Of a stretch of 64,000 nt of DNA, positions 1 through 64,000 are shown one piece after another. The stretch comes from Pseudomonadota bacterium. GTDB taxonomy: Bacteria; Desulfobacterota; Desulfobacteria; Desulfobacterales; JBDRRP01. Numbering within the stretch: the first letter of the stretch is position 1; every line of letters starts with the position of its first letter. Where the stretch lies: NCBI GenBank assembly GCA_043825735.1, contig JBDRRP010000115.1, positions 62,001 to 126,000 on the forward strand, written 5' to 3'. The translations under genes were made by a program, and so were the position numbers. The notes beneath the pieces were generated by a model that was given only the letters and a program-made list of their open reading frames with translations, was not told the DNA's origin and ran no database searches.

Positions 1-775
1 CATCTCTTCTCTGACCTGCGCTCAGACCACAGTTCACTGCACACTGCCGGATGCCCGAGATCACAGAATCAATCCGGTCGCGATGCAGTACGGCTTCCTT
101 GGCAGGAAGCGCCACAATTTCACGAGCATCGCCCATCTGAAGTTGACTGGCGGCGGAAAAAAACCGAATGCCTTCCACCAGATCGCCGAACCATTCCAAT
201 CGGACCGGATGGTCATAGAGCGGAGAGAAGATATCCATGATGCTCCCCCGCACGGCGATATCCCCGGGTTCTTCCACAATGCTGGTACGCGTGTAGCCAC
301 CGTCCAGCATTTTAGCGACAAGGGCGTCACGGTCGCTTTCTTCGCCTGTCATGAGCAATTCCGCCCAGCTGCAGAGATCCTTACGAGGCATCACTTTATG
401 AAGCAGGGCATCCACAGAAGCGACCAGGACAAATGGCTCCCGGCTGGTCGCCAAGCGGTATAGCGTGCGAATCCGCTGCGCACTGATGTCGTTATGGTAG
501 GCCAACGCCTTGAAAGGTGAGATGTGATATGCGGGCAGATGAATAATCGCGTGGTGATCCTCGGGACGAATAAAAAATGCCAGATCATTCAACATGCGGG
601 TCGCGTCTTTGTCAGTCGGAGTGATGACGCAGGCGGGCTTTCCGGTCGCGGCATAGTGTCTGGAAATCAGATAGCTCGTTTGGGCGCCAGATATACCGCT
701 GCACTGATAGGCTCCCACCCGCGAGGCGATCTCGTCGAGAAAAGCGGCTAATGTGGTTTTCTCTTGATTTTGCAC
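1..775 (-). CDS. mfd: Transcription-repair coupling factor, 5' part (runs off the window start)
   Basis: Hand translation from GTG at 775: MQNQEK...ACVITPTDKDATRMLNDLAFF...GYTRTSIVEEPGDIAVRGSIMDIFSPLYDHPIRLEWFGDLVEGIRFFS, the UvrB-homology module of Mfd. No stop inside the window, so it is absent from the ORF track. Confidence 0.9.
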   Translation of the reverse strand, partial: MQNQEKTTLAAFLDEIASRVGAYQCSGISGAQTSYLISRHYAATGKPACVITPTDKDATRMLNDLAFFIRPEDHHAIIHLPAYHISPFKALAYHNDISAQRIRTLYRLATSREPFVLVASVDALLHKVMPRKDLCSWAELLMTGEESDRDALVAKMLDGGYTRTSIVEEPGDIAVRGSIMDIFSPLYDHPVRLEWFGDLVEGIRFFSAASQLQMGDAREIVALPAKEAVLHRDRIDSVISGIRQCAVNCGLSAGQRRD

Positions 776-803
776 AATAATTCCATTAATTGGGTGCCGT
801 TAC

Positions 804-879
804 GCCACCGTAGCTCAGTTGGTAGAGCAGCTGATTCGTAATCAGCAGGTCCGCGGTTCGACTCCGCGCGGTGGCTCCA
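804..879 (+). tRNA. tRNA-Thr (anticodon CGT)
   Basis: 76 nt. Acceptor GCCACCG/CGGTGGC, D arm AGCTCAGTTGGTAGAGC, anticodon stem GCTGA/TCAGC with loop TT-CGT-AA, T loop GGTTCGACTCC, encoded CCA. Confidence 0.97.
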
Positions 880-887
880 AACGATTC

Positions 888-924
888 AAAGGGATTTCGG
901 CCAGTTACGCCGAAATCCCTTTTT
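888..924 (+). terminator. Intrinsic terminator hairpin after the tRNA
   Basis: AAAGGGATTTCGGC / GCCGAAATCCCTTT inverted repeat followed by a T run. Confidence 0.85.
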
Positions 925-1102
925 CGTTCCGGGGGCACCATACCCCGCTAAACCGGTCCAAATCAAGCTGTTTTGCGGCCAAAATGCGCCCATTTTCCGG
1001 ATAAAGATTTGAAGTCGGTATCAATTTGCCTTCGACCTCGCGCTGCCACCCATTCCCCACTACCATCCCATGTAGACTTCAACCTCACTCTATGGTGGAA
1101 AA

Positions 1103-1594
1103 ATGAGATCGGCTTGTCTCCTTTTGGTGGCATTGGCAGTTGCGGCATGTGGTGGACCGAGCGATATTGACGCGGTTCGAAGCGGCACGATGATGGGTTA
1201 TACGACGACGATCGGCAAAGCGTTCGAAGCCGCATTCGATGAGCCGAGTTGGAAAACGCTCAGCGGAGGACCAGGGCAGCGGACCGTGGAGTTTACCGGG
1301 AAAATTTCTCGGAACCTGCACGAGGCCTTCGTCGCCCATATGGTGGTGACCTACTCCGAGGAGGACATATTCACCGCGGCAATAGCTTCAGGGTACCCCC
1401 CGCCTCCGGTGGGGATGCCGGAGGACCAGTACCCGAAATGGCAAAACGGGTTCCTGGCCACGTTGTGGGCTCCTGGCCAGACGTTTGTGTGCCAGTGGGA
1501 AATTTCGAGGGATACGATGGTGGTCGCCGACATGAGCCTCGATGGAAACAAAATCGAGGACATTGATAGCGCGATAGCGATCATTTGCTGGTAG
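1103..1594 (+). CDS. Putative lipoprotein, function unknown
   Basis: MRS-hydrophobic stretch-VAAC lipobox at the N terminus. Confidence 0.75.
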   Translation: MRSACLLLVALAVAACGGPSDIDAVRSGTMMGYTTTIGKAFEAAFDEPSWKTLSGGPGQRTVEFTGKISRNLHEAFVAHMVVTYSEEDIFTAAIASGYPPPPVGMPEDQYPKWQNGFLATLWAPGQTFVCQWEISRDTMVVADMSLDGNKIEDIDSAIAIICW

Positions 1595-1829
1595 GGGTAC
1601 GGAAAACGCATCAGGCGTGCTTTGGCTTCCTGTATTTTTGCCTCACCGTCACTGAAATCACGTTTGGCCGCTTGGTCATGATGGTACCCAACCACGATGC
1701 GCATATGCCTCCGAGGCTGAACTGGCCGTGCCCTGGCAACGAAGCAGAAACCTGGGTGAATTAATGAGAATGTTGCCACGGGTCTCCATACATGCTACGT
1801 ATCCACTCAAATCCCGTGGAGAGCTATGT

Positions 1830-2950
1830 ATGCGCGGCCGTATATACTCTGACCAAAAATGCCCCGTTTGCGGTGGAAATTTCGTCCATGACGACCATCG
1901 CCAGGGCCTTTTTTGTTTGGATCATTCAAAACAGCAGGCTGCGGGGCGGTTCCGTGTCCAATTTGGTCGGGGTACAAGGCGACGATTTGAGACATACAGA
2001 GAGGCAGAAAGGTTCCTATACGGTTTAAGGTATGAAGTAGATAAAGGGATCTATGACCCGAGAGATTATAGGCTATCAAATCCCCTCGGTTTCGAGAAAT
2101 TAGCCCGGAAGTGGCTTGAGATTAAAGAGAAAGAGGTTAGGCCAGGGTCATTTAAAAATCTCAAACTCTATATTGGCAAAGCAGTTATTCAATGGGGTGC
2201 TTCAAATATTAAGAGTACCGGGTACGGTGAAATAGAGGATTTTCTACATAATCAGAATGTTTCAGACAAAACTAAATCAAATATGAAATCTTGTCTTCAT
2301 AGTTTTTGGGTATGGGTTATTAAGAGAGAAAAAATTGCAATGCCCGATTTTCCAGTAATAAATTACGAGCTTGGTCTGCGGAAAATTATTGATAAGAAAA
2401 CACAGAGTGAGATAATCAATGAAGTAAAAGAAATGACCTATAAGAAAAATATGAAGATTTGGATTGGCATAAAATTTTATCACTATACGTTTCGGTAAGG
2501 CCAGGGGAGCTTTTGAAAGTCAAGGAAAGTGATATCGATTTGAATTCAGGAGTTATTTACATTCCTCATCCGAAAGAAAAACGTCCTAAACAGATTGAAC
2601 TTGTAAATGAAGATTTACAGTTGCTTAAAGAGATCTCAAGAGGTATGCCTTGGATGTATTTTTTTATACATGAGCCTGGAGTATCAGGGGCCATTGATGG
2701 AGATCGTTTTGGCGAAAAAATATTTTATAAATGGTGGAAAAGAGCTTGCGAAAAAATAGGGGTTTCAGGAGTGGACTTATATGGCGGTACAAAACATAGT
2801 GCTGTGACTGATGCACTAAACCAGTACACGCCAGAGGAGATAAGGCGGTTCGGGACTAAACATGCTACAAATAAAGCCTTTGATAGGTATTTATATGTAG
2901 ACATGGAGTATTTCCGAAGGTTCTATCCGTCGTTGGTGGAAATTGGTTAG
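1830..2950 (+). pseudogene. Tyrosine recombinase/integrase split by a 1-nt frameshift near 2471-2480
   Basis: N-part MRGRIYSDQKCPVC... (arm/core-binding region). C-part has VRPGEL, PKEK, YGGTKHS and KH...FDRY, matching catalytic positions. One extra T in AAAATTTTAT joins the frames as WIGIKFLSLYVSVRPGEL. Confidence 0.85.
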
Positions 2951-2982
2951 AGCAATTCTATTGAAAACTAAGGCGGTGTCTA

Positions 2983-4128
2983 ATGTTTAGTAAGATTCTG
3001 ATTGATGGTTATCGGGACATGAAAAATTTTCTTATTGCTAAACCAACAAGGTTTAATCTTTTTGTTGGAGAGAACAATTCAGGGAAAACAAGCTTGCTCG
3101 AAGCAATTTTCATGCATTGTGCACCGGTTAATTTTAATGTAATTTTGGGAGTGTTATCAATGAGGCATGGGGGTTTTCTTGGAAACCAAAAATATATTGT
3201 TGATAATCTTAGATGGTTTTTCAGTGAGCCAGAGGGGAAGTCGGTTTTAAAGATAAATATAGAAAGTTATTACAATGGGAAAAAAAGACTTTCAGAAATT
3301 GAGCTTGAAGATATTTCAAAGAACTCAGTTATGACGGATATTCTGTCCGGAAATAATGCATTAAAACATGCTCATTTCGATACAGGTTCATCTGCAAAAA
3401 GTGTAAAAATTGAACTAAATCGAATATTGGATAGTGAAATTGAAGGGATAGCATATGGTATTCTGACGTATAAGTTTGCTAACAAAGAAGGAAGTGTGGA
3501 ATCGCGGCAGGTATTCGATAGTAAAAGAGAATTGACAATTTTATCTCCAAAAATAAGAACTGATATAGAAACCAAGATATTATCTACTTCATTTTTTAAA
3601 AGGCCTGAATCCGGTGTGACGGAATGGGACAAGGCGGTTAAGAAACGAATTAGTAAAGATGCAATAGAAATAATGCAAAAAATTGACAACAAGATTATAG
3701 GGGCGCAGATATTAATGTCTGCGCCAAATACGGCAGAATTGTATGTGGAGTACAAAGGCCTTGGGTTAATGCCGCTTAGTGGTTTGGGCGATGGAATTAG
3801 GAAAATGCTTATAATAGCTTTAAGCTTATCAGAATGCAGAAACGGGGTCCTATTAATTGATGAGATTGAACAGGCAATCCATTACAATGCATTAGTTCCA
3901 TTCCTTGACTGGTTAATGAAAATGGCTAAAGATCATGATGTCCAAGTTTTTGCAACAACTCATAGCCTTGAGTGTATAGATGCGCTAATTAATACAAATA
4001 TTAATAACTTAAATGATATTAGCTTATATAAAATGTTCAGGGAGAATTATACGCTTACTAATAAAAAAATTAGTGGCCCGAAGTTGAAAACTCTGCGAAT
4101 TGAAATGGGACAAGATGTAAGGTGGTAA
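2983..4128 (+). CDS. ABC-type (AAA_15/AAA_21-like) ATPase
   Basis: Walker A GENNSGKTS, signature-like LGDG, Walker B LLIDEIE, H-loop TTHS. Confidence 0.9.
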   Translation: MFSKILIDGYRDMKNFLIAKPTRFNLFVGENNSGKTSLLEAIFMHCAPVNFNVILGVLSMRHGGFLGNQKYIVDNLRWFFSEPEGKSVLKINIESYYNGKKRLSEIELEDISKNSVMTDILSGNNALKHAHFDTGSSAKSVKIELNRILDSEIEGIAYGILTYKFANKEGSVESRQVFDSKRELTILSPKIRTDIETKILSTSFFKRPESGVTEWDKAVKKRISKDAIEIMQKIDNKIIGAQILMSAPNTAELYVEYKGLGLMPLSGLGDGIRKMLIIALSLSECRNGVLLIDEIEQAIHYNALVPFLDWLMKMAKDHDVQVFATTHSLECIDALINTNINNLNDISLYKMFRENYTLTNKKISGPKLKTLRIEMGQDVRW

Positions 4129-4910
4129 AAATGGAATATGGATATCTTGTTGTTGAGGGTACACACGACCTTGAATTCGTAGGAAAGATATTAAAGCATG
4201 CAGGCTTAAAACTAATTCGAAAGCACGAAGAATTAGATGCGTTTTGGAAAAATTCAAAGTTGATACCAACCGTTTTTCCATTTGACGGCGACTTGTTAAA
4301 AAGAGCGCCAGTTCCTCAATTTTATCAAAACAATAATATTGCTATTGCAATTCATTGTGCAAACAGCATAACAAATTTGACAAAAGTATATAAATATACT
4401 TTTGATAATGATAACCGAATGCCAGGAATGCTTAAAAGCGCAGGAGCTGTTTGCGACGCTGATAACAACAATGATAATGCTGTAGAAAGTACATTCAATG
4501 GAATTAGAGGCGCGTTGCCTGAGAATTATTTCCATGCCACTCAGCCAGGAGTTGTTACAATAAATGGATTTAGAAATGGTGCTTTTATTATGCCAGATAA
4601 TGTTAATAATGGGACATTCGAAGATTTATTGATTGAATGCGGAAAGAAAGTATATAGGAACCTGTTTGATGGCGCGAGTGTATTTATTAATGGTATTGAT
4701 TTGACGAAACTAAACACGGGCGAGAAGAAAGAACTAAATAAATTTGCTGGCAAGAAGAAAGCGATAATTGGTTGTATGGGGAATGTATTGAGGCCTAGCA
4801 AATCAATTGCGGTTACCATCAGCGACAACAGGTGGGTATCAGCCGATAGTTTAAAACTGCCAAATGTTAAAAGGCTTGTGGCCTTTATATCGCAATTGTT
4901 TGATTTATAA
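4122..4910 (+). CDS. TOPRIM-like (DUF3226-type) partner of the ATPase
   Basis: LVVEGxxD start motif, later DAD and GTFEDL motifs. Overlaps the ATPase stop. Confidence 0.75.
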   Translation: MVKMEYGYLVVEGTHDLEFVGKILKHAGLKLIRKHEELDAFWKNSKLIPTVFPFDGDLLKRAPVPQFYQNNNIAIAIHCANSITNLTKVYKYTFDNDNRMPGMLKSAGAVCDADNNNDNAVESTFNGIRGALPENYFHATQPGVVTINGFRNGAFIMPDNVNNGTFEDLLIECGKKVYRNLFDGASVFINGIDLTKLNTGEKKELNKFAGKKKAIIGCMGNVLRPSKSIAVTISDNRWVSADSLKLPNVKRLVAFISQLFDL

Positions 4911-4992
4911 AACCGAGATAAAAGGGGCTACGATTGGGATACGGTTTGAAATTGTCTAAAATCTCCAAATACCTTAAAATAAACACAAAAAA

Positions 4993-5012
4993 TGGTGGAG
5001 GCGGGGGAGTTG
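4993..5012 (-). other. tmRNA-like 3'-end fragment (att scar)
   Basis: Reverse complement CAACTCCCCCGCCTCCACCA resembles the ssrA T-loop half plus acceptor end. It coincides with the end of the AT-rich block. Confidence 0.7.
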
Positions 5013-5190
5013 CCCCCCCGACCTACCGATCCTGCCCACCAACTTATACGCTCGGAGGACAGCCTCGCGGAGCAGATGGAACGCCATCGAGTTCTTGACA
5101 ATCCCGGCAAGCCCTTTTCGTTGACACCGGCTTTTGGCCCTTATATGGTTTCATTCGCTCCTTCGCCTCAATCATCTGCCGGAAACCATC

Positions 5191-5496
5191 ATGGTCCTTA
5201 CCAAGCAGGGCATCACAGAAGCGATCCGTTTGCGGATGGGTGTTTCCCGCCCCCGGGCCGTCGAAATTACCGAAGCCCTTATCAAACTGTTAAAAGACAC
5301 TCTTGCGGCCGGCGAGGATGTCCTGGTCAGCCGATTCGGGAAGTTTCAAGTGAGAAAAAAATCCGAGCGCCGAGGGCGTAATCCAGCCACAGGGGGAAGA
5401 ATTACTTTGAAGCCCCGCCGGGTGGTGACTTTCAAACCAGCCAGTAATTTGAAGGAGCTTCTAAATCCTACTGTTGAGATTGGTGACCGGCAATGA
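5191..5496 (+). CDS. ihfA: Integration host factor alpha-like (HU/IHF family)
   Basis: LTK...FGKFQVRKKSERRGRNPATG...RRVVTFKP. Confidence 0.85.
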   Translation: MVLTKQGITEAIRLRMGVSRPRAVEITEALIKLLKDTLAAGEDVLVSRFGKFQVRKKSERRGRNPATGGRITLKPRRVVTFKPASNLKELLNPTVEIGDRQ

Positions 5497-5963
5497 CCAT
5501 CACCAAAATTATCAGCGGCGGCCAGACAGGCGCGGATCAGGGCGCCCTTGATGCGGCCATCGCCATGGGCATCGACCACAGCGGATGGATACCGAAAGGC
5601 CGGCTCACCGAGTCGGGACCGCTGCCTGAAAAATATCTGCTCAAGGAGATGCCGTCCAAAAGCTACCCGAAAAGGACCGAAAAGAACATCCTCGATTCGG
5701 ACGGCACGGTAATTATCAGCCGTGGGCGGTTAGCGGGTGGATCGGCATTGACAAAGAAACTGGCCCTCCAGCACGGCAAACCGGTTTTGCACATCAACCT
5801 GAAAAAGATAAGTCCCAAGGAGGCAACTGGATCTATTTTTGCTTGGACGGAAATGCACAGGGTTGCGGTTTTGAATGTGGCCGGCCCCCGGGCTTCGAAA
5901 GACCCATTGATTTATGAAGATGTGAAAGCCATTGTCGGCGGCCTGCTGAAGGAACCCCGGTGA
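5493..5963 (+). CDS. SLOG-superfamily protein (cpYpsA, often annotated putative molybdenum carrier)
   Basis: KIISGGQTGADQGALD, RTEKNILDSDGT and LNVAGPRAS motifs. Confidence 0.85.
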   Translation: MTITKIISGGQTGADQGALDAAIAMGIDHSGWIPKGRLTESGPLPEKYLLKEMPSKSYPKRTEKNILDSDGTVIISRGRLAGGSALTKKLALQHGKPVLHINLKKISPKEATGSIFAWTEMHRVAVLNVAGPRASKDPLIYEDVKAIVGGLLKEPR

Positions 5964-6187
5964 TGGATGAAATCCACGAAATGGTCGCCGATATACTGTC
6001 CGGCATGTCCTTTAGGGAAAAGAGCGTCATCGCCAAAATGGACGAGGAGGCCCTGCCATATCTCCAGTATGCTTTTGACAGGTATATCAGTGCAAAAGAC
6101 CCGGATGATGAAGGGGCCGGAGCGGATATTATGCGGCGGATGTGGGAGGCCTGTAGAGAAACACACAGGTTGCGATCCGTGAAATGA
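5960..6187 (+). CDS. Small hypothetical protein
   Basis: Overlaps both neighbours by 4 nt (translational coupling). Confidence 0.7.
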   Translation: MMDEIHEMVADILSGMSFREKSVIAKMDEEALPYLQYAFDRYISAKDPDDEGAGADIMRRMWEACRETHRLRSVK

Positions 6188-6942
6188 AACGTCTTGCCTC
6201 AGCAATAATAGCCTTAATCACCATCGGTACCGTTTCTTTTGCCGGCGGCCAGGGGAACACCACCAACCAGTCTTTCAATAAGGCCAAGAAAATCCTACTG
6301 GAGCAGGTCTATTTTGACCGCATGACCACTTTTTACTGCGGGTGTGCCTTCACCCCTGACAAGAAGATCGTGTCTTCGGGATGCTATACGCCCAAAAAGG
6401 ATGGTGAAAGAGCCCGCCGGGTCGAATGGGAGCACATCGTACCGGCACACGCATTCGGTCAGAGTTTCCAGGAATGGCGCGATGGTCATCCGGACTGTGT
6501 AGACAGCAAGGGAAAAGCCTTCAAAGGCCGGAACTGCGCGGCCAAGGTCAACCTGAAATACCGCTACATGGAAGCGGATATGTATAACCTGGTCCCCGCC
6601 ATCGGTGAGATCAATGGGCTTAGGTCCAACTATAGCTTCGCTATGATATCTGGAGAAAAGCGGGAGTTCGGTCAGTGCGATATGGAAATCGAGGACCGGA
6701 AAGCCGAGCCGCCGCCAGCGGTTAGGGGTGATATTGCCAGGACTTATTTTTACATGGATGCCGCCTACCCGGGACACGGGATCATCAGCAACAAGAACAG
6801 GAGGATGTTTGAGGCTTGGGACCGGGAAGATCCGGTGGATGAGTGGGAGTGTGAGAGGGCAAGGCGGATTGAGCGGTTGCAGGGGGATGAGAATCCGTTT
6901 GTGAAATCCCAGTGTTTAGTCGGAAGGATGGGTAAAGGATGA
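6184..6942 (+). CDS. Secreted endonuclease I (EndA/Dns/Vvn family)
   Basis: Signal peptide; TFYCGC, RVEWEHIVPA, MEADMYNLVPAIGEINGLRSN, RGDIARTYFYM. Confidence 0.93.
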   Translation: MKRLASAIIALITIGTVSFAGGQGNTTNQSFNKAKKILLEQVYFDRMTTFYCGCAFTPDKKIVSSGCYTPKKDGERARRVEWEHIVPAHAFGQSFQEWRDGHPDCVDSKGKAFKGRNCAAKVNLKYRYMEADMYNLVPAIGEINGLRSNYSFAMISGEKREFGQCDMEIEDRKAEPPPAVRGDIARTYFYMDAAYPGHGIISNKNRRMFEAWDREDPVDEWECERARRIERLQGDENPFVKSQCLVGRMGKG

Positions 6943-7328
6943 TATAATGCTGACCGGCAAGGCTTCCAATTTGACAGCGCCATTGGGTTGTACGAGGAAT
7001 ACCATTCCTAATGTGCTGGATCTCAAAGATTACGGGATACCATCGATAGTGGCAAACATTCTGCGGTTTACAAGTCCGGAAACGGCCCACGGATCAAAGC
7101 AGAAATGTCTCTATGGGAGATTAGTGGGTTATGTTTAGGGCAATCCTAAATACTTCGACTTTGTGTGGGATGGTTTAAATATCCAGAGCGCCACCTAATA
7201 ATTCGTTATTTTTTGTAAATTTGGCAGGCTCTGCCATCCTCACGCCGAAGATCGGCGGTCAACGGCCAAGTGTTTGCGGTCTAAATCGAAACCGGCGGCA
7301 ATCGCCGCTTAACCCGATAAGGGCCGAA

Positions 7329-7419
7329 AACCTAACCGATTGATTTCATAATGGTTAGGTTGGTTTTTCGACTTAGGTTTCAGAACTAAACGGCGATTGC
7401 CGTCTAATAACTGTTCGCC
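7329..7419 (+). promoter_or_regulatory. attI-like leader with IHF consensus site
   Basis: Inverted repeat AACCTAACC/GGTTAGGTT overlapping a WATCAAN4TTR match (7333-7345, minus strand). Core GTTCGCC at 7413 is complementary to R'' of attC1. Confidence 0.55.
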
Positions 7420-7446
7420 GATGCCAAGGACTCCAAGGAGAGCCAC

Positions 7447-8481
7447 ATGTCCGTCCAAAAGCACATCAGGGAGTTGGTCTTGACCGAAGCCGGCTACCGC
7501 TGTGCTGTCCCCACGTGCCGCAGCATTCTGGCAATCGACCTACACCACATCGTTGAGGTCTCGCAGGACGGCAGCGACACGCCGGAGAACCTGCTCGCCC
7601 TGTGTCCTACGTGTCACGCCCTGTACCATCGCGGTACGATCACCCGTGGCTCTATCCAGAAATGGAAACAAGACCTGCTATCGGTGAGTTCACAGGATTT
7701 CAGAAGCAAGATCGAAGACGACGTCAGGACGGCAATCCTGTCAGCTGAACCATGGAACGAAGACCGACGGCACGGGTTCTCCCATGCTGCTTCAGAGTTC
7801 CTGGCCAGAACCTGTGAGGTGGGGTTCCTCGATGGCTCTCGGTTCATTCGAACCGGATATGCATGCTACATCGGCGACGGCAAGCTAATAACGGCCGGAG
7901 AGGTGATCGACTTCTTGCAGGAAATACTGCTGTACCGTCCCGGGAAGCCGTCGTTGCTCACGCGCGTAGGACTCGCCGATTTCGTTGTCGCGAAACGACT
8001 CGACTGGGGGAGTGTGACGTTCCTTGATGCAGCCCCTGTCGATACTGCCTACTGGCGGAAGATCACCGGCGGGTCGGGGGACGACATGCTGCCACTTCAG
8101 ACGGATGTGAAAACCAGACGGAACCCGTACATTGGCGAGCAAGTGGGCTTTCTCAACTCGCCGCACTGCACAGACGACGGACGCGGATTTGCGCTCTTCC
8201 AGTTCGAGACAGCTCACGTTTCATTCTTCCATCGAACGGAGGCGCTTACCTTGCACAACTACGTGCTCACGCCGGTGGTAAGCCGCATCCAGTACAGAGG
8301 TGCCCCGGTGTTCTCCGAACAAGGAGAATTGCTTGGCGTCCTACGAGACAGCATGAAGTCGGAGGACGAAGCAAGCTGTCGCCCGATCGCAGCCAACTTC
8401 ATTGGAGTCAAGGAGTTCAGAGAATGCGAGGGCGAACATCCGGATCCACTTGATGGCCCTGCTTCGCGCCGCCACAAGTGA
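7447..8481 (+). CDS. HNH endonuclease fused to a degenerate trypsin-like domain (cassette 1)
   Basis: CAVPTC...HHIV...NLLALCPTCHALYH. C-terminal LITAGE and YRGAPVFSEQGELLGV resemble the trypsin TAxH and GxSGxP motifs without catalytic His/Ser. Confidence 0.75.
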   Translation: MSVQKHIRELVLTEAGYRCAVPTCRSILAIDLHHIVEVSQDGSDTPENLLALCPTCHALYHRGTITRGSIQKWKQDLLSVSSQDFRSKIEDDVRTAILSAEPWNEDRRHGFSHAASEFLARTCEVGFLDGSRFIRTGYACYIGDGKLITAGEVIDFLQEILLYRPGKPSLLTRVGLADFVVAKRLDWGSVTFLDAAPVDTAYWRKITGGSGDDMLPLQTDVKTRRNPYIGEQVGFLNSPHCTDDGRGFALFQFETAHVSFFHRTEALTLHNYVLTPVVSRIQYRGAPVFSEQGELLGVLRDSMKSEDEASCRPIAANFIGVKEFRECEGEHPDPLDGPASRRHK

Positions 8482-8495
8482 TCCAAGCGTTGGGC
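8431..8495 (+). repeat. attC site 1
   Basis: GGCGAAC...GGATC(C)ACTTG(A)TGGC / GCCACAAGTGATCC...GTTGGGC; two extrahelical bases. Confidence 0.88.
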
Positions 8496-8516
8496 TTACG
8501 ATGAAAGAACAAAAAT

Positions 8517-9722
8517 ATGCTGCGTACTGCTGACTATACGATTCAAGGTTTCTTGTACCAGTTTAACAAGACTGCCTTGGAAATACTGAAAGCTCAGGAT
8601 GATGATACAATCACCGTTGAGGGCATTGTTGAGGACATCGAGATATCGTCCCCTGTATCCTTGACGGCAATTCAGTGCAAGTACCATGAGGCGAGCACAT
8701 CCTTCACTGCGAGCGCGGTATACAAGCCATTGCTCCAAATGCTCAAGCACTTCTCTGAGAATCAAACCGCGAACATTCGTTACATCCTATTTGCACATTT
8801 TCCAGGGGTTGGTGCGACGCCCCCGGCTGTCGCCAAGGCCACCCTACAGGCAGCCTTGGCGTCCAAAGACAAGGCGCTCATGAAGCACGTTGAGGCAGTA
8901 CCATCAGGAATTAACCTCGACACCTTCGAAGACCGTTTCACCATGGAGTTCGGCCCTAGTTACAACGACATTATGAAACAAGTCGGCAAGGAATTGGAGG
9001 CTAACGGGATTCAGGAGGACGACATTGAGACCCTCGCATATCCAAACGCAATTCATATGATCGCAACGCTCAGCGTGAAACATAACCCAGCAGACAGGAA
9101 TATAACGAAGAAACAGTTCCTTTCTGATCTTAAGGCTATCCGCACAACGGCAATCTCCCGGTGGACGCTGGCTCTCAAGACCCGAGATAAACTACTTCAG
9201 GCGCGTCGCAAGCAACTCAAGGTGCACCTGGATAAAAATGCTCGGCTCCGCTACTTCGTCATTAACCCTAACAGTATTGAAGACTACGACACCGAGATCG
9301 TCATTTTTATCATCGACTATATCGACAAATACCACTTCAAACAGGCGCACATCAGCACACCCGTAATGTGCCTTTGCGCAAACCTAAGCCAGATTCAAGA
9401 CATCCAGCACCGATTATACGCAAAAGGCATTGTTGCAACAGACGGCTATGTGGGCGCGAATTTCGAGGGTTCGTTTTTCTTTCGGGAGCCGCTGTTTTCC
9501 AAGAGCACTGGAGGCAAATTGAAGCGCGAATTCTCCCTACGCATCTTAAGTTGGGAGGAGCACGGGAAGGTACTGAACGACCGAAAGTGTGATGACCTCT
9601 TCATCATTGGCGAGCCGGACTGTGATTTACTCGACACCGTGGACGTAAATGTCGAGCGCCTGACAGGTGCAACAATGAAGGAAATCAAATACATCATGGG
9701 GGTAAGCAATGCCTACGAATAG
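8517..9722 (+). CDS. DUF4297/Cap4-like PD-(D/E)xK nuclease of a DUF4297-HerA type system (cassette 2)
   Basis: GFLYQ...EGIVEDI...AIQCKY N-terminal nuclease motif; overlaps herA. Confidence 0.8.
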   Translation: MLRTADYTIQGFLYQFNKTALEILKAQDDDTITVEGIVEDIEISSPVSLTAIQCKYHEASTSFTASAVYKPLLQMLKHFSENQTANIRYILFAHFPGVGATPPAVAKATLQAALASKDKALMKHVEAVPSGINLDTFEDRFTMEFGPSYNDIMKQVGKELEANGIQEDDIETLAYPNAIHMIATLSVKHNPADRNITKKQFLSDLKAIRTTAISRWTLALKTRDKLLQARRKQLKVHLDKNARLRYFVINPNSIEDYDTEIVIFIIDYIDKYHFKQAHISTPVMCLCANLSQIQDIQHRLYAKGIVATDGYVGANFEGSFFFREPLFSKSTGGKLKREFSLRILSWEEHGKVLNDRKCDDLFIIGEPDCDLLDTVDVNVERLTGATMKEIKYIMGVSNAYE

Positions 9723-11481
9723 TATCGGCCAGGTTCTATCCTGTTCCCCGGAGGCAATCATCGTTCTCATTGACAATTTAAAGGTGTTCGAAGAGCACAA
9801 GACGGTGCTTCAGGTAGGTCGCTACCTACGGATTGCACAGGGAAACAACGACTTCACTGTTGCTGCAATCCGGAACGTCCGTGGCGTTCTCGGCCAAGAT
9901 GCTGATGGCAACCCGAAATGGCAGTTCCACATTGAATGCCAGGCTGTCGGTACACTGGTTGACGGAAAAGTGTTCGAACGAGCAAGTGTTCTCTTGCCCG
10001 TGCCAACTGAGCCAGCGTTTCCGGCAGACAAAGAAACCCTTGACAATCTCTTTGCCGAAGATACCGACTATCAGTTCCCCCTTGGCCAGCTATCGCTTAA
10101 CAAGGCGATCGACATGAAAATCCATGGCGATCGCTTCTTCAGCAAGCATATCGCCATCGTGGGGTCCACCGGCTCTGGGAAATCATGTACCGTTGCTCGA
10201 ATTCTCCACGACGTGGTTGGAATCGCCGATGAGAAGAATTCGAACATCGGGAAGCAGAATAACTCCCACGTCGTGATCTTCGACATCCATGATGAATACA
10301 CGGCCGCGTTCACTTTGCAGAAGGATCAGAATTTCACATTGAATCGTCTCGATATAGACAGTCTTCAGCTTCCTTATTGGCTTATGAATTCTGAGGAGTT
10401 AGAAAGCATGTTCATTGAGAGCAATGAACAGAACTCCCACAACCAAGTCAGCCAGTTCAAGCAAGCAGTTATTCTGAACAAGGAAAAACACAATCCGGGG
10501 ATCAAGGAGATGACTTACGATACCCCGGTTTATTTCTCAATTACGGAAGTCTATCAGTATATTGAAAACATGAACCGGGAGGTGATTGGTCGTCTTGAGA
10601 ACGAAAACCAGCCGAAACTTGCGGATGGGTCGATAGTTTCTGACCGTCGCGTTTACTTCAATGAATCCAAGTCTTTCGTTGCCACTTCTACTGCCAAGGC
10701 CGACAAGGCGACAAATGGGCCATTCAACGGAGAATTCAACCGCTTCGTATCGCGGCTGGAAACCAAGCTCGCAGATAAGCGCCTACGCTTCTTGCTTCAC
10801 CCGGGTAAGCCTGGCGGTATTCCTTACAAGACTGATGATTTCGAAGAGATTATAAAGCAGTTCGTCGGTTATCTGAACAAAGCGAATATCACGATCGTAG
10901 ACCTCAGTGGAATTCCGTTTGAAGTTTTGAGTATCACGGTGAGTCTCGTCTCTCGACTAATATTCGACTTTTGCTTCCACTACTCAAAGCTGCGCCACGA
11001 AAACGATGCTTTGAACGATGTGCCTGTCATGATTGTTTGTGAAGAAGCCCACAATTACATACCTCAGAAAGATAACGCTGCATATCGTGCATCACGTGAA
11101 TCGCTCGAGCGTGTTGCGAAAGAGGGGAGGAAATACGGACTCAGCCTCATGGTTGTGAGCCAACGTCCGTCAGAGGTTTCTGAAACAATATTCGCTCAGT
11201 GCAATAATTTCCTTGCGCTCAGGCTTACTAACAACGCGGATCAAAATTACGTCAGGAGGCTATTCCCAGACAATACAAGTGGGATTACGGACATCCTACC
11301 GAACCTCGCCTCCGGCGAATGTATTGTCGTGGGCGATGCTGTTCTGCTTCCCGCCGTTGTCCAAATGCCATTACCGAAACCTGAACCGCATTCACGGAGT
11401 GTTTGTTTCCACAAAGAATGGAAGGAGCCGTGGCGGGATGTAACGTTCGCAGCGGTTACTAGTCGCTGGAGAAAGGAATAA
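9709..11481 (+). CDS. herA: HerA/FtsK-family ATPase (cassette 2)
   Basis: HIAIVGSTGSGKS, FDIHDEY, EEAH, AKEGRKYG, SQRPSE. Confidence 0.93.
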   Translation: MPTNSIGQVLSCSPEAIIVLIDNLKVFEEHKTVLQVGRYLRIAQGNNDFTVAAIRNVRGVLGQDADGNPKWQFHIECQAVGTLVDGKVFERASVLLPVPTEPAFPADKETLDNLFAEDTDYQFPLGQLSLNKAIDMKIHGDRFFSKHIAIVGSTGSGKSCTVARILHDVVGIADEKNSNIGKQNNSHVVIFDIHDEYTAAFTLQKDQNFTLNRLDIDSLQLPYWLMNSEELESMFIESNEQNSHNQVSQFKQAVILNKEKHNPGIKEMTYDTPVYFSITEVYQYIENMNREVIGRLENENQPKLADGSIVSDRRVYFNESKSFVATSTAKADKATNGPFNGEFNRFVSRLETKLADKRLRFLLHPGKPGGIPYKTDDFEEIIKQFVGYLNKANITIVDLSGIPFEVLSITVSLVSRLIFDFCFHYSKLRHENDALNDVPVMIVCEEAHNYIPQKDNAAYRASRESLERVAKEGRKYGLSLMVVSQRPSEVSETIFAQCNNFLALRLTNNADQNYVRRLFPDNTSGITDILPNLASGECIVVGDAVLLPAVVQMPLPKPEPHSRSVCFHKEWKEPWRDVTFAAVTSRWRKE

Positions 11482-11484
11482 AGT

Positions 11485-11546
11485 GCCCAACCAAAGCATT
11501 CAGCGGATCGCAAAAAGCGCGCGCTCATTGATGCCCAGCGTTAGAA
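11485..11546 (+). repeat. attC site 2 (partly degenerate)
   Basis: GCCCAAC three bases after the herA stop, imperfect GCATTCAGCGGATCGC / GCGCTCATTGATGC arms, GTTAGAA. Confidence 0.78.
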
Positions 11547-11751
11547 GCCGCGCACTGCGCCTATCATTCTACAATTGGCGGCGCACCAGGTTGAATAGAG
11601 GAACATGGCAACCATTCTTCATGACAACTGCGACAGAATTAGACCGACGTCAGCCTAATCCACTTTGAATACGACGTCTATTAAATATGAATGTTAGACC
11701 ACCAGGTGAGAAACGTCTGATCAACCATAAACGATATTTGGGAACAGCAGA

Positions 11752-12747
11752 ATGACGAAGAAATCGCTAAATCGAAGCCTGGGTGTCGCGAAGGCGACCA
11801 AGCAGGATGAATTTTACACCCAGCTCTCGGACATCGAGAAAGAACTACGGCATTACACAAAGCACTTCAAGAACAAGACCGTCCTGTGTAACTGTGACGA
11901 TCCCAAGGTCAGCAACTTCTTTCACTACTTCTCGTACAATTTCGAGAAGCTTAAGCTAAAAAAGCTGATCACCACCTGCTACAAGAATTGCGATGCCGAT
12001 CTGTTCAGCCAGCACAAAGAGGAAAGAGGACTCTACCTCGAATACGACGGTGACAAGAACGATAACCGAGTCCCCGATCCGGACGAAATCGGCATTTACA
12101 AGCTAAAAGGCGACGGTGATTTTCGCAAAGAGGAATGCGTTAAGCTGCTCAAGCGAGCGGATATCGTCGTCACCAATCCGCCGTTTTCATTGTTCAGGGA
12201 ATATCTCGAGCAGTTGATGATGTACAAGAAGAACTTTCTGATCATTGGGAATCACAATGCGATCATCTACAAAGAGATTTTCCCGTTGATAAAGGACAAC
12301 AAGATGTGGCTGGGCAATACGCACCCTGTCGCCTTCGTCGTCCCCGATCATTATGAAATGCGAAAGGTGAGGAGTTGGCGCGACGAGAACGGAACGAATT
12401 GGCGCAGCCTGGGAAACGCCTGTTGGTTCACCAACCTTGACATCTCCAAGCGTCATGATGAGTTACCGCTATACGAAAAGTACACGCGGAAGAAATTTCC
12501 AAAGTACGACAACTACGAGGCGATTGAGGTCGCGCGATATAAAGAAATTCCGGATGACTACGACGGCGTGATGGGCGTCCCGGTGACATTCCTTGAGCAT
12601 TACAATCCTGAGCAATTTGAGATCATCGGCTGCAATCGAGGCGTCGACCAAGACCCGAAAGGTGTCTACGGAAGGGGTTCGCATCTGAACGGCAAAGAGA
12701 CTTTCAAGCGAATCTTCATCCGAAATAAAAAACCAATTTTGGAGTGA
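11752..12747 (+). CDS. Adenine DNA methyltransferase, M.EcoRI family (cassette 3)
   Basis: DEFYT, VLCNCDDP, GDGDFR, DIVVTNPPFSLF, MGVPVTFL. Confidence 0.9.
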   Translation: MTKKSLNRSLGVAKATKQDEFYTQLSDIEKELRHYTKHFKNKTVLCNCDDPKVSNFFHYFSYNFEKLKLKKLITTCYKNCDADLFSQHKEERGLYLEYDGDKNDNRVPDPDEIGIYKLKGDGDFRKEECVKLLKRADIVVTNPPFSLFREYLEQLMMYKKNFLIIGNHNAIIYKEIFPLIKDNKMWLGNTHPVAFVVPDHYEMRKVRSWRDENGTNWRSLGNACWFTNLDISKRHDELPLYEKYTRKKFPKYDNYEAIEVARYKEIPDDYDGVMGVPVTFLEHYNPEQFEIIGCNRGVDQDPKGVYGRGSHLNGKETFKRIFIRNKKPILE

Positions 12748-13307
12748 ATGACATGACCGACTTTGATTACTGGAAGAAACAGTACAAGGAGACTTGGGGA
12801 CGGTCGTCTCAAAGAGAGACGGCCATTGCTGAGTATTTGGCGCAAGCGTCCGGCGAGAAGATTAAGCCAGTGGGTCTGGGGGCTGGCAGTGCAGACTTCC
12901 TTTCTGGATCGGCGTCAGCGCACGGTCATGTAAAGGGGGACGCTGACCTCGTAGTCGTTGGAACGAGTATCTACCTCGAAGTGACGGGACCGCTTGTGCC
13001 GAGTGTCGATCAAAACCAAGACCTGTGGGTCAGGCCTGACAAAGTTGCAAATGCCAACAAGAACAAAATCTCACACGAGACATGGGTTGTGCATCACCTG
13101 CCAAAGAACAATCTGATTCGAGTTGTGCCACTTGATAGTGGGTTTTGGCAAGCGTTAGAAGCTGGCGTCTTTCCTATAGTGACGCCTCGCATTCGTGGAG
13201 TGCAGGAGCGATATCACGCTATCCCGGCAACGCACTCATGCGTCAAATCTTGCAGTGTACTGATTCAGAGACTTACGAACATTTCGACTAAAGGACAAGC
13301 CCGATGA
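12744..13307 (+). CDS. Hypothetical protein, possible restriction-endonuclease fold
   Basis: GDADL...YLEVTG resembles PD-(D/E)xK. Overlaps both neighbours by 4 nt. Confidence 0.55.
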   Translation: MNDMTDFDYWKKQYKETWGRSSQRETAIAEYLAQASGEKIKPVGLGAGSADFLSGSASAHGHVKGDADLVVVGTSIYLEVTGPLVPSVDQNQDLWVRPDKVANANKNKISHETWVVHHLPKNNLIRVVPLDSGFWQALEAGVFPIVTPRIRGVQERYHAIPATHSCVKSCSVLIQRLTNISTKGQAR

Positions 13308-14398
13308 AGATCGAACTCAAAGAGATCACGGTGCAGAAGTTGACCGACGGCTTCGCGGACAACGACGAGCATGGAGTCGTCGCGTATGGCGGATATCTCG
13401 ACATTCGACCGCCGTATCAAAGAGAATTCATCTACAAGGACAAGCAGCGAGATGCGGTGATCGACAGCGTGCGCAAGGACTTTCCGCTGAATGTGATGTA
13501 CTGGGCGGTGCGCAATGACGGCCATTACGAGGTGATCGATGGGCAACAGCGCACAATTTCGATTTGTCAGTACGTCAATGGAGACTTCTCTATCGTCGGG
13601 CTCGCGTTCCACAATCTGCAAAACGATCAGCAACAACAAATTCTTGATTACAAATTGATGGTTTATTTCTGCTCCGGGACTGACAGCGAAAAGTTAGATT
13701 GGTTCAGAACCATCAACATTGCTGGCGAGGAACACACCGATCAGGAATTGCGCAACGCGGTTTATGCTGGACCGTGGACTGCCGACGCCAAGCGCTATTT
13801 CAGCAAGACGGGTTGCCCTGCCTACGGGCTGGCGAGTGACTACGTAAAGGGCATCGCCATCCGGCAGGAGTATCTTGAAACGGCTATCGGATGGCACGCG
13901 AGCGCGACGTCGGAGGGCACGATCGAAGAGTACATGTCGAAGCATCAGGACGATCCCAACGCCGTCGCACTGTGGAACTACTTCCGGAGCGTCATTGACT
14001 GGACCAAGGCGTCCTTCCCGAAGTATCGCAAGGAGATGAAGGGCGTGAAGTGGGGGTCACTCTACAACGAGTTCGGGAGCAAGGCACTCGACGCCGGCAA
14101 GCTGGAGAAGCAGGTTGCAAAGCTAATGATGGACGACGATGTGCAGCGAAAACCGGGAATCTACCCTTATGTGCTGGATGGTGACGAAAGGCATCTGAAT
14201 ATCCGCTCGTTCTCCGACAACATGAAGCGGGAAACGTACGAAAGGCAAAAGGGTGTCTGCGTCAAGTGCAAGAAAAAATTTGAACTACACGAGATGGAAG
14301 GCGATCATATCAAGCCCTGGCACGAGGGCGGGAAGACTAACGCGGCGAACTGCCAGATGCTATGCAAAGAAGACAACCGAAGAAAGTCGGGGAAATAG
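13304..14398 (+). CDS. DUF262 (GmrSD-like) plus HNH nuclease
   Basis: YQREF, IDGQQR, FRTIN; C-terminal CVKC...DHIKPW...NCQMLC. Confidence 0.9.
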   Translation: MKIELKEITVQKLTDGFADNDEHGVVAYGGYLDIRPPYQREFIYKDKQRDAVIDSVRKDFPLNVMYWAVRNDGHYEVIDGQQRTISICQYVNGDFSIVGLAFHNLQNDQQQQILDYKLMVYFCSGTDSEKLDWFRTINIAGEEHTDQELRNAVYAGPWTADAKRYFSKTGCPAYGLASDYVKGIAIRQEYLETAIGWHASATSEGTIEEYMSKHQDDPNAVALWNYFRSVIDWTKASFPKYRKEMKGVKWGSLYNEFGSKALDAGKLEKQVAKLMMDDDVQRKPGIYPYVLDGDERHLNIRSFSDNMKRETYERQKGVCVKCKKKFELHEMEGDHIKPWHEGGKTNAANCQMLCKEDNRRKSGK

Positions 14399-14403
14399 GA
14401 AAG

Positions 14404-14463
14404 GTCTAACAATCGCTTGCAGCGGACGCAGTCAAGCCACGCCGCTGAGGCGCGGCGTTACAA
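14404..14463 (+). repeat. attC site 3
   Basis: GTCTAAC...CGCTT(G)CAGCGG(A)CG / CGCCGCTGAGGCG...GTTACAA; matches the cassette start GTTAGAC at 11693. Confidence 0.85.
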
Positions 14464-14931
14464 ACCGCTCACTATGCGCCTATCAATGGTTTATGCCGGC
14501 CGATTCGCATTCATCGAGGAATATCTAACCCATTCTATTTGCGCTCGGCTCTCAGTGCGCCACCATCTTACCGCTCCGGTCCCGCGCCCCCATCGAGCCT
14601 TGACGCTGCCCCATCTACCGGCCATCAGGTGGCCTCATTGCGGCGATCACAGGGTGGCTCGTTTACGGCGATCCCGGAATGGCTCTATGGCGCCGATCAC
14701 TAACAACACACATCTGAGGAATCGAGATACGCATCGACATGCCCCGTATCACCGAGGTGTACTTAAGCCATCCCCAGTCCAACCGGCCAACGTAAGGGGA
14801 ACTCGGCTATTGAGATTTGAGGTCAGCTTGACGTCCATTCAGACCTTGACAACCGGGCCAAAAGTAGACAGAGGTGAATGCAGGTATAAAGATTTAAAGG
14901 AATAAACCAAAAAAACCGAAGAGGAGGTCGG

Positions 14932-15114
14932 ATGCCAAAGCCCCGCAAACTTCAGATCCCGGTAGCCGCCCCATCGACCAAAAAGGACCACCTGAACGCG
15001 AAACTGCCGACAGAACTCAAACACCAAATGAAGGTGTATTGCGCCCAGCGGCAGATCACGATCCAGGATTTTTTGATCGAGGCGATACAAAAGGCCATGA
15101 GTGATGGCCGGTAG
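14932..15114 (+). CDS. Small ribbon-helix-helix-like DNA-binding protein
   Basis: GAGGAGG RBS; LNAKLPTELKHQMKVYCAQRQITIQDFLIEAI fits the RHH pattern. Confidence 0.7.
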   Translation: MPKPRKLQIPVAAPSTKKDHLNAKLPTELKHQMKVYCAQRQITIQDFLIEAIQKAMSDGR

Positions 15115-15116
15115 GG

Positions 15117-15464
15117 TTACGGCGGAGGCGGTGCCCCAGCCCCGTATGAACAGAGGAACCGCTCGACACCCCACTTGAGCAGGGTGAAAAACCCGCCGGC
15201 AACGGCCGCGATGATAAGGTAAAGAAGGATCCCTCCGGCACGCTCCACCGACCGGTGAACCTTGCCCCAAGTCTTCAAGAATGCCCGCAGCGACTCGATT
15301 CCGTTGTCATGCTTGCCACCGCCGACATCCTTGAGGACACCCATCAGATGCGGCATTTCCTGTGCGGCCTCAGCCGACAGCCCGCACGGCGCCTTTTCCA
15401 GATACCTGGACAGAGCACGATCAGCCGCCAGGTCTGCGATCCGCTGGTCCCGTTCGTCATCCAT
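15117..15464 (-). CDS. Small membrane protein (possibly holin-related)
   Basis: One hydrophobic segment GGILLYLIIAAVAGGFFTLL. Follows pro, where P1 has lysis genes. Confidence 0.55.
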   Translation of the reverse strand: MDDERDQRIADLAADRALSRYLEKAPCGLSAEAAQEMPHLMGVLKDVGGGKHDNGIESLRAFLKTWGKVHRSVERAGGILLYLIIAAVAGGFFTLLKWGVERFLCSYGAGAPPPP

Positions 15465-15468
15465 GGAA

Positions 15469-16467
15469 TCAGTCCTTCCATTCGTAGGCGGCGGCGGCAC
15501 GGCCGTAGACCCGGTCTGAGTCCGGCTTTTTTACCACGTCAAAGGGCCGGCCCGACCCGGGCAGGGGGTACCGGCCCAGGTCAGCCTTGGCGGCCGACTC
15601 GAAAAACCCGATCACCCGCTGGAAGTCCGATTCGGAGGCCATCCGGACCATGGCATCCGCGACATCGGCCGGGACGACCACGACCGACTTCCGGGCGCAT
15701 TCGGTCACCAGTGCCCGCCGGGCCTCATCGCGCTCGCGCGCGGTCCGGGCCATAGCGTCCAGGGCCTCGACCCGCTCCATCAGGGCCGACTCGAAGATTT
15801 CCGCGTTGGCCAAACGCTCGGTCAACTCGTCCACCTTGTAAACCGCAGACGCGATCCACCCGTGCATGATGGCCTCGGCCTGGGCGCCCTCGATACCGGC
15901 TTTCGCGATGGATTCGAGCACCATGTCTTTGGTCTCTGCCGACTCCAGGACGTACCCACGGTTTGACGAAAACCCCGGATTGAGCACGTAGTCGAACCCC
16001 TCAAACGAACTTACCCGGGTCGTGCCATGACGACCGCCGTCACGCCCGCCCATGGCCCAGGAAAACCCCCCGACACGGCTTTCGTGAAGGCCCTGAACTA
16101 CGCGGCCCGGTGCGTTCGCGACCAGCAGTTCCTGGGCATGGCTCACATTGCCAGCCTCATCGATCTCGAAGGCAGTGGTCACGCACGCCGGCACGTTGTC
16201 GACAATCACGAAACTGCCGTCCGGCATCTGGACCCGCTCGGACTCTGCGATGGCGGCCTTGCCTGCCATTTCCCTGCGGCCGTGGCCGAGGAAGCCCAGC
16301 TTCTCCCGCAATCTGATCCCCTCCCGGGTGGCCGGGGCGTAACACACCTCACGGGCGTTCTCCAGAACGTACTTGCGATGATGGCCGGTGTATTTGCGGC
16401 CCTCATCGAACAGATTGAACTGACACTCGATTACCGGCCCGGGGCCGGCCCCCTGTTTTGCTCCCAT
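15469..16467 (-). CDS. pro: P1 Pro-like prohead processing protease
   Basis: Directly downstream of the portal; GHGRR, GGFSWA and GFDYV..P motifs of prohead proteases. Confidence 0.75.
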   Translation of the reverse strand: MGAKQGAGPGPVIECQFNLFDEGRKYTGHHRKYVLENAREVCYAPATREGIRLREKLGFLGHGRREMAGKAAIAESERVQMPDGSFVIVDNVPACVTTAFEIDEAGNVSHAQELLVANAPGRVVQGLHESRVGGFSWAMGGRDGGRHGTTRVSSFEGFDYVLNPGFSSNRGYVLESAETKDMVLESIAKAGIEGAQAEAIMHGWIASAVYKVDELTERLANAEIFESALMERVEALDAMARTARERDEARRALVTECARKSVVVVPADVADAMVRMASESDFQRVIGFFESAAKADLGRYPLPGSGRPFDVVKKPDSDRVYGRAAAAYEWKD

Positions 16468-16469
16468 GA

Positions 16470-18146
16470 TCAGTCTCCCGCGTAAAACCGGTTTATCATT
16501 CTGGTAACCGCCGACTCCATCACCGACTCACCGCCCTCGCCGGCCTCACCGCCCTCGCCAGGCGGCGGGGCCACCTTTCCCGGAAACATGGATTTGAATT
16601 TCTCTTCATCGACGCGCAACACATCGGTAAAGAGATAGTTTGCCACGGCCGGGAAATCGCACTTTGAAAAATCTGGGTCGATCATTTGGACCACCTGCGC
16701 GATCATGGTGGCCAGGTTGATGCGCCCCTGCATATTGTCGGCCTCCTCGCGCTCCAGGGCCGACGAAATCGAGTTGAACACCAGCCGCCATGGTCTTTGC
16801 CCTGGCAGGAAATATTTGCCGTGTTTCAGGGCCACATGGATGCAGAACAGTTCCTCAATTCCGGTGCGGATCGCATGCCGTATTGCCTCCGATTTGATGG
16901 CCGCGAGGATCGACAGCCGGAAGAACCCGCCCTCCCCGAGGCCACCACTCAGCATGTCACCGAAGCCGAGTAGCGACGGATCTACGCCGAGTCCGCCTCC
17001 GAGTCTATTGACGTGGAATTTCACATCCTCCAGCCCGTCTATGTTCGGAGAGCCCTCCACGGTGGATATGTCCAACCGGCCCCGGTCTCCGAAGATCGGG
17101 ACCAGGTGGTTCACGATGGTCTGCACGAACCCCTTGGCCAGGCTTTGCCGGGCGTGGGCCTCGTTGGCCCGCTTGAGCCGTGATGAAATGGTGTTGAGGT
17201 ACTCGGCCGCCTTAACCGGCGAGAGCTTCCCGGTCTGAACGCCCACCAGGCGCTCCAGGCGGGCCGCATTGCGCCGGCTCATATTGAGGCTCAGGATTGC
17301 TTGTTGGAGGTCATACCAAGGTTCGTAGGCCGTTCTGAGCAGACTATCGCCGTAGTTCTGTGTCTCGACCAGTTCCTCGCGGTAACAGTCGTCATCCCGG
17401 ATATCGAACTGGTCGATATCGTACCTGGTCGGTTCGACATCGCCCTGGGTATGCCACTTCGGCAGTTTGAAGGCCACGAATTTCCAGGGCTCGATTACCT
17501 GGATCCGCCCCTCCCTGGCCGTGTTCTGGTACGCATGCGTGTACCCGGCGAGGCGGCCGCCGTGCTCGTATTCCTTCAAAAACCTGGGGTGGGTGTAGTA
17601 GTCGCTACGGACATGCTCGATCCCCTTCCCGGGGACTCCATAGGGCCGGAGATACCAGACGCCAAGCGTTGCCGCATTGTAGGCCCACTCCTGGCATCTG
17701 GAGTTGATCAAGTCTTTGAAGGTTTCGCGCAAATCGTTGACGATAGGGTCGTCCTTGTCGCCCAACGACTCGACGCTGACTATCTCGCCGGTGCCCGTCT
17801 TCGCGCTCAGGGACTGGGAGACGTGAAGCGCGATCGCTGCACTGATTGTCGGGTCAGAGATCATGCAGGCGTAGGTCGAATACCTGGCCAACCGATCCCG
17901 CGGCAGCATGCCGATAAGCTGGTCGTCTTCGGCCGATAACTCTGACGTGCTGTCGGGCAAAACCCCTTGCGCCCGCAGGAAGGCCTCCCCGAACGGGTGC
18001 GAGCCCATCACATCGCCCTGCGAGGCCATCCCGACGATATCGGAGCTTTCCTCGTTGCGCCCCTTGTCGAATCCGGGGAACAAACGACGGAATAAAGATA
18101 CCTTTTTTTCTTTACCGTCGTCCGAAACCTTCGGCTTTTTTGCCAT
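16470..18146 (-). CDS. prt: Portal protein (P1 Prt-like)
   Basis: 558 aa; DPTISAAI and LGVDPSLLGF portal-type motifs; prt-pro order. Confidence 0.8.
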   Translation of the reverse strand: MAKKPKVSDDGKEKKVSLFRRLFPGFDKGRNEESSDIVGMASQGDVMGSHPFGEAFLRAQGVLPDSTSELSAEDDQLIGMLPRDRLARYSTYACMISDPTISAAIALHVSQSLSAKTGTGEIVSVESLGDKDDPIVNDLRETFKDLINSRCQEWAYNAATLGVWYLRPYGVPGKGIEHVRSDYYTHPRFLKEYEHGGRLAGYTHAYQNTAREGRIQVIEPWKFVAFKLPKWHTQGDVEPTRYDIDQFDIRDDDCYREELVETQNYGDSLLRTAYEPWYDLQQAILSLNMSRRNAARLERLVGVQTGKLSPVKAAEYLNTISSRLKRANEAHARQSLAKGFVQTIVNHLVPIFGDRGRLDISTVEGSPNIDGLEDVKFHVNRLGGGLGVDPSLLGFGDMLSGGLGEGGFFRLSILAAIKSEAIRHAIRTGIEELFCIHVALKHGKYFLPGQRPWRLVFNSISSALEREEADNMQGRINLATMIAQVVQMIDPDFSKCDFPAVANYLFTDVLRVDEEKFKSMFPGKVAPPPGEGGEAGEGGESVMESAVTRMINRFYAGD

Positions 18147-18157
18147 CTGGTGGACCC

Positions 18158-18553
18158 CTATCTGAGTTCCATCTCCTCGTCGGCGGCTGTGAACTCAACC
18201 GCATCGCCGTCGGTCGTCGGCATGACATGGTAGGCATCGAGCACGTTCACCGAATTGAAACGGGCGTCCTCGTAGGCAAAGGCGGCAGCCAGGTTGTACG
18301 CTGGCGATCCATAATCCAGGTCCTCAATCCACTGGTAGTCCAGGTGCTCGCCGAAGGACAGGTCACCGGCCTCGATAAACATCCGCTTGAGAAGCCACCA
18401 GTACGGGCCATAGCCACGGTAGCGCTTCGGGTTTTTGAGTAGCAGAGCCCGGATCGCGGCCATCATTGCGGCGACCCATTCGGGCTCGGTCCTGGCGCCG
18501 GATCCGGCGGCGATCACCTTGTCCAGGTCCTCACGGTTTGGTTTCTCGATCAT
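18158..18553 (-). CDS. Ulx-like protein (DarB packaging helper in P1)
   Basis: Coupled downstream of darB as in P1; similar size. Confidence 0.55.
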   Translation of the reverse strand: MIEKPNREDLDKVIAAGSGARTEPEWVAAMMAAIRALLLKNPKRYRGYGPYWWLLKRMFIEAGDLSFGEHLDYQWIEDLDYGSPAYNLAAAFAYEDARFNSVNVLDAYHVMPTTDGDAVEFTAADEEMELR

Positions 18554-21500
18554 GTCATCACCTTATAAATCTCATCCAGCGGATAGGAGGAATTGACATA
18601 CCAGTACGCGCCGTCCAGTTGCATTGTCGTGCCGGAAAAAAATTGAGCCCCGTAGCGCACCTTGAGGATCTCTTTGACCCGGAAAAGCACCCCGCTCTTG
18701 CCGTGATTGTCCTGGAAAAACCACTTTTTGAATGCTGGGATCTCAACATCCCTGTACTTTTTGTACCGGCCCGTGCGCCGGCCCGGCAGAACGGTATTGG
18801 TCCGGTTGATTTTCACCTCGATCCCGAGTTGCGCGAAGGCGGCGCGGGCGTCTTCCGGCACCTCTTTATAGTTCGGATCGGCCTTGAGCCGCTCGTTTTC
18901 CTGCCGTTCCCGCTCAGCCCGGGCCTCGTCTTCGGCCTTACTTTGGGCCTCAACTAACGCGATAACCTTCTTGTCCAGTTCATCTTTGGCCGCGTCGTAG
19001 CATGTTACGATGACACGCATGATTTCGTCCGTGTTGTCGCCCAGGCTTTTGGCCGCGAGGCGTACATCGCTATACAGCTTGGACCGGTAGTCGCGCAACT
19101 GCATGTAGTCTGGATCGTTCGACCCCCCGCGGATGTTCTCATCGATCCACGTTTTGGTGTAGTCGGCGTAGAAGGCCCGGATTTCGGTCTCGGTGGCCTT
19201 TTTGCCGTACTCAGCCGCGGCGCCCTCCCAGTCGGATCCAAAGACCTTTTCCATGCAGCTTTTCAGGGAGTAGTCAACATAGCTGCGCTTCTCTCTGGCC
19301 GCGGCCAAATAGGTCTGGGCCAGCGCCTTGCGGAACACCTCGCTGCCGGGCTCAGGAAAAATGAGTTGGGCCGCATCATATATCCGTAACCAGGCATGGC
19401 CGGTGTCGGTGCGGAGCAATCCATCTCCATCCATCTTGATTTCTGCGGCGTGGGCCTCAAAGGTCTCTTTGTCGATCCCGCCTTCCATCAGGTTGAGGTA
19501 GGTGTGCCGCTTGGACAGCAGCTTCTTTAATGCCAACTCGGCTTCCGAGTAGGCCACCTTTACAAGATCCGGCAGCTTGGAAAGAAGATTTGCCCGGATA
19601 TCATTTCCGCCCGCGCCCTTTACCCAGGTATCGCCGCGCATCGAATAATAGCCGTGCGATACAACCTCCTCAAAAGAAACCGCCTTTGGGTCCGCATGCA
19701 CGCTGGCGATTTTAAAAATCCCGAGCAGATCGCCGTCCTTGTCTCGCGCTTCATAAGTCTCACCCACCGCGTACAGCGTGCCGTCCAGGCCGGCCACCGC
19801 ATTCTGTGGGTTATCGACCAGGGCCGCGTCAAACGGCAACTCGCCCTTTCCAGCCTTCAGTTTAAGGATGCTCTGGCTCTGCTTTTTCTTGGTTTCAAGG
19901 TCAGCTCGCTTGCGGGCGAAAACCTCATCCAGGGATTTCAAATCACCCTCTGCCAAAGACAACTCACGCTTTTTTCTGGTCAACCGCTCCGCCATAGCCG
20001 TCTTGGCCTCGCCCGGATCCATCTTGGCCCCGGCCGATTTCAACTCATCGATCTGCTTTTGGAGTTTGGGGATTTTCTCATCAAGTTTTTCCTTGCGCTT
20101 TTCCTTGGCGTCTTCAAGCCCAGCCAGAGCCTCGGCGACGTTGGACAGCTGCTGGAGCATGTTAACCAGGCGCTTGCGCTCACGCTCATCGCGATCGGCT
20201 TTTTGTTTTGCGAGCCGCCCCATCCGCCGGCGCTTGGCCTCTTCCGGATCGTCGGCGAGAAGATCAAGCATGTCATCGGCCCCAAGGGCGTTGGCATTCT
20301 CGGCCTCGGTCGCCTCGCCGGTCAGGAGTTCGTGCATCCAGCCAGACTTTCGCTTGAGCAGGTCCAGCCGGTACATATCAAAGGACCCCTTGCCCATGTA
20401 ATAGTAGATCTGGATGTGTGCGGCCGTGTTTCCCTGCCGGACCCCGCGGCCGTTTCTCTGCTGGATGCTGGCCGGCGTCCATGGCAGGGTCAGGTGGTGG
20501 ATGGCCGTGGTGCCCTTTTGGAGGTTGACACCGACCTCGGCTTTTTTATTTGCAATGACGATCTTGACCTTGCCGGAATTGTACTGGTCGGAGATCTGCT
20601 GGATCTTATCGCCGGCGGCCTCATCTGCGTTGATAATGGCGATCATGTCCCTTGACAGGGGGATGTGGTGGGACAGAAGCCGCTTGATCTTTCGGTGCTG
20701 GCTCTTTTCCTCGGTAAAAACGATCTGTTTGCCGTGGGCCTCCAGGTGCTTTCGAATGTTCTCCACCAGCTTGGCATACTTGGGCGCCATCGGATGGGTG
20801 ATGTCATTTTCATCCAGCCCGTGGCGCTTAATTTTCGTTGCGATGATATCCTCGGCGGCCTCCGGCACCACCATGATAAACGAGTCCCCGTCGGTCTTGA
20901 ATTTCGGTTCGCAGGGGACCTTCACCTTGATCTGCTTGCCGTTTTCGTCCTCCTCGTAGCCGTCGACCGTTGCGGGTAACTCGCTGGCCAGCGCCTCGAC
21001 CTTGGCCCGGTCCTGGGCCTTGAAGACAAAGGTCATTTGTCGTTTGTAGAGATCCGTGTCCATGGTAACCCGGTCCATTTTCCGGATCACGGAGAACATG
21101 CTGACCTTGGATCCGGGGACAGAAGCGGCCTTGGCGTCCTCTCGGAGCGATACGTATAGGTTCGACTGCTCTTCGGTCAGGTCAACATCTTCGTGCAACT
21201 CGTCGTGGGGCGGCAGTTCCAGGCCGACATCCTCGGCGGTTTTGAGCACCGTGTATTTGTGGAACAGGTTCCTGAGCCCGTCCAGGTTCCTGAACCCGGT
21301 CAGGCCGTCTTTGCTCTTCACGTCGCCGGAGACCATGACCTTGTCCACGGTCTCAATCTTGCCGAACACCCGCACAAAGTCATCGACGGTATAAACCCCG
21401 AACCGCTCGAATTCCTCGATCGGGGCCACGTATGACAGCATGTTGTATACTTCGAACGGGGAGTTGGTGACCGGGGTGGCGGTCATGGGGTAAACCCCGC

Positions 21501-24500
21501 GCCCGTCGTTGTTGTCCCGCAGGTAGGCGCACTTCATGGTCATGTCTAGGGCCCGCTTGCTGCTGGGGGCAGAGGGGAGATAGGCGATCTGCGATGTCTG
21601 CTCACCAGCTTCATAGCTATTTTTGAACCCGTGAGCCTCATCAAAGATGATCGAAGTGAACCCCATGTCCTCAAAATAGGGAAGCTCGCCCTTTTTGGCC
21701 GTGCCCTCATCCGAGTACTTGCCCTCGATGCGCGCCTTGGCCTTGTCATCGTCGTAGGAGACTTTGCGCTCCTCGGCCTCGCCGTCTTTCCCGGCCGCGC
21801 CGGCGCTAAGGGCCGCAGCGTTTTTGTCCGAGATGAGGTGCCGCTCAACCATTTTGGCAGCGTACCCCGCCTTGGTATCGGGGCGCATGGGGATCGATCC
21901 AAACTTTTCCTGGGTCATCACGACCAGGCTTTTGGACGTGGCGGGAATCTCCCACATTTTTTCCCAGATGTCCTCCTTCGACTTCCGGGACATGAGCACG
22001 GGTTGCATCACCAATTCGCCGGTGATCTTGTTGCGCTTTGGCTCGCCCTTCTCGTTCAGGACCTGCTCCATGACAAGGGTCCCGTCCTTGTTCAGCTTGG
22101 GCTCGACTCCGACGAAAAGCACGTCGCTCATATCGGCGATCAGGTCGTGACACTCCTGGTACCAGTTGGAAAGGACAGAATTGGGTACCACGATACAGTC
22201 TTTTTTGGTCCGGCCCATCTGCTTGTTGTAGAGGTGCAGTCCAATGGCAACCATCGTCTTGCCCAGTCCGACATCCAGGCCCGCTATACCGCGGCCCTCT
22301 TCGGACAGCCGGCGGATTGTCTGGCTCTGGAACCCGTGAGGCCGCTTGTTGCCGCTCATCCCCTCGATTTCCAGAGGCTCAAGCTCATAGTCGTGGGCCA
22401 CGAAGGCGTTGAATTTGCGGTTATAGATGGCCGCCACCCGGTCCATGTCCGGATGCTGCTGCATCCAGGCGTTGAACCCTTCGGTGATGTTTTTCACCTC
22501 CTGCTTGTAGGCCTCGATGCGTTCCTGGGCGTCCTCGCCGCTCGATGTCACCCGGCCGCCGTTGAGATACTTGTCAAACTGCCGCGCGAACCCGGCCTTG
22601 TCAGGGACACCGATAAACTTGCCGAATGGGGCGTCCGGATCCTCGACAAATTTTGAAACAAACGTGACCTTGCCACTGACCGGATCCTCCCTCGGCTCCT
22701 GCTCGAACCGGCCGTATTGGAGGTTCGGGTACCCGTGCTCACGCAGGTAGTCGATCAGGTATTGTTTCGGGAACCATTTTTCCTGAAGGCCTATATAAAT
22801 GTTTTCCGGCAGCGTGATTTTCACGCGCCGGTTGATGGCATCGATCTGCGCCCCATATTTGGCGATGATCCGCTCGTCCGTCTCATCGGCCATGGCGGCG
22901 GTCATTGCCGCGACCTTTGGATACACATCGCCCGAGGTGTACCGGCCCATGGGCTGAATGAAACCGTCGGGCGTCAGGGCGATATGCTCGACGCTGGCAA
23001 GGTCCCCCAGTGATTCGAGTTTCATACCCCCCGCATAGAGTTGTTTCACGTCCTCCAACTCGATGTTCTGGATGCCCTCCCTGATGAACAGGTGCTCGAC
23101 GATGGACTGGATATTGGACGGGTCGAACTGGATCTGCCCGCTGTCCTGGACGCCGGACAGGAGGGCGGAGAAAGTGCCCTTTTCGTCCACCGCGTTCATG
23201 AACAGGCCAAAAGCCCGCGATGATTCGCCGGTGACCTGGATGCGGTTGCCCTTCGGATGCCCGAACCGCTCGACCTCTGTAACGACCAGGGCCTGCAACC
23301 GCTCGCGCTCCGCATCGTCCGGGTTTGCCTGGAGGCGCCCCAGAAGCCCGCCGATGATCGTGCCCCGGAACGCCTGCTCCCGGAACTTGTCCGAGGGCTG
23401 GCTCATCGCGAATTCCACCGCGTCTTTGTGGAGCGGGGAGAGAAGCTCTGGCCACGACTTGTAGACCGCGAACAGGTTGTCGGCGCTCATCGCCAGGGGG
23501 CCGCCCGGGCTCGAAAGCACGGCCCTCAGCTCTGATAGAGTGGATGCACCATAGCGCCCTTTGTCCAGGGCCATGTCGCCGGGTTTGGTCTCGATGATCG
23601 GGACCCACTGGCCGTCCCGCATCTCATGCTGGCGCCCATTGATGGTCTTGCGGTCACCCTCGATGTAACTTTTGGTCTCGGCCGGTGCGCTTTCGAGCAT
23701 GTCCCAGTCGATCCGGGATTCGAACCGCGCGGCCAGCTTTTGGCGGATCACAACCGCGTCGATATCGCCGTCCACCACCTCCCGGGACCACCGCTCGCCC
23801 TCGACCTTGGGGACCCATTTGCCCTGGATGAACCGCTTGCCCTCACCGAGCCAGTAGAGGCCTTGAGTAAACTCATCCCAGACCGCGCGGGCGGCCTTCA
23901 GGGTCTCGAAGGGAATGTCGTCGATCCGGTCCAGCAATTCCCGCGGGTGCTTCTTGAACACCACGATATCGACCACAGTATCGGTGCCCTGGGTCTTGAA
24001 GGTTTTACTGGGCAGCTTATGGGCGCCCAGGAATTCAGCCTTTTTGCTCAACTGGATGCGGAACTCCTCCCAGCGAGCCCCCTTCGCGCCGACAATGTTG
24101 GTCGGCACCACCAGGCAACAAAGCCCGCCGGGCCGGCATTTATCCAGGGCGCGGAGGAGGAAATACCGCTCGATTCGCTTCTCGGATTTGTAGGCCGGGT
24201 CGTCGTGCATCGCGGCCCCGCGGGCGTCGCCGAACGGCACGTTGCCGGTCACGGCGTCGAAACTGTCGTCCGGGGTCGATGCCACCAGGCGCTCGAATGA
24301 TCCGGTCTGGATCCCGTCCTCTGGGTTGAGGAGGGATGCGATCTTCGAACCTACCGGGTCGATATCGGTCCCGGTGACGATCACGCCCTTGGGTTTGGTG
24401 GCCGGGAAGACTCCGGCGCCGACGCATGGGTCCAAAACATTACCTGCCGTGAACCCGTTGATGGCCATGGCGTCCCACATGCCCTGGGCCACACCGGTCG

Positions 24501-24840
24501 GGGTATAATACTCAAACTGACTGTTCTCGGTCAGTCCGCCGCGGCCCGAATACTGTTCCAGGATCTGGCGGTCCTCATCGGTCATGTCCTCGGGGTCCTG
24601 GACTCGCGACAGGATATCCCTGGCCATCGCGTTGATGTTTTCCCGGGCCTTAAGGCCTCGGACCTTGAGGCCGAAATCGGATCTCGTGTCTTTGTAGTCG
24701 CCCGGGGTGATGGCTGGCTCACGGACCAGGAAGACATCCCTGAACACGGCCTCTATCTCGCTGAAGGCCGTGGCCGAACGGATGGCAGCAATGGCGTCGG
24801 CCGCCGGGGAGTTGGCGCGTTCCACGATGAGGACGGTCAT
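18550..24840 (-). CDS. darB: DarB-like N6-adenine methyltransferase / SNF2 helicase fusion
   Basis: VLDPCVGAGVF, GNVPFG; GLDVGLGKT, DEAH, TATPVTNS, QRNGRGVRQGN; 2096 aa in P1-like context. Confidence 0.88.
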   Translation of the reverse strand: MTVLIVERANSPAADAIAAIRSATAFSEIEAVFRDVFLVREPAITPGDYKDTRSDFGLKVRGLKARENINAMARDILSRVQDPEDMTDEDRQILEQYSGRGGLTENSQFEYYTPTGVAQGMWDAMAINGFTAGNVLDPCVGAGVFPATKPKGVIVTGTDIDPVGSKIASLLNPEDGIQTGSFERLVASTPDDSFDAVTGNVPFGDARGAAMHDDPAYKSEKRIERYFLLRALDKCRPGGLCCLVVPTNIVGAKGARWEEFRIQLSKKAEFLGAHKLPSKTFKTQGTDTVVDIVVFKKHPRELLDRIDDIPFETLKAARAVWDEFTQGLYWLGEGKRFIQGKWVPKVEGERWSREVVDGDIDAVVIRQKLAARFESRIDWDMLESAPAETKSYIEGDRKTINGRQHEMRDGQWVPIIETKPGDMALDKGRYGASTLSELRAVLSSPGGPLAMSADNLFAVYKSWPELLSPLHKDAVEFAMSQPSDKFREQAFRGTIIGGLLGRLQANPDDAERERLQALVVTEVERFGHPKGNRIQVTGESSRAFGLFMNAVDEKGTFSALLSGVQDSGQIQFDPSNIQSIVEHLFIREGIQNIELEDVKQLYAGGMKLESLGDLASVEHIALTPDGFIQPMGRYTSGDVYPKVAAMTAAMADETDERIIAKYGAQIDAINRRVKITLPENIYIGLQEKWFPKQYLIDYLREHGYPNLQYGRFEQEPREDPVSGKVTFVSKFVEDPDAPFGKFIGVPDKAGFARQFDKYLNGGRVTSSGEDAQERIEAYKQEVKNITEGFNAWMQQHPDMDRVAAIYNRKFNAFVAHDYELEPLEIEGMSGNKRPHGFQSQTIRRLSEEGRGIAGLDVGLGKTMVAIGLHLYNKQMGRTKKDCIVVPNSVLSNWYQECHDLIADMSDVLFVGVEPKLNKDGTLVMEQVLNEKGEPKRNKITGELVMQPVLMSRKSKEDIWEKMWEIPATSKSLVVMTQEKFGSIPMRPDTKAGYAAKMVERHLISDKNAAALSAGAAGKDGEAEERKVSYDDDKAKARIEGKYSDEGTAKKGELPYFEDMGFTSIIFDEAHGFKNSYEAGEQTSQIAYLPSAPSSKRALDMTMKCAYLRDNNDGRGVYPMTATPVTNSPFEVYNMLSYVAPIEEFERFGVYTVDDFVRVFGKIETVDKVMVSGDVKSKDGLTGFRNLDGLRNLFHKYTVLKTAEDVGLELPPHDELHEDVDLTEEQSNLYVSLREDAKAASVPGSKVSMFSVIRKMDRVTMDTDLYKRQMTFVFKAQDRAKVEALASELPATVDGYEEDENGKQIKVKVPCEPKFKTDGDSFIMVVPEAAEDIIATKIKRHGLDENDITHPMAPKYAKLVENIRKHLEAHGKQIVFTEEKSQHRKIKRLLSHHIPLSRDMIAIINADEAAGDKIQQISDQYNSGKVKIVIANKKAEVGVNLQKGTTAIHHLTLPWTPASIQQRNGRGVRQGNTAAHIQIYYYMGKGSFDMYRLDLLKRKSGWMHELLTGEATEAENANALGADDMLDLLADDPEEAKRRRMGRLAKQKADRDERERKRLVNMLQQLSNVAEALAGLEDAKEKRKEKLDEKIPKLQKQIDELKSAGAKMDPGEAKTAMAERLTRKKRELSLAEGDLKSLDEVFARKRADLETKKKQSQSILKLKAGKGELPFDAALVDNPQNAVAGLDGTLYAVGETYEARDKDGDLLGIFKIASVHADPKAVSFEEVVSHGYYSMRGDTWVKGAGGNDIRANLLSKLPDLVKVAYSEAELALKKLLSKRHTYLNLMEGGIDKETFEAHAAEIKMDGDGLLRTDTGHAWLRIYDAAQLIFPEPGSEVFRKALAQTYLAAAREKRSYVDYSLKSCMEKVFGSDWEGAAAEYGKKATETEIRAFYADYTKTWIDENIRGGSNDPDYMQLRDYRSKLYSDVRLAAKSLGDNTDEIMRVIVTCYDAAKDELDKKVIALVEAQSKAEDEARAERERQENERLKADPNYKEVPEDARAAFAQLGIEVKINRTNTVLPGRRTGRYKKYRDVEIPAFKKWFFQDNHGKSGVLFRVKEILKVRYGAQFFSGTTMQLDGAYWYVNSSYPLDEIYKVMT

Positions 24841-25433
24841 TGCTTGGCGCCTTTCGCGATTATTTCAGTCTTTTGGGCCGAGGACATGGACGATCCGAAA
24901 AAATACTGTACGACCGCGCCTACGGCAGCACCGAGGGTCCCAAACAGCGAACCGAGCAGCATCACGGCAGCTTGCGGGATATCGCTTGGGACTTTCCCGG
25001 CCGCAATCCCGGCCACCATAATGATGATCGTCAGGAAATAGCCGCCGACGAAGAGGTAAGCCAGGATATAGAGGTTCATATCCCGCTTGCCGGTGGCCTT
25101 TTCCACCTGGACTTGTCGGTTCCGGGCGTCCCCCACATCGGCCAGCGTCGCAGACTGGCTGGCCTCAATGTGCCGGTGGTCTTCTTTTTTGTTCTCCAAG
25201 GCCAGTTGGCCGAGCGTGATCCGCTCATTTGACTGGAGGGACTCCATGGCGAGGACCTGCTCCGGGCTCAAGGCCGTCACTTGCTGCCCGCCGTCGGTGG
25301 TCAGCTTGATGCCGGTTTTTTCCTCGATAAACTCGACCGCTTTTTCTCCCGCGCCGTTGACGGCATCCGACAACAGGCCGAGGCCCTGCTTTGCAAGCAT
25401 CCCCGCGATCGATGCGATGATAGCTGGAATCAT
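24837..25433 (-). CDS. Putative holin-like membrane protein
   Basis: Two C-terminal TM segments ending in YFFGSS; coupled to the putative lysin. Confidence 0.65.
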   Translation of the reverse strand: MIPAIIASIAGMLAKQGLGLLSDAVNGAGEKAVEFIEEKTGIKLTTDGGQQVTALSPEQVLAMESLQSNERITLGQLALENKKEDHRHIEASQSATLADVGDARNRQVQVEKATGKRDMNLYILAYLFVGGYFLTIIIMVAGIAAGKVPSDIPQAAVMLLGSLFGTLGAAVGAVVQYFFGSSMSSAQKTEIIAKGAKQ

Positions 25434-26020
25434 TTGCCCCCCAATTCTGCTTCGTCGAGCAGCGTGTAGGTGTAGGTGGATCCGAACCGCGCTCCGGATC
25501 TCGCGATCGCCATGAAGATTTCGAAATCGGACCAGCTTGCCAGCACCTGACAACCGGCCGACCATTTATCAACGAGGACCGATTCCCCCTGCCATGCCGC
25601 GCAGTGGATGTTGATTCCGAACCATCCCGTTTCGGATTTACCGCCCGCGTCGATCTTGTTGTTGCGGTCATCGTCTCGGAAGACGGTCAGCGGCGCGGCC
25701 TGGACCAGGGCGTCATATTTCCCCTGATGTTTTCCGATCCGAAATGCGCTGCGGTACTGGCCTGGGGCGAGAACGGCGGTACCGAGAGTTGACATGGGGT
25801 TTTGAAGCCAATGCGAGCCCGGGTCGGTGGTCGCGGGGAAGGCCCAGAAAAGCCAGCGGTTCTGGTGGCTGGCGAACACCGCCACCATGTCGTCGAACCG
25901 GTTGGCCTCACGATTGGGTGAACGGATGCCGACGATGTTCAAATCGTGACGCCCGCCGCGGAAAACCGTGTAGCCCTTGGCATCCATGGCGGTGACAATT
26001 TGATTCACGGATGGGGTCAT
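25430..26020 (-). CDS. Putative endolysin with an L,D-transpeptidase-like His/Cys motif
   Basis: GINIH...WSAGCQV; adjacent to the holin-like gene. Confidence 0.6.
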   Translation of the reverse strand: MTPSVNQIVTAMDAKGYTVFRGGRHDLNIVGIRSPNREANRFDDMVAVFASHQNRWLFWAFPATTDPGSHWLQNPMSTLGTAVLAPGQYRSAFRIGKHQGKYDALVQAAPLTVFRDDDRNNKIDAGGKSETGWFGINIHCAAWQGESVLVDKWSAGCQVLASWSDFEIFMAIARSGARFGSTYTYTLLDEAELGGK

Positions 26021-26031
26021 GGTGGCCTCGA

Positions 26032-26056
26032 TAAAGTTATAAAGAAAACTTTATAG
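26032..26056. promoter_or_regulatory. TAAAG-N3-TAAAG-N4-CTTTA operator-like motif
   Basis: Same architecture at 54866 and 59857; upstream of the lysin-darB-portal gene run. Confidence 0.65.
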
Positions 26057-26086
26057 TAAAACGTGCAATGATTCAATAGCGACTGT

Positions 26087-27922
26087 TTATGCGTTCCCGA
26101 CAGCCTCCCGGTAACTGGCCTCGGCCAACTCGATCGAGGGATAGATTGTCAGGCTCACCACCTCCCCGGAGTCGGCGTCATAGATCCGGACCGCGCCCTT
26201 GTCGCCTTCCAGCGCCTGGAACAACTCGTAGTCGACGCCTTCGATCCGCTCAACGGCCACCGTCCTGGACTCGCCGATCTGCCCGATTCGGTGGATCTCG
26301 CCTACCTGCTTTGGCGGCGCCGGCCCTGGTTCGTCATAAATGTTACCGCCGGCCGGGTGCAGGTTTTTGAAGCGGGTTTTGTCGGTGGGATCAACTGAAA
26401 CCGATTCCATCCCTGAAGGCTTACCAGTTTCGGTCAGCCTGGTCAGGGTGAGCATGAACCCGCTATCCCGGTCCAGGGCGTAGCGGTTGCCGTCATCGTC
26501 GGTGAGGATATCTCCCCTGGTCAGTTTCTGCCCGTTGTGGCGATTGGTGCCGGGGTCGTAGCGGAGCGGGGATCCTACTCCGCCATCGTCGGATATTGTC
26601 CCTCTGCCGGAATCAGAACCGGTTCCGGGGTTTTGACCGCTGGCTGCGCCTTCGGGTACGGCGCTGGGAATGGGATGATTTTCGACGGCACTGAGGAGCC
26701 CGTCAAGGTAGGTTTCGATGGATTTTCCTTCATCGTGGCTCTCATACTTGTAGGTTTCGATCAGGTCGCCGAGTTGGTCGGCGATGGTGGCCTTGACTGC
26801 CTCGATGGTTTCCCGGATGTTATCAAGGCCGGCAACTTTTTTCAAGGCGTTCGAGACTATCCCCGGCGTGGCAACCCTGTCTTCTATCGCAACGAGCAGT
26901 TCCTCGATCGCGCCGTCAGACACATAATCCTCATGCTCGATGGAGAGAATTGACCGGTATTTTTCTTCGATCCGCCGGTCAACCATGAACCCGGCACTCA
27001 CAAGTCCCTGCCGGACAAACTCGGCCTCGATCTCCTCAACAGTCTTCGCATTGCGGATCCGCTTCCTCATCGACCACCCAGGATCCTGGTCGGCCGAGAA
27101 CAACGGATCGTCGGTATGGGCAACGAGTCGCGCCGTGGCCGGTTTCGAGCCGGGTGCATCGCCAGGCCCGGCCTCACTCCACCCGTTCTTTTTGGCGTAC
27201 TCGGCCAGTGCGGCCTCAGCGGCTGCCCGGTCCGTGAAAAACCCGCCTGCCCCGCCAGCGACGTCCCCGGTGCCAGACGCGGCCCGGATCTTGATCCGAT
27301 TCCCGCGGTCATAACCCTTCAGGTCGTTGTGCCGGTACCATGCGTAGTTTCCGGCAACCCCGGGGCCGACCATGACAAACTGCCCCTTGTCATCGACGTA
27401 GGCGGATTCACCAATGAGTTGGTGCCGTGTCATCCCCACCTCGACGAGCACCGCCTCAATGTCCTCGATGCCTCTGGCGGCCAGGACCTTTGTCTTCCAT
27501 GCCGGCCGCTCGCCGGCGTAGACCCGCTTGGCCTCGGTGTGCTCTGCCCACCACTTGGCGATGTAGTTTTCTTCCAACTGCTTTTTGATGGCAAGATCGG
27601 CCCTGCAAGCATCGATCGTGTACTTGGGCCGCGACAGTTCCTTGGCGAGTTGATCGTCATAAAAGAGGGCGTCCTTTTTTCGGACGCGGGCCTTGGCATT
27701 CCGGATCCGGTGCGCGAGCATTTTTTCCGCGGACTCAAAGCGCATCGGTTCTGGAACCCACCCGGTGTAAAGGGCTGTTTTGCCAAGTTCGTGATAAGCA
27801 CCAACGGCCGCCTCCACCTCTGGATCAGGGCGGTTGCCAAAGCGAGAGACCCCCCACTTCAGAACCTTTCTGCTGTCTGGCGTCCCCGATGTGTAGACGG
27901 TAAAAACCCTATGATCAGGCAT
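26087..27922 (-). CDS. Multi-domain (polyvalent-type) hypothetical protein
   Basis: 611 aa; short globular segments with G/P linkers; two copies of the DarB-N-like helix. Confidence 0.7.
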   Translation of the reverse strand: MPDHRVFTVYTSGTPDSRKVLKWGVSRFGNRPDPEVEAAVGAYHELGKTALYTGWVPEPMRFESAEKMLAHRIRNAKARVRKKDALFYDDQLAKELSRPKYTIDACRADLAIKKQLEENYIAKWWAEHTEAKRVYAGERPAWKTKVLAARGIEDIEAVLVEVGMTRHQLIGESAYVDDKGQFVMVGPGVAGNYAWYRHNDLKGYDRGNRIKIRAASGTGDVAGGAGGFFTDRAAAEAALAEYAKKNGWSEAGPGDAPGSKPATARLVAHTDDPLFSADQDPGWSMRKRIRNAKTVEEIEAEFVRQGLVSAGFMVDRRIEEKYRSILSIEHEDYVSDGAIEELLVAIEDRVATPGIVSNALKKVAGLDNIRETIEAVKATIADQLGDLIETYKYESHDEGKSIETYLDGLLSAVENHPIPSAVPEGAASGQNPGTGSDSGRGTISDDGGVGSPLRYDPGTNRHNGQKLTRGDILTDDDGNRYALDRDSGFMLTLTRLTETGKPSGMESVSVDPTDKTRFKNLHPAGGNIYDEPGPAPPKQVGEIHRIGQIGESRTVAVERIEGVDYELFQALEGDKGAVRIYDADSGEVVSLTIYPSIELAEASYREAVGNA

Positions 27923-30900
27923 AAGTCTCCCCCCCGATCAGCTTCTGATACAGCCCAACCCATGCCGACTCCCCGACGAACTGGAGCGGGATCTTTACAT
28001 GCTCTTCGGGGCCGGTAACCAGTTCCCGGAAATCCTCGACCCGCATCGTGGACACAGGCCCGAGAAACAGGGGCGAATCATACTGCTTGAGGTAGGCATC
28101 GATCGCGGCCCGGCGGTTCGGGAAGCCAATGAAAACCTTGTCCTCATCATAAAATTCAGGACAGGCGCAATCGTGGACGTGCTCACCGCACTGGGGGCAG
28201 GTCTCGGAACCCCAGGCCTTTACCTTGGCGATGTCGTGTTGCTTGACCACGTAAACATGCTGGGCGCCCCGGTCCGGCCCGACATAGACATCGATGCCTT
28301 CGTCGTCCTCGCCCTTTGTCCGGCGGATGTAGCCGTAATCGAAGTGCATCTTGGTTTTCCACTCATGCCCGTCCGGATCCGTGCCCTTTCGAACCGACCC
28401 GGCCTTATTTTCGACCGATATCGGCATGCCTTGGAACTGGTAGCGGTCCTGAAGGGTGAAGCGTTTTTTCTTAAACTCAACCGCGGCTGTCTTCCCGGCA
28501 GACTCGAAAAGCCCCTTCTGCGGCTCGCTCTCCTGGATCGCGCGCGCCAATAATTCTGATATCGTCGGCTCTGGCCGGTTTTCCTCCTGGATTTTCGATT
28601 GCTGCAGGTCCATAAAAAACGCCCGCAGTATCCCGGCCATCCGGCCGAAAACTGCACCCATGCGGGTCTGGCGGCGAATATTGGCATCAATGTACCGAGC
28701 GATCGGCTTTGCGTCCTCGGACACGGACTCGAACAGGCGTCCCTGGGCGATGACCTCATCGATCTGTTGCGCATCTGAGCGGGACCGCCTCACCAGGTTC
28801 ACGGCGGCCACCAGGGCCGCGGTGAGTTTGTCTACGGCCGTCTTCGCGGGGGGCAGGACCTTCAGCTTGGCGAAGTCCTTGGCGCCGATCGTCAGCGCGG
28901 CCAGGACGTTTTTCAGGTCCGGGTTTGCCTCCTCGGCCACCAGCGCGAGCAGGTTCGCGTCACCGTAGGCGCGGTGGAATATCGCGGCCCTAGCCCGGTC
29001 CGCGAGTTGGCGCGTCGCCTGGCCCGAGGCCGTCGTCAGGCCGGTGGCCTCCTGTGCGCCCAGCATACCGACAAACTTTTCCATGAAGGCGCGATTGCCG
29101 GCACTGAGCAGGTCGCCGTCATCGGTGGGCCGGAGAGCGTCCAGGGCGGCGTCGGGCAGGCGCCGGGCGTCCATCTGGGCAAGCTCCGCCGGGCTCATGG
29201 TGCCCATGTCCGTGACGTTGGACTTTTCGGCCACGTCGGTCCTCGAGATTTCGGTCCGCCGGATCCGAACCAGGACCGGCCGGGTGAAGCCTTCCATGGC
29301 GGCTTTATCGATGCCGAACTTGGCCGCGTTGGCTCCCAGCCAGGCCCGATATTGCGGGGCATCATCGCGCGCGTAGCGCTTCCGTAACGCGATGGTCCGC
29401 CCGTTGCCGGACTCAACCACCAGGTCAGGGCCGACAATCGGGGACCCGGTGGAGGTCTGCAAGGATCCGCCCATCCGGTCCGGGTTGATCTTGGTGGCGA
29501 TCTGCTCGACTTGGAGTTGCATCGCATCCCGGGTGCGGTCCCGCGGTTGGAGTTCGGCCGGGAACTCCTCATTTACTGCCATGCTTTCGGTGTGAGATGT
29601 CACCATGTCGCCGGCATCAACCACTGCATACTGGAGGTGAAGCATCCGGTCATCGCTCAGGTAGGAGCGGGTCGGCCGGCCGGTCACCACTTTCGCTTTG
29701 ATCTTCTGCCCGTTTCTGGTAATATTCTCCGCATCAAAAGGAGGTGGCGGAATGTCACTGAGTGCCAATTTCAGGTTTGCGGAAAAAGAGGATGTGCCCT
29801 TTGCAATCGAACGGTCCTGCGGCAAATTGTTCCGGATGGACGGCAGGTCGATGGAGAAGTGGGTGGAGATCACCGACCCGGACAGCTTCGCCAGAATCAG
29901 GTCCAATGTATCCGAGGTCTCGGAATCCGAGGCGATGCTGCTGGCCGATGAACTGGAAGAAGACATCGCGGCCTTGCGGTAATATTTCACGCTCAACTTC
30001 CGGAGCGTCTCAGAATACCCCATCGCCATATAGGCCAAATCGCCATTTTTCTCCGTGTCTTTGGCGATAGAGTCGATCTGGCGTTTCACCTCGTAGATCT
30101 TGTGCCCCAGCCCCTTTTCTTTGGCGGTTAGAATAGCTTCGGTGTTGAGCTGCAGCTCGCACAGGTGCCCCCCGACGCTGGCGGCGAAGAGAACATCCAT
30201 GTAGCCGTCATCTGTCGGTTTCTCGAATCTGTTCTTCGCCTTGTAGACCGCCGGGTCGGCCACGATCATGCGGTAGGCCGCCGCCACCTGCTCGACCGTA
30301 TCGAAGATGATCATCCCGCCCACGATATCGGTGAGCCGGGCCGCAACCCCGCCGTAGTCGTTGGCCACCTTTTCGCCGGCCCGTTTTTTCCCCTTGAGCC
30401 CTGGTCTCAGCATCAGCTTTCCGCCGGTGCGTTTCGCGTAGGACTCTGCCCACTCCCGGAATGCCGGTTGTGCCTTCTCGGCCTGCTCGTAAACCGCATC
30501 CAATGATTTTTGGGCCGCGACCTGCTGCTTGAGGCTTCTTTTGATTTCGACTACGGCCTCGGTCTCCCCCAGATCCATCAAGGCTCGCAGGGTTGTGTTG
30601 CCGTCCAGCACCTTGAACTTGCCGTTGCCCATTTCGAAGACAGAGATAGGCTTGCGCTTCTCGCCCATCCCATCTTTAGCCGCGGCCATGCGCCCATGCG
30701 CCGTCTTGAGCCGCTCCGGGTCCGCGGCCTCACGGGGCACCAGGTCAGACAGCTTCATGACCACCGACCGGAAGGTGTCCTTGAAATAGGGCGAGTTGTG
30801 GCTCGGCGGCGCTCCGAATACCTTTCGGAAAATCCCCGAAATGTCGTCCATGTCGTCTGCCAGGGCCAGGTCGCTTCGGAAGTCGTAGCCTCCGAGAGCC

Positions 30901-31574
30901 GCATCCTCCATGATGCCCATATCACGCACGACCGGTACCGCCAGGTCGTCATAGAGTTTGACCATGCCTGGATCCTTTTCATTTGTGATTTCGAGGTCCC
31001 CGTGGCCGAGACCTTTCAGCCATGCCAGGACCCGAGGGATCTGCTCCGGTTCGGCGGCCCGGGCGGTGAAGATTTTCACCGTGTCGCCGTCTGCCAGGTG
31101 CTGGCGCAGGCGGGCGAGCATTGATTCAACCGGCGGGCCGATCTCTCCGGCACCGGCGGTCTGGGCCAGGGTGCCGTCCAGGTCGAACCCGACCCACGGC
31201 GCCCAGGCCGACTCGGCAACCATGCCCACCGGATCCTCGCCCCCGCCGTCGTCCAGCATTTCGGATGGGACAAAGCCCTGGACCTCGAAGTCGGTCAGGC
31301 TGTCATCGGCCCGGGCCAGAAGGGCGGAATAGATGTCCACAGGGCGGGCCAGGTCCAAAGAAACGGCGGTACCCCGCAGGCCACGGCCGTGGTATCGGAA
31401 GTAGTCCTGCACCAGTCGGCCGGCCCCGGGGCTCCCAAGGTCATCGACAGTCACCGCGGCCGGCAGGTCCCACTCGGTCGGTTCGATCCGGATCTGAGCG
31501 AATCCGGCGGCAGTGGTGATGCCGAAAAAGTATTCTGAGGCCGGGTAGACCGGCAAAGCGTCGTCTGACATCAC
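27915..31574 (-). CDS. Polyvalent protein: HAD, ParB-like, RelA/SpoT-like, DdrB-type ParB and InPase-like domains
   Basis: FDLDGTL/IFTAR/YDD; VLDGNT; GLK...EK, LTDIV, GYMD, ELQ, HKIYE; LQPRDR/ESGNGR; ISVENKAGSVR/DYGYIRRT/DEDKV. Confidence 0.82.
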   Translation of the reverse strand: MMSDDALPVYPASEYFFGITTAAGFAQIRIEPTEWDLPAAVTVDDLGSPGAGRLVQDYFRYHGRGLRGTAVSLDLARPVDIYSALLARADDSLTDFEVQGFVPSEMLDDGGGEDPVGMVAESAWAPWVGFDLDGTLAQTAGAGEIGPPVESMLARLRQHLADGDTVKIFTARAAEPEQIPRVLAWLKGLGHGDLEITNEKDPGMVKLYDDLAVPVVRDMGIMEDAALGGYDFRSDLALADDMDDISGIFRKVFGAPPSHNSPYFKDTFRSVVMKLSDLVPREAADPERLKTAHGRMAAAKDGMGEKRKPISVFEMGNGKFKVLDGNTTLRALMDLGETEAVVEIKRSLKQQVAAQKSLDAVYEQAEKAQPAFREWAESYAKRTGGKLMLRPGLKGKKRAGEKVANDYGGVAARLTDIVGGMIIFDTVEQVAAAYRMIVADPAVYKAKNRFEKPTDDGYMDVLFAASVGGHLCELQLNTEAILTAKEKGLGHKIYEVKRQIDSIAKDTEKNGDLAYMAMGYSETLRKLSVKYYRKAAMSSSSSSASSIASDSETSDTLDLILAKLSGSVISTHFSIDLPSIRNNLPQDRSIAKGTSSFSANLKLALSDIPPPPFDAENITRNGQKIKAKVVTGRPTRSYLSDDRMLHLQYAVVDAGDMVTSHTESMAVNEEFPAELQPRDRTRDAMQLQVEQIATKINPDRMGGSLQTSTGSPIVGPDLVVESGNGRTIALRKRYARDDAPQYRAWLGANAAKFGIDKAAMEGFTRPVLVRIRRTEISRTDVAEKSNVTDMGTMSPAELAQMDARRLPDAALDALRPTDDGDLLSAGNRAFMEKFVGMLGAQEATGLTTASGQATRQLADRARAAIFHRAYGDANLLALVAEEANPDLKNVLAALTIGAKDFAKLKVLPPAKTAVDKLTAALVAAVNLVRRSRSDAQQIDEVIAQGRLFESVSEDAKPIARYIDANIRRQTRMGAVFGRMAGILRAFFMDLQQSKIQEENRPEPTISELLARAIQESEPQKGLFESAGKTAAVEFKKKRFTLQDRYQFQGMPISVENKAGSVRKGTDPDGHEWKTKMHFDYGYIRRTKGEDDEGIDVYVGPDRGAQHVYVVKQHDIAKVKAWGSETCPQCGEHVHDCACPEFYDEDKVFIGFPNRRAAIDAYLKQYDSPLFLGPVSTMRVEDFRELVTGPEEHVKIPLQFVGESAWVGLYQKLIGGETYA
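29698..29745 (+). promoter_or_regulatory. Internal sigma70-like promoter and RBS for the nested antisense gene
   Basis: TTGATC, 16 bp spacer, TAATAT with extended TG; then AAAGGAGGT. Confidence 0.6.
29752..29982 (+). CDS. 76-aa acidic protein fully nested antisense within the polyvalent gene
   Basis: AGGAGGT six bases upstream of the ATG; natural-looking sequence, while the host frame reads as a Ser-rich linker here. Confidence 0.7.
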   Translation: MSLSANFRFAEKEDVPFAIERSCGKLFRMDGRSMEKWVEITDPDSFARIRSNVSEVSESEAMLLADELEEDIAALR

Positions 31575-31891
31575 CTATCCCTTACCTTGACCCGCATTTC
31601 GACTTCGTACTTGTTGGCGTCTGTTGTCACGCACCGAAAATCAATTTTATACGGTGATGCTGCCTCGGATCCGCCCCTGCAACGGATCGTCAGGGTTGAG
31701 ACCCCGATGGACAGCGTGTCCTGATCGAGAAAGGTGTCGCTTACGTCATTGCCGGCGTTGTCCATTGCTGTGATATGGTTGCCCTCTGTGCCGGTCTCTC
31801 CATCATCGAGGGTTTCCCCAGTGGCAAGTTCTGCCGCAAAGTCGCCGGCCACAAAAAACGCCTCCCATGGTTGCTTTTCTATCGAAACCAT
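31571..31891 (-). CDS. Small beta-rich virion accessory/fibre adaptor-like protein
   Basis: GGAGG RBS; KQPWE...DF start; alternating beta-strand pattern. Confidence 0.55.
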   Translation of the reverse strand: MVSIEKQPWEAFFVAGDFAAELATGETLDDGETGTEGNHITAMDNAGNDVSDTFLDQDTLSIGVSTLTIRCRGGSEAASPYKIDFRCVTTDANKYEVEMRVKVRDR

Positions 31892-32051
31892 TTCACCTCC
31901 GGGCAGCGCGGATTCTTAGCGCGATATATGCTATTTTTCTTCTAAAGCGAGCCCTAACCGTTTCATCTGTGCGAGCGACCCCCACCAACTCATCGCCAAA
32001 AGTCATCGGGAATTTCAACGGAAAAATAGATGAGTTCAAATCGCACCCCCA

Positions 32052-32804
32052 TCAATACGTGAACAATGAAAATGCCGTGGCATAATACACATCGCCATCG
32101 TAGTCGCCACCGTAAAGAGTGAAATCGTTTATCCCCTGAAGCTCTATATTGATCGGCGCCCACGCATCGGCGACGGTTAGTGGATATGAGTCAAGGACGT
32201 TGTTTAAATAGTCTTCAATCGCACCCACCCCTGTCGATGTGGGCACAGATATGAACGGCGCATTCTCAACCGGAGTTGCCGCCGGGCGGTACATCCAGAA
32301 CGTGAGGCGAGCCATCCTATTGGCTTCAGTTTTGTTAGTATAATTGTTTAGGGGTCTGATCCCAGCATAGGCGCCGCCGACATTTGAAATCCTTGCCACA
32401 TTTACAGCCGGAGGATTACCAATGCCGAAACTGCTATAACTCCCAACCACGACAGTATCGGCCCCATCTATGCCCCACTTTTCGAGAGTGCCGGTTTCAA
32501 ATGATCCATTTGAAACATAGCCAGAACCAAAAAACACTGGCGACCTTGCGCCGATATACGCCCACCCTCCAGATTGCGAATACAGGAACTCGCCAGCCTG
32601 CAAAAGAGCATCTCTCATGGGCACGATAATGTTTGCGCCAGCCGGATCAAACACAACAGCGTTTCCAGGCAAAGAATTGAATTTAAAGCGCACCCTATGT
32701 CCATCGGGGAACCACCCAGCCGGGTGAATATTGGCAATACTCCCACCGGCGCAAGTCATGACAAACTCGTTCCCATCTTGGTGCCTAAAGTAATGATCAC
32801 TCAT
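32052..32804 (-). CDS. Putative carbohydrate-binding virion protein
   Basis: NGSFETG...W motif typical of CBM4/9-like jelly rolls. Confidence 0.5.
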   Translation of the reverse strand: MSDHYFRHQDGNEFVMTCAGGSIANIHPAGWFPDGHRVRFKFNSLPGNAVVFDPAGANIIVPMRDALLQAGEFLYSQSGGWAYIGARSPVFFGSGYVSNGSFETGTLEKWGIDGADTVVVGSYSSFGIGNPPAVNVARISNVGGAYAGIRPLNNYTNKTEANRMARLTFWMYRPAATPVENAPFISVPTSTGVGAIEDYLNNVLDSYPLTVADAWAPINIELQGINDFTLYGGDYDGDVYYATAFSLFTY

Positions 32805-32807
32805 GCC

Positions 32808-33407
32808 TTACCCCCATGCACCAGAGCCGGTTTTCACCCACGCTGATCGCAAGAATGTGAATTCACCCCACTGTCCAGGTCCAATCTCGTCGCCTGTCGG
32901 GGAGAATTCAATCATCCCTCCGTATGCAGTGGTCATTTTTTCAATCGTCCCGAAATTTAGAGTTGCACCGGGGCTTTCATTGTTTGCGGTGAGTGCTAAG
33001 TCAAAGGGACTTTCGCCGTGGACACTGATTGCCTCAAAATAGAGGCGATTTTCCAAGAAATATGCCTGGACGCCGGGCAGTGATGCGACAATATCGGCTA
33101 TCGTGTCTTTCCATTTTCGCACCGGAGGCGTTGCAGTGATGGTCACACTTGTACCAACCATTGCCCCCATCGGAGTGACGCCAGAAATCGTAATGGTGTC
33201 GCCAATCATCCCGCCGCCAACCGTAATGTCGCTTTGCTCATTAATGCCGTATCCAAGAGAAAAAACAACTCCAGTCCTGAAAACCACGCACTCACTATTG
33301 AACACTTTTACCGTATCGCCCGGCAAAAACGAACCGCTCGGGGAAAGCCCTCTATCTGTTCCCATCGGATGTAAAAACAGTGTAGTTTGGTCCCTTGTGA
33401 AGTCCAT
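32808..33407 (-). CDS. Hypothetical beta-rich protein
   Basis: G/T/V-rich ORF tightly packed in the operon. Confidence 0.6.
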   Translation of the reverse strand: MDFTRDQTTLFLHPMGTDRGLSPSGSFLPGDTVKVFNSECVVFRTGVVFSLGYGINEQSDITVGGGMIGDTITISGVTPMGAMVGTSVTITATPPVRKWKDTIADIVASLPGVQAYFLENRLYFEAISVHGESPFDLALTANNESPGATLNFGTIEKMTTAYGGMIEFSPTGDEIGPGQWGEFTFLRSAWVKTGSGAWG

Positions 33408-34594
33408 TATACGATTGCTCCGATGGTTATGGTTTTTTGCTGCGGGACGACAACATTTGAAAATGGAAGAAGCGATGGAATAACCACGTCACCATAATTT
33501 CTTCCAATGAAAACCGAGCCTGTCGTGTCTTTCCCGATTATCGGCGTTGTGCAGTTTAGAAAATTGTTCTCGGCAATAACGGCATGCGACCCAGCGCCGG
33601 GGTTGACGGATATAATCATAGAGCCGCCATTGCCATTTCTAAATTCATTGCCCTCTATGCGAGCCATGAAGGGCCTCGTATCGCCTGGATTTACCGAAAT
33701 CCCCGAATAGCCAATCAGACTATTGAAATCGACAATGTTGTCTCGGAAAATAAGCGATCCCTGACTCGCCAAAATAATGCCGCCATACCAGTCGATAAAG
33801 TGACATCCGATGATCTCGGCATCGTCCTCCTGGAGCGCCGCCGCAAGAATAAGCATCGGTTGCCCCTGCCCTGCCCATGCGGCCCCTTCGGTTTTAAATA
33901 CGCAATCGTGAATCTTGTTCCTAAATGTGCCAGTACATGAGTTGATCGCACCATCGAAGTTATCGATAAATACGTTGCGAAAGCACTTATAATCCTTCCC
34001 GGTTGTCGGCTCCCATGCCCCATTTCCGCCGCTCGCCTTGATGATACTGTCAACTGTAACGTGATCCTCGCATTGAATAATTCCAACAGCGTTTCCATGC
34101 CACCCGTGGATGTCGCCACCCACAACGCTGGAGTGCCTCACTCGATAGAGATATACCGCGCACCCGGCAGTCGGGAACGATCCATTTCCTTCCGGCTTAG
34201 AGTCACCAACCCAGTCATTTGCCCCCGGCCTTGTCGTCCACGAGCCGTCCATTTCGCCGCCGAGAATATGGATATGCTCGTTGCCAGTCACCCTATCGGC
34301 GTTCTGGAATAAGTTGTTCGGAACATCGGGAGTTTGCGTGTCAACGATGAACTTTGCTGCGCGGGCGTCAATGACCGTATAGCTTGGAATGTCGATCTCT
34401 GCCTGCGGCTCATGGACCCCTGAAATAACGATCAGGCGAGGCGGGTCAGTGGCATTGATGGCGGCCTGAATGTCCTGCCCAGGTCCAACATGGGTGATGT
34501 GAGCAGTATTCCAGAGCGCCGCCACCATCGAGTTGAATTCTGCCGGGGTCAACTGGTCCCCGATGGCCTTTGTTGGAATATTAAACGATGGCAT
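33407..34594 (-). CDS. Right-handed beta-helix (pectin lyase-like) protein, possible depolymerase
   Basis: DIQAAIN cap; repeated I.GN.F, I.EN.F and FRDN.V rungs. Confidence 0.7.
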   Translation of the reverse strand: MPSFNIPTKAIGDQLTPAEFNSMVAALWNTAHITHVGPGQDIQAAINATDPPRLIVISGVHEPQAEIDIPSYTVIDARAAKFIVDTQTPDVPNNLFQNADRVTGNEHIHILGGEMDGSWTTRPGANDWVGDSKPEGNGSFPTAGCAVYLYRVRHSSVVGGDIHGWHGNAVGIIQCEDHVTVDSIIKASGGNGAWEPTTGKDYKCFRNVFIDNFDGAINSCTGTFRNKIHDCVFKTEGAAWAGQGQPMLILAAALQEDDAEIIGCHFIDWYGGIILASQGSLIFRDNIVDFNSLIGYSGISVNPGDTRPFMARIEGNEFRNGNGGSMIISVNPGAGSHAVIAENNFLNCTTPIIGKDTTGSVFIGRNYGDVVIPSLLPFSNVVVPQQKTITIGAIV

Positions 34595-34626
34595 CTTGCG
34601 GCCTCAAAATAAGGTTGGACCCGTTC

Positions 34627-36456
34627 TCAGGTGTTGATCATAGGGATGCTGATATCTGGTATTTTCCACTTCGTTTTGTCAGTGATAAGCGGGCTCGGAA
34701 TGTGATTTTCTTTAATACTCCTGTCGATGTGGTAGGACATATTTCTGGCCCACTCGCGCCCGCCCATCTGTTCGGCCATGATATAGAGATACATGAACAT
34801 CCGCGCGGTCCGGCCGGACTTGAAATATCCAAGGACCGTTTGCTCGCCAGGCCCAGTTTTCAGCATCGCCACATGCTGGTTTTTCCGCCACCCGGATGTG
34901 ATCACATATTCGGATCCCTGGATCCTGGCCTCGATGTCTCTGCTTTTCTTTTCCAGTTCCTTGTAAAACGCCTTTCCTGCCTCCTCCACGGTCCGCTTCT
35001 CAGCCGTGACCGCGTTGTCAGATTCTATCGCCGTGCGCTCAAGCTCTCCCATGGGCGTCCGCATCACCCCGACCATGAGTTGAAACATTTCCGGGTCCCG
35101 GTCCATCAACTCCACACACCCGCTGGGGTGCGCAAACTGCTGCATCCCCATGGACAGGATCTCGGTGTAGCCATCCCGGTAAACCTTGCCGACGTAGGCG
35201 TCGAAAAACTTGTCCTCGTAGGCGATTTCGTCAGATTTAAAGAGTTTGTTTTTTTTGATCCGACGGAGCGTTTTGGGAGTGGCACCGCTTGACTTGCGGC
35301 CGGTCCGGATGTCCAGGAAATCGTTAGCCATTGCTTTGATCCGCTGGTGGCGTTCGAGCAGATGGCCCATCTCATGCCACAGGGTCACTTTATTGAAGGT
35401 CCCATCCATGCTGATCGTGGCCTCGACAATAGCAGCACTCGCCCGCCTCTTCCCCTTGGTCTCGATCGTCACCCGGTTCGCCCGGCCGCCGGTCAGCCGG
35501 TAGAACTCCGCCATGTCCTTTCGAACCTGCTCCTCGGTGTAGCCAATTTTGCGCAGGCGCCGCTTTGCCCCGTCGGTGATGGTCTGACTGCCGGCCCAGT
35601 CGTCGGCCGCCTCCTGCGTGATCTCAGACGTTTCCAGGGCGTGATCCAGCACCCGCCTGCGGAGGTCGCCTTCGGCGGACGTTCGTTCGACATGCAGTTT
35701 CCCCAGTTCGGCCTCGATGTCCTTTGTGCGCTCCCAGTGCTCGGAGTTGGCCGCCCGCCGCATCAGGAGCACTTCATTCGTAATGGCGCTGATCTTTTTT
35801 TTGATCGGCGACACAACTTGGTTGTATTCCGCCGCAATCCTTGCCTGTTCCTCACCGTATGCGTCGCGTGGAAGCTCACCGCGTGCGATTTTCAGGTTCA
35901 GGTCGGTCATGCCTGCGATATATTCGTCGTGAGCCTTTCGGAGCGCATCCTCCGCCGCGAAAAGACCCGCTCGCTCCTTATACTCGTCGATTTCTCGGCC
36001 CTTGGTGGCGGCCAGCAGTTTCGATGATGCCTCGATGATTTTGGCCAGTTTGTAGATTTTGCCGACGATTTCGGCCAGCGCCGCGTTCTGACTGTGCACC
36101 GCCTCGGGTAGCGCGCCTGCAGCGAGATATGTCTCCCTGGCAATCTGGCCAACGGGCCGGTCTGGCTTGAGGGCATCGATATCGGCCAGAAATGCGTCAT
36201 AGTCGGCGCCGATCATCTCCATGTCGTCCCGGTAATGGCGCACGTTAAGGAATATGTGCGCCCCCCACTCGGCCCGGTCTATCGGGTTGACAGCCGCCTT
36301 GGCATGGCGGACCAGTGTCAGGGCTTTTTCGGCCCTGGCAACCCGATCTTTCCAGTTGTCGACAGAGAAATAGAACGTGGAGGCGACCACGGCCGCCAGG
36401 TCGTCAAAGGTCATCGCTGCGGTAATGGCCGCAGCGATATGTTCAGGTACCGCCAT
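34627..36456 (-). CDS. Zincin-like metallopeptidase-domain protein of the Dar locus
   Basis: LWHEMGHLLE (HExxH) with downstream YTEILSMG; helical N-terminal region. Confidence 0.75.
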   Translation of the reverse strand: MAVPEHIAAAITAAMTFDDLAAVVASTFYFSVDNWKDRVARAEKALTLVRHAKAAVNPIDRAEWGAHIFLNVRHYRDDMEMIGADYDAFLADIDALKPDRPVGQIARETYLAAGALPEAVHSQNAALAEIVGKIYKLAKIIEASSKLLAATKGREIDEYKERAGLFAAEDALRKAHDEYIAGMTDLNLKIARGELPRDAYGEEQARIAAEYNQVVSPIKKKISAITNEVLLMRRAANSEHWERTKDIEAELGKLHVERTSAEGDLRRRVLDHALETSEITQEAADDWAGSQTITDGAKRRLRKIGYTEEQVRKDMAEFYRLTGGRANRVTIETKGKRRASAAIVEATISMDGTFNKVTLWHEMGHLLERHQRIKAMANDFLDIRTGRKSSGATPKTLRRIKKNKLFKSDEIAYEDKFFDAYVGKVYRDGYTEILSMGMQQFAHPSGCVELMDRDPEMFQLMVGVMRTPMGELERTAIESDNAVTAEKRTVEEAGKAFYKELEKKSRDIEARIQGSEYVITSGWRKNQHVAMLKTGPGEQTVLGYFKSGRTARMFMYLYIMAEQMGGREWARNMSYHIDRSIKENHIPSPLITDKTKWKIPDISIPMINT

Positions 36457-36791
36457 CAGGCGGCCTTGTCCTTGTTGACCTCGATGTAGCGGATCGTCGG
36501 CTCTTTGACCGGCTCAATGTCTTGGATCTCGGCCACGATTTCCTTGAGGATGGCCAGGAACCGCTCCGGTTCCTCACCGTTGAACTTGCCAGCGATCAGG
36601 TCGGCCAGTTTCTGGTTCTCGGCGGCCTTGTCCGGGCTCTGGTCGATGGTCGCGTTGAGTTTGGCCAGGGCGTCGGCGATTTCCTTTTGGACCCGACGCT
36701 TTTCTGAAAAGGACAGCCCGGTGTCCAGCCCGGCCAGGCCGTCCTTGACGATCTTCTGCAGTTTGCGCTTTTCGGAAAAGGACAGCATCAC
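36456..36791 (-). CDS. DdrA-like small protein
   Basis: Position after darA and size; internal LSFSEKR duplication. Confidence 0.55.
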   Translation of the reverse strand: MMLSFSEKRKLQKIVKDGLAGLDTGLSFSEKRRVQKEIADALAKLNATIDQSPDKAAENQKLADLIAGKFNGEEPERFLAILKEIVAEIQDIEPVKEPTIRYIEVNKDKAA

Positions 36792-39700
36792 GCGGCCTCC
36801 TTTTTAAGGATTTCGGTATAGTGGTCAGCCACTTGGTTGAGGAGGGGCTCAAGTTCTTCCATCCGGCCCGCGGCCTCGATCTCTCCCGCGGCCTGGTCCA
36901 GGAGGGCATCGATCTGGCCCGAATCGCCGTCGTACTTACCGGCCAGGATGTCGTTGAGGGTGTTCACCGCCGCCAGGGAGGTGGTGGGCTCGGGCACGGG
37001 CTCGGGCTCTGGAGTGGGTTCGGACTTAGGTTCAAGCCCCCATTGTCGCCGCCACTCATTCTCGTCGTTTCCGGTTCTTTTGAACGCATATTCAAGGTCA
37101 GCCTGCATTTTCGGCCGGCTTTCATTGCTGATACCGCCAGTGCCGGGGCCAAATTCTTCGCCTGTCTCATCGATCCTGAGAACCCAATGCTTCCTCGGCG
37201 TTTCCTTCCTGATCGCTGTAAACTTGATGCCGCCAACTTCGAACGTATTCATAGATTCGTCAGGTTCTGGCGCCGGTGCCGGTTCGGCCTTGAGGTCGCT
37301 GTATTTCACCGTGAGTTGCTTCCCGTCTTTGACCACTACCGCCTGGTCATCGCCCACCGGCCCGCGGAAATTCACGGGCTCATCTTTGCCGGTTGCTTCC
37401 CAGTACAGGTAGACCGTATCCCCAGGGGAGAATTTCCCGTCAGGCTCATCGCCAGGCGCGGCAACCGGTTGGCGCATGTAGCTAAGGGCCTTTTCGTTGG
37501 CCTCGGCCGGGTCTGCGATGTCCTCCCACTGGGTGACGCGGCCGTCGGTGTCCATCTGTGTGACGCGCAGTTTCCCGTCATCTCCCATGGACGACACGCG
37601 GACCTTGATCCCGGCAGGCCCATCGTAGGTCTTGGCATTCTCCGGGTTGCTGGAGGCCGTCCAACCCTGGATCCAATCTTCTGGCAACTCGGACTCAGGA
37701 ATTTCCACCGGCCGCACAATGGCGGGCGCGGACTCGGCGGCGACAAAAGCATCGACTGCCTTCATCCTTTCCAGGACAATCCTGACTGTCGAAATGTGAT
37801 CGAACGTCGCGCCCGACGTATCCGGTTCTTTGCCGAATTCAAAATTGCGGGCAATCGTAGTCATCACGGTTTTCGAATTGTCGGCAGTGGGCGCAGTTGT
37901 GATTCCATAGCTCCGAGTCACTCCATTCCGGACAGAGTATTCTTTCTCGTAGGAAATCGAGTCGGCTTGCTCTTCGGTTATGGTCCACCCTTCGGGCAGC
38001 ATACTGGGCGCTATTTTTTCGAGGACCGTGGGTCCGGCGGCTGAATCGAATTTCCGGTCGATCAGGCTCTTGCTCAAGGTATTGGCCATTGACTTTTCAG
38101 CCCGGCCGATTTTGGTCCGCCGCATGTACTGGCCCGACTGGGCCACAAACCCGACGCTCGACAGAGTTAGCATGCCGGTCGTGGTGCTGGCGACAAAGGC
38201 CATATCGCCGTCGATGGTTTGGTCAACGTAGTGATCGAAGCGAATCAGCACGTCGTCCTGGTTCTTGTTGGTCTGGATCCAGAGTTCGTGCCCGTCACCC
38301 ATATCCAGTTTCTTCTGGAAGCCGACCTGCATGACTTCCGTGGCCAGGCCTTGCCCGTGGAGGATCTTGGCGGCGCGCTTGGCCGGGTTGCCGTCGGTCT
38401 GCTCGGCAGGGGGAAGGATGCCGACCTCGGCCTTTTCGGGCTCGGGTTCCTGGGTCGGTTCTGCCTCGCCTGCGTCCTTGGCAAGCGCATCCATGATCGC
38501 ACCATAGGTCTTGAGTTTTTCGAGGTGGTCACCGTAGCTCTGGATGATGTCGTCTTCGGAAAATTCGGTCAGGTTCATGTCGGGATAGGCCCGCCCCGCC
38601 CATGACCTGGCACGGGATAGGTATTCCTCCCTGGACAGATAAATCACAATCCAGCCGTCCAGGTCCCGGTTCTGTTCGACCATCCAGTCAGCCCGCTCTC
38701 CGTTCGGATCGACGGCCGCGTAGTAGATGCCGTGGCGGAAATCGCCTTGCCAATCCTTATGGCCGGCAAGCGGTCGGGGAGCATTGAAAACGATGTTCCC
38801 CGGGGGCAGATCGGGCCGCTCGCCGATGGCAACGATGGCCTCGAACGAGTCGATTTCCGAATCCCCGACTTTGTTGGGCGGCTCGGGCGCCGGCTCTGCC
38901 TTTTGCGCCAGTTCGACGGTGACATCATACGACTTCTTTGCGCCGAAAGTGGCCGCGGCCTTTTGCTGCGCCTCAAAGGATGTTTTGGCAAACACCTCTA
39001 TGCGTTTCCCTTTGTAAAATGCGATGTAGCCGTTCAGTCCCTCATTGGGATCGGCGTCGGGTTTCCGGTCGCGCTCGCTCCGTTCCTGCTTTTTGTTTCT
39101 GAGCGCCTCGATCTGGGCCTCAAGGTCGGCGTTTTCCTGCCGGACCTTTTCCAGCCTGGCCGAGACCAACCCGATTTCATCGGCCGCCAGCCCAGCGTCG
39201 TAGTTGGTCGTTTCGAGTTGAGTGGCCGCGGCCTGGTTCCGGCCCTCTGCGTCGGCAATCCCCTGCTCTACCGTCGCCAACTCCTCGCGCTGGGCCTTGA
39301 TGCCGGCCTGAGCCCGCTGGAAGGCCTCGGAGTTCTTGGCCACGATCTGCATGACCCTGGTGCCGATCTTATCCAGGCTCACGTCCTGGCCGCGCTCAGG
39401 GCTCACCGCGTGGGTGATGTCGCGCTTGTTGAGGAGCCACCGGAACGCGATGATGGTATCGTCGGGCAGGATCTTTCGGTCATCCCCGCTCGGAGAGTGA
39501 AACACGATACTGACCACTTGACCGTCTGACATAGGCAACTGCACCGTGACCGTGGCAAACAGGCCTGACTTTCGCGGCGGACCGATCACTGGATCGAGCG
39601 CCGTGATATTGTCTTTGGAGTGCCGGTTGAGCACGCGCACCAGGGCCTTCATTTTGGACTCGGCCTGGGCAAACCGCTGGACCCGGATCGCCTCCAAAAC

Positions 39701-39886
39701 CATTTCGACCGATCCCGGGTTGAAGTGGTCGTCCACCTCCTGAAAGGCAGCAGACTCTAACAGTAGTGCGCCCTGGTCGGACGATAAGCCATAATAGATG
39801 TCGTCCAACTCCCGATGGGTGAACGGCGCGGCAAAGGGGTCACTTCCGACAATGAGAATTTTCATACCTTCGGCCAGTGGGTTCAT
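36788..39886 (-). CDS. darA: DarA-like protein with an expanded central region
   Basis: SDGQVVSIVFHSP...FRWLLNKRDIT N-domain, coiled coil, LLNQVADHYTEIL C-terminus; follows hdf. Confidence 0.8.
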   Translation of the reverse strand: MNPLAEGMKILIVGSDPFAAPFTHRELDDIYYGLSSDQGALLLESAAFQEVDDHFNPGSVEMVLEAIRVQRFAQAESKMKALVRVLNRHSKDNITALDPVIGPPRKSGLFATVTVQLPMSDGQVVSIVFHSPSGDDRKILPDDTIIAFRWLLNKRDITHAVSPERGQDVSLDKIGTRVMQIVAKNSEAFQRAQAGIKAQREELATVEQGIADAEGRNQAAATQLETTNYDAGLAADEIGLVSARLEKVRQENADLEAQIEALRNKKQERSERDRKPDADPNEGLNGYIAFYKGKRIEVFAKTSFEAQQKAAATFGAKKSYDVTVELAQKAEPAPEPPNKVGDSEIDSFEAIVAIGERPDLPPGNIVFNAPRPLAGHKDWQGDFRHGIYYAAVDPNGERADWMVEQNRDLDGWIVIYLSREEYLSRARSWAGRAYPDMNLTEFSEDDIIQSYGDHLEKLKTYGAIMDALAKDAGEAEPTQEPEPEKAEVGILPPAEQTDGNPAKRAAKILHGQGLATEVMQVGFQKKLDMGDGHELWIQTNKNQDDVLIRFDHYVDQTIDGDMAFVASTTTGMLTLSSVGFVAQSGQYMRRTKIGRAEKSMANTLSKSLIDRKFDSAAGPTVLEKIAPSMLPEGWTITEEQADSISYEKEYSVRNGVTRSYGITTAPTADNSKTVMTTIARNFEFGKEPDTSGATFDHISTVRIVLERMKAVDAFVAAESAPAIVRPVEIPESELPEDWIQGWTASSNPENAKTYDGPAGIKVRVSSMGDDGKLRVTQMDTDGRVTQWEDIADPAEANEKALSYMRQPVAAPGDEPDGKFSPGDTVYLYWEATGKDEPVNFRGPVGDDQAVVVKDGKQLTVKYSDLKAEPAPAPEPDESMNTFEVGGIKFTAIRKETPRKHWVLRIDETGEEFGPGTGGISNESRPKMQADLEYAFKRTGNDENEWRRQWGLEPKSEPTPEPEPVPEPTTSLAAVNTLNDILAGKYDGDSGQIDALLDQAAGEIEAAGRMEELEPLLNQVADHYTEILKKEAA

Positions 39887-40488
39887 GCTGCCTCCAATAG
39901 CTCTTTAAGTTCAGCCCTCAGCGTCTCGCCGCGCTGGATTTCACGATCCAACTCGGCGCGCAGGGCCACCAGTTCGTTCTTTTTTGTATCGAGAGCGCCT
40001 TTGGCCGCGGCCAACTGCTCATCGAGTTCTTTGGCCGCTTCCTGAAGGCTTTCAAGGTCCGCTTTTTTGGCCTCCAACTGTTTTGCGACCGTGGTCGACA
40101 CGGCCGGTCCGGTATCTCCGGTCACCCGCTTCGCCCGCCTCGCCTTCTGTTTTTCGTAGGCGGAGGCGTTCCGGCGAAGATAGCCGGCCATCTCCTCGAT
40201 GGCTTTGGCCAGATTTCTCGGGTCCTCGACATCCTCGGAGTTTTTGACCGGCACCACCTTGCCGTTCAGCCGAACCTGATAGATGGACCCGTTGGCCTTG
40301 ATTTTGATTTCCAGCTTTTGGCCGGACTCCATATTGATCATAGCCGTCTTGATCGAGAATCCGTCCTCTCGCCGGGGCATGTTCGGCGCCTTCACGGTCG
40401 CCACTTTCATCCCGTGCTTTTTCTCGATCTCGTCGATGATCGGCTTGAGGCCGCGCTCGTTGAAATTGACGTAACTGATTTTCTGCAT
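39883..40488 (-). CDS. hdf: Hdf-like protein
   Basis: 201 aa; ESGQK...GSIYQVRLNGKVVP domain plus coiled coil; immediately upstream of darA. Confidence 0.72.
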   Translation of the reverse strand: MQKISYVNFNERGLKPIIDEIEKKHGMKVATVKAPNMPRREDGFSIKTAMINMESGQKLEIKIKANGSIYQVRLNGKVVPVKNSEDVEDPRNLAKAIEEMAGYLRRNASAYEKQKARRAKRVTGDTGPAVSTTVAKQLEAKKADLESLQEAAKELDEQLAAAKGALDTKKNELVALRAELDREIQRGETLRAELKELLEAA

Positions 40489-40498
40489 GGGTATTCTC

Positions 40499-41071
40499 CT
40501 ATTGGGCGGTGGGGGCGTCCGGCCAGGAAATCTCATCCACTATTTCGCTGAGTGTCGCTGGCAAGTCCCGAAGATCTTGGGCATACCTCGCCCACTGTGC
40601 AGCATCTGCGTCTGCTATTGTCGTATCGAGACCGAAGTCCTGTTGGTTTCGGTGTCTGTCCAATACATCCAGTGCCGCCCTCAACCGCCAGTCGCGTTCA
40701 GGGCGGATAATCTCCGCCAACCACACACTGAGGCTCACAACCCAGGTGCCGGACTCATCATCCCAGAGGCCGAACGCCGGCGGGGGTCGGTCGGTCCAGC
40801 CCGGATCCGGCTCGAAGCCGACAGCATCAACCATCACCTTTCTGCCGGTCTGTTTGGAGTAGTAGACGCCCCGCTTGTCGACAAGGGTAGACCAACTGCC
40901 TCCCGTCCAAACAGCGGCCTCGCCGATTCCGATCGACGGTGGCGGAACGATCGTGCATTGAGCTGGCATCAAATAGATGTCCCGCTTTTGCTTTTGCGAT
41001 TCAAGCGGATCAAGTCGCAAGGCTACCGTCCCGGCAAACACCCCATTTTGATCGTATCGATAGCCGATCAT
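40499..41071 (-). CDS. Tail fibre assembly chaperone
   Basis: C-terminal WARYAQDLRDLP...ISWPDAP; N-terminal MPAQCTIVPPP. Confidence 0.8.
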   Translation of the reverse strand: MIGYRYDQNGVFAGTVALRLDPLESQKQKRDIYLMPAQCTIVPPPSIGIGEAAVWTGGSWSTLVDKRGVYYSKQTGRKVMVDAVGFEPDPGWTDRPPPAFGLWDDESGTWVVSLSVWLAEIIRPERDWRLRAALDVLDRHRNQQDFGLDTTIADADAAQWARYAQDLRDLPATLSEIVDEISWPDAPTAQ

Positions 41072-41081
41072 CGCCCCCCCA

Positions 41082-42311
41082 TTAGTATTTGATAACCCAC
41101 ATAACAGCAGTATTTTTAGGTCGTGTTTCAGCGCCTGAGCCGGCCGCGCCGGTAGTGTCCGCGGACGCTCCCGCGCTAGTTACGCCGCTTCCGGTGCCCG
41201 CGCCATAACTTCCGGAAAATGGCATATGATAATAAAGATGCGTGTGCGACTGCATTTGATCGGCTTGCCTCGTTCCCACATGATCACCGCTTGTGCCATC
41301 TCCGCGGTCAACACGCGATGCAGCGTCGGGGTCAGTCCCCGACCCATGATTCCACCCGCGCAAAAACCGACCCCTCAAGTCTGGCAGGCCGAATGTCGTT
41401 GCGCCGTCACCGCCGCCGAATTTGGTCCCTATGACGGCGAACAGTGCTCCGTAGGTCGTTCTGCTTACGGAGGCCCCGTTGCATTCCAGCCAGCCAGCCG
41501 GGACGCTTTCGGTGTGTATCAGTGGCCGCAGGTCCCCTGCCGCAAAACCGCAAACCGCATCCACTTCTGCTTTGCGGGCGATCTCATCGGCCGCGACTGG
41601 TGCGGCGACTTTAGCGCGCCCGTTGGCGTCGCGCATGATGATCCGGTTTATAGTAGCGGCCGCCGTTGCCTCATGCGCGGCTGTTACGGAGGCATGAGTG
41701 TCAACCGTGTCTTTCCTCGCGATGTCCGCCGCTCCGGAGGGCGCTCCGATCTGCGCCCGGCCAGCGGCGTCACGCATGATGAGCCGATCTGGAGTCGGCG
41801 AACTGGTGGCGCCATGAACGTCCGTTTCGGCCGCATGGTCGCCCAGGTCTTGCAGCGTAGCCGTGACGATGCTCGAACCGACCTCAACGGTCAGACTGGT
41901 GGCGTTGCCAATGCCGATAGCAAAGTTGTAGATGTGCTCATAAGCAGGGACAGCGGTGTTGGCAGGAATCGGACTCGGATCGGCATCCGTGGCCGCGGCG
42001 AACAGAATCTCACCATCATCGGGGTCCTCTGCGAAAATACCGATCTCCGTGGCGTCGAACCCAGTGGCGATCAGGTCATCGAACAGCATGATGGTTGTCA
42101 GTCTGGCGGTGCCCCCTCCGGTTGCAACTACGGTCTGGACTCCGAGAGAAATTTCCTCATCGACTAATCCCGTCATTTCCGGGTCAAAGACCCCGCCAGC
42201 CCAGGCCCCGGATCCTATCGCAACACGGTTGAACTGCAACTCACCGCCGGCGACCACCTTGCCTAACAGGTTCGCGCCTGCGTCGGTCAATGACAGGCTG
42301 GAAAATGACAT
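41082..42311 (-). CDS. Tail fibre protein with collar domain
   Basis: LTDAG...EIGIFA baseplate-attachment N-terminus; two ~39-aa repeats; PAGWLECNG...FGLPDLRGRFLRG...ETRPKN collar. Confidence 0.9.
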   Translation of the reverse strand: MSFSSLSLTDAGANLLGKVVAGGELQFNRVAIGSGAWAGGVFDPEMTGLVDEEISLGVQTVVATGGGTARLTTIMLFDDLIATGFDATEIGIFAEDPDDGEILFAAATDADPSPIPANTAVPAYEHIYNFAIGIGNATSLTVEVGSSIVTATLQDLGDHAAETDVHGATSSPTPDRLIMRDAAGRAQIGAPSGAADIARKDTVDTHASVTAAHEATAAATINRIIMRDANGRAKVAAPVAADEIARKAEVDAVCGFAAGDLRPLIHTESVPAGWLECNGASVSRTTYGALFAVIGTKFGGGDGATTFGLPDLRGRFLRGWNHGSGTDPDAASRVDRGDGTSGDHVGTRQADQMQSHTHLYYHMPFSGSYGAGTGSGVTSAGASADTTGAAGSGAETRPKNTAVMWVIKY

Positions 42312-42323
42312 GCCCGCTCTCCT

Positions 42324-42968
42324 CTATTCTATCGTCGTCACTACGCCCTCAACGACATATCCACCGGAGTATAGCGACATCGGGATCAAAAGCTCAGTCA
42401 ACCCGGTCCCGGCGTAGACGATATGGGTGGGGAGCAATCGCTCCAGTTCTTCGCCCAGGGCGGCCAAAAAATCCGTAAACGAAAGCCGCTGCTGATTGAG
42501 TGTGTGCGATGCCAGGACAATCTTGCCCCTGGATGTCAGGAAAAAATCATCCTGATCCAATACCTCGAAATCGATCTCGGCTTGCCGCTTGAAATTGGTC
42601 CCATACTCATCGGTTTTGTGGTGGAAAAGTGGCACCCACCCGATATCAAGGCCCAAAAACTTGCGCCTTAGCGCCATCTGCACCAGGTTTTCGGTCTCTT
42701 TTCCCTGGAGCTCAAGGCGGCGCCACAGGATCTGCACCGGTCTATCCTTGTCCGCCCCGATGTCGGTCCGGAAATAGTCCCCAAGTTCGCCCATGATCGT
42801 AACGAGGTCAGGCGCCGCGGCAGTAAAAACCGATCTCAAGTCGGTGATCTTCTGGGCCTCTGGGTCGAAGTTTTCCTCCCAATACTGCTGGAGAGCCTCG
42901 GCCAATTCGGACCACCGGGCAACTGCCCGCTTTGCTGGCGTGAGCCTTTTTTTTAGCCAGTCGATCAT
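42324..42968 (-). CDS. Baseplate wedge protein (P1 gp16-like)
   Basis: Lies between the J-like gene and the fibre; LLPTHI motif. Confidence 0.65.
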   Translation of the reverse strand: MIDWLKKRLTPAKRAVARWSELAEALQQYWEENFDPEAQKITDLRSVFTAAAPDLVTIMGELGDYFRTDIGADKDRPVQILWRRLELQGKETENLVQMALRRKFLGLDIGWVPLFHHKTDEYGTNFKRQAEIDFEVLDQDDFFLTSRGKIVLASHTLNQQRLSFTDFLAALGEELERLLPTHIVYAGTGLTELLIPMSLYSGGYVVEGVVTTIE

Positions 42969-44812
42969 AGGTGTGTTATCGAGATAGTCGACCCTTCGAT
43001 TGCCACGTCGGGAGCGCTGGTGTACCCGGACCCGCCCGCAGTTACGGTTATTTCTGTGATAGCGCCTGCCGCGATGGTTGCCCCAGCCGTAGCTCCGGTC
43101 CCGCCTCCGCCCGAAATTGTCACCGCCGGCGCCCCGAAATAATTAGACCCACCCGCGGTCACAGTTATTGCGGTGATGGCCCCGCCGACAATGGTTGCCG
43201 TTGCCGTGGCCCCGGCACCGTCTCCACTAATCTCAACGTCGGGGGCACTGGTGTACCCGGACCCGCCTGATGTCACTGAAATTTCTGTCACCGCCCCCGC
43301 CGCAACGGTGGCCGTGGCTGTTGCACCTGATCCGCCCCCGCCGGTTAAGGCGACGGTCGCCGCTGAATATCCAGACCCACCAGCGTCCACGGCCACCGCT
43401 GACACCGCGCTTCCAGCGTTTGTGGCAGTTGCCGCGGCCCCGGACCCGAGGTTAATCGCCACCATTTCCTCTAAGAGGGTTGCGGTCATATCGCCGGCGG
43501 CCGTGACCGTAAAGTATTCCAGGGGCCCGGAGAAATACCCGGTGGCCTCGATCAGTGCGTAGATATCGTGGATGTAAACCGCATCGCGCCTTGACGCCGA
43601 ATCCGGGCCATAGTTGGCGGTCAGAACCGCCTCGATGGCGGCGGCGACATCGGTCAGGACCCGCCCCTTGCCGACCTTTCCGGTGACGGTCAGGGTGAAC
43701 TCTACCAGGTCCGGGTCCACCCACTCGAACCGGCGGTTGAGTTTTTGGACCGAGGCGTTGAGGGCGGCCAGAACGTCGACCGAGATATCGGCCCCGCCGG
43801 CCTCGTAGGCAGACACGAAAATGGTGTTGATGAAGGCGAGGTCGGGTGCGCCGGCCTGCGCCTCGGCCTCCTTTTCGCCCCATACCCGGATCCAGACAAT
43901 GTTCGGAAACAACCGGCGGAGAAAATAGATATAGTCATCATCCCATACCAGTTGGCCGTTGTAGAGCGGCCAGTACTGGAGGTTTCTCCGGATTGATTCG
44001 CCGTCTTCCATCGGGGTCCCGCCGGTGATCGGCACGGCCGTCGTGACGGCCAGGTTCACCGGGTCTCCGGAAACGTCCAACACCTCCCCGACGACGGTTA
44101 GGGGTTGCCCTGCAGCAAGATATGTGTCCCCATCGGTCAGCCACAACTCGACTTCGATAATGCTGCCCTGTTGCGGGATAGCCCCGAAGATGCCGTTCCC
44201 GAACCGGATCCCGGCCTGGTCGGTGTGAGCATAAAACTCGTCGTAAACCTCCGAATCTGAGTCGGCGTTTTGGAACTTCGCGGCAAGCGCCCACCCTACC
44301 CCATCGACCGATACCGCGATCGAACTGATCTGCCCCGAAAGCCCGGCGTCAAAAAGGATCTCGAAAAACGGCCTTGCCTCTGTGACCTCTACCGTTACGA
44401 CCTCTTTTCGAAGCTGCTGGAACTGAATCGTCACAATCCCGGCCGGGTCCAGTTCAATGGCCGCTGCGGACACGTAATCGACCTGGCCATCGGACTGGAA
44501 CGCCTGGCCGCTGGCGATGGCCACCGCTGCAGCGCCGTTATTGGTCACCGTGCACGTCCCTGTTGAGGGGGTGGCCCGAATCGGGACGTAGTTTTCATCC
44601 TCAACATGCGCCAGGATGCTTGACCTGGCCGACGCCGTGGACCGAAAAAACTCCTGGAAGGCCCGCTCGACCACCCAAAGGGCCTGCCGAAGCGCCCATG
44701 AGGCAAAGATGGCCAAGTGCTCGACAAACTGACTCTCCGCAATCTGACCCCAGGCGCCCTTGGTGCCGAGAATCTCTTTAAACTTCGCGACCGCAGTTGC
44801 CTTGTCGATCAT
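42965..44812 (-). CDS. Baseplate J-like wedge (BplA-like) with Gly-rich C-terminal repeats
   Basis: STASARSSIL, IRFGNGIFGAIP, GGTPMEDGESIR. Confidence 0.85.
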   Translation of the reverse strand: MIDKATAVAKFKEILGTKGAWGQIAESQFVEHLAIFASWALRQALWVVERAFQEFFRSTASARSSILAHVEDENYVPIRATPSTGTCTVTNNGAAAVAIASGQAFQSDGQVDYVSAAAIELDPAGIVTIQFQQLRKEVVTVEVTEARPFFEILFDAGLSGQISSIAVSVDGVGWALAAKFQNADSDSEVYDEFYAHTDQAGIRFGNGIFGAIPQQGSIIEVELWLTDGDTYLAAGQPLTVVGEVLDVSGDPVNLAVTTAVPITGGTPMEDGESIRRNLQYWPLYNGQLVWDDDYIYFLRRLFPNIVWIRVWGEKEAEAQAGAPDLAFINTIFVSAYEAGGADISVDVLAALNASVQKLNRRFEWVDPDLVEFTLTVTGKVGKGRVLTDVAAAIEAVLTANYGPDSASRRDAVYIHDIYALIEATGYFSGPLEYFTVTAAGDMTATLLEEMVAINLGSGAAATATNAGSAVSAVAVDAGGSGYSAATVALTGGGGSGATATATVAAGAVTEISVTSGGSGYTSAPDVEISGDGAGATATATIVGGAITAITVTAGGSNYFGAPAVTISGGGGTGATAGATIAAGAITEITVTAGGSGYTSAPDVAIEGSTISITHL

Positions 44813-45159
44813 AGGGCGACCCTTTTATCGAGAAACCCGGTCCCGTGGGTGATGGAGACTACCATCATGTCTATCTCGGAGAACTCGACCGATACGGACC
44901 GGATGTCGATCCCGACCACGTCGGCCGATAGTTTCTCAAAAATCATCATTTCGGCCATGACCCGGAGGCTGTCGCTATTTGGCTCATGTTTGAACGCATG
45001 CAGCGGGTGCCCCCACTCGGGCCTGTCCGCTACCGAGCCTTCAGGCGTGTCCAGCCATTCCAGGATCCGCTGCTCCATCGCGTCGGTATCCTCATAGATC
45101 CGGACCACTTCGTGTGGCGACCGGCCGAGGAGATAATCAAGCTCGATGATTTGGGCCAT
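44809..45159 (-). CDS. gp25/W-like baseplate protein (PmgA-like)
   Basis: LDTPEGSVADRPEWG motif. Confidence 0.8.
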   Translation of the reverse strand: MAQIIELDYLLGRSPHEVVRIYEDTDAMEQRILEWLDTPEGSVADRPEWGHPLHAFKHEPNSDSLRVMAEMMIFEKLSADVVGIDIRSVSVEFSEIDMMVVSITHGTGFLDKRVAL

Positions 45160-45160
45160 G

Positions 45161-46831
45161 TCAGATCCTGTCCACCGACATTAGGGTGAGGAGTGTGTCG
45201 TCAAACTCTACCGGGACATGGTACCCGTTACCCCGCCTATCGGCCCGCCCTGGGGCTTTACGCTCCGCCACCCGTCGCTCTGGCGCTTGCGCGCGCTGGG
45301 GGGGCGGTTCCGGTCTCGGCACCTCCCGCACCTTTTCGAGTCGACTGACAGGCCCTGGTTCGGTGCCGGGAGTGACGATAACTTCCGTTGCGATCTTATC
45401 CTGTTTGGGGTCAGATTGTAAAGATCCCTTTATTTCTTTATCGATCGGCGCTGATATATCTCTGGCCATGAGTGCGGCGTCTATGGCCGTCGAAACCGCC
45501 GTCCCAATCCCCGGGACAATGCTCGCCAGGCCCGAGCCCATCTCCCCGGCCGCGCCGAGGTAGTCGCCATCCATGGCCCGGTTCGCGGCAAACGCTCCGC
45601 CGGCGAGCAGTCCGAGTCCTGGAACTTTCTTGAGGATGGATCCCCCGGCCTTTCCAAGAAGTTTTCCTGCCCCCTTCACGACGCCGGCCCCGCCCAGTTT
45701 CCCGAGCGCCCTGCCGGCACCTTTCGAAACCGCCTTCACCGCGCCGCCGCCGGCACCCATCGCGCTCTTTGCCGCACCTTTGAGGCCGCCGCGCCCCTTG
45801 AACAGGTTCCGGACGCCTGAAATGCCATCCAGGATGCCGCCTTCCGCCTGCTGAAGGTGTATCCCGTCCACTTCTTTTACGAGTTTCCGGTGGCGCCGGG
45901 CCTCCCTGGCGTCTGTATTCTCGATCGCCTCTTCTACCCTGGTTACAGCCTCGACCATTTCGGTGCCGCGGTCAGCCGGTGGCTTGCCCTGTTTTTCTCT
46001 TTCCGCTTTTGGGATAAACCGCCCATGTTCGTCGCGGGTTCCGGACCGGACCCCCTCCTCGGCCGTGCCCTTGCCCTTCCACCTTTTTTTCACAAATGCG
46101 AAAGCGGCCTGCACCATCCGGTTATCGCCGGTCATATCGACGGCTTCTGTGATCTCCCTGATCGCGGACCACACCGGACCGCCGGCGGCCATACCGGCCG
46201 CATCGCTGGCGTTTGCTCCGGACCGGCCCGCGATAAAATCCCTTGCTGCCGCGATACCCTTGCCGGCCCCGCCGATGGCCTTGACCAGTAGACTATCGCG
46301 CTTGGTTTCGACCCGCTTTTCCCGGCTCTCTTTCTGTATTTGCGCCGCTGCCGACCCGGGTTCCTTCGCCGTAGGTTCCTGAGATTGTCTCGGTACCCCC
46401 GACCGCTGCGCGGGCTTTGCGGCCTTCAGGGTCGGGGCTTGTTTCGGTACCGGGGTAGTTGCCTCGACGGCAGGGCGGGAGGGGATCCTTACCGCATCGG
46501 CCTGCGGGACCGCTCGATTGACAAACCGTCCCATTTTGTCACGGGTTGGGGCCGGCCTGGCTTCCCGCTGGCCTTCCGGGAGACTTGCCTGCCGTTTTTT
46601 CGGCGCCGGCCCGGGCTCATAGGACTGGATATGGTTTGCTTGAAGGGCTGGGGGGGCCTGAAGAGCGGTGAGCGGACGGGATCGGGTCGTGGACGCCGGG
46701 CCTTTCGCTCCAACCGCACCGAACCCAAGCGGCAACCCGCGAAGGGAGTCGGCAATGGACCGGAACACCTGCTCGATGGCGGGCAGTGCCGCCGTATTCC
46801 GCTCTATTCTCTGGAGGATCGTCTCGCTCAT
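45161..46831 (-). CDS. Tape-measure-position protein (Sit-like)
   Basis: A/G/K-rich helical repeats; synteny with P1 sit. Confidence 0.6.
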   Translation of the reverse strand: MSETILQRIERNTAALPAIEQVFRSIADSLRGLPLGFGAVGAKGPASTTRSRPLTALQAPPALQANHIQSYEPGPAPKKRQASLPEGQREARPAPTRDKMGRFVNRAVPQADAVRIPSRPAVEATTPVPKQAPTLKAAKPAQRSGVPRQSQEPTAKEPGSAAAQIQKESREKRVETKRDSLLVKAIGGAGKGIAAARDFIAGRSGANASDAAGMAAGGPVWSAIREITEAVDMTGDNRMVQAAFAFVKKRWKGKGTAEEGVRSGTRDEHGRFIPKAEREKQGKPPADRGTEMVEAVTRVEEAIENTDAREARRHRKLVKEVDGIHLQQAEGGILDGISGVRNLFKGRGGLKGAAKSAMGAGGGAVKAVSKGAGRALGKLGGAGVVKGAGKLLGKAGGSILKKVPGLGLLAGGAFAANRAMDGDYLGAAGEMGSGLASIVPGIGTAVSTAIDAALMARDISAPIDKEIKGSLQSDPKQDKIATEVIVTPGTEPGPVSRLEKVREVPRPEPPPQRAQAPERRVAERKAPGRADRRGNGYHVPVEFDDTLLTLMSVDRI

Positions 46832-46951
46832 CGCCGTTTTATCCGATCGTGGACCGCCACAACGATGCTTTTAGGGCTTCGCAGGATGCTATCCATCTGC
46901 TGGCTGAAATGAACGACCAGGTTGCCTATTATGGCCAACCAGCTTTTCCGG

Positions 46952-47707
46952 TCATAATTTGGGAATGAATTCGCCAGTCCGAAACCTGACCCGGCATCGG
47001 GTCTCTGTCTCCTCGCCCTTTGGGCATGCGTGAGGGGGCGACACCAGATAGACGATGCCCTCATCATAAATTGACTCAATGCCGTGGGTCATCTTTTCCT
47101 CGGCCGCCGCCACGGCATCGGTAAGCGCCCGGAGTTCGGCAATTTTCATTCCGGTGAGGTGCGCATCGGGGTTTTCAACCCCCGCGAACCGTATCCGGTG
47201 AAGCAACTCGTTTAGCCTCATTTGCAGGCGGGCCTTTCGGGCCTCTACCGAGTCGACGCCGTGTTCGGCTTCCATGGCCTCGATGCCGATCCGCTCCAGT
47301 TCAAGGGCTTCCATTGCCCGGCCGTCCAGTGGGACAATGGTCACCTCTTTGCCGCAGACCGTCACCTTCGCTTCGGGCTTGCCCAGAATATCTCGGTACC
47401 CGTCCAGGAGCAGTTTCAGGTCAAAAGTGAACTGGTGGGTCTCGCCGCAGTGGCCGCATTCATATCTCACCTGGTACGAATGGTCGGTTTCGACGTGGAC
47501 AAAATACCAAAGCAGAGCGAAGCGCCGGTCATCGGCGGTCCACGTCCGGCTGTCAGCGCCGCTGATCGCGTCCAAAAAGCGGGTTGTCGCCGCCTCCTCG
47601 CGCGCGGGGTTGATGTCGGCCATATCGATCATGACCTGGACCGTGGCTTCCTGAAGACGGATCTCCACGGCTGGATTGCTTGGCAGGTTGAACGCGGGAA
47701 TCAACAT
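46952..47707 (-). CDS. Baseplate hub/tail assembly chaperone (PmgB-like)
   Basis: DRRFALL...YECGHCG and terminal HACP motifs; upstream of the tape-measure-position gene. Confidence 0.65.
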   Translation of the reverse strand: MLIPAFNLPSNPAVEIRLQEATVQVMIDMADINPAREEAATTRFLDAISGADSRTWTADDRRFALLWYFVHVETDHSYQVRYECGHCGETHQFTFDLKLLLDGYRDILGKPEAKVTVCGKEVTIVPLDGRAMEALELERIGIEAMEAEHGVDSVEARKARLQMRLNELLHRIRFAGVENPDAHLTGMKIAELRALTDAVAAAEEKMTHGIESIYDEGIVYLVSPPHACPKGEETETRCRVRFRTGEFIPKL

Positions 47708-47718
47708 GGTGGCCTCCT

Positions 47719-48213
47719 CTATGACCTGAATTGGACAAACGCGATTGGAAATTCGAGCGCCCCCTCGGCGTCCCTGGCCTCGGTCACGTCACCTAAGCGA
47801 ATCGGGACGACCTCCCAGACATCGGTCTCGGCCTCGCCGCCATCGTGGAGTAGTGAATACCGCCGGATCTTTAGGATGTACTCGGCGGGCAGGTTGACCG
47901 TGCCGTCGGGGTTGACGACCTTTGAGGCCCTGGCCGCGAACCAGTTGGACACGCGCCGGTCCTCATGGTCACGCATCGTCATGGTGATTGAGACTGGGGC
48001 TGCACCGGAGGGAAAAGCGAGTTGCTGCATGCCGGCCCGCACCGGGTCAATCTCGATCTCGATAGGACCGTAGGAAATGTCTTTGACGTACAGATCGAAA
48101 TCTGAGGAGTCGGTGAATCCCTCCACCTCGATCCGAAACTGCCATGGCTCACGAAACGGGGTTTTGACCATCCTGAGCGCGACGGTCCGCAACCGGTTCA
48201 AGTCACCCATCAT
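47719..48213 (-). CDS. Tail-tube-fold protein (Tub-like)
   Basis: Tube-like strand pattern; synteny. Confidence 0.6.
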   Translation of the reverse strand: MMGDLNRLRTVALRMVKTPFREPWQFRIEVEGFTDSSDFDLYVKDISYGPIEIEIDPVRAGMQQLAFPSGAAPVSITMTMRDHEDRRVSNWFAARASKVVNPDGTVNLPAEYILKIRRYSLLHDGGEAETDVWEVVPIRLGDVTEARDAEGALEFPIAFVQFRS

Positions 48214-48746
48214 ACCACCATGGCAATCGGAATGATGGACGCATTTTCTTCCATGGCCAACTCGACCGCGTCTACCCTCGCGAGCAGGGACTCATCGGGC
48301 GTGATCTCTCGCTGCAGGCCGGCGGCGAGCGCCACGTTGCGCTCCCGCCTTGCGTTTTGAACCGCCAATTTTGCCTCGAAGTGGGCCGCGATCAGGCCGA
48401 TGCTTTCGGCCGGGAGATCCGCGGTCATACCCATCTCGCGAAAGTTGACCAGGTACTGCACCGTCACCGGATACCGTGGGGATCCGGAAATGGTGATGTA
48501 CCCGGTGCCGAGACTATGATCGACAAAGGCGCCGTCGGCCCCGTACACGGTCGCGACGGCGAGAAAATCCGCCGGGACCGCCGCGGTAGTGACACCCGCG
48601 GCGATGGGAAACGACCGGACAGCCCCGGCCCGATCCTCGAAGGTCCCCATGGTGTCAGCCATGAGAGTTTCGAGTTTGTCCGAATCGTCGAAGTAGAGAA
48701 CGTCGAACCGGGCCTTGACTCGATCGATAATGTCTTCCGGAGTCAT
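48210..48746 (-). CDS. Neck/adaptor-like protein (PmgC-like)
   Basis: Synteny and size only. Confidence 0.5.
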   Translation of the reverse strand: MTPEDIIDRVKARFDVLYFDDSDKLETLMADTMGTFEDRAGAVRSFPIAAGVTTAAVPADFLAVATVYGADGAFVDHSLGTGYITISGSPRYPVTVQYLVNFREMGMTADLPAESIGLIAAHFEAKLAVQNARRERNVALAAGLQREITPDESLLARVDAVELAMEENASIIPIAMVV

Positions 48747-48761
48747 TGCCGCGCACCCCGC

Positions 48762-49292
48762 TTACAGCCAGGACAGGATTGTGGCCAACTCAGACCCCTC
48801 GTACCACCCAGCCCAGTTGTAGTGCAGGGTCCCGGTGGGCTTGAGGGGCGCGGTACCGTCTTCGACCGACAGCTCGATCGGCTCGCTTTGCAACCAGCAC
48901 CCTTCCAGAACGCAGGTCGAATTCGGGTTGCTCGCGATCTGCCCCTCGGAGACCAGGGCCATCACGACGGTATGGTATTCTTTGTTCTGCACCCACTTGC
49001 GCAAGACCCCAAGAGCCGCGCCGTTGATGGTTTCGATGAAGGTAATGGGCAATTCGCCCGCGTTTACGATCTTGCCTTGCTGGCGGACCTGGACCCCGTG
49101 AGGGCCGACGATTTCGACAAGTTCTCGCTTAATCGCAGGCATTTGAGCGGCCTGGACCAGGTATTCCATCTCGGGATAGGCGTCGACGCGGAGAACGAAG
49201 TCGTCCGCGGTGGCCTTCTCGCCGATGGCGACAAACTTGTTCAGGCTCGATTTGCGCAGTGCCATGTTGGCGGCCCCAAAAGTCAACGTCAT
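48762..49292 (-). CDS. Tail tube protein (BplB-like)
   Basis: gp19-like pattern QAAQMP...GELPITFIET...TLHYNW. Confidence 0.7.
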   Translation of the reverse strand: MTLTFGAANMALRKSSLNKFVAIGEKATADDFVLRVDAYPEMEYLVQAAQMPAIKRELVEIVGPHGVQVRQQGKIVNAGELPITFIETINGAALGVLRKWVQNKEYHTVVMALVSEGQIASNPNSTCVLEGCWLQSEPIELSVEDGTAPLKPTGTLHYNWAGWYEGSELATILSWL

Positions 49293-49303
49293 ACGACCCC
49301 CTT

Positions 49304-49897
49304 TTACCCGTAGGTCCGGGCAATCTCGGATTGATTCAGCATGGTCAATGTCTCGACCTGAAGTGTGGTTTCAGCCTTAACCAGATACCCGTCCTTTGTC
49401 CTCGGCCCGTCCAGCGGTACGGTCATCCCCTGGATAACGCACTCGTTGTAAAGAGCGGTCCGGCCCACGTTGATACTGACCGTCTGGGGGATCCGTCCGC
49501 CTGGGCGCATCTCGTAGACTTCCGGAGAGAGCATCTTTTCGAGTTCCATCAAGGGCAGCATCACCTCGGCCCGGGCATCCGACAGCGCATAGAACCGGAG
49601 CGTCAAATTGAAGACATGGGGGCGGTTGCCTTCCCATACCTGCTGGCTCGCCAGTTTCCCTTTGCTGGTCACATCGGTAAAAGCTTGTACCAGGCCGCCG
49701 ACCTTCTGAAACTTCCCGCCGATGCTGTCCTCTTCGAACGGTGAGTTCCAGTTGACTTGGATTTCCTTCGATGTGCCCTCGCCGATGACCCCGCACACAC
49801 AAACGCTGCCCTGCCGGATCCAGGCTTTGAGGTATGGGCTCACCTTCGGGTCGTTATTGCCGACGATGGTGAGCCCGGATCCAGGGTTCCAGGCCAA
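49304..49897 (-). CDS. Tube-initiator-like protein (PmgG-like)
   Basis: VWEG..P..FNL.L pattern; synteny. Confidence 0.6.
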   Translation of the reverse strand: MAWNPGSGLTIVGNNDPKVSPYLKAWIRQGSVCVCGVIGEGTSKEIQVNWNSPFEEDSIGGKFQKVGGLVQAFTDVTSKGKLASQQVWEGNRPHVFNLTLRFYALSDARAEVMLPLMELEKMLSPEVYEMRPGGRIPQTVSINVGRTALYNECVIQGMTVPLDGPRTKDGYLVKAETTLQVETLTMLNQSEIARTYG

Positions 49898-50563
49898 TTA
49901 CATGCCCCGCTGCTTTCGGATTTTCATGGACTTGGCGCGCATGCGCCGGGCGGCGGAGGTATTGGCCTTGCGGCGGGCCTTTTTCAGGCCGGCGCGCTGG
50001 GCCGCGGTCATGCGGTACTTTTTGACCCGCTTTTTCTTCAGGACCACTTTCCCGCCACGGATCACTTTGACGGTGGCCTCAAACACGGGCTCTCCGGCGG
50101 ACGTGGCGAACCGGGTGATCAGGTCCTCGTCGTCCAACTCAATCGCGTCTAGTTTGTCGGAAAGGAATTTCCCGAGTTTGGTGCCGGCCTCATCGTCCTC
50201 GGCATCGATGAACGCGCCCACGTTTTCGGGGCTCGCGCCGAGACGGATCAGGGCGTCGGCAGTGATGGAGAGAAGTTCGTTGTAATCGGCCTCCTCATCC
50301 TCACCCACCTCTTCATCCCCGTCTGCGTCGACCATGCCGACAACCAGCACGTCGAGCGCCGCGAAGGTAAAGTCCTTGCCCTCAAGCCAGGCCAGCGCGG
50401 TGGCCATGGCTGCAGACCTGAACTGCTGCTCGGCGAAGTCTTCGACGGACCGGGAATCAGGCCCGGCCGCCTCGAAAATCGACACCTCGTCGCCTCGGCC
50501 GGACAGATGGTAATTGAAGGGCGCGTCAAAGACTTCGTTATCGATTCGGTCTTGTCGGAACAT
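49898..50563 (-). CDS. P1 gp21-like acidic protein with a basic C-terminus (possible prohead core protein)
   Basis: Acidic body, KKARRKANT...RAKSMKIR tail; downstream of the sheath gene. Confidence 0.6.
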   Translation of the reverse strand: MFRQDRIDNEVFDAPFNYHLSGRGDEVSIFEAAGPDSRSVEDFAEQQFRSAAMATALAWLEGKDFTFAALDVLVVGMVDADGDEEVGEDEEADYNELLSITADALIRLGASPENVGAFIDAEDDEAGTKLGKFLSDKLDAIELDDEDLITRFATSAGEPVFEATVKVIRGGKVVLKKKRVKKYRMTAAQRAGLKKARRKANTSAARRMRAKSMKIRKQRGM

Positions 50564-50575
50564 TTTTGAGACTCC

Positions 50576-52624
50576 TTATTTGATCAACCATGGTTGGCCA
50601 GAAATGCGGCGGGCCGCCCCGGTCGGGCAAACCTTCCAGGTGACCTGCCACAAGTCGATTTCAAGCTGCTCAATCTCGATGATGTACGGGTTGGTCCCGT
50701 AGGTCTCGTCCCGGGGCGGAACCAGGGCGCCGGAGGTCACAAGGTCTTCCATGATCTCCTTGGTGAGGCGGTGCAGGATCTGATAGGTCAGTCCGTCGGG
50801 CTCAAACTTGGCCGCGCCCGCCGCCTGAAGGAACCGATGATCGATGTAATTCAGGATTCGGTTGACCCACCCGAACCGCGCGTAGTTTTCCTGAGCGGTT
50901 AATGCCAGGTCATCGTCACATACCGCCCCGCCGCTTCTGCCCGCGACGATGGGATTGATCCGCGCGGTGTAGAGTGCGTCACGGTCCAGGATGTCGTCCG
51001 GGAACAGGGGCGTGATGCCTACGCGCTGGAGTTTGGCGCGCTTTTCACCGGCCGCCGCGTAGTGAATGCCGGGGACCGCACCGGTGTAGTTCTGATCCCC
51101 ACGGGCGTGCGCGCTTGCCATTTCCCCGCTCACGCCCCAAACGGTTTTGCCCCCGTACCACAAATCACCGGCCGCAAACGGGGCGTGATAACACTTGCAC
51201 TGGCGACTATCGATACCGAGCCCGCTCAACCAGGTGATGGCCGTGTCGTGCTTAGTGCTCGGGCTCGCATCGAAAAGGAACGTACAATGGCGGAGCTCTG
51301 CGATGGTCTTGCAGTTGGCAATGGCGGTGGACTCCAGAAGGCCGGCCGCGAACATGAGGTCGCAGGCCACCGACTCGTTTCGGAACAGATCCCAGGCCGC
51401 GATCCAATCGGCGGCATCGGGCTCGTCGCCCGCGGACCCGCCGGCGAATGCAACCGCCGCTGTAAACCCGACCGCCACATCGGCCGCAAACTCTGCCCAT
51501 GTCACATCGTCGTTGTAGTCGCATCGCAAAACATCGGAGTCTCGCTCTAACACCGTTTCGATAAAGGCGCTTTGCCCCATATCGTCGACATCGGTCGCAT
51601 TCACACCCACCACATGGGTTTCGAGGGTATACTCGGTGCCGTTGGCATCCAGATCCGTGACGGTGATTGTGGCCCGCTCGGTCGTGTCATTGGTCGTGAT
51701 CTTGAGCTTCCGGTTCGCGGATGCGTCACCGTCGGCCACGTAGAAAATGGCGGCGGCCCCATCTCCGGCGGCCATGGCGGTACCAAATGCACTGGCGCCG
51801 GCAGTCATCCTCGGGGCGGTAACCGTCCTGAACAAATAGTCTTCGGCCGGGTCGTGCTCAGTCCAGGTCCCTCCATCATTCGTGTACGCATCGCCACCCG
51901 AAAATCCGGTGCCATCTCCGTTTGCATATACCGTGACGGCCAATGACCCGGTGGCTGAAAAAACCATTCTGTACTGCGATCCAGGCGTGACAGTTACCGG
52001 TGTCTCAAACTCGAAATCCACCCACTCGGGAGATCCGCTGGCAGGAAGATCCGCCGCGGCGACAGGCGTGCTTGTCCCTAAGACCGTTTCGCCAAGAACC
52101 AATCCCCCAGCGTCCATTGCCGCGATACTCACGGTAGCCGTAACTGCGGCGGGCGTCGTGCTCTTACAGCACCAGAGTTGGACTTTCGCTATAGTTGCCT
52201 TAGTCGGCGTGAAGGTTTGCGCGTTTCCGCTTCCGCTGAGATTATTATTCGTGGCGGAGGCGGTTACTTCATAACTCTGATCGACGCCGGCGGCGGCCTC
52301 GCCCTCAGTGTTCAGACAAAGGTAGGGGAATTTCGCATTGTCCCCGACCACCCGAACCACATTCACGAAGTTGCAGTCCCGAACCGCGTCAAATAAATGA
52401 CGCAGACCCTCCATCTTGACCCCGCCGACCTTTTTGGAAAACGGGGTGCCGAGAATGGATTGCCAGTTCCGGTCCGTGACCCTGTGGACCACGCCGGGAA
52501 GGCCTTTGGGGGCCTGCACGACGGTTGCGCCGACCGATACCGGCCCACCGCCGGTCTTGTAGGTCTCATAGACAACTGGGCGGAGCACCGTGATTTCAGC
52601 GGCGTTCGTCACGACGTTTTTCAT
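50576..52624 (-). CDS. Contractile tail sheath protein (P1 gp22-like) with an inserted domain
   Basis: VVRVV, FAGGSAG, LYTARINPI, FEPDG, PTGAARRI sheath motifs. Confidence 0.88.
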   Translation of the reverse strand: MKNVVTNAAEITVLRPVVYETYKTGGGPVSVGATVVQAPKGLPGVVHRVTDRNWQSILGTPFSKKVGGVKMEGLRHLFDAVRDCNFVNVVRVVGDNAKFPYLCLNTEGEAAAGVDQSYEVTASATNNNLSGSGNAQTFTPTKATIAKVQLWCCKSTTPAAVTATVSIAAMDAGGLVLGETVLGTSTPVAAADLPASGSPEWVDFEFETPVTVTPGSQYRMVFSATGSLAVTVYANGDGTGFSGGDAYTNDGGTWTEHDPAEDYLFRTVTAPRMTAGASAFGTAMAAGDGAAAIFYVADGDASANRKLKITTNDTTERATITVTDLDANGTEYTLETHVVGVNATDVDDMGQSAFIETVLERDSDVLRCDYNDDVTWAEFAADVAVGFTAAVAFAGGSAGDEPDAADWIAAWDLFRNESVACDLMFAAGLLESTAIANCKTIAELRHCTFLFDASPSTKHDTAITWLSGLGIDSRQCKCYHAPFAAGDLWYGGKTVWGVSGEMASAHARGDQNYTGAVPGIHYAAAGEKRAKLQRVGITPLFPDDILDRDALYTARINPIVAGRSGGAVCDDDLALTAQENYARFGWVNRILNYIDHRFLQAAGAAKFEPDGLTYQILHRLTKEIMEDLVTSGALVPPRDETYGTNPYIIEIEQLEIDLWQVTWKVCPTGAARRISGQPWLIK

Positions 52625-53121
52625 TTATCGCTCTCCTTATCTGCCGCAGCGTCGGACCCGCCGGCGCCAAAAAGCAGGTCAAAAGCCATGTCTTTGGCAT
52701 GCTTGTGGTGGTCGGCCTCGATCGTAAATTCATGCCCGTCCGGAGCAGTCACCTTCCACACGCCGTCAGACACCTTCGTGGCCTTGCACTTGCCCAGGAA
52801 TTCCGACCTCGCGGAATCCTTCTCGGTTTGTCCGTCCAAGGTAACCTCACCGGGCGGTTCCACGGGCGGAACGGGTTGGGTCGGTTCCATGGGCGGTTCC
52901 ACGGGCGGAACGGCCGCCTCAAGCGGCACGTCTTCGGCGATAAAGGCCCTGAGCGCGGGCCGCTTCTGGATCGAGCGGATCAGCGCATCGGCGCAGTCTT
53001 CCCTGACGGTGAGTCTTACCGAGTTGCCCTCGAACCTGTGGGCAGGAATGGTAAATGTTCGCCCCTTTACAATGAGGTCGATTTTGCTGGATGTCGGGTT
53101 GATGACTAAAACGGTAATCAC
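52621..53121 (-). CDS. Hypothetical protein with a Pro-rich linker
   Basis: AAGGAGG RBS; 23-bp direct repeat (52852-52874, 52891-52913) encoding VPPVEPP. Confidence 0.7.
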   Translation of the reverse strand: MITVLVINPTSSKIDLIVKGRTFTIPAHRFEGNSVRLTVREDCADALIRSIQKRPALRAFIAEDVPLEAAVPPVEPPMEPTQPVPPVEPPGEVTLDGQTEKDSARSEFLGKCKATKVSDGVWKVTAPDGHEFTIEADHHKHAKDMAFDLLFGAGGSDAAADKESDK

Positions 53122-53220
53122 TTTAAACCCTCCTTACGGGGTGTTAGGGGGTGGGGGCGGGCACCCCCCGCAAGGCGCCCGCCCCCCGTGTCGCGGCGGA
53201 GGTTTACCGCGACTGGAAGA

Positions 53221-54846
53221 CTATTCGTTGACGAAGGACAGCTTGTGAAAATAGTTGCGTCCGTCGAAGGGATGCAGGTCGCGATAACCCATGCTCCAGA
53301 GCGTCTGCTCGTGGTGCAGGTTGCTGAGGACAGGGTGCTTGAAGGGCAGCGGCGGAATGCAATCGCCGGTCACATACCCGGCCTCGCCTACCGTGTTGCC
53401 GATGCCAAAGCAGATGCTTTCGTAGTCGGTCGGGGCGTTGGGATCCTCGTAGGCGTCCCACATGCCGAACAGGCGGCCGATGTAGTGGGGCTGGGGGATC
53501 CGCTTGTAACCCGGGGCCGGCTCGAAGTTGGGTTGGCGCATGCTTTTGACCAGACTGGCCGACTTGCTGTCGAGGACCAGGCCGACGAGGCCGGCCCGGC
53601 CGGTACGGGCCAGGATCGTGGCGTCGATCGCGAGCAGGGTCTGTTTCAGGGTCTCGTAGTGCTCCTGGAAATAAAGCCCGTCCGTAACATCCATGGTCCA
53701 CTCGGTGTCGCCGAGGAGGAAAAACCGGATGTCGTTCAGGATCTTGCGATCCTTGTCGGCGGCGATCAGGTTGCGCATGTCCGTCATGGCCATGCCTTCC
53801 ATCTCGATGTTGTATTCCCGGCGCATCGCCCAGAGGGCCTGCAGGCTGTACCCGCAGTTGAGCGCGCTCTCGTGGGGGTAGAGGACCTTGGAGTCTTCCA
53901 GGTAGTCGATGATGGGGATCAGGCTCGGGTCGGCCTCGATGTCGATATCCACGCCGATGTGGATTTCGATGAGGTTTGCCGGGGCCACGGAAAACACCGG
54001 ATTGACGACGCCGTTGGCGTAGTCGACCGTGCCGGTCACCGTGATGGTGGATCCGCCCAGAACAAAGGTCCCGTAGAGGTTGCCGTCACCTTCCTTGTCG
54101 TTGGCGACAGGGGTCCGATCGTGGTAAACCACGCACCGCTTGCGCCGGAAGGGCATTTTCACCCCGATGTCGGTGGCCGAGTCGAGGCGGAAAAAGTTGG
54201 GGGTTGAACTGGCGGCGCCTCCGACTTCGGTTCCGTCGCCGATTGCGGCGAGAAAGCGCTGATCCATCGCGGCGTAATGGCCGTTGAAATCGACATCGAT
54301 AACATCGCCCTTGGTCAGGTCCCCGAACGTGCTCCCGGCCACTTTGCGGATCCGGAAAATCTCGGACTGGTTGAACTGACCCGGAATGTGGGTCACCATC
54401 CGACCGGTGATCGACTGGAGCATGACGGGCAGAACCAGCGCGATCATTCGGTCGCGCATCAGAATACCCTCGGTGGTGGCCAGGGTTGACCCGGCAGATT
54501 CGAACACGCCGGGCATGCCTGCCAGTTTCGCGGCGTTGGGACTCGTTGCGATGATACCCTGCTCAATCGCCATGTGAGCGGAGGCGAGCAGACCGGGGGA
54601 CGGAAGGCACCCGTAGCGCCGGACATAGGCCGCCAAAGCGTTCGAGGCCAGGGTTTGGATGGTGGCCGCGCCCTTGCCTGCGGACTCAAATACGGTGTGC
54701 TGCGTCACGGCTTCCAGGCGCTCGTGCCTGGCTTTGGGGTCCCCGATAATCCCGCCATCGTCGCCCCGAACCGGGTCATAAATGGCTGCCAGCATCTGCG
54801 AGGCGCGGTTGTCGACGCCCTTCATGAAATTGCGGTACCGTTCCAT
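53221..54846 (-). CDS. Major capsid protein (P1 gp23-like)
   Basis: 541 aa from the ATG after AAAGGGAG; upstream of the sheath gene; IGRLFGMWDAY region; P1 order 23-22-21. Confidence 0.8.
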   Translation of the reverse strand: MERYRNFMKGVDNRASQMLAAIYDPVRGDDGGIIGDPKARHERLEAVTQHTVFESAGKGAATIQTLASNALAAYVRRYGCLPSPGLLASAHMAIEQGIIATSPNAAKLAGMPGVFESAGSTLATTEGILMRDRMIALVLPVMLQSITGRMVTHIPGQFNQSEIFRIRKVAGSTFGDLTKGDVIDVDFNGHYAAMDQRFLAAIGDGTEVGGAASSTPNFFRLDSATDIGVKMPFRRKRCVVYHDRTPVANDKEGDGNLYGTFVLGGSTITVTGTVDYANGVVNPVFSVAPANLIEIHIGVDIDIEADPSLIPIIDYLEDSKVLYPHESALNCGYSLQALWAMRREYNIEMEGMAMTDMRNLIAADKDRKILNDIRFFLLGDTEWTMDVTDGLYFQEHYETLKQTLLAIDATILARTGRAGLVGLVLDSKSASLVKSMRQPNFEPAPGYKRIPQPHYIGRLFGMWDAYEDPNAPTDYESICFGIGNTVGEAGYVTGDCIPPLPFKHPVLSNLHHEQTLWSMGYRDLHPFDGRNYFHKLSFVNE

Positions 54847-54865
54847 GATCTCTCCCTTTGGATTG

Positions 54866-54895
54866 TAAAGTAATAAAGTTATCTTTATAGCTTTC
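54866..54895. promoter_or_regulatory. TAAAG operator-like palindromic array upstream of the capsid gene
   Basis: TAAAGtaaTAAAGttatCTTTAtagCTTTC. Confidence 0.65.
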
Positions 54896-54971
54896 AAGCC
54901 AGAGGATGGATCAACCCGGTAGCGATGGTCAATATGGTGTCTTTACCTACAGTAGGTGGGGAAAGCAGGGG

Positions 54972-55838
54972 TCAGTGACTGTGGTTGTTGGTGTTACCTT
55001 CAGTGTCTGTGATGGTGCCCGTGGCCGAAATATTGCCAGTCACGTTGAGGTTGCCGGTCAGGGCCATTGCCCCCCCAGATCCTGCGTTGGCGCCCAGTGG
55101 CCCATTTATTTGTATGGCCGGGGCCGCTATCGTGATGGATGCGCTGCCGACTATGTCGACAGACTCGCCATTGATGCTCGCATCGCCTTCCGCGGTGACA
55201 CTCGCATTTTGGCAACCGATCTCAACGTCGCCATCGACGGTTATGTCGGCGTCGCCACCAACAATGATATGAGCATCGGTTGCGGCGGACACATTGACCG
55301 CGCCTGCGCCATGAATCGTGATTGTCCCGTCCGCGCATATTTCGATTACAGATCCGCTTGCCTTGTTGGTGGCCCGGATCGCCCCGTCGGCCCCGACCTC
55401 CAAAAGCACGCCGTTTTCGTCCAGAACGATCGACCCGTCATGGTAGGTAGGTGGGGATGGCGCCGGCTCCTGGCCGGTGCGCTGGTGGCTATACCGGGTC
55501 GGGCCGGCCCATGCTTCATGAGGCAGGTTTGGGGCCTGACTGGGGCAGTAATGGACTGATCCGACAACCCGCGGTCGCCGGCTGTCGCCATCGAACGGGA
55601 AATCGACCCAAACCCAGTCGCCCACTTTCACGGGCGCAAAAATCCCGTTCCCGGGCCTGGACCCGATGGGTAGCATGTACTCGGCCCACGGCAAACGCTC
55701 TACCGGGACGCCGGCAAACGATGGATGCACCCTCACCTTGACGCGCATGAGCGAGTCGGGATCGCTGACCGACACCACCTGGCCGATATACTGGCCCAGG
55801 TATTTCTTTTTCGGCCCGTCCGGGATCAGTTCATTCAT
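54972..55838 (-). CDS. Baseplate spike (gpV / P1 gp5-like)
   Basis: DPDSLMRVKVR...PVKVGDWVWVDF..GD..RP OB-fold; beta repeats; terminal HSH. Confidence 0.88.
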   Translation of the reverse strand: MNELIPDGPKKKYLGQYIGQVVSVSDPDSLMRVKVRVHPSFAGVPVERLPWAEYMLPIGSRPGNGIFAPVKVGDWVWVDFPFDGDSRRPRVVGSVHYCPSQAPNLPHEAWAGPTRYSHQRTGQEPAPSPPTYHDGSIVLDENGVLLEVGADGAIRATNKASGSVIEICADGTITIHGAGAVNVSAATDAHIIVGGDADITVDGDVEIGCQNASVTAEGDASINGESVDIVGSASITIAAPAIQINGPLGANAGSGGAMALTGNLNVTGNISATGTITDTEGNTNNHSH

Positions 55839-56806
55839 GGCGCCACGCCCTTAATCCTTGTGAGGTACTTTTGTGCCTGGTAGTGGTGGGCCGCCGCCCG
55901 GACCACGACCCGCTCGGGGAGACTCTCATCGATCGGTTGATCCACGCGGTCCAGGTTCCAGCTTAGTTCTAAAACGACGCCCGGCCGGATCTGGCCCATC
56001 CCGGACACCACCAGGTCAATGTCGGTCCTAAGAGTGTCGGCGAGGTTGTCCAGCACCGCGGCAGATTCGGCGGAGGAAAACTCTACGGCCGCTGCGGGCA
56101 AAGTCCTTGCCCATATCGGCCCGCTCACCATGTTCCACCCGCAGTACCTGCGGTCGGCCGCGTCCGAAAACAGGGCCTCGGCGTTGGGCCGGTTGTAATG
56201 GATGATCGGATAGTCTGCCCTGGTATCGTTGTACCCAAGGGTGAGGAGTGGTTCGGCCGCGTTCATCGCCGACAGCCTTCGGGCGTACACCACTCCCCGC
56301 AGATAGTAGATGTGCGCCCCGATCTCCCTGGCCAGTTGCCGGAGCATTTTCGCCGGCCGCTCCCCGGGCAGAACGTGGTAGTCCTGGCGCACCGCAAACC
56401 GGCCCACAGCCTGCCGGGCGGGGATGCACTGGCGGATGATCGTGGCAACGGGTTGGCGCACCCACATGGAGGCGCGCACCGCCGGCTTTTTCAGGTCCCA
56501 AACGTCCGCCTGCATGCAGTTGAGGGTTACCGTATCGCCGTCGTCCGGCATGGTAAGGACGGTAAACCGGTCGACGGCCTCGTCGCCTTCCTCGTGCCAG
56601 TAGTCGGCGTAGGTAACACGAAGCTCGCTGCCCGGGCCGACGCCCATGTCGTCTCTGAGGATGGACTCGGGGTCCCGGAACCGCATGATCAGCTTGGGCC
56701 CGGAGAGATCCAGGGTTTCGACCAGGGAAAGCGAGACCAGAAACGACAGGTCAAGGCCCTCGCCCTCATGCTCGATCTTCTGGACGAAAATCCCCTCTCT
56801 ATCCAT
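55835..56806 (-). CDS. Baseplate hub (P1 gp6-like)
   Basis: Hub-like pattern; upstream of the spike gene. Confidence 0.65.
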   Translation of the reverse strand: MDREGIFVQKIEHEGEGLDLSFLVSLSLVETLDLSGPKLIMRFRDPESILRDDMGVGPGSELRVTYADYWHEEGDEAVDRFTVLTMPDDGDTVTLNCMQADVWDLKKPAVRASMWVRQPVATIIRQCIPARQAVGRFAVRQDYHVLPGERPAKMLRQLAREIGAHIYYLRGVVYARRLSAMNAAEPLLTLGYNDTRADYPIIHYNRPNAEALFSDAADRRYCGWNMVSGPIWARTLPAAAVEFSSAESAAVLDNLADTLRTDIDLVVSGMGQIRPGVVLELSWNLDRVDQPIDESLPERVVVRAAAHHYQAQKYLTRIKGVAP

Positions 56807-57536
56807 TGATCGGGTCCCCTGTGTATTGCACCGGCAATGGATCGGTGACATCGACCGCGGCGCCCACCAGGACGGTGGCATGGACTTCGATCAGGGCCGA
56901 CACGGCAAAGTACCCGGTACCCTGGACGGTTGCATCGGACAGCGCGAGCGTTTTTGGGTCCCGGATCAGTGCCGGTGCCTGAACCGTTACGCTCTGTGTG
57001 CCCTCCGGCCCGGCCTCCACGTAGGGAATATAGAACCGGTGGTTATCCGCCCGTGTATCGGAAACAAAGGCGAACCAGGCAAAGGACATCTTGTCCAGGG
57101 TCGGCTTGTCCCTGGCGATGAACGCCAGGTTGTAGTTGAGGGCCACGGCCAGCATCCGGGCCGACATGATAAGGGGGAGGTCCTCTCCGTTCGGGTCCCC
57201 TGCCCACAGGGTCCGGCGCTTGTTGTACGGCCCCTCGACGTGCATGTCGGAACTCGCCAGGCCCGGCTTTCGGCAATACCAGCACACCGGGAGCAAGGGC
57301 CGGTTGACCCGGTGCCCGGCGGTTTCTACGGTGGCCGCCTTTGCGTCCGATGTGTATGCTTTCAGGAAGGCCTGCACCGAATCGGCGTCATGGCGCATGA
57401 TCTGTTGGTTCGGCGCCCGGGCCACGAACTGTTGAAACTCCAAAGGCCCGCCGCCGATACCGTCGAAGGCCTTCAGGATGTGATTGCCGAAACACACGTC
57501 CACTGCGAAAAGCTCGGATGACTTATCGACTGTCAT
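56799..57536 (-). CDS. Tail completion-like protein (P1 gp24 position)
   Basis: Synteny and size. Confidence 0.5.
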   Translation of the reverse strand: MTVDKSSELFAVDVCFGNHILKAFDGIGGGPLEFQQFVARAPNQQIMRHDADSVQAFLKAYTSDAKAATVETAGHRVNRPLLPVCWYCRKPGLASSDMHVEGPYNKRRTLWAGDPNGEDLPLIMSARMLAVALNYNLAFIARDKPTLDKMSFAWFAFVSDTRADNHRFYIPYVEAGPEGTQSVTVQAPALIRDPKTLALSDATVQGTGYFAVSALIEVHATVLVGAAVDVTDPLPVQYTGDPING

Positions 57537-58006
57537 GTGGCAAAGGCCCCCTCATGGTCCATGAACGGCATCATGAAATAGATCACGCCGGCGCCATGGT
57601 GTTTGGAAATCGGTTTACTGTGAGCCACGTACCAGAAATGCCGCACGACAGCGGCCCCTGAGTATTCGTCGTAAACAAGCACCGACCCTTTTGGCACAGG
57701 CTCCTGATCTATCATCATGGCCCGGGGCTCCTCGGTGTAGTCGTTGGCATGGTCGCCGGCGGTCTCCATATCGATGTCAAAGTCAAAAGGGATTTCAACC
57801 GCAAAGGCGGAGACAGGGTCTTCGAATTCAATGATCTTTTCCGACCCCTCCATGGTTCCGACCTGGTCTGCGATATCGACAGTGGCTTCCTTTGCGCTAC
57901 GGATCGCCCGGAAAAGCAGTCCCTGGATGGCGGTGGGCTCGCTTTGCAGGAACTTTCTGATATCTGCAGCCAGCAGGTTGAGGGTCGGCCTGAAGTCTCT
58001 GGTCAT
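57533..58006 (-). CDS. Neck/head-closure-like protein (P1 gp7 position)
   Basis: Synteny only. Confidence 0.45.
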   Translation of the reverse strand: MTRDFRPTLNLLAADIRKFLQSEPTAIQGLLFRAIRSAKEATVDIADQVGTMEGSEKIIEFEDPVSAFAVEIPFDFDIDMETAGDHANDYTEEPRAMMIDQEPVPKGSVLVYDEYSGAAVVRHFWYVAHSKPISKHHGAGVIYFMMPFMDHEGAFAT

Positions 58007-58010
58007 CCGC

Positions 58011-59192
58011 TCATACGCTTATCTCCTCCGACATCAGTTTCACGTCCTTAAGCGGGATACCATTTGCCTTTGCGAAGTCGGCCATTGCCTTCTCGGGCTC
58101 GATCTTGTCCCGGTACTTGGCCAGGATGAGAGCGTTTTGCAGGTTGGATCGGAGCAGGTCCCGAGACAACCTCTCGGCCTTTTTCTGTTCCTCCTCCGCA
58201 CGGGCCTGCTCTTTTCTGGCGATAGCCTCCATCGTCTTTTTCTCGATCGTCATCTTTTCCAGGGCCGAGACGGTCTTTGGCTCTTCCATCTTCTTTCGGA
58301 TCCCCTTCCGGGAGGCCAAATATTCCTTGAACGCCTCCCTGGCGGCCTTGATTGACAGCCCCTTTTTAGCCGCGCTCGATCTCGCCGCCTTTTCGAGTTC
58401 GGGTTGAGTCAGGAACCGGTTGGCCACCTTTACATCGTCGCCATAGCCAATCTGCTTGGCCGCCTTTTCCATCTCAGCGACGATCATTCGCTTCACGGCG
58501 GCGCCACGGATCGTGGCCATGGACTTCAGGACATGTTTGCAGCACGCGCCGGCCAGTCGCGGGTTACGGATCTTCGGGTATGCGTGCTCCAGTGGGTGGA
58601 CCGCGAACCCGCCGACCGTGGCCAGGTAGCGATACCAGAATTGATGCCGGCCGCAGTCACAGTCGAATGACACCCGGCCGCCGAGAATCTTTTCGGAGGC
58701 CTTTTTGAGGGGCAAGGTCGATGTCAACCAGTCGGTCCACTCCTCCAGACGTATCTTGACCTGGTGGAACTTATCGCGGCTTCCCTCACTGGCCGAGACC
58801 CGGAAGTGCAACAGGACGCCATCCTTCCCGTTGAAAATCCGGTACAGGATGGCGCTGCGGATCTGAGCGTTGGCCCGCTTGATGTCGTCCCGCTGGGATG
58901 AGGCGATCAGTTGATCGATCCGGACCCCTTTTTTCGACGCCTTGTACTTTTTCCGGACCGCCTGAGCCCGCTTGTCAAAGGCTTTGAGGTCGTCCGAGGT
59001 AAACGGCGTCCCGTCGGGCCTGACCCCATAGAGCAGGTCCAGGGGCGCGCCGTTGGCCAGGTACTTGCGCATGATGGCCGGCGTTAGGGTCCCGGTGGCA
59101 TCGCGGCGCTTCTCGACGTTTGCCTTGCGGATCTTGTTAAAGAGCCGCTCGAACGCCTTGAACTCCGCCTGTGTTGGTTTGGCCTTGGTCAC
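58011..59192 (-). CDS. SWIM zinc-finger protein (P1 gp25-like)
   Basis: FDCDC...CCKH SWIM motif; basic; synteny. Confidence 0.7.
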   Translation of the reverse strand: MTKAKPTQAEFKAFERLFNKIRKANVEKRRDATGTLTPAIMRKYLANGAPLDLLYGVRPDGTPFTSDDLKAFDKRAQAVRKKYKASKKGVRIDQLIASSQRDDIKRANAQIRSAILYRIFNGKDGVLLHFRVSASEGSRDKFHQVKIRLEEWTDWLTSTLPLKKASEKILGGRVSFDCDCGRHQFWYRYLATVGGFAVHPLEHAYPKIRNPRLAGACCKHVLKSMATIRGAAVKRMIVAEMEKAAKQIGYGDDVKVANRFLTQPELEKAARSSAAKKGLSIKAAREAFKEYLASRKGIRKKMEEPKTVSALEKMTIEKKTMEAIARKEQARAEEEQKKAERLSRDLLRSNLQNALILAKYRDKIEPEKAMADFAKANGIPLKDVKLMSEEISV

Positions 59193-59201
59193 TACTGCCC
59201 C

Positions 59202-59513
59202 CTACCCCTTCGGCTCGAAGTGGATGCAGGCGGGGTCGCTTGTTCCCTTGGATTTACAAAACTCGAACAAGGCCTTCCCGGGGCGACCACAGTTGCCGCA
59301 GACCCTTTCGAGCGGGGTTGACTTGCACAGGTCCGACGGCCAGCGCAGCGCGGCCTTCAGGTGGTTGCCGGCGTCGGCCGCCTGCTTGGCCTGCTCCACC
59401 GTGCCCCCATGGGTCGCTACGTGCTGGACCCCATCCGGATCCACTCCGAAAACGACCAGGTGAGTTAACCCGAGCGCTTCCCGGAAATCCTTCACATCCT
59501 TGATCGGTATCAT
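59202..59513 (-). CDS. Small Cys-containing hypothetical protein
   Basis: GGAGGAG RBS; 4-nt overlap with the upstream gene; CGNC motif. Confidence 0.65.
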   Translation of the reverse strand: MIPIKDVKDFREALGLTHLVVFGVDPDGVQHVATHGGTVEQAKQAADAGNHLKAALRWPSDLCKSTPLERVCGNCGRPGKALFEFCKSKGTSDPACIHFEPKG

Positions 59514-59833
59514 CGCTCCTCCAGTTCCGTTTCGCGGTCTGCCCAGTACTTGATCCGCTGCCGGATCCAGACAACCGGCGGCAGGCGAAGCACCGCGCCG
59601 ACCTCCAGCGGTTCGCGGTAATCGTCCAGGCCCGCCACGATCAGCACCGCCCATTTCAACTCGTCGGTGCCGTACTCGCGGTGCGAGACCAGTTCTGGCA
59701 TGAGGCGCTCATCGGGCTGGACCGTGTGCTCGATCCAGCCTGCGGTCAGATTGGCGGCCCCGGTCCGGATCTCGCGGTAGAGTTCGCCCCGGATGAGGTC
59801 ATCGGTAATGCTGTACGGGCTCAGTCGATTCAT
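59510..59833 (-). CDS. Baseplate X/gp53-like LysM-type protein (P1 gp26-like)
   Basis: HTVQPDE..MPELVSHREYG...W...G.VLRLP. Confidence 0.8.
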   Translation of the reverse strand: MNRLSPYSITDDLIRGELYREIRTGAANLTAGWIEHTVQPDERLMPELVSHREYGTDELKWAVLIVAGLDDYREPLEVGAVLRLPPVVWIRQRIKYWADRETELEER

Positions 59834-59856
59834 GGGATGAATATACAGCCTTTGTT

Positions 59857-59878
59857 TAAAGTTTTAAAGTTATCTTTC
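59857..59878. promoter_or_regulatory. TAAAG operator-like motif upstream of the gp26-like gene
   Basis: TAAAGtttTAAAGttatCTTTC. Confidence 0.6.
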
Positions 59879-60542
59879 ACTTCTGATTAACGTCTTCCAG
59901 AGTTAGAACCGGTCTTTCCTTGGCCCTGGCAGCTACTTTAGCCCGGACCACCCCGCTGGTGATGGAGGTAAAACTCGATAGCGGGTGCTCGTGGGCCTCG
60001 GGCTTGACCCAGGCGTCCAGCATTTCTCCCACGTACCGATCGCTCACCGGTTCAACCATGGCCCCGACCACACACAGTAGCAGAGCCCGGTGGCCGGAGC
60101 TGAACGAGGCCCAGTTGATCGCATAGGTAATCCGGCCCTTATCGTCCTGGCCGCGCTCCACCCGTTGCCCCTCACTGCCTGGACGGATCAAAAACTTCTG
60201 GTATTCTTTCGCCACAACGACGTGGCCCATTTCCATCATCGGGAAATACCAGTCCAGGGCCTCATACAGATTGGTCCGACCGGTCTCGATGTCGACCGAG
60301 TCAAACTGGTACTGACTCGCGAACCGGCTCACATGGTCGGTCTTTTCCTCAACAATACAGACATACCCTTCCGCCCGCCGGCCCTCTATTTCCTCGATTA
60401 GGGCGTCCCGCCAGGTCACAAACGCCCCCTTGATCTCTGAGATGTGAGTGACGATCAGCTTTTCACCATCATAGACCGCGTAGGCCTTGTGCTTTGTCAG
60501 GCCAGTCATAGAGACTGCCAGGATTTTGATGGGCTCAGTCAT
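59877..60542 (-). CDS. Phage hypothetical protein
   Basis: Well-formed ORF with a GAGG RBS. Confidence 0.7.
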   Translation of the reverse strand: MTEPIKILAVSMTGLTKHKAYAVYDGEKLIVTHISEIKGAFVTWRDALIEEIEGRRAEGYVCIVEEKTDHVSRFASQYQFDSVDIETGRTNLYEALDWYFPMMEMGHVVVAKEYQKFLIRPGSEGQRVERGQDDKGRITYAINWASFSSGHRALLLCVVGAMVEPVSDRYVGEMLDAWVKPEAHEHPLSSFTSITSGVVRAKVAARAKERPVLTLEDVNQK

Positions 60543-60571
60543 ACTTGCCTCGCATTTATCAGACACGATTT

Positions 60572-61096
60572 TCATGACGGCCATGGCCGCCGCACCATCC
60601 ACGACTTAATTCTGTCCCCCAGTGTGTACCGATCCCGAACTACGTCCAATTGTTCTGGCTTCGGGACGATGTGGTGATGGAACATCCTAATCAGAATCCC
60701 GTCCTCAAGCCCAGTCGCCACTGCCACCTCTTTGCGGTATGAAAACCGGACCGGTGTTTGCCCTGGGATGTAGGGCACTATGAGATACAGACATCTCGGA
60801 TCACCGGCGCCCCCGTCAGCCAGCGTGTAACCCCGCGTCTGCCCTGCCTTCGACTTAAAGATCAGGATGTTCGGGTGGTCGTAATAGCATTTCACCATGT
60901 CTCCAGCTGATAGGCCGCACTTCACTTTTGTCCCGATGTAAAACGCGAGGCTCTCATCGTAGTTATCGATTGCCCTGCCCTCCCTCATCCCCAACCGGAC
61001 GCACTCCTCGATGGGCGGGTGAACCATTTTTATGGCTCGGTGCCCGCTTGCTGAATTGGCCCTTGCAACTGCAATCAGATCGATCATCGGTACCAC
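60572..61096 (-). CDS. Hypothetical protein
   Basis: Packed in the operon; AGGAGG near the start (true ATG probably ~61087). Confidence 0.6.
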   Translation of the reverse strand: MVPMIDLIAVARANSASGHRAIKMVHPPIEECVRLGMREGRAIDNYDESLAFYIGTKVKCGLSAGDMVKCYYDHPNILIFKSKAGQTRGYTLADGGAGDPRCLYLIVPYIPGQTPVRFSYRKEVAVATGLEDGILIRMFHHHIVPKPEQLDVVRDRYTLGDRIKSWMVRRPWPS

Positions 61097-61099
61097 CTC

Positions 61100-61345
61100 C
61101 TATGATTGTTGAAAAAGCCCGGCCATGACCAGGCGCCGAAATATTGAAACCAGGTCGTCAACATTCTTGACCCGCGTGACCAGGTAGCAACCCCCATGGC
61201 TTTCCAGGGCAGCCGCGATGCACAGTCCACACAGCAGGCCCGCGCCTTCGGGTTTTCCCGCCGGCTTGATCCGCTCCCAAACGTCATCGGGTACGAGCAG
61301 ATCGACGCTGTATTTTTTGCCGCAACGCTGGCAGGTGCAGGCCAT
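61100..61345 (-). CDS. Small zinc-finger-like protein
   Basis: CQRC...LCGLC; GGAGG RBS. Confidence 0.65.
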   Translation of the reverse strand: MACTCQRCGKKYSVDLLVPDDVWERIKPAGKPEGAGLLCGLCIAAALESHGGCYLVTRVKNVDDLVSIFRRLVMAGLFQQS

Positions 61346-61359
61346 TGGTCCTCCCTCGA

Positions 61360-62835
61360 TTATGCCGCTTCACCCTCAAGTATCTCTGTCGCCCACTTCA
61401 CCATCTCATCGTCGTGGCCGTCCGCCGCGCCGTCCTCCAGCGGGATGTAGTCGACCAGAAAGAAGAAGGCGTGAGCGTCAAACCGGTCCGGGCTCTTTAT
61501 GCCATGGGACCGCATCCGCTCCTTGGTCCAGATCCGGTACCGGCCCTTATCGTCCAGGTCGTATGGGATCTTTGAGCCCTGTTCGACGATGGTTTTCCCC
61601 GGGGCGACCTTCATCCGCTCCTCAAACACGGCCTCACGGACTTTCACCGACGCATAGGCCCGCTGGTTGAAGTAGCGCTTCTGGTCCGTCTTCGTGTGCG
61701 GCGGCAGGCCCCAGTGGATGGGCTCGATCATGACGCCGAGTTCCTCCAGTTCGAGGATCACGGTCCGGCCCGCGCCGTCGCCGTCTATCGCAATGGTCAC
61801 CTGTGGAAGCGACTGGATCCGCTGATAGATCATCCGGGCGAACTCTTTTTCGTTCTTACTGGAGCACGCATACTCTTCAACGATTTCCACTCGCCGCTGC
61901 TCCCCAAACCCTGACACCTTGGCGATCTCCCATACCGACTCATCCCGGTGGAGGCCCTCGGCCACGTCGGCTGTCAGCACCCACCCCCATGGCTCGGCAT
62001 GCACAATGACGATGTCCTGGGCCTGCTCCAGCCACCGGGCCGGGATCAGGAACCCGCTCAGGTTGTCAGGGAATTTACCGAGGACCTTGATCTGGTATTC
62101 CGGGCTGTGGTGCCCGCCGTACTCGATCAGCTTTTCCCGGATGAAGGTTTTGTCGACAAGGGGAGATAGTTCGGCGTTGAGATGAAATGTCCGATATATG
62201 CCGGAGAGTTTGCCGAAAGCGTCCGCGAAGTGCCCGACGGTCCGGGTCGGTTGCGAAAACATCAAGTACCGGTTGTCAGCGCCTTCGGTGAGCGCGCCGC
62301 GCATGACCCCATGGATTTCGTCCGGGACGCCGGAGGCCTCGTCGACAATCACGATGTAATGTTTGTTGTGTTGGCCAGCGATGTTCTCGGCCGCGCCCTT
62401 GCTCGCCGTCTTGGGCAACGCGAACCACGAATCTTTGTATGAGATGTGGAAATATAACTGCGCCTTTTTGACGAACAGGCCCCGCATCCACGGACGAACC
62501 TTATCCATGTCGGCCATCACCTGGTCGAGGTATTTCCAGACTACGGAGCGAACCTGTGTGATGTTGGTGGCCGTAAGCAGGGAGTTTGAGAACGGATAAA
62601 CCCGGATATTCCAGTCAATAACCCATGCTGCAAGGTGGCTTTTGCCCGTACCATGGCCGGAGGCGGCAGCCACCCTTGCCCCGGGCTCCTGGATCGCCTC
62701 GGCAACGTCCAACTGCTGCCACGTCAACCGGTACCGGGAGTGGTCCAGGACGTAGCCCACAAGATCGCCATGGTACCTGGCGCAAAAGTCCAGGTACTGG
62801 TTCGAGTGGAGCAAATCGAAGTGCTTACGCGCCAT
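61360..62835 (-). CDS. pacB: Terminase large subunit (P1 PacB-like)
   Basis: SGHGTGKS, IVDEASGV, LTADVA, IDGDGAG, SPDRFDA. Confidence 0.93.
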   Translation of the reverse strand: MARKHFDLLHSNQYLDFCARYHGDLVGYVLDHSRYRLTWQQLDVAEAIQEPGARVAAASGHGTGKSHLAAWVIDWNIRVYPFSNSLLTATNITQVRSVVWKYLDQVMADMDKVRPWMRGLFVKKAQLYFHISYKDSWFALPKTASKGAAENIAGQHNKHYIVIVDEASGVPDEIHGVMRGALTEGADNRYLMFSQPTRTVGHFADAFGKLSGIYRTFHLNAELSPLVDKTFIREKLIEYGGHHSPEYQIKVLGKFPDNLSGFLIPARWLEQAQDIVIVHAEPWGWVLTADVAEGLHRDESVWEIAKVSGFGEQRRVEIVEEYACSSKNEKEFARMIYQRIQSLPQVTIAIDGDGAGRTVILELEELGVMIEPIHWGLPPHTKTDQKRYFNQRAYASVKVREAVFEERMKVAPGKTIVEQGSKIPYDLDDKGRYRIWTKERMRSHGIKSPDRFDAHAFFFLVDYIPLEDGAADGHDDEMVKWATEILEGEAA

Positions 62836-62870
62836 GCTTATAAACCCGCGCCACTATCTCATTAGTTCTT

Positions 62871-63191
62871 TTATCCATGTCCGTAAAAGTCCGGCGCCGC
62901 GTCTGGATTTCGGTGTCGGCACTCGCTGCACAGATAATGTCCGTCTGTCTCGCAATCACCACCTATCTGTGATCGGCCCGGTTCGTACTGATCGCACGGG
63001 TTGTCACGGTCCCGCCTCCATCCGTCTTGGGCCACGGTATCGATCCTGCCAACAAATTCGGCGGCACCCCCTGGAACGAAAACCCCTTTACGGCATGCAG
63101 TTTCGACCAGTAATTTGATCAGCGCCGGATACCAAGTCAGCGGTAAGGTCGTTAACCCGGCTTTCAAATCTTGGTAGTCTTCAAATTTCAT
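62871..63191 (-). CDS. Small Cys-rich hypothetical protein
   Basis: Between the terminase genes; CETDGHYLCSEC. Confidence 0.6.
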   Translation of the reverse strand: MKFEDYQDLKAGLTTLPLTWYPALIKLLVETACRKGVFVPGGAAEFVGRIDTVAQDGWRRDRDNPCDQYEPGRSQIGGDCETDGHYLCSECRHRNPDAAPDFYGHG

Positions 63192-63209
63192 GTCCGTAAT
63201 CCCCCGCGC

Positions 63210-64000
63210 TTAATCGCCATCGCGCTCCACCTCGAATGAGCCCCGGTTCTCGGTTTTCAGTTCCGCGACCAGGCGTTTTCTCTCCCGGACAAATTCCACC
63301 CGCTCGGTGTCGATCTCGGCCAGGATCTCCAGCCGGCGCTGCATGATTTTTTCGGTCGTGATCTCATCGCCGGCCGGCGGCGGGGTCTCCTCAACCTTTT
63401 GTTTCGAGAGCATGATCTCGATCGGTTTGGGCATGGCGATGCCCAGTTTGGCGAGCTCAAGGGCGGCGGTCGTCACGTCCTTGGTCCCATCGATCACGCG
63501 GTCAAAGATTTCATGGACGCACCCAAGGCTTTCGAGGCCTCGGATCGCCGGCAGGATCCGCTCAAGCGCCTTAGTCATGTCGATGACCATGGTAACCGCC
63601 ATCTGTGAATGCCAGGGTGAGGCGTCAGGGGCTTTCCACTCGTTTCGGCACTTGGATGTCTTTTCCAGAATGTCCATCATCCGGTAATGGATGACCAAAG
63701 CCTCGGCATAGATGTCGCGGACCCGTTGAGCCCCCCGCTCTTTGGCCAACTGGTCGACCGCCACCACCATCGACGGTTTCTCGGCCGCATCCCTGGTAGT
63801 TTTCCAGCCGGCCGTTGCTGCCCTGAACTCCTTTGCAGACCAGTGTAGGCCGACATGCCGGGCCACCTCGGCCAGAGACGCGAATTTCCACGATAGGTAC
63901 GACTCTTTAATTTTCGGCCAGTCCGGCGTGGTGTCGCCCCCCGGTCGGGTCACTTTAGGGGGGGCATCTGTTTTAGTTCTCGCATTAGTGGGTTTTGTTC
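63210..64000 (-). CDS. Terminase small subunit (PacA-like), probably 5'-truncated by the window
   Basis: Frame is open to the window edge; HTH-like segment SLAEVARHVGL; upstream of pacB. Confidence 0.55.
   Translation of the reverse strand, partial: TKPTNARTKTDAPPKVTRPGGDTTPDWPKIKESYLSWKFASLAEVARHVGLHWSAKEFRAATAGWKTTRDAAEKPSMVVAVDQLAKERGAQRVRDIYAEALVIHYRMMDILEKTSKCRNEWKAPDASPWHSQMAVTMVIDMTKALERILPAIRGLESLGCVHEIFDRVIDGTKDVTTAALELAKLGIAMPKPIEIMLSKQKVEETPPPAGDEITTEKIMQRRLEILAEIDTERVEFVRERKRLVAELKTENRGSFEVERDGD

Follow-up and report, generated by a model that had tools for sequence, protein, structure and literature searches.

A cluster of integron cassettes encoding predicted anti-phage systems, probably carried by a P1-like prophage

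The window, a 64,000-nt stretch of a Desulfobacterales contig, contains at positions 7286–14463 an array of integron cassettes without an integrase gene (a CALIN). The array probably belongs to the accessory left arm of a P1-like temperate phage, 87 kb long, that is integrated at tRNA-Thr. An earlier sequence-only reading of the same DNA had proposed an integrase-less array of defence cassettes, and this proposal holds with corrections to its boundaries, content and setting. Phage-borne CALINs and defence cassettes within integrons have each been published, so this row of anti-phage cassettes, without intI and within a large P1-like prophage, well exemplifies a kind of element that is already known.

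Results

Boundary and comparative evidence supports an array of genuine integron cassettes. At three junctions (7413/8431, 8489/11485 and 11694/14404) the cassette start is the exact complement of the R'' box of its own attC. Cassette 1 runs from GTTCGCC to GGCGAAC and cassette 2 from GTTGGGC to GCCCAAC, as originally read. The start of cassette 3 had been misplaced at attC2, whose R' is GTTAGAA; the true GTTAGAC lies 154 nt downstream (Table 1). Comparison with orthologous cassettes puts the beginning of cassette 3 at 11694, not at attC2: GTTAGACC opens the orthologues in L102, L107 and L156, where the DNA upstream is unrelated.

Table 1. Features of the array and its surroundings, in window coordinates
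Feature	Position	Strand	Basis or remarks
tRNA-Thr(CGT)	804..879	+	ARAGORN, Rfam; left att repeat is its final 46 nt (834-879)
Candidate defence system, PDC-M38 / AbiL-like, two genes	2983..4910	+	AAA_15/21 ATPase and DUF3226
Unit Y, non-coding, ends in array entry site	7050..7415	+	Homology to C59:7478-7113
attC0	7286..7419	+	Long hairpin opening the array; R' GTTCGCC at 7413-7419
Cassette 1 gene	7447..8481	+	HNH nuclease domain (residues about 5-90) fused to HtrA/DegS-like trypsin-fold domain
attC1	8431..8495	+	R'' GGCGAAC, R' GTTGGGC; two single-base bulges (T, G), bottom strand
Cassette 2 gene 1, DUF4297	8517..9722	+	PADLOC PDLC02187 5.9e-46
Cassette 2 gene 2, HerA ATPase	9709..11481	+	PADLOC PDLC02188 1.1e-173; Pfam DUF87 7.4e-30
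attC2	11485..11546	+	R'' GCCCAAC, R' GTTAGAA
Unit X, ORF-less, 154 nt, between two GTT junctions	11541..11693	+	Copies elsewhere
GTTAGAC, true cassette 3 start junction	11694..11700	+	Complement of attC3 R'' GTCTAAC
Cassette 3 gene 1, EcoRI-like N6-adenine DNA methyltransferase	11752..12747	+	Pfam PF13651 2.6e-131; PADLOC MTase_II 7.5e-127
Cassette 3 gene 2, 184 aa, predicted Hjc/RecU-like PD-(D/E)xK nuclease fold	12753..13307	+	Foldseek
Cassette 3 gene 3, GmrSD_N (DUF262) and HNH nuclease	13304..14398	+	PADLOC REase_II 7.1e-142
attC3	14404..14463	+	R'' GTCTAAC, R' GTTACAA; built like the genome's integron attC family
X' module, 5' part of a further ORF-less unit	14464..14540	+	Past attC3
25-nt tandem repeat, multi-copy in genome	14628..14702	+	Array/phage-body join, assembly-critical
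P1-like myovirus prophage body	15469..64000	-	PHROGs; portal, DarB-like, sheath, terminase

A covariance model recovered all three attC sites of the sequence-only reading with exact ends. We built this model, R1, solely from 16 attC sites on the genome's other contigs; 88.6% of their cells are paired versus 78.1 ± 1.4 in shuffles, a value reached by 0 of 500 shuffles, and seven pairs are changed on both sides. By end-to-end alignment attC3 scored 18.3 bits (E 0.059), the best match in the 64-kb window, and attC1 scored 10.8 bits, the fourth of five window matches and at noise level. attC2 was the top match of a 361-nt local search, at 7.1 bits. Noise went up to 10.6 bits over 62,440 bases of control sequence, so attC3 is the one site of the three that stands by the model alone. 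Left to fold freely, attC1 and attC2 do no better than shuffled sequences (z −0.5 to +0.9), and attC3 does only moderately better (z −1.4 and −3.0 in two runs). The two extrahelical bases read in attC1 and attC3 are borne out for attC1, where they sit on the expected arm; in attC3 they appear just in the model alignment and when the arms are paired by hand, while its free fold lacks them, and attC2 and attC0 do not show them.

The remaining two sites depart from this build. attC2 looks worn out, and by comparison with its counterparts appears to be a decayed copy of the attC borne by orthologous HerA cassettes: its fold reaches −7.1 kcal/mol versus −15.6 (L038) and −15.1 (L041) in orthologous sites, and the stem is lost. 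attC0 folds strongly on the bottom strand (−29 to −31 kcal/mol, z −4.5 and −5.4) but is not a canonical attC, since it lacks bulged bases; its spacers are also unequal. A genome-wide chain scan (hairpin score at least 11; 244 candidates, 110 neighbour pairs) found 18 exact chains, versus 0.43 expected. They fall in five loci, namely C22, C48 (an array of seed sites), C58, C129 and the pair formed by attC0 and attC1.

Cassette 2 encodes a DUF4297-HerA system that recurs as an integron cassette. The two genes are adjacent, overlap by 14 nt and match the PDLC02187 and PDLC02188 models over their full length, like known DUF4297-HerA pairs; by homology the DUF4297 protein is the predicted nuclease-type effector. 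Relatives occur at 67 loci in many phyla, with protein identity up to 91% and, across Thermotogae, Clostridia and Proteobacteria, of 80–91%. Among the 27 loci listed, L030, L033, L034, L038, L041, L083 and L095 have an attC-like site past the HerA stop codon, its R'' being GCCCAAC or a close variant; in L030, L034, L074 and L080 (among 20 loci listed), GTTGGGC stands ahead of the start codon of DUF4297. L033, which has an intI homologue upstream, has the edges GTTAGGC/GCCTAAC, a joint change on both sides. R1 found three matches in 767,982 bases, including sites directly past HerA in L041 (33.1 bits, E 1.6e-4) and L030 (25.7 bits). One hot-spring metagenome run yielded pieces 96–98% identical, all within cassette 2, and one piece of about 85% in cassette 3.

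Cassette 3 carries a candidate Type II restriction-modification pairing (MTase_II and REase_II) with an inserted PD-(D/E)xK-fold gene, giving two candidate cognate nucleases. Its third gene also matches Pfam GmrSD_N (2.4e-18) and HNH (9.1e-12). The 184-aa protein was modelled at pLDDT 85.5 and assigned its fold by Foldseek (1.5e-03, probability 0.98–1.0); Pfam and PADLOC searches with it were empty, and none of 265 homologues bears a functional name. Two-gene orthologous cassettes pass directly from MTase to REase, which suggests that the 184-aa gene is an extra gene inserted inside cassette 3. We found 569 relatives, and the cassette recurs on many metagenome contigs. Orthologous attCs sit past the REase stop codon, with R'' GTCTAAC in L102, L107, L119, L122 and L123 (among 49 loci listed), and R1 scored those of L102 and L107 at 29.8 and 22.3 bits. 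Cassettes 2 and 3 are thus attC-bounded in unrelated genomes, and each recurs with its own edges, GTTGGGC...GCCCAAC and GTTAGACC...GTCTAAC. The large sizes noted earlier are confirmed at 3051 nt for cassette 2 and 2763 nt for cassette 3, as are their gene counts of two and three.

Cassette 1 is less readily classed. Its protein matches Pfam HNH (9.6e-09), and its AlphaFold model (pLDDT 77) matches DegS in Foldseek (3.4e-09). The trypsin-fold domain probably lacks the catalytic triad: the invariant columns of alignment A2 contain no Ser/His/Asp set within this C-terminal domain. No full-length homologue was found in 400 other genomes of the phylum. The array had been read as holding only defence-like systems; PADLOC matches two of the three cassettes to known defence families, but for cassette 1 it gives no such match beyond the HNH domain.

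The array also contains ORF-less units shared with a sister array on contig C59 of the same genome. Unit Y is 83% identical over 366 nt to its C59 counterpart, the homology ends at the GTT, and an unrelated 391-aa gene follows that GTT immediately in C59. Unit X, whose 5' module holds the bipartite motif GCGCCTATCA...GGAACATGGCAA, has copies on C59, C90, C112, C11 and C79; the C59 copy terminates in GTTAAGT, and the next attC there has R'' ACTTAAC. The pairing of GTTACAA with X' occurs three times in C59. The array continues beyond 14463, the end first read, into the X' module. Three features had escaped that reading: the site at 7286–7419, the ORF-less unit at 11541–11693 and the partial ORF-less unit past attC3. 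A promoter scan found sites no more often than expected by chance.

The genome encodes integron integrases away from the array. A TIGR02249 search (cut-off 265 bits) of the genome, a check that the sequence-only reading had suggested, returned two intact intI genes on contigs C139 and C64, at 415.9 and 393.8 bits. The array's own contig, C115, has no match above the cut-off, as the integrase-less label implied, and the locus is not a complete integron with intI and attI. The genes upstream of the array encode Endonuclease I, cpYpsA and HU. We infer that the array was loaded by IntI supplied in trans; the two enzymes encoded elsewhere in the genome use the same attC family as the array. Each cassette would at one time have entered through IntI recombination at G|TT of a folded attC, and such entry would make each cassette start the complement of its own R''.

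A rival reading is a fossil array captured once, with decayed sites, that is now a fixed defence island. The lost attC2 stem, the unbulged attC0, the extra gene inside cassette 3 and the lack of a nearby intI would all suit it. We regard it as possible but doubtful: attC1 and attC3 retain the expected build, both intI genes are intact, and the content of the sister array differs right after the common entry site. The earlier proposal of a swappable hotspot agrees with this difference. Under the reading of a still usable array, attC0, attC1, attC3 and the end of unit X are places where the genome's two IntI could remove or insert cassettes; attC2 is worn, so cassette 2 is probably locked to its downstream DNA.

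The array lies inside the prophage boundaries rather than next to a prophage, as it had been described. An exact second copy of the 46-nt att repeat occurs at window-coordinate 88026–88071, there are exactly two copies, and the array starts 6.4 kb inside the 87-kb element that they bound. In the family relative G002:C473 the integration site is empty and the whole block is missing. The prophage, with portal (16470–18146), DarB-like (18550–24840), sheath (50576–52624) and terminase (61360–62835) genes, runs to a tyrosine integrase gene at window-coordinate 86946–87956, beside attR. PHROGs identify virion, Dar and Pmg genes of the P1 type, including sheath and baseplate modules and Ulx-, DdrA-, Hdf- and PmgB/C/G-like genes; the resemblance to P1 is confined to protein families. 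Unlike P1, this phage is integrated at tRNA-Thr and not kept as a plasmid, so we rejected a P1-style plasmid prophage (ParA/ParB, Cre-lox). The IMG/VR relative does possess ParA and a recombinase. The sole related phage found (portal 64% identical) shows no array within 10 kb past its portal gene. Outside the array, the PDC-M38 / AbiL-like system (GC 0.35; PADLOC PDC-M38A 1.5e-58, PDC-M38B 1.6e-11) adjoins a split integrase gene at 1728–2950.

Carriage of the array by the phage hinges on the assembly join through the 25-nt repeat. The cassettes could be real but not phage cargo, if the left arm, from 880 to roughly 14650, were a separate island in tandem with the prophage or if a chromosomal array had been mis-assembled at this repeat. 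Logan contigs break there, at 14652/14677, within an 80-nt multi-copy stretch, where summed depth is 111–154 versus about 11 for the array contigs; their depth is 10.8–11.5 in the array versus 16 in the phage, and GC is 0.47–0.54 versus 0.56–0.63. The repeat also ends four other contigs, including C59 with its chromosomal sister array, and the second, split integrase beside the tRNA means that the left arm could be a separate island. We nonetheless consider this unlikely. No att copy lies between array and phage, the window's repeat copy has private base differences and unique flanks, the left arm adjoins phage DNA under either att configuration, and the entire block is absent from G002. A reading of the sites as terminators or as hairpins arisen by chance, in an ordinary defence island, is highly improbable, for all the weak fold z-scores and low model scores of attC1 and attC2, since exact chains lie far above chance and the orthologous cassettes already contradict it, with identical 7-nt edges and model-detected attCs in unrelated genomes.

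Discussion

A 2016 study reportedly described CALINs as clusters of attC sites without a nearby integron integrase. The array studied here resembles them in its several co-oriented, attC-bounded cassettes, in having intI not nearby and in the integrons elsewhere in its genome. It differs in being embedded in a prophage, in its ORF-less units X and Y, with their long, atypical sites, and in its one decayed attC.

Phage genomes carry integrons and CALINs (PMC9892861, Front Microbiol 2023). Methyltransferase genes also occur among those phage cassettes, but the cargo in the portion of that paper drawn on here consists of single-ORF cassettes and orphan methylases, whereas ours are multi-gene defence cassettes of 2.8–3.1 kb. 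Anti-phage systems have been reported in cassettes of sedentary chromosomal integrons, with CALIN cassettes counted too (bioRxiv 10.1101/2024.07.02.601686), and of mobile integrons (bioRxiv 10.1101/2024.07.02.601719). The main text of the former mentions neither 'HerA' nor 'DUF4297', and no paper in the literature library searched combines 'DUF4297' and 'integron'. Unlike known DUF4297-HerA systems, the predicted one described here is a single integron cassette with edges conserved across phyla.

The cargo would provide nuclease-based immunity through DUF4297-HerA, a methylase with two nucleases, and an HNH protein whose second domain is probably a sensor. The cassettes would protect a lysogenic host from other phages and therefore the prophage as well. 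P1-type Dar anti-restriction genes are present in this phage too. More speculatively, the temperate phage may keep a docking row and use host IntI to swap multi-gene defence systems, so that its lysogens would sample the pan-phylum cassette pool used by chromosomal integrons, with X and Y units, the 3' ends of which would serve as junctions for cassettes, as a new class of accessory integron site or promoter cassette.

The locus unites two recent findings, anti-phage integron cassettes and phage-carried attC arrays, in a P1-like prophage that itself bears anti-restriction genes. It indicates that complete defence systems of two and three genes, about 3 kb in size, move as single cassettes whose edges are kept across distant phyla. 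Integron biology gains concrete leads from the ORF-less units X and Y and from the gene inserted into the restriction-modification cassette. Should the array be packaged and still able to recombine, phages would shuttle integron cassettes from one host to another, and prophages would in turn be re-armed by integrons.

The array probably lies inside a prophage

The cassette array is placed 6.4 kb in from the left edge of an 87-kb insertion. An exact repeat of the final 46 nt of tRNA-Thr stands at 88026-88071, and the related genome G002, of the same family, has an empty site, with the tRNA at 1313-1389 of contig C473 and a homologue of the DNA past attR from 1612; together these place the array inside the insertion. 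A search for a third att copy, down to 75% identity, found none. The sequence-only reading had put the array next to a prophage. The prophage is confirmed, but the array sits within its att bounds rather than beside it.

The insertion is a P1-like myovirus. To the right of the array it encodes portal, sheath, baseplate and terminase proteins, together with PmgB-, PmgC- and PmgG-like proteins; replication genes, a repressor and an integrase (86946-87956) follow beyond the window. A P1-type anti-restriction set comprises DarB-like (2096 aa), Ulx-like, DdrA-like and Hdf-like proteins (18158-24840, 36456-36791, 39883-40536). The portal protein was not found in the family's 2 other genomes, and IMG/VR yielded only 1 relative. 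All six genes of the array stretch are on the same strand (Table), and their GC content is 0.47-0.54 versus 0.56-0.63 in the phage on the right. A promoter scan returned 6 sites versus 6.5 expected.

Table. Genes, recombination sites and repeats in and around the array, in window coordinates
Feature	Location	Position	Database match
tRNA-Thr, last 46 nt	left end of insertion	834-879	
Unit Y	array	7050-7415	
attC0	array, within unit Y	7286-7419	
HNH protein, 344 aa	cassette 1	7447-8481	
attC1	array	8431-8495	
DUF4297	cassette 2	8517-9722	PADLOC 5.9e-46
HerA	cassette 2	9709-11481	PADLOC 1.1e-173
attC2	array	11485-11546	
Unit X	array	11541-11693	
EcoRI-like methylase	cassette 3	11752-12747	Pfam 2.6e-131
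Unnamed 184-aa ORF	cassette 3	12753-13307	
GmrSD_N + HNH nuclease	cassette 3	13304-14398	PADLOC REase_II 7.1e-142
attC3	array	14404-14463	
25-nt tandem repeat	between array and phage	14628-14702	

An unlikely alternative, though one that keeps some weight, is that the left arm is a separate island or that the join between array and phage is wrong. The 25-nt tandem repeat at the join also ends contigs C18, C44, C59 and C78 of the same genome, contigs from the source run break at it, and contig depth is 10.8-11.5 for the array versus 16 for the phage. A split integrase and a GC-poor PDC-M38 pair also adjoin the tRNA. Our preferred placement remains the single att-bounded insertion.

The 25-nt unit is GGTGGCCTCATTGCGGCGATCACAG; the repeat always ends in CGATCACTAACA, and further copies lie at C18:10434-10585, C44:14-142, C59:79-207 and C78:12-139. 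Assemblies break at the repeat, which the source metagenome covers about 10x as deeply as the genome. We rejected it as a transposon end: C18 carries no transposase behind the repeat and both flanks vary between copies, so we read it as a dispersed tandem repeat.

Other genes occupy the left arm. Immediately 5' of the array lies an overlapping run of HU-like, cpYpsA (SLOG) and Endonuclease I genes (5200-6942). The GC-poor (0.35) islet beside tRNA-Thr (1728-4910) holds the split integrase, whose two frames span 1728-2498 and 2459-2950 and whose first 270 nt are GC-rich, and the candidate PDC-M38/AbiL-like defence pair, an AAA_15/21 ATPase (2983-4128) and a DUF3226 protein (4122-4910). A 31-nt minus-strand stretch (4993-5023) is similar to the 3' terminus of the tmRNA gene of this genome (C155:74247-74598), and C6 has a second such piece; an ssrA-targeting element may have left this remnant at the islet's right edge. 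The stretch was rejected as an att site, having neither a tmRNA gene on its contig nor a repeat partner.

Cassette borders and attC sites

All three cassettes obey the integron pairing rule exactly, the third from a corrected start. Integron crossover occurs at G|TT, and a cassette start must therefore complement its own R'' box. Cassettes 1 and 2 do so (GTTCGCC at 7413 with GGCGAAC at 8431; GTTGGGC at 8489 with GCCCAAC at 11485). Exact pairing had been claimed for cassette 3 as well. Its start, GTTAGAC, does complement the GTCTAAC of attC3, but it stands at 11694, separated by the 154 nt of unit X from attC2, whose R' box is GTTAGAA. An unbiased whole-genome scan for AAC...GTT hairpins (score >= 11) yielded 244 candidates and 110 neighbour pairs, 18 of them exact chains versus 0.43 expected. 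These chains fall in five loci: four on C22, C48, C58 and C129, the C48 locus being an array already found from seed sites, and the fifth the attC0/attC1 pair of the window. The upstream attC0, a 134-nt hairpin ending in GTTCGCC (-29 kcal/mol, z -5.4), surfaced in this same scan.

We also scored the sites with R1, a covariance model aligned from 16 attC sites of the source genome, none from the window, with the common hairpin written by hand. In this alignment 88.6% of cells are paired versus 78.1 +/- 1.4 when shuffled (0 of 500 shuffles equal it), and seven pairs change on both sides. Run on the whole window with filters off, R1 gave 5 matches. attC3 was the best (18.3 bits, E 0.059) and attC1 the fourth (10.8 bits), both end-to-end; attC2 appeared only in a 361-nt local search (7.1 bits). 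The best noise score was 10.6 bits on 62,440 control bases. The three sites proposed from sequence were thus matched at their exact coordinates, but attC3 alone is above noise by this narrow, family-specific model.

With Rfam on 1-16000 (E up to 10), only the tRNA exceeded its family cut-off and nothing matched at attC1, attC2 or attC3; the six further matches were all far under their cut-offs. Sequence-only nhmmer from 4 seed sites (E up to 10) did not reach the window's attC sites. We dropped our first home-made attC finder, which gave about 2.5 matches per 10 kb and in its strict version missed the three sites. Compared with the equivalent sites of two related loci (L038 and L041), attC2 keeps its 5' half (GCCCAAC...CAGCGGATCGC) and has lost the matching 3' arm, with a fold energy of -7.1 kcal/mol versus -15.6 and -15.1. 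We read it as a probably decayed site.

The genome encodes its integron integrases elsewhere. Two ORFs exceed the TIGR02249 curated cut-off (265), on C139 (415.9 bits) and C64 (393.8 bits); neither lies on the array's contig, C115, in keeping with the earlier observation that no intI lies upstream. Both genes are at contig ends, and both contigs stop within arrays. Both proteins (G000:C139:144283-146221 and C64:1-2060) are extended at the N-terminus by about 100 aa (frames of 427 and 424 aa versus a 315-position model). The C139 intI is read in the same direction as its cassette, and a 59-nt attC follows on the same strand about 520 nt after it. nhmmer from the four seed sites also uncovered arrays on C48 (5 sites), C57 (4) and C150 (2), and single sites on C50, C59, C22 and C90. 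In the C48 array, a site's last 7 nt are the exact complement of the next site's first 7 nt in 3 of 4 steps.

Cassettes 2 and 3 recur in distant genomes

Cassette 2 is a travelling cassette. Scanning one genome per species, we found HerA relatives at 67 loci, with identity up to 91%, in MAGs labelled Thermotogae, Nitrospirales, Chromatiales, Clostridia, Desulforhabdus, Acidobacteriota, NC10 and others. We compared edges in the loci listed, 27 of the 67 downstream and 20 upstream. In seven of the 27, the HerA stop codon is followed, at most a few bases on, by an attC-like site; the R'' boxes are GCCCAAC (L038, L041, L095), GCCCAGC (L030), GCCTAAC (L033), CCCAAC (L034) and GACCAAC (L083). Among the 20, four (L030, L034, L074, L080) carry GTTGGGC about 25 nt 5' of the DUF4297 start codon, like the window. 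In L033 the start GTTAGGC pairs with its own R'', and an intI homologue (46% identical) lies upstream, the sole case among the 67 loci. R1 made 3 matches over 767,982 bases: directly past HerA in L041 (33.1 bits, E 1.6e-4) and L030 (25.7 bits), and about 0.9 kb past the HerA gene in L074. In a hot-spring metagenome run from another study, pieces 96-98% identical all fall within cassette 2 (8574-11490); the only other piece listed, about 85% identical, lies in cassette 3 (13668-13818).

Cassette 3 shows similar borders. Its last gene had 569 relatives in a metagenome scan, of which 80 were kept. Among 49 loci listed, GTCTAAC stands just past the stop codon and leads into a clean hairpin in L102, L107, L119, L122 and L123, and near variants of it in L100, L115, L118 and L124. 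R1 (E up to 1) gave 5 matches in 4 of the 80 loci, including L102 (29.8 bits, directly 3' of the gene) and L107 (22.3 bits, directly 5' of the cassette). Orthologous cassettes start with GTTAGACC in L102, L107 and L156, whose upstream DNA is unrelated, and with GTTAGAC in L119, a locus that begins at the motif.

One gene appears nested within this cassette. In the loci compared, the methylase gene runs directly into the nuclease gene, and the 184-aa ORF of the window is therefore an insertion. Its insertion point is exactly between the two genes that would otherwise make up the whole cassette, with stop and start codons overlapping. None of the 265 members of its large family bears a functional name. 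The predicted structure (pLDDT 85.5) resembles the PD-(D/E)xK nuclease fold, with Hjc/RecU-type matches (Foldseek E 1.5e-03, probability 0.98-1.0).

Cassette 1 is less readily classified. Its protein has at least 21 full-length relatives among the matches listed (33-81% identity), and a search of 400 other genomes of the phylum found no full-length relative. The model (pLDDT 77) combines an N-terminal HNH domain with a C-terminal HtrA/DegS-like fold (E 3.4e-09), and no Ser/His/Asp set occurs among the invariant columns of the C-terminal domain, which we infer to be a non-catalytic sensor. The array had been described as purely defence-like. PADLOC matches uphold this for cassettes 2 and 3, but for cassette 1 the label is guesswork based on the nuclease domain and neighbouring genes.

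ORF-less units and a sister array

X and Y contain no ORF, and we regard them as cassette-like units. Near full-length copies of X occur on C59, C90 and C112; its 5' module alone has more copies on C59, C112 and C11, and follows attC3 at 14464-14540. On C59, X is placed after the attC R' box GTTAAAC and ends in TATGAAT GTTAAGT, and the next R'' box, ACTTAAC, is the exact complement. With the window, this makes two independent places where the X 3' end acts as a cassette junction. X was rejected as an attC itself (R1 at most 5.6 bits, fold no better than shuffles).

Unit Y has an 83% copy on C59, fused behind the X 5' module. Homology stops at GTT, past which comes the HNH cassette in the window and an unrelated 391-aa gene on C59. 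Swappable content had been proposed for the array, and a related element does differ from it right after the shared GTT. An apparent joint at 7415 (shorter side 24 nt) was discarded, being explained by C59. The pairing rule did not hold for Y on C59 as far as the next attC examined, which has R'' GTCTAAC versus an expected GCATAAC and lies beyond two genes.

The C59 array is chromosomal, adjoined by rsmE, valS, nadC and lepA. Its cassettes (L193, 680-3186) include a RES-domain protein and a Tae4-like amidase-domain protein, and PADLOC at 1e-05 matched 0 of its 11 proteins. A bipartite motif, GCGCCTATCA and GGAAYAT...CATTC separated by about 30 nt, occurs at 11541-11618 and 14464-14540 and on C15, C89, C92, C59, C112 and C11. 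It follows attC sites in arrays, and stands alone between convergent genes in three chromosomal places.

Relation to known systems

Both halves of this arrangement have precedents. Passages of one study describe CALINs in phages, temperate as well as virulent, together with integrons in a P1 phage (PMC9892861), and portions of two 2024 preprints describe defence systems in integron cassettes (bioRxiv 10.1101/2024.07.02.601686; 10.1101/2024.07.02.601719). No main text in the literature searched contains 'DUF4297' together with 'integron'. We therefore regard the locus as a clear new example, not as a new kind. Fresher are its multi-gene cassettes, about 3 kb long and with edges shared between phyla, a P1-type host phage that also carries Dar genes, the ORF-less units X and Y, and a gene nested in a restriction-modification cassette.

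Follow-up and report, generated by a model that had tools for sequence, protein, structure and literature searches.

In phage T4, internal proteins are targeted to the head by an N-terminal peptide of roughly ten residues, which the head protease removes. This signal, the CTS of IPIII, is short and portable and brings unrelated proteins into the prohead (PMC9024508), as the element described here would do. Among the closest described systems is the Dar system of P1, in which Hdf partners DarA on the inner capsid wall and incorporation follows the order Hdf/DarA, then DdrA, DdrB, DarB and Ulx (PMC12810830, Discussion for the order). The first 30 residues of P1 DarB (N30) are sufficient for capsid targeting and send mCherry into heads, the first nine (N9) are insufficient, deletion of residues 16–30 or 21–30 blocks packaging, and deletion of residues 11–30 is tolerated (PMC9024508, Figure 3 legend for the latter). 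Help for P1 DarB loading is credited to Ulx and DdrB, not to DdrA (PMC9024508, Table 1). That study saw no consensus among Dar N-termini and named no receptor; in the P1 cryo-EM map, DarA residues 383–639 and the other Dar proteins are unresolved (PMC12810830), and the relay proposed below is therefore absent from that structure. Polyvalent proteins have been proposed to be packaged and processed into units (PMC5512222); in the passages of that article considered here, a metallopeptidase domain is made responsible for processing, and a loading hairpin common to these proteins is not mentioned. What we add is a proposed consensus for the P1-type signal, the proteins that share it and a candidate reader.

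The Dar locus of a P1-like prophage

The window analysed is a stretch of 64,000 nucleotides carrying a P1-like prophage, four proteins of which have in common a 22-residue two-helix tag (five copies). All six Dar components of P1 (Hdf, DarA, DdrA, DdrB, DarB and Ulx) have relatives in the window, where the Dar gene set (PHROGs 1620, 1926, 1855 and 1629, with DdrB as two genes) belongs to a P1-like head module. The genes concerned are the following.

15469..16467, minus strand: probable prohead protease, P1 Pro relative (phrog_1801), adjoining the portal gene like P1 pro
18158..18553, minus strand: Ulx (phrog_1629), untagged, best tag score −7.9 bits
18550..24840, minus strand: DarB, methyltransferase-SNF2 helicase of 2096 aa (Pfam, PHROGs), 36.8% to P1 DarB
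26087..27922, minus strand: 611-aa protein with two tags
27915..31574, minus strand: 1219-aa polyvalent protein with a HAD-like domain, tag, weak RelA/SpoT match, ddrB-ParB and InPase
34627..36456, minus strand: 609-aa HExxH metallopeptidase (HExxH motif at 35362-35376)
36456..36791, minus strand: DdrA (phrog_1855), candidate adaptor, two-module model
36788..39886, minus strand: DarA (DarA_N)
39883..40536, minus strand: Hdf (phrog_1620)
53221..54897, minus strand: major capsid protein; VFE-SA sites, two in number, at 54679-54693 and 54493-54507

In contrast to P1, DdrB is split here into two tagged genes and a 611-aa tagged protein is added. The first-pass annotation had called the tagged proteins otherwise unrelated; this holds for pairwise comparison (best BLASTP E 0.33), but the 1219-aa protein and the peptidase match the N-half (E 3e-73) and the C-half (E 1e-8) of P1 DdrB, respectively. 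In the 1219-aa protein, ddrB-ParB and InPase scored above the Pfam cut-offs and RelA/SpoT below; like the described polyvalent proteins, it has several conflict domains in one chain and lies in a phage late region. When proteins of similar length were searched for homology to the 611-aa protein, only the protein itself was returned; its last 160 residues are two small modules common to other tagged proteins (aa451-529 and aa534-611, with matches in P0153, in L037 and in L003's DarB).

DdrA was modelled as an N-terminal helical hairpin (~36651-36779), a flexible linker and a three-helix C-domain (~36474-36614) that the DarA C-terminal domain (~36788-36980) resembles (hhalign probability 78%, E 1.8e-5, 33 columns). 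The label of phrog_1801 is 'tail fiber protein', as it is for P1 pro; the product of 15469..16467 is probably the prohead protease that would cut E-S/A sites. The VFE-SA sites of the capsid protein resemble the proven MLE-SV cut in P1's major capsid protein (E120/S121; PMC9024508).

The two-helix tag and its distribution

The main profile of 22 columns, derived from the N-termini of 94 DarB homologues other than the window DarB, was scanned over the whole genome (1,933,256 positions in 6,066 ORFs). A reciprocal profile was built on 40 non-DarB copies, minus the window and minus its closest relative, L003. The five copies, with scores and genome ranks on the DarB-trained profile unless indicated, are:

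24727..24792, minus strand: tag in DarB, aa17-38; 36.9 bits, rank 1
30813..30878, minus strand: tag inside the 1219-aa polyvalent protein, aa233-254; 19.2 bits, rank 2
36370..36435, minus strand: tag at the HExxH peptidase N-terminus, aa8-29; 16.5 bits, rank 5 (reciprocal profile, rank 3)
27431..27496, minus strand: first copy in the 611-aa protein, aa143-164; 11.9 bits, rank 16 (reciprocal, 14.4 bits, rank 9)
27002..27067, minus strand: second copy in the 611-aa protein, aa286-307; 11.8 bits, rank 17 (reciprocal, 24.6 bits, rank 2)

The amphipathic motif peptides first noticed by eye indeed lie in these ORFs, all on the minus strand: DarB aa19-37 (24730-24786), peptidase aa10-28 (36373-36429), 1219-aa protein aa235-253 (30816-30872) and 611-aa protein aa145-163 (27434-27490) and aa288-306 (27005-27061). 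That their likeness exceeds chance is borne out by the ranks above, by shuffles matching the best score (0/1000 for the 1219-aa protein and for the peptidase, 1/1000 for the 611-aa protein) and by the reciprocal profile, on which the window copies ranked 1, 2, 3, 4 and 9 in the same genome. With an earlier cut of the profile, shifted three columns left, they ranked 1, 2, 5, 8 and 9.

In the AlphaFold model of DarB aa7-46 the tag region forms two helices (core blocks at pLDDT 95 and 90), and Pfam had no family covering the tag in the window proteins. Residues conserved in the tag are I, F, D, I and F. Homology of the tag to the DdrA N-terminal hairpin and to the DarA C-domain was considered and rejected (hhalign probabilities 0.4% and 0.3%). 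The DarA C-terminal helices reached 8.1 bits on the tag profile (14/1000 shuffles).

Enrichment was counted at a cut-off of at least 13 bits in 47 distinct loci (49 minus P1 and D6). The tag was present in 24/44 peptidase/DdrB-like ORFs, the other 20 being without a match at 13 bits, and in 28/52 DarB ORFs, versus only 2/596 other, unlabelled ORFs; none was found in the 52 DarA/Hdf, 33 Ulx, 19 DdrA and 59 portal/Pro/capsid ORFs. The enrichment in Dar-locus proteins, which the first-pass annotation asked to have tested, narrows to DarB and peptidase/DdrB-like proteins. Tags from different genes of one phage were more alike than tags of different phages (24 loci, 0/20,000 permutations). Among the 48 matches of a search of 1.84 billion proteins, 24 were tagged relatives with ddrB-ParB, InPase, LPD1/3, PBECR1/3, ART-PolyVal or MuF-C domains; some relatives have the tag at the C-terminus, and proteins can carry several copies. 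When viral contigs were searched for related loci with single sequences, DarB returned none and DarA one, meaning that an alignment was needed.

In DarB the tag stands at the N-terminus, ahead of the methyltransferase region, at aa17-38 in the window and at the same place in the 94 homologues. A scan of 32 P1 ORFs gave as its top four windows DarB aa5-26 and three windows in DdrB, all of them weak copies of 5–7 bits (shuffles: DarB 1-45, 1/1000; third-best DdrB window, 0/1000). P1 DarB scored 6.2 bits on the main profile (1/1000 shuffles); a profile of 13 divergent DarBs did not strengthen this match (44/1000), aa5-26 being outside its top eight. The P1 motif is a positional match, ahead of a conserved YG/FG segment, and D6 scores 9.4 bits. 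Residues 11–30 of P1 DarB, whose deletion is mentioned above, make up most of the motif. The motif covers what N30 has and N9 is without, and by its position and weak sequence likeness the tag probably corresponds to the known P1 DarB packaging signal. This position, together with the confinement to DarB and peptidase/DdrB-like proteins, argues for the portable head-loading tag that had been proposed. In contrast to the P1 signal as described, the consensus extends to peptidases, polyvalent proteins, internal and C-terminal copies and a candidate receptor. By means of it, candidate counter-defence proteins delivered with the virion could be flagged in the sequences of uncultured P1-like phages, orphans like the 611-aa protein among them; it also has a bearing on the use of phages to deliver proteins into bacteria.

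DdrA as the candidate reader of the tag

Among 39 distinct loci containing DarA, all 28 with a DdrA C-domain had a tag of at least 4 bits (24 of them at least 12 bits), whereas none of the 11 without it had one (best 3.5 bits). In whole genomes or records the C-domain was likewise missing in 11/11 tag-less cases, six of these negatives being virus records of which four are only 56–78% complete, and was found in 5/5 tagged ones. Ulx was retained in 9/11 loci whose DarB has no tag and DarA in 11/11, so neither accounts for the tag pattern. The link to Ulx, mentioned in the first-pass annotation, thus gives way to DdrA, which on these sequence comparisons is likely the reader and is predicted to bind the tag.

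Co-folding, as suggested by that annotation, was carried out with DdrA-C and with controls, and it weakly favours DdrA-C, which scored 0.50 with the tag versus 0.20 for the best control (agreement between runs in 96% of contacts or more, partner pLDDT 70 or higher). In calibration, the mark was reached by 116/157 solved complexes and 2/215 mismatches; at scores of 0.60 or below, only 18 solved complexes but both mismatches reached it. When DdrA was compared with PDB sequences, the matches were all generically helical (the best, to a coiled-coil stretch, at E 3e-4), and Foldseek had none at E 0.001 or better; a similar complex by which the co-fold score might be explained was therefore not found.

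A different reader of a head-loading signal, be it Ulx, DarA-C directly, Hdf or a capsid scaffold region, with DdrA merely co-varying by lineage, is unlikely, though it is the best placed of the alternatives. Ulx is listed as helping DarB localisation (PMC9024508, Table 1) and its gene directly follows darB in most loci, and DarA-C resembles DdrA-C. The DdrA split may also be a single event: on a quick DarB tree it needs three changes, of which the starred branches force only one (L067, too short, was omitted, and L062 and L076 stand on long end branches). Against this reading stand the tag-less loci that keep Ulx and DarA, and, weakly, the co-fold score above controls.

DdrA-mediated binding would also fit the forms in which the parts are rearranged. 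Of 118 DarB N-termini, 93 had the tag only, 13 a DdrA-type hairpin only, nine neither and one both, and two had a whole DdrA fused ahead of the tag. Several loci without DdrA-C carry the DdrA-N-like hairpin on DarB; the DdrA-hairpin profile reached 8 bits in only 5/11 DdrA-less loci and missed four peptidases or peptidase-like ORFs from such loci in which a hairpin is visible by eye.

A proposed relay and protease-like sites

Conservation of the tag, its confinement to Dar cargo and its co-occurrence with DdrA-C are directly supported. Beyond them we propose, with a probability of roughly 55%, a relay running from wall-bound DarA-Hdf through DdrA to tagged cargo, which would be loaded into the prohead and then cut by the protease. 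DarA-Hdf pairs would sit on the inner capsid wall, as shown in P1; the free C-terminal three-helix domain of DarA would bind the DdrA N-terminal hairpin; and the DdrA C-terminal domain, related to DarA-C, would bind the tag, a step to which the co-fold model gives weak support. The tag carriers (DarB, peptidase and polyvalent proteins) would thereby enter the prohead, where the protease would cut hydrophobic-E|S/A-A sites, often right before the tag, and split fused polyproteins into separately tethered pieces. In lineages without DdrA, its hairpin would act fused directly to DarB. The published stepwise order of Dar incorporation fits this relay.

More tentatively, and with a chance somewhat short of even, the two paralogous receptors would form a two-step code, DarA-C reading the DdrA-type hairpin and DdrA-C the cargo tag, that is rewired in nature and gives about one tag per protease-released piece. 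Rewired forms include the hairpin joined to DarB upon loss of DdrA, fusions of a complete DdrA to DarB, and small 'chain extenders' that combine tag and receptor (L012:7863-8195 and L052:7280-7795). If true, the code would explain the stepwise Dar assembly and the co-injection of varied effectors. The consensus and the candidate receptor proposed for it can be put to a direct test in laboratory P1, for which deletion strains and reporters exist.

The hairpin might instead act after loading, for ejection or inside the host cell, by gluing cargo proteins to one another or to the complex of DarA and DNA, with P1 targeting residing mainly in residues 6–10. This agrees with the tolerated 11–30 deletion of P1 DarB, with several copies per protein, some C-terminal, and with a tag retained on the product past the protease-like site rather than cut away. 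Retention equally fits tethering within the head, however, and targeting by N30 together with the packaging loss on deleting 16–30 or 21–30 makes this reading rather improbable.

The protease-like sites near the tags are:

24814-24828, minus strand: IVE-RA site of DarB, just before its tag
30900-30914, minus strand: IME-DA site of the 1219-aa protein (one of five such sites), the tag beginning ten residues past its E
27401-27415, minus strand: IGE-SA site of the 611-aa protein, after the first tag copy

Sites were counted on 56 copies (23 internal, 33 N-terminal). With a head-protease-type pattern devised after seeing the sequences, a site lay at most 30 residues upstream of 14/23 internal copies and of only 12/33 N-terminal ones; the capsid-derived pattern [LF]ES[AV] preceded 4/23 internal tags versus 25/4,641 background windows (p 1e-5). 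Unlike the removable N-terminal peptide of T4, the tag is a folded hairpin that follows a protease-type site, would be retained, and can be internal. The earlier idea that internal copies mark fused cargo units finds partial support in those 14 but not in the 611-aa protein, neither copy of which has such a site within 25 residues before it, nor in the relatives with a C-terminal tag.

The upstream sites of internal copies could also mean that the hairpin is part of a processing signal presenting the site to the prohead protease or a DdrB-type peptidase, or a cap for folding that domain shuffling has spread. Such a role is quite improbable: most N-terminal copies are without a site, P1 DarB has none, no tag follows the sites of the capsid protein, of Pro or of DarA, and the tie to DdrA-C would be left unexplained.

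Finally, 9/48 matches of the large protein search resemble unrelated repeat or host proteins, some host proteins reach 12–18 bits, and rank 3 on the DarB-trained profile goes to a host protein of 693 aa that is encoded outside the prophage and that we take from its start to be a glycyl-tRNA synthetase subunit. The 611-aa copies are the weakest, several host proteins equalling or outscoring both on this profile. That amphipathic helices arising by chance would account for the copies outside DarB is nonetheless very improbable and for the most part refuted, the first 611-aa copy being the least firm case: all four copies outside the training set rank 17th or better among 1.93 million positions, and 24/44 peptidase/DdrB-like ORFs contrast with 2/596 other ORFs.

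A conserved tag on Dar-locus proteins

The window covers positions 62001-126000 of its contig. A P1-like prophage lies on its minus strand, beginning at 15469. Its Dar locus comprises, in order, hdf, darA, ddrA, a peptidase gene, three lower-GC genes with a 106-aa gene, the 1219-aa and 611-aa protein genes, two probable lysis genes, darB, ulx, the portal gene and that of a probable prohead protease:

39883-40536, minus strand: hdf
36788-39886, minus strand: darA
36456-36791, minus strand: ddrA
34627-36456, minus strand: HExxH peptidase gene (609 aa), after ddrA
27915-31574, minus strand: 1219-aa polyvalent protein gene, between the 106-aa and 611-aa genes
18550-24840, minus strand: darB, preceded by the 611-aa gene and the two lysis genes

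The window DarB is 36.8% identical to P1 DarB. The peptidase matches the C-terminal half of P1 DdrB and the 1219-aa protein its N-terminal half, the counterpart of DdrB being two genes (27915-31574 and 34627-36456) in reversed order, with one tag each.

The first-pass annotation had described five related peptides in DarB, the peptidase, the 1219-aa protein and the 611-aa protein (two copies). All five were found in place, and the four proteins are indeed otherwise unrelated (best pairwise E 0.33). Starting from the best 120 of 501 DarB matches, we cut the region ahead of the methyltransferase from 117 relatives, omitting the window DarB and two truncated proteins; after removal of relatives with another N-terminus, 94 N-termini gave a 22-column profile. 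Over the genome (1,933,256 positions, 6,066 ORFs), the window copies ranked 1, 2, 5, 16 and 17 on this profile. They ranked 1, 2, 5, 8 and 9 on an earlier cut of the profile, and 1, 2, 3, 4 and 9 on a reciprocal profile of 40 non-DarB copies from other phages. For the three non-DarB proteins, 0, 0 and 1 per 1000 shuffles attained the best score. AlphaFold models the DarB copy as two helices flanking a short turn. The tag is real, conserved and specific, and a chance likeness is very improbable. The last helices of DarA (36788-36890) score 8.1 bits (14/1000 shuffles); their homology to the tag was unsupported by profile-profile comparison.

Among 78 related phage loci, 72 contain the DarB N-terminal half and 49 are distinct at 90%. 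In 47 distinct loci (P1 and D6 left out), a tag of at least 13 bits occurs in 28 of 52 DarB ORFs, which overlap the training set, in 24 of 44 peptidase/DdrB-like ORFs, which are independent of it, and in 2 of 596 unlabelled ORFs; none was found at this threshold in the DarA/Hdf (52), Ulx (33), DdrA (19) or portal/protease/capsid (59) ORFs. When 1.84 billion proteins were searched with the profile, 48 matched, part of them from loci that built the profile: 24 carry polyvalent-protein domains (ddrB-ParB, InPase, LPD1/3, PBECR1/3, ART-PolyVal, MuF-C) and, on manual sorting, another 9 correspond to DarB, the 611-aa protein or the peptidase, 6 have typical tags without a label and 9 resemble unrelated repeat or host proteins. 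The tag may be N-terminal, internal or near the C-terminus (proteins P0131 and P0157). Across 24 loci, tags on different genes of one phage are more alike than tags of different phages (centred score 6.4, permutation SD 1.6, 0/20,000), which fits a shared reader, and recent copying or shared ancestry as well. Two loci with tagged DarB relatives (L013, L016) come from bins labelled Bacteroidaceae and Bulleidia and cluster with a Desulfovibrio locus, which may reflect a wider host range or mis-binning.

DdrA as a candidate reader of the tag

The tag is probably a head-loading signal of some kind, a kind already known from T4 and P1 DarB. Most likely (probability about 0.55), it would tether cargo in the prohead via the C-terminal domain of DdrA (DdrA-C), DdrA in turn being held by that of DarA (DarA-C). 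In the DdrA model, an N-terminal hairpin is joined by a linker of low confidence to a C-domain of three helices, which resembles the last 60 residues of DarA (hhalign 78%, E 1.8e-5). In P1, according to Zheng et al. (2026, PMC12810830), DarA 70-382 and Hdf line the inner capsid wall, the C-terminal part of DarA is unresolved in the structure, and the cited order of incorporation is Hdf/DarA, DdrA, DdrB, DarB and Ulx.

Co-occurrence was assessed in 39 of the 49 distinct loci; the other 10 were set aside, DarA being out of view. The DarB tag was present in 28/28 loci with DdrA-C (24 at 12 bits or more, four at 4.5-9.4; situated further upstream in L003 and L057) and in 0/11 loci without it (best 3.5 bits). 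Whole-genome searches found DdrA-C in 5/5 tagged and 0/11 tag-less genomes or records, four of the negative virus records being only 56-78% complete. Tag-less DarBs frequently start with a DdrA-type hairpin: of 118 DarB N-termini, 93 carry just the tag and 13 just the hairpin, 9 reach the threshold for neither, 2 have a whole DdrA ahead of the tag, and one (P0119, which had remained in the training set) scores for both. The hairpin threshold was passed by 5/11 DdrA-less loci, the others being similar by eye; homology between tag and hairpin was not detectable. A quick tree built from 48 DarB segments requires 3 changes of the DdrA label, against a shuffled mean of 9; well-supported branches force only 1 change, and the tree therefore does not establish independent origins.

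DdrA-C and the DarB tag had been selected in advance as a pair for co-folding, which weakly supports their contact (0.50 against 0.20 for the best control; contact agreement at least 96%, partner pLDDT at least 70). The mark was attained by 116/157 solved complexes and 2/215 mismatches; only 18 of these solved complexes and both mismatches attained it with 0.60 or less.

Table 1 of Gonzales et al. (2022, PMC9024508) speaks against the DdrA relay, as it attributes aid in DarB loading to Ulx and DdrB, not DdrA. A reader other than DdrA is unlikely. The Ulx-assisted loading named in the first-pass annotation is not favoured for the tag, Ulx being kept in 9 of the 11 loci lacking both DdrA-C and tag.

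Whole DdrA is naturally fused to DarB or peptidase in P0020, P0027 and L017:6885-8957, with the tag retained after DdrA-C. One small protein (L012:7863-8195) joins a cargo tag (19.6 bits) to DdrA-C (28 bits), and another (L052:7280-7795) a hairpin judged DdrA-like by eye (4.7 bits) to a DarA-C-like domain (30 bits); both could be chain extenders multiplying docking sites.

Comparison with phage P1

In PMC9024508, Dar N-termini are described as having no consensus by BLAST, and residues 1-30 of P1 DarB carry a reporter into heads, residues 1-9 do not; a role for the tag after loading is somewhat less likely still than another reader. Deletion of residues 1-4 is tolerated and deletions 16-30 and 21-30 lose packaging, which is compatible with a motif at residues 5-26; the tolerated deletion 11-30 is at odds with it. 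Among 32 ORFs (record positions 5-40 kb only), the best four windows on the DarB-trained profile were DdrB aa4, DarB aa5, DdrB aa616 and DdrB aa559. These windows, which may represent P1 copies of the tag, score only 5-7 bits, and a divergent profile did worse on DarB (44/1000 shuffles). With the main profile, shuffles gave 1/1000 for DarB 1-45 and 2/1000 for DdrB 1-45; over DdrB, 38/1000 for the best window and 0/1000 for the third-best. The proposed function is open to direct testing in P1.

Our search of the main texts of openly available papers found none with this consensus or a receptor role for DdrA; the motif could be present in the alignments that supplement Iyer et al. (2017, PMC5512222). 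The accessible portions of PMC12707154 and PMC9144972 added nothing on the tag.

Processing sites and neighbouring genes

P1 gp23 is cut at E120/S121 (PMC9024508), in the context MLE/SV. Two VFE-SA motifs are present in the capsid protein of the window, and similar putative cleavage sites occur in the probable prohead protease (Pro), DarA and the 1219-aa protein. A pattern drawn up after the data had been seen lies within 30 residues upstream of 14/23 internal and 12/33 N-terminal tags (68/4,640 background windows); a pattern defined solely on capsid proteins gave 4/23 upstream, 0/23 downstream and 25/4,641 in the background (p 1e-5). P1 DdrB has GLFE-SV at aa441, 18 residues ahead of a weak tag copy at aa459. 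Since the sites often lie just upstream, the tag would often be retained as the new N-terminus of the released piece. The 611-aa protein breaks this rule, with a site after its first tag and none near the second. That the tag is a processing aid is improbable.

Between the peptidase and 1219-aa genes, 31571-34594 holds the 106-aa gene (weak Gp77-like match, E 0.002, below cut-off) and the three lower-GC genes, whose GC is about 0.49 compared with 0.60 and one of which has a beta-helix match; the tag-profile scan found no tag there, and the insert may represent an additional fibre or spike module. In the 1219-aa protein, the Pfam match to InPase (28000-28450) falls into two stretches separated by a short cysteine-rich insert. 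Beside the prophage, 2983-14398 is a defence-like cluster: an AAA ATPase with DUF3226, endonuclease I, an HNH protein, an EcoRI-type methylase, a GmrSD-HNH protein and a weak Cap4-like nuclease adjoining a HerA helicase. At 1728-2950, beside host genes, two adjacent ORFs resemble a split tyrosine integrase by eye (a Pfam scan of the first gave no match), which suggests an integrated P1-like phage and not a plasmid.

Follow-up and report, generated by a model that had tools for sequence, protein, structure and literature searches.

A phage DdrB-like protein with an internal Tas1-like alarmone synthetase domain and a candidate immunity gene nested antisense behind it

Results

The gene at 27915 to 31574 (reverse strand) of the window, the 64,000-nucleotide stretch of DNA that was analyzed, encodes a ddrB-like polyvalent protein of 1,219 amino acids (P0001) in a single ORF. 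Sequence comparisons, structure models and the analogy to phage P1 make it likely that this protein is a virion-delivered alarmone toxin with a candidate immunity gene nested on the opposite strand. This second gene, located at 29752 to 29982 (forward strand), encodes a Tis1/IapK-like candidate immunity protein of 76 amino acids (P0002).

The host gene belongs to an integrated P1-like prophage

The genes around P0001 show the order hdf-darA-ddrA ... ddrB ... darB-ulx-portal. The combination of a ddrB-ParB domain with an hdf-darA-ddrA-ddrB operon containing darB and ulx places the protein in the DdrB type, and it is 42% identical to P1 DdrB over amino acids 649-980. P0001 is best explained as an internal head protein of the DdrB type from an integrated P1-like phage; the polyvalent DdrB-like class and the position in a P1-type Dar operon are both supported. 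A 46-bp attachment repeat is located at the 3' end of a tRNA-Thr (834 to 879, forward strand), and its second copy, 87 kb away and beyond the window, adjoins a tyrosine integrase-like gene. The prophage is P1-like, integrated and 87 kb long. The flanking host genes and the bounding repeats rule out a plasmid prophage of the P1 style.

A small gene is nested antisense behind the synthetase domain

The P0002 gene overlies amino acids ~531-608 of P0001; read on its reverse strand, this 76-codon gene gives the Ser-rich linker that follows the RelA-like domain. The antisense gene at 29752-29982 had not been remarked on in the initial annotation. A Shine-Dalgarno sequence, AGGAGGTG (29739 to 29746, forward strand), is found 5 nt before the ATG, where the host frame reads PPP(F). 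Upstream of it, a promoter-like site was detected by eye (TTGATC-16 nt-TAATAT, 29698 to 29725, forward strand), with a TG before the -10 box and eight of 12 consensus positions; a scan for promoters and terminators, with a threshold of 9 of 12 that this site does not reach, returned no sites. Searches with P0002 gave no sequence match in Pfam, NCBIfam or the PDB and none in BFVD at E < 0.001.

P0002 homologues are common. All but one of 37 candidates turned out to be homologous (50-93% identical, mostly 75-77 amino acids). L028, an unrelated 325-aa ORF, was dropped, and two of the 53 representatives (P0066 and P0100) look like leucine-rich-repeat proteins and were treated as false hits. In each of the seven distinct intact clade loci for which DNA was available, on different carriers, the small gene is nested in antisense orientation immediately after the synthetase domain, and a GGAG/GGAGG-type site lies upstream of it in 7/7. 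A trace of the small-gene protein is present in all 13 full-length relatives. Free-standing copies of the gene exist as well, with a reverse frame that is interrupted or only short.

To compare the two frames, pN/pS was calculated: nested copies (six pairs) gave 0.20 in the small-gene frame and 0.34 in the host frame, and free copies (45 pairs) similar figures of 0.24 and 0.36, values that separate the frames only modestly because both share wobble positions and that come from related, not independent, family members. In addition, the asymmetry between codon positions 1 and 2 flips in the small-gene region relative to the flanking domain. These substitution patterns indicate that selection follows the small gene. 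Read-through of the host frame is maintained. Tyr, His and Gln are the only residues whose codons can generate host-frame stops in this phase; they are absent from P0002 (0/76) and make up 0.8% of residues in the family versus 8.6% in nine other phage proteins. Among 4,068 control windows, drawn from long ORFs in the host genome that include some antisense shadows, 12% had the same reverse frame open. The linker encoded by the host frame is mostly predicted with low confidence (pLDDT < 50 for 50 residues, in two stretches).

Could the antisense ORF be a miscalled shadow of the big gene? P1 ddrB contains an annotated antisense ORF in the same phase, iddB, which appears to be just that, and a common wobble phase makes shadows look conserved. 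No ribosome site precedes P1 iddB within 37 nt, and a stop interrupts its counterpart in the P0001 gene. IddB is no P0002 homologue: it is unrelated (score -1.2) and overlies the helical region of DdrB instead. For the P0002 gene, a shadow is practically excluded and already largely refuted by the free copies without a long reverse ORF, the conserved start, stop and ribosome site, the confident fold of the product and the low-confidence host-frame region. Conservation and selection show that the antisense gene is almost certainly real.

The small protein weakly resembles the immunity protein Tis1

P0002 was modelled with a pLDDT of 88 and compared to 48,161 chains. The first rank was taken by chain B of 6OX6, which is Tis1, the immunity protein crystallized together with the toxin Tas1 (Z 5.3, next 4.2; rmsd 3.3, 62 of 76 residues aligned, 11% identity), a match that is weak alone since its Z lies within the range that the tool calls common. 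Foldseek placed Tis1 second, again weakly (E 0.62, TM 0.42). Tis1-like antitoxins accompany (pp)pApp synthetases (PMC11782079). In P0078, a member of the family, the small protein is joined to an HD/SpoT-type hydrolase. When the small tandem gene of phage PHB04 was compared with the broadened profile, the result was E 0.15 only, giving no sequence tie to canonical IapK, and the neighbour of that gene has no match to MuF.

The low Z would also fit a small gene from mobile islands with another role, captured a single time next to this domain and transmitted with it since, whose likeness to Tis1 reflects a common small fold. Most copies are free: 26 of the 34 distinct ones lack a toxin ORF in the locus retrieved, and they often reside in islands beside integrases and unrelated nucleotidyltransferase genes (DUF6036, RlaP). 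We regard this origin as improbable. Very divergent copies (L029, 37%; L033 and L037 on long branches) all lie directly behind the same toxin domain on different carriers. In the tree, nested and free copies are intermingled, and well-supported branches force at least three changes. At one locus (L053/L060), two stops interrupt the toxin whereas the adjacent immunity frame is open. Position, conservation and the modelled fold make it probable that P0002 is the cognate inhibitor of the synthetase domain.

The synthetase domain is closest to Tas1

The synthetase domain comprises amino acids ~354-538 (29961 to 30515, reverse strand). A RelA/SpoT-like fold had been proposed here: the fold is borne out, and the domain extends further than initially described. 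The RelA_SpoT family PF04607 stays below the Pfam cut-off (E 0.0016 with the whole protein, 9e-5 with the domain cut out). Structure comparison placed the (p)ppApp toxin Tas1 first (Z 15.3, rmsd 2.3 over 167 residues; next 13.1), as did Foldseek. In a profile search Tas1 scored E 1e-12 (next 0.007), and it was the sole PDB sequence match with E < 0.1. When viral contigs were scanned with the toxin region as a single sequence, there were no matches; its relatives were found by alignment-based searches.

The domain reads DIVGGM at Syn2, GYMDVL at Syn3 and ELQLNT at Syn4, followed by GLGHKIYE, where (p)ppGpp synthetases have DxxGxR, YxSxH and EIQIRT. The (p)ppGpp signatures SxH and IR (PMC12226406) are not present in it. 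The catalytic Syn2 Asp and Syn4 Glu-x-Gln align with D and EIQ of Tas1, and Syn4 LN resembles VN of Tas1. In the family, Syn4 E, Q and N are invariant and Syn2 D is nearly so; the Glu of the ELQ triplet is E472 in P0001. The GxN of Apk enzymes at Syn3 occurs only in L033; the query has DxL. Profile and model place the domain nearer to the Tas1/Apk toxins than to the synthetases of (p)ppGpp. It differs from Apk proteins in its carrier, being internal to a DdrB-like protein without a PAAR or MuF match. The Photobacterium locus L042, with two tandem synthetase domains, has no match to the small-gene profile.

The DIVGG noted in the initial annotation, with the usual Arg missing, is present as described, and the Arg is missing in all 13 relatives (GGM, GGT, AAT, AGT or AST in place of RYT in Apk2 (PMC12226406) or RNT in Tas1) and in L029, L033 and L037. 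The nested-clade toxins have no Arg at the Tas1/Apk2 position (DLARN, RYT) nor at the RSH position, represented by R95 of FaRel2, which stacks the donor adenine. Tandem-type relatives retain it (DIVRAT in L031, DAVRGT in L034). The enzyme may therefore be weak, dead or changed.

Directly in front of the synthetase domain lies a ParB/sulfiredoxin-fold module (amino acids ~256-347; 30534 to 30809, reverse strand), recognized by its structure model and conservation. It has no Pfam match, but the predicted structure (SerK Z 11.4, SbnI Z 9.7, sulfiredoxin Z 9.1) bears out the ParB/Srx-like call made earlier. The module has an invariant DGN motif and precedes the synthetase domain in 13/13 relatives and in L037.

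Together with the missing Arg, the constant attachment of a module closest to ADP/ATP-dependent serine kinases would fit a real pair with a changed enzyme: a slowed or dead synthetase, or one with another acceptor (a defence signal or tRNA), perhaps fed by the kinase-like module, and a small protein serving as regulator rather than as antidote to ATP loss. This alternative appears unlikely to us. The L029 and L033 sequences do not have the module before the domain; the Syn2 Asp, Syn3 GY, Syn4 E-x-Q-x-N and GxGH are invariant or nearly so; a harmless domain would need no conserved inhibitor; and tRNA-targeting toxSAS use pZFD antitoxins, which are not Tis1-like (PMC11782079). An active toxin of the Tas1/Apk type is the preferred reading, and (p)ppApp is, on balance, the expected product.

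The outer modules are variable and flanked by predicted protease sites

Pfam, PHROG and structure matches support all five domains of the initial annotation, HAD least strongly, within the one 1,219-aa ORF and near where they had been placed. The ddrB-ParB domain (amino acids 641-772; 29259 to 29654, reverse strand) passes the Pfam cut-off (PF18763, E 2e-33) and is followed by the DdrB helical region up to amino acid ~1024. The same holds for the InPase domain (amino acids ~1042-1185; 28020 to 28451, reverse strand; PF18823, E 9e-34), matched at amino acids 1042-1114 and in a second stretch. Its four-Cys insert (amino acids 1126-1138; 28161-28199, reverse strand) is present, with the four Cys kept in P0040, P0041, P0042 and P0048; it reads CPQCGEHVHDCAC, so that the earlier shorthand CPQC-x-H-x-CAC was approximate. 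The HAD-like phosphatase module (amino acids 122-223; 30906 to 31211, reverse strand) is the weakest of the five calls and has a sequence-level basis: no Pfam match, PHROG 1238 (E 2e-5), NCBIfam HAD models under the cut-off (E 0.01-0.02) and the nucleophile motif DxDGT in the form FDLDGT. Its Atlas neighbours at 0.92-0.93 are named HAD or polynucleotide kinase.

Four sites resemble the Edman-mapped cut of P1 gp23, with which the motif aligns, and are predicted head-protease sites: VAE121/S (31212 to 31214), IME223/D (30906 to 30908; E/S in most relatives), GLFE1024/S (28503 to 28505) and VGE1202/S (27969 to 27971), all on the reverse strand. The motif is enriched 15-fold in the family (28 in 17,869 aa versus 75 in 720,096). 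The predicted sites flank HAD and InPase; these modules thus probably act as separate pieces.

The initial annotation had proposed a kit of five enzymes in one polypeptide that rewires host nucleotide signalling or counters defences at injection. All five folds act on nucleotides or phosphates, and functions of this sort, including destruction of defence signals, have been suggested for InPase and DdrB-ParB by Iyer et al. (PMC5512222). Nucleotide rewiring is supported as the likely theme. A conserved kit is not: HAD occurs in 1/13 relatives (the query only), InPase in 7/13 and ddrB-ParB in 12/13, others carry ART or PBECR modules in place of HAD or InPase, and protease-type sites lie between the modules. 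Only the core of ParB/Srx, RelA-like domain and linker is common to all 13. We consider the kit very improbable.

Discussion

By analogy to P1, the late operon would supply P0001 for packaging into the head, and the prohead protease would cleave it at the four hydrophobic-hydrophobic-Glu/Ser sites. This would release HAD and InPase as separate fragments and leave a central one of ParB/Srx, synthetase, linker and DdrB region. The P1 counterparts of the operon are known to be packaged and co-ejected, and this parallel gives delivery of the toxin by the virion a good probability. In the entered cell the synthetase, whose fold is that of a Tas1/Apk-type toxin, would transfer pyrophosphate from ATP to ADP or ATP, make (p)ppApp and drain ATP. 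Embedded in a long ORF, the toxin cannot be followed by an immunity gene on its own strand in the way of tis1 and iapK. The immunity gene would instead be expressed from the opposite strand, immediately after the toxin domain, using a promoter and a ribosome site of its own, and would be read through as a spacer in the host frame. The 76-aa product would bind the toxin and block the acceptor site as Tis1 does. Host-type signals would allow the antidote to be produced in lysogens with a silent late operon, in cells that assemble virions and shortly after injection. The antidote would shield lysogens and limit the injected toxin to a brief pulse.

To our knowledge, few fully nested antisense genes of prokaryotes can be assigned a function. 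The case shows a way for an internal toxin domain to keep its immunity gene, and toxin and hidden gene form a pair small enough to test, on a third type of carrier. A Ser-rich spacer that directly follows an enzyme domain and ends in PP(F/L) could serve as search signature for hidden partners in other polyvalent genes. The free copies without a toxin at the locus suggest that hosts keep the antidote. It is a speculative possibility that antisense nesting is a general phage route to mid-protein toxins, with the immunity gene doubling as spacer, the injected toxin as insurance and the orphan copies as host defence. If so, a cell that lets phage DNA be transcribed would make the antidote and recover, and one that destroys it by restriction or CRISPR would be left with an unopposed ATP drain; orphan immunity genes would then be an unrecognized anti-phage defence against virion-delivered toxins. 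The purpose of phage-borne alarmone toxins has been stated as open (PMC10083569; PMC12226406).

InPase, DdrB-ParB and RelA/SpoT domains and their mosaic architectures were catalogued in phage-type polyvalent proteins by Iyer et al. (2017), and alarmone-like host shut-down was proposed; the part of that work considered here names no immunity partner, and the main text does not use the terms "antisense" or "opposite strand" (PMC5512222). P1 DdrB of the Dar system shares with P0001 the operon order, the ParB and helical region and GLFE/S. It is a virion protein, whereas packaging, cleavage and injection of P0001 are assumed by analogy. P1 DdrB aligns in a single blastp segment and has no match to the HAD, ParB/Srx, synthetase or InPase modules.

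Tas1/Tis1 (Apk1) of Pseudomonas aeruginosa (PDB 6OX6) is the best structural match for both partners, weakly so for Tis1. Common to both systems are the synthetase core, a C-terminal helical region with GxGH and an immunity protein of 76 residues. Tas1 forms the C-terminal toxin of a PAAR carrier in a type VI secretion system, with co-expressed tis1, whereas the P0001 domain is internal to a phage head protein, its partner is antisense and fully nested, and the Syn2 Arg is missing. As proposed for P0001, the Apk2-IapK-Aph1 MuF toxins of temperate phages (PMC10083569; PMC12226406) are prophage (p)ppApp synthetases fused to a head protein and followed by a Tis1-like immunity gene; SxH and IR are missing in both. 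Apk2 is C-terminal on MuF, has tandem same-strand iapK, often with aph1, and reads RYT at Syn2, in contrast to the DdrB-like carrier, the GGM and the missing adjacent hydrolase gene of P0001. The Apk2-style tandem layout was seen in control L031 (phage PHB04). The nested clade may be a third family of Apk enzymes, in which Syn2 has been rebuilt without the Arg.

A small gene lies antisense behind the synthetase domain

Residues ~531-626 of P0001, the 1,219-aa ddrB-like polyvalent protein (27915-31574, minus strand), have the look of a reverse strand, and the plus strand here holds a 76-aa ORF (P0002), with its ATG at 29752, 5 nt past AGGAGGTG, and its stop at 29982. A search with this small gene yielded 37 candidates, 36 of them homologues (50-93% identical), and a profile search yielded 53 representatives, two of which were false. 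The predicted fold of P0002 has a pLDDT of 88. In the fetched DNA, the window and loci L001, L018, L020, L033 and L037 have the gene inside a long reverse ORF, right behind the synthetase domain; repeat loci (L030, L032, L036, L044, L045, L057 and L058) were left out of this count. The reverse ORF in L033 (1,256 aa) is a different carrier, and the one in L037 encodes 2,675 aa. The L029 reverse ORF reads through the small gene and stops 26 codons further on.

A reverse-frame profile, built solely from reverse translations of 18 free copies (homologues outside a toxin ORF), matches 13/13 full-length relatives directly after the synthetase domain and gave no match in P0105, a 14th protein searched. 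Ribosome sites and, by eye, -35/-10-like boxes are present in 7/7 nested loci; a promoter consensus scan of the window reported no site. One family member, P0070, carries the small-protein domain in three tandem copies.

Selection appears to follow the small gene

Both frames appear conserved because the small gene and the host frame, that of the big gene, share third codon positions. In the nested loci (6 pairs, 67 codons) the small gene has a pN/pS of 0.20, versus 0.34 for the host frame, and in free copies (45 pairs, 67 codons), where the reverse frame cannot belong to the big gene, the small gene has 0.24 versus 0.36 for the reverse frame (14 loci used overall). Host position 1 is more variable than position 2 in the flanking domain, an order that is reversed in the overlap in 3/3 pairs tested. 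A stop can arise in the host frame only where the small gene encodes Tyr, His or Gln; these residues make up 0/76 positions of P0002 and 23/2,779 in the family, whose members are related, versus 8.6% in nine other phage proteins. The host frame must also remain open across the small gene; the host-frame stretch there is mostly of low confidence in the structure model.

The pair resembles Tas1 and Tis1

The best match of the synthetase domain, by sequence and by structure, is 6OX6 chain A, the (p)ppApp toxin Tas1. Found independently, the best match of P0002 among 48,161 chains is chain B of the same entry, the immunity protein Tis1 (Z 5.3, 62 residues), which ranks second in Foldseek (E 0.62). 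Taken alone, this model-based match is weak; it gains weight because chain B is the partner of the domain's own best match. Tis1-like antitoxins mark (pp)pApp producers, and tRNA-targeting toxSAS use another fold, according to PMC11782079. P0078, a distant member of the small-protein family, is fused to a SpoT-type HD hydrolase. Two features argue against a Tas1/Apk assignment: the Syn2 Arg is missing throughout the nested clade, and the Apk GxN motif, as described in PMC12226406, is mostly absent.

Many copies have no toxin ORF nearby

No toxin ORF was present in the fetched locus for 26/34 distinct copies of the small gene, and several loci carry two diverged copies, in tandem in L016 and L025. 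The gene occurs in 6/401 sampled genomes of the class; two of the five other genomes have a toxin, a third shows just a weak match within a frame of 744 aa, and in two, with assemblies in 300 and 580 contigs, no toxin was seen. In the tree nested and free copies are intermixed, and the starred branches require no fewer than 3 changes, with bootstrap not yet settled. In one locus the toxin frame is interrupted by two stops and the adjoining small-gene frame is open; nested copies may become free in this way.

Some free copies lie a few kb from a separate short ParB/Srx ORF beside an RlaP-family nucleotidyltransferase (L005:4643-5029, L023:13980-14483, L014, L008). Others directly precede a pair of a DUF6036-like nucleotidyltransferase and a 118-aa protein, or adjoin the 118-aa family alone (L004:5986-7085, L022:3788-4893, L025, L016). 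The copy at L049:1498-1764, in a locus lacking a toxin, lies within a reverse open frame of 610 codons. A Photobacterium replicon (L042:2729-4573) has two frames in tandem, 267 and 296 codons long, that match the synthetase profile; the small-gene profile found no match there.

The candidate toxin is part of a variable protein of a P1-like prophage

The initial annotation had described five nucleotide- or phosphate-acting domains in P0001, and this description held: InPase and ddrB-ParB score above the Pfam cut-off in the 1,219-aa ORF, RelA_SpoT scores below it, and the HAD call is based on a motif, Atlas neighbours and profile hits below threshold. The structure model of aa 226-640, with a mean pLDDT of 76, matches Tas1 with Z 15.3 and SerK, SbnI and sulfiredoxin with Z 9-11. 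The five domains do not form a conserved set. Among the 13 proteins (query included) found with aa 265-640 as query, with 7,999 candidates scored, ddrB-ParB is kept in 12/13 and InPase in 7/13, the HAD stretch is confined to the query, and PBECR1 and ART occur in 3/13 and 1/13. None of 50,697 phage records covers 80% of P0001. A four-Cys insert in the InPase domain (28161-28199, minus strand), which four close relatives share and others lack, is likely a small zinc-binding loop.

The head, tail and Dar modules on the minus strand of the window are those of a P1-like phage, with hdf, darA, ddrA, the P0001 gene, darB, ulx and portal named via Pfam or PHROG matches and a capsid 29% identical to P1 gp23 (98% of length covered). 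The element is an integrated prophage, since host housekeeping genes flank it in the genome and 87 kb, with an integrase-like gene at the end, lie between copies of a 46-bp repeat from the tRNA-Thr 3' end. Named relatives come mainly from Desulfobacteraceae-type genomes. The left end (1728-14398, plus strand) is a defence-type cargo block of lower GC, encoding an AAA ATPase with DUF3226, SLOG (cpYpsA), endonuclease I, HNH, a Cap4-nuclease-like protein beside HerA, an EcoRI-type methylase and GmrSD-HNH. Between ddrA and a tail-fibre-like block, a 609-aa gene (34627-36456, minus strand) has a HEMGH zincin motif and matches the DdrB PHROG (phrog_2299) over the latter's C-terminal part; in this prophage, the metallopeptidase half of P1 DdrB seems to be encoded by a gene of its own.

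Module borders and a proposed mechanism

A hydrophobic-hydrophobic-Glu-Ser/Asp-Ala motif occurs in P0001 at aa 121, 223, 1024 and 1202; the capsid pro-region, portal, DarA and DarB have it too. The module borders of P0001 look like protease sites. In P1 gp23, cleavage follows residue 120 and leaves SVAAEM (PMC9024508), and this site, MLE/SV, aligns with VFE/SA of the prophage capsid. The motif is 15-fold commoner in the 13 proteins than in long host frames, a figure that is only descriptive because the pattern was defined after being seen. Cleavage at these borders would set HAD and InPase free as separate pieces. By eye, a ~25-residue motif (like IRxAxSxxEIExVFRxVF) was found at the N-termini of DarB (18550-24840) and the 609-aa protein, inside a 611-aa protein (26087-27922), and directly after predicted protease sites in P0001 (aa ~230-253) and relatives; by analogy with the N-terminal signal of P1 DarB, it is a candidate capsid-targeting signal.

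As in P1 (PMC12810830 and PMC9024508), P0001 would be packaged, processed and co-ejected. By analogy with Tas1 and Apk2, its synthetase domain would make (p)ppApp, and the small protein would inhibit it. More speculatively, host-type signals might allow lysogens, and cells that have just been injected, to make the antidote; with such early synthesis, the toxin could act as a pulse or punish cells that destroy the DNA.

Comparison with known systems

None of the domain types is new, nor are mosaic polyvalent proteins (PMC5512222) or Apk toxin-immunity pairs. In the full-text literature searched, which covers few subscription papers, none of the matches listed described an immunity gene that lies antisense within its toxin's ORF. 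By term counts the word 'antisense' is absent from the main texts of PMC5512222 and PMC7824862, and a passage search of PMC12691689 found nothing on such a layout. PMC10695390 lists P1 iddB, which is annotated as an antisense ORF within ddrB, as non-essential. This ORF was considered as a homologue of the small gene and rejected as unrelated. IddB (L040:4578-4976) reads as the reverse-strand shadow of a helical region of DdrB and may not be a real protein. The type of toxin-immunity pair is thus known; its gene layout is surprising and open to direct bench test.
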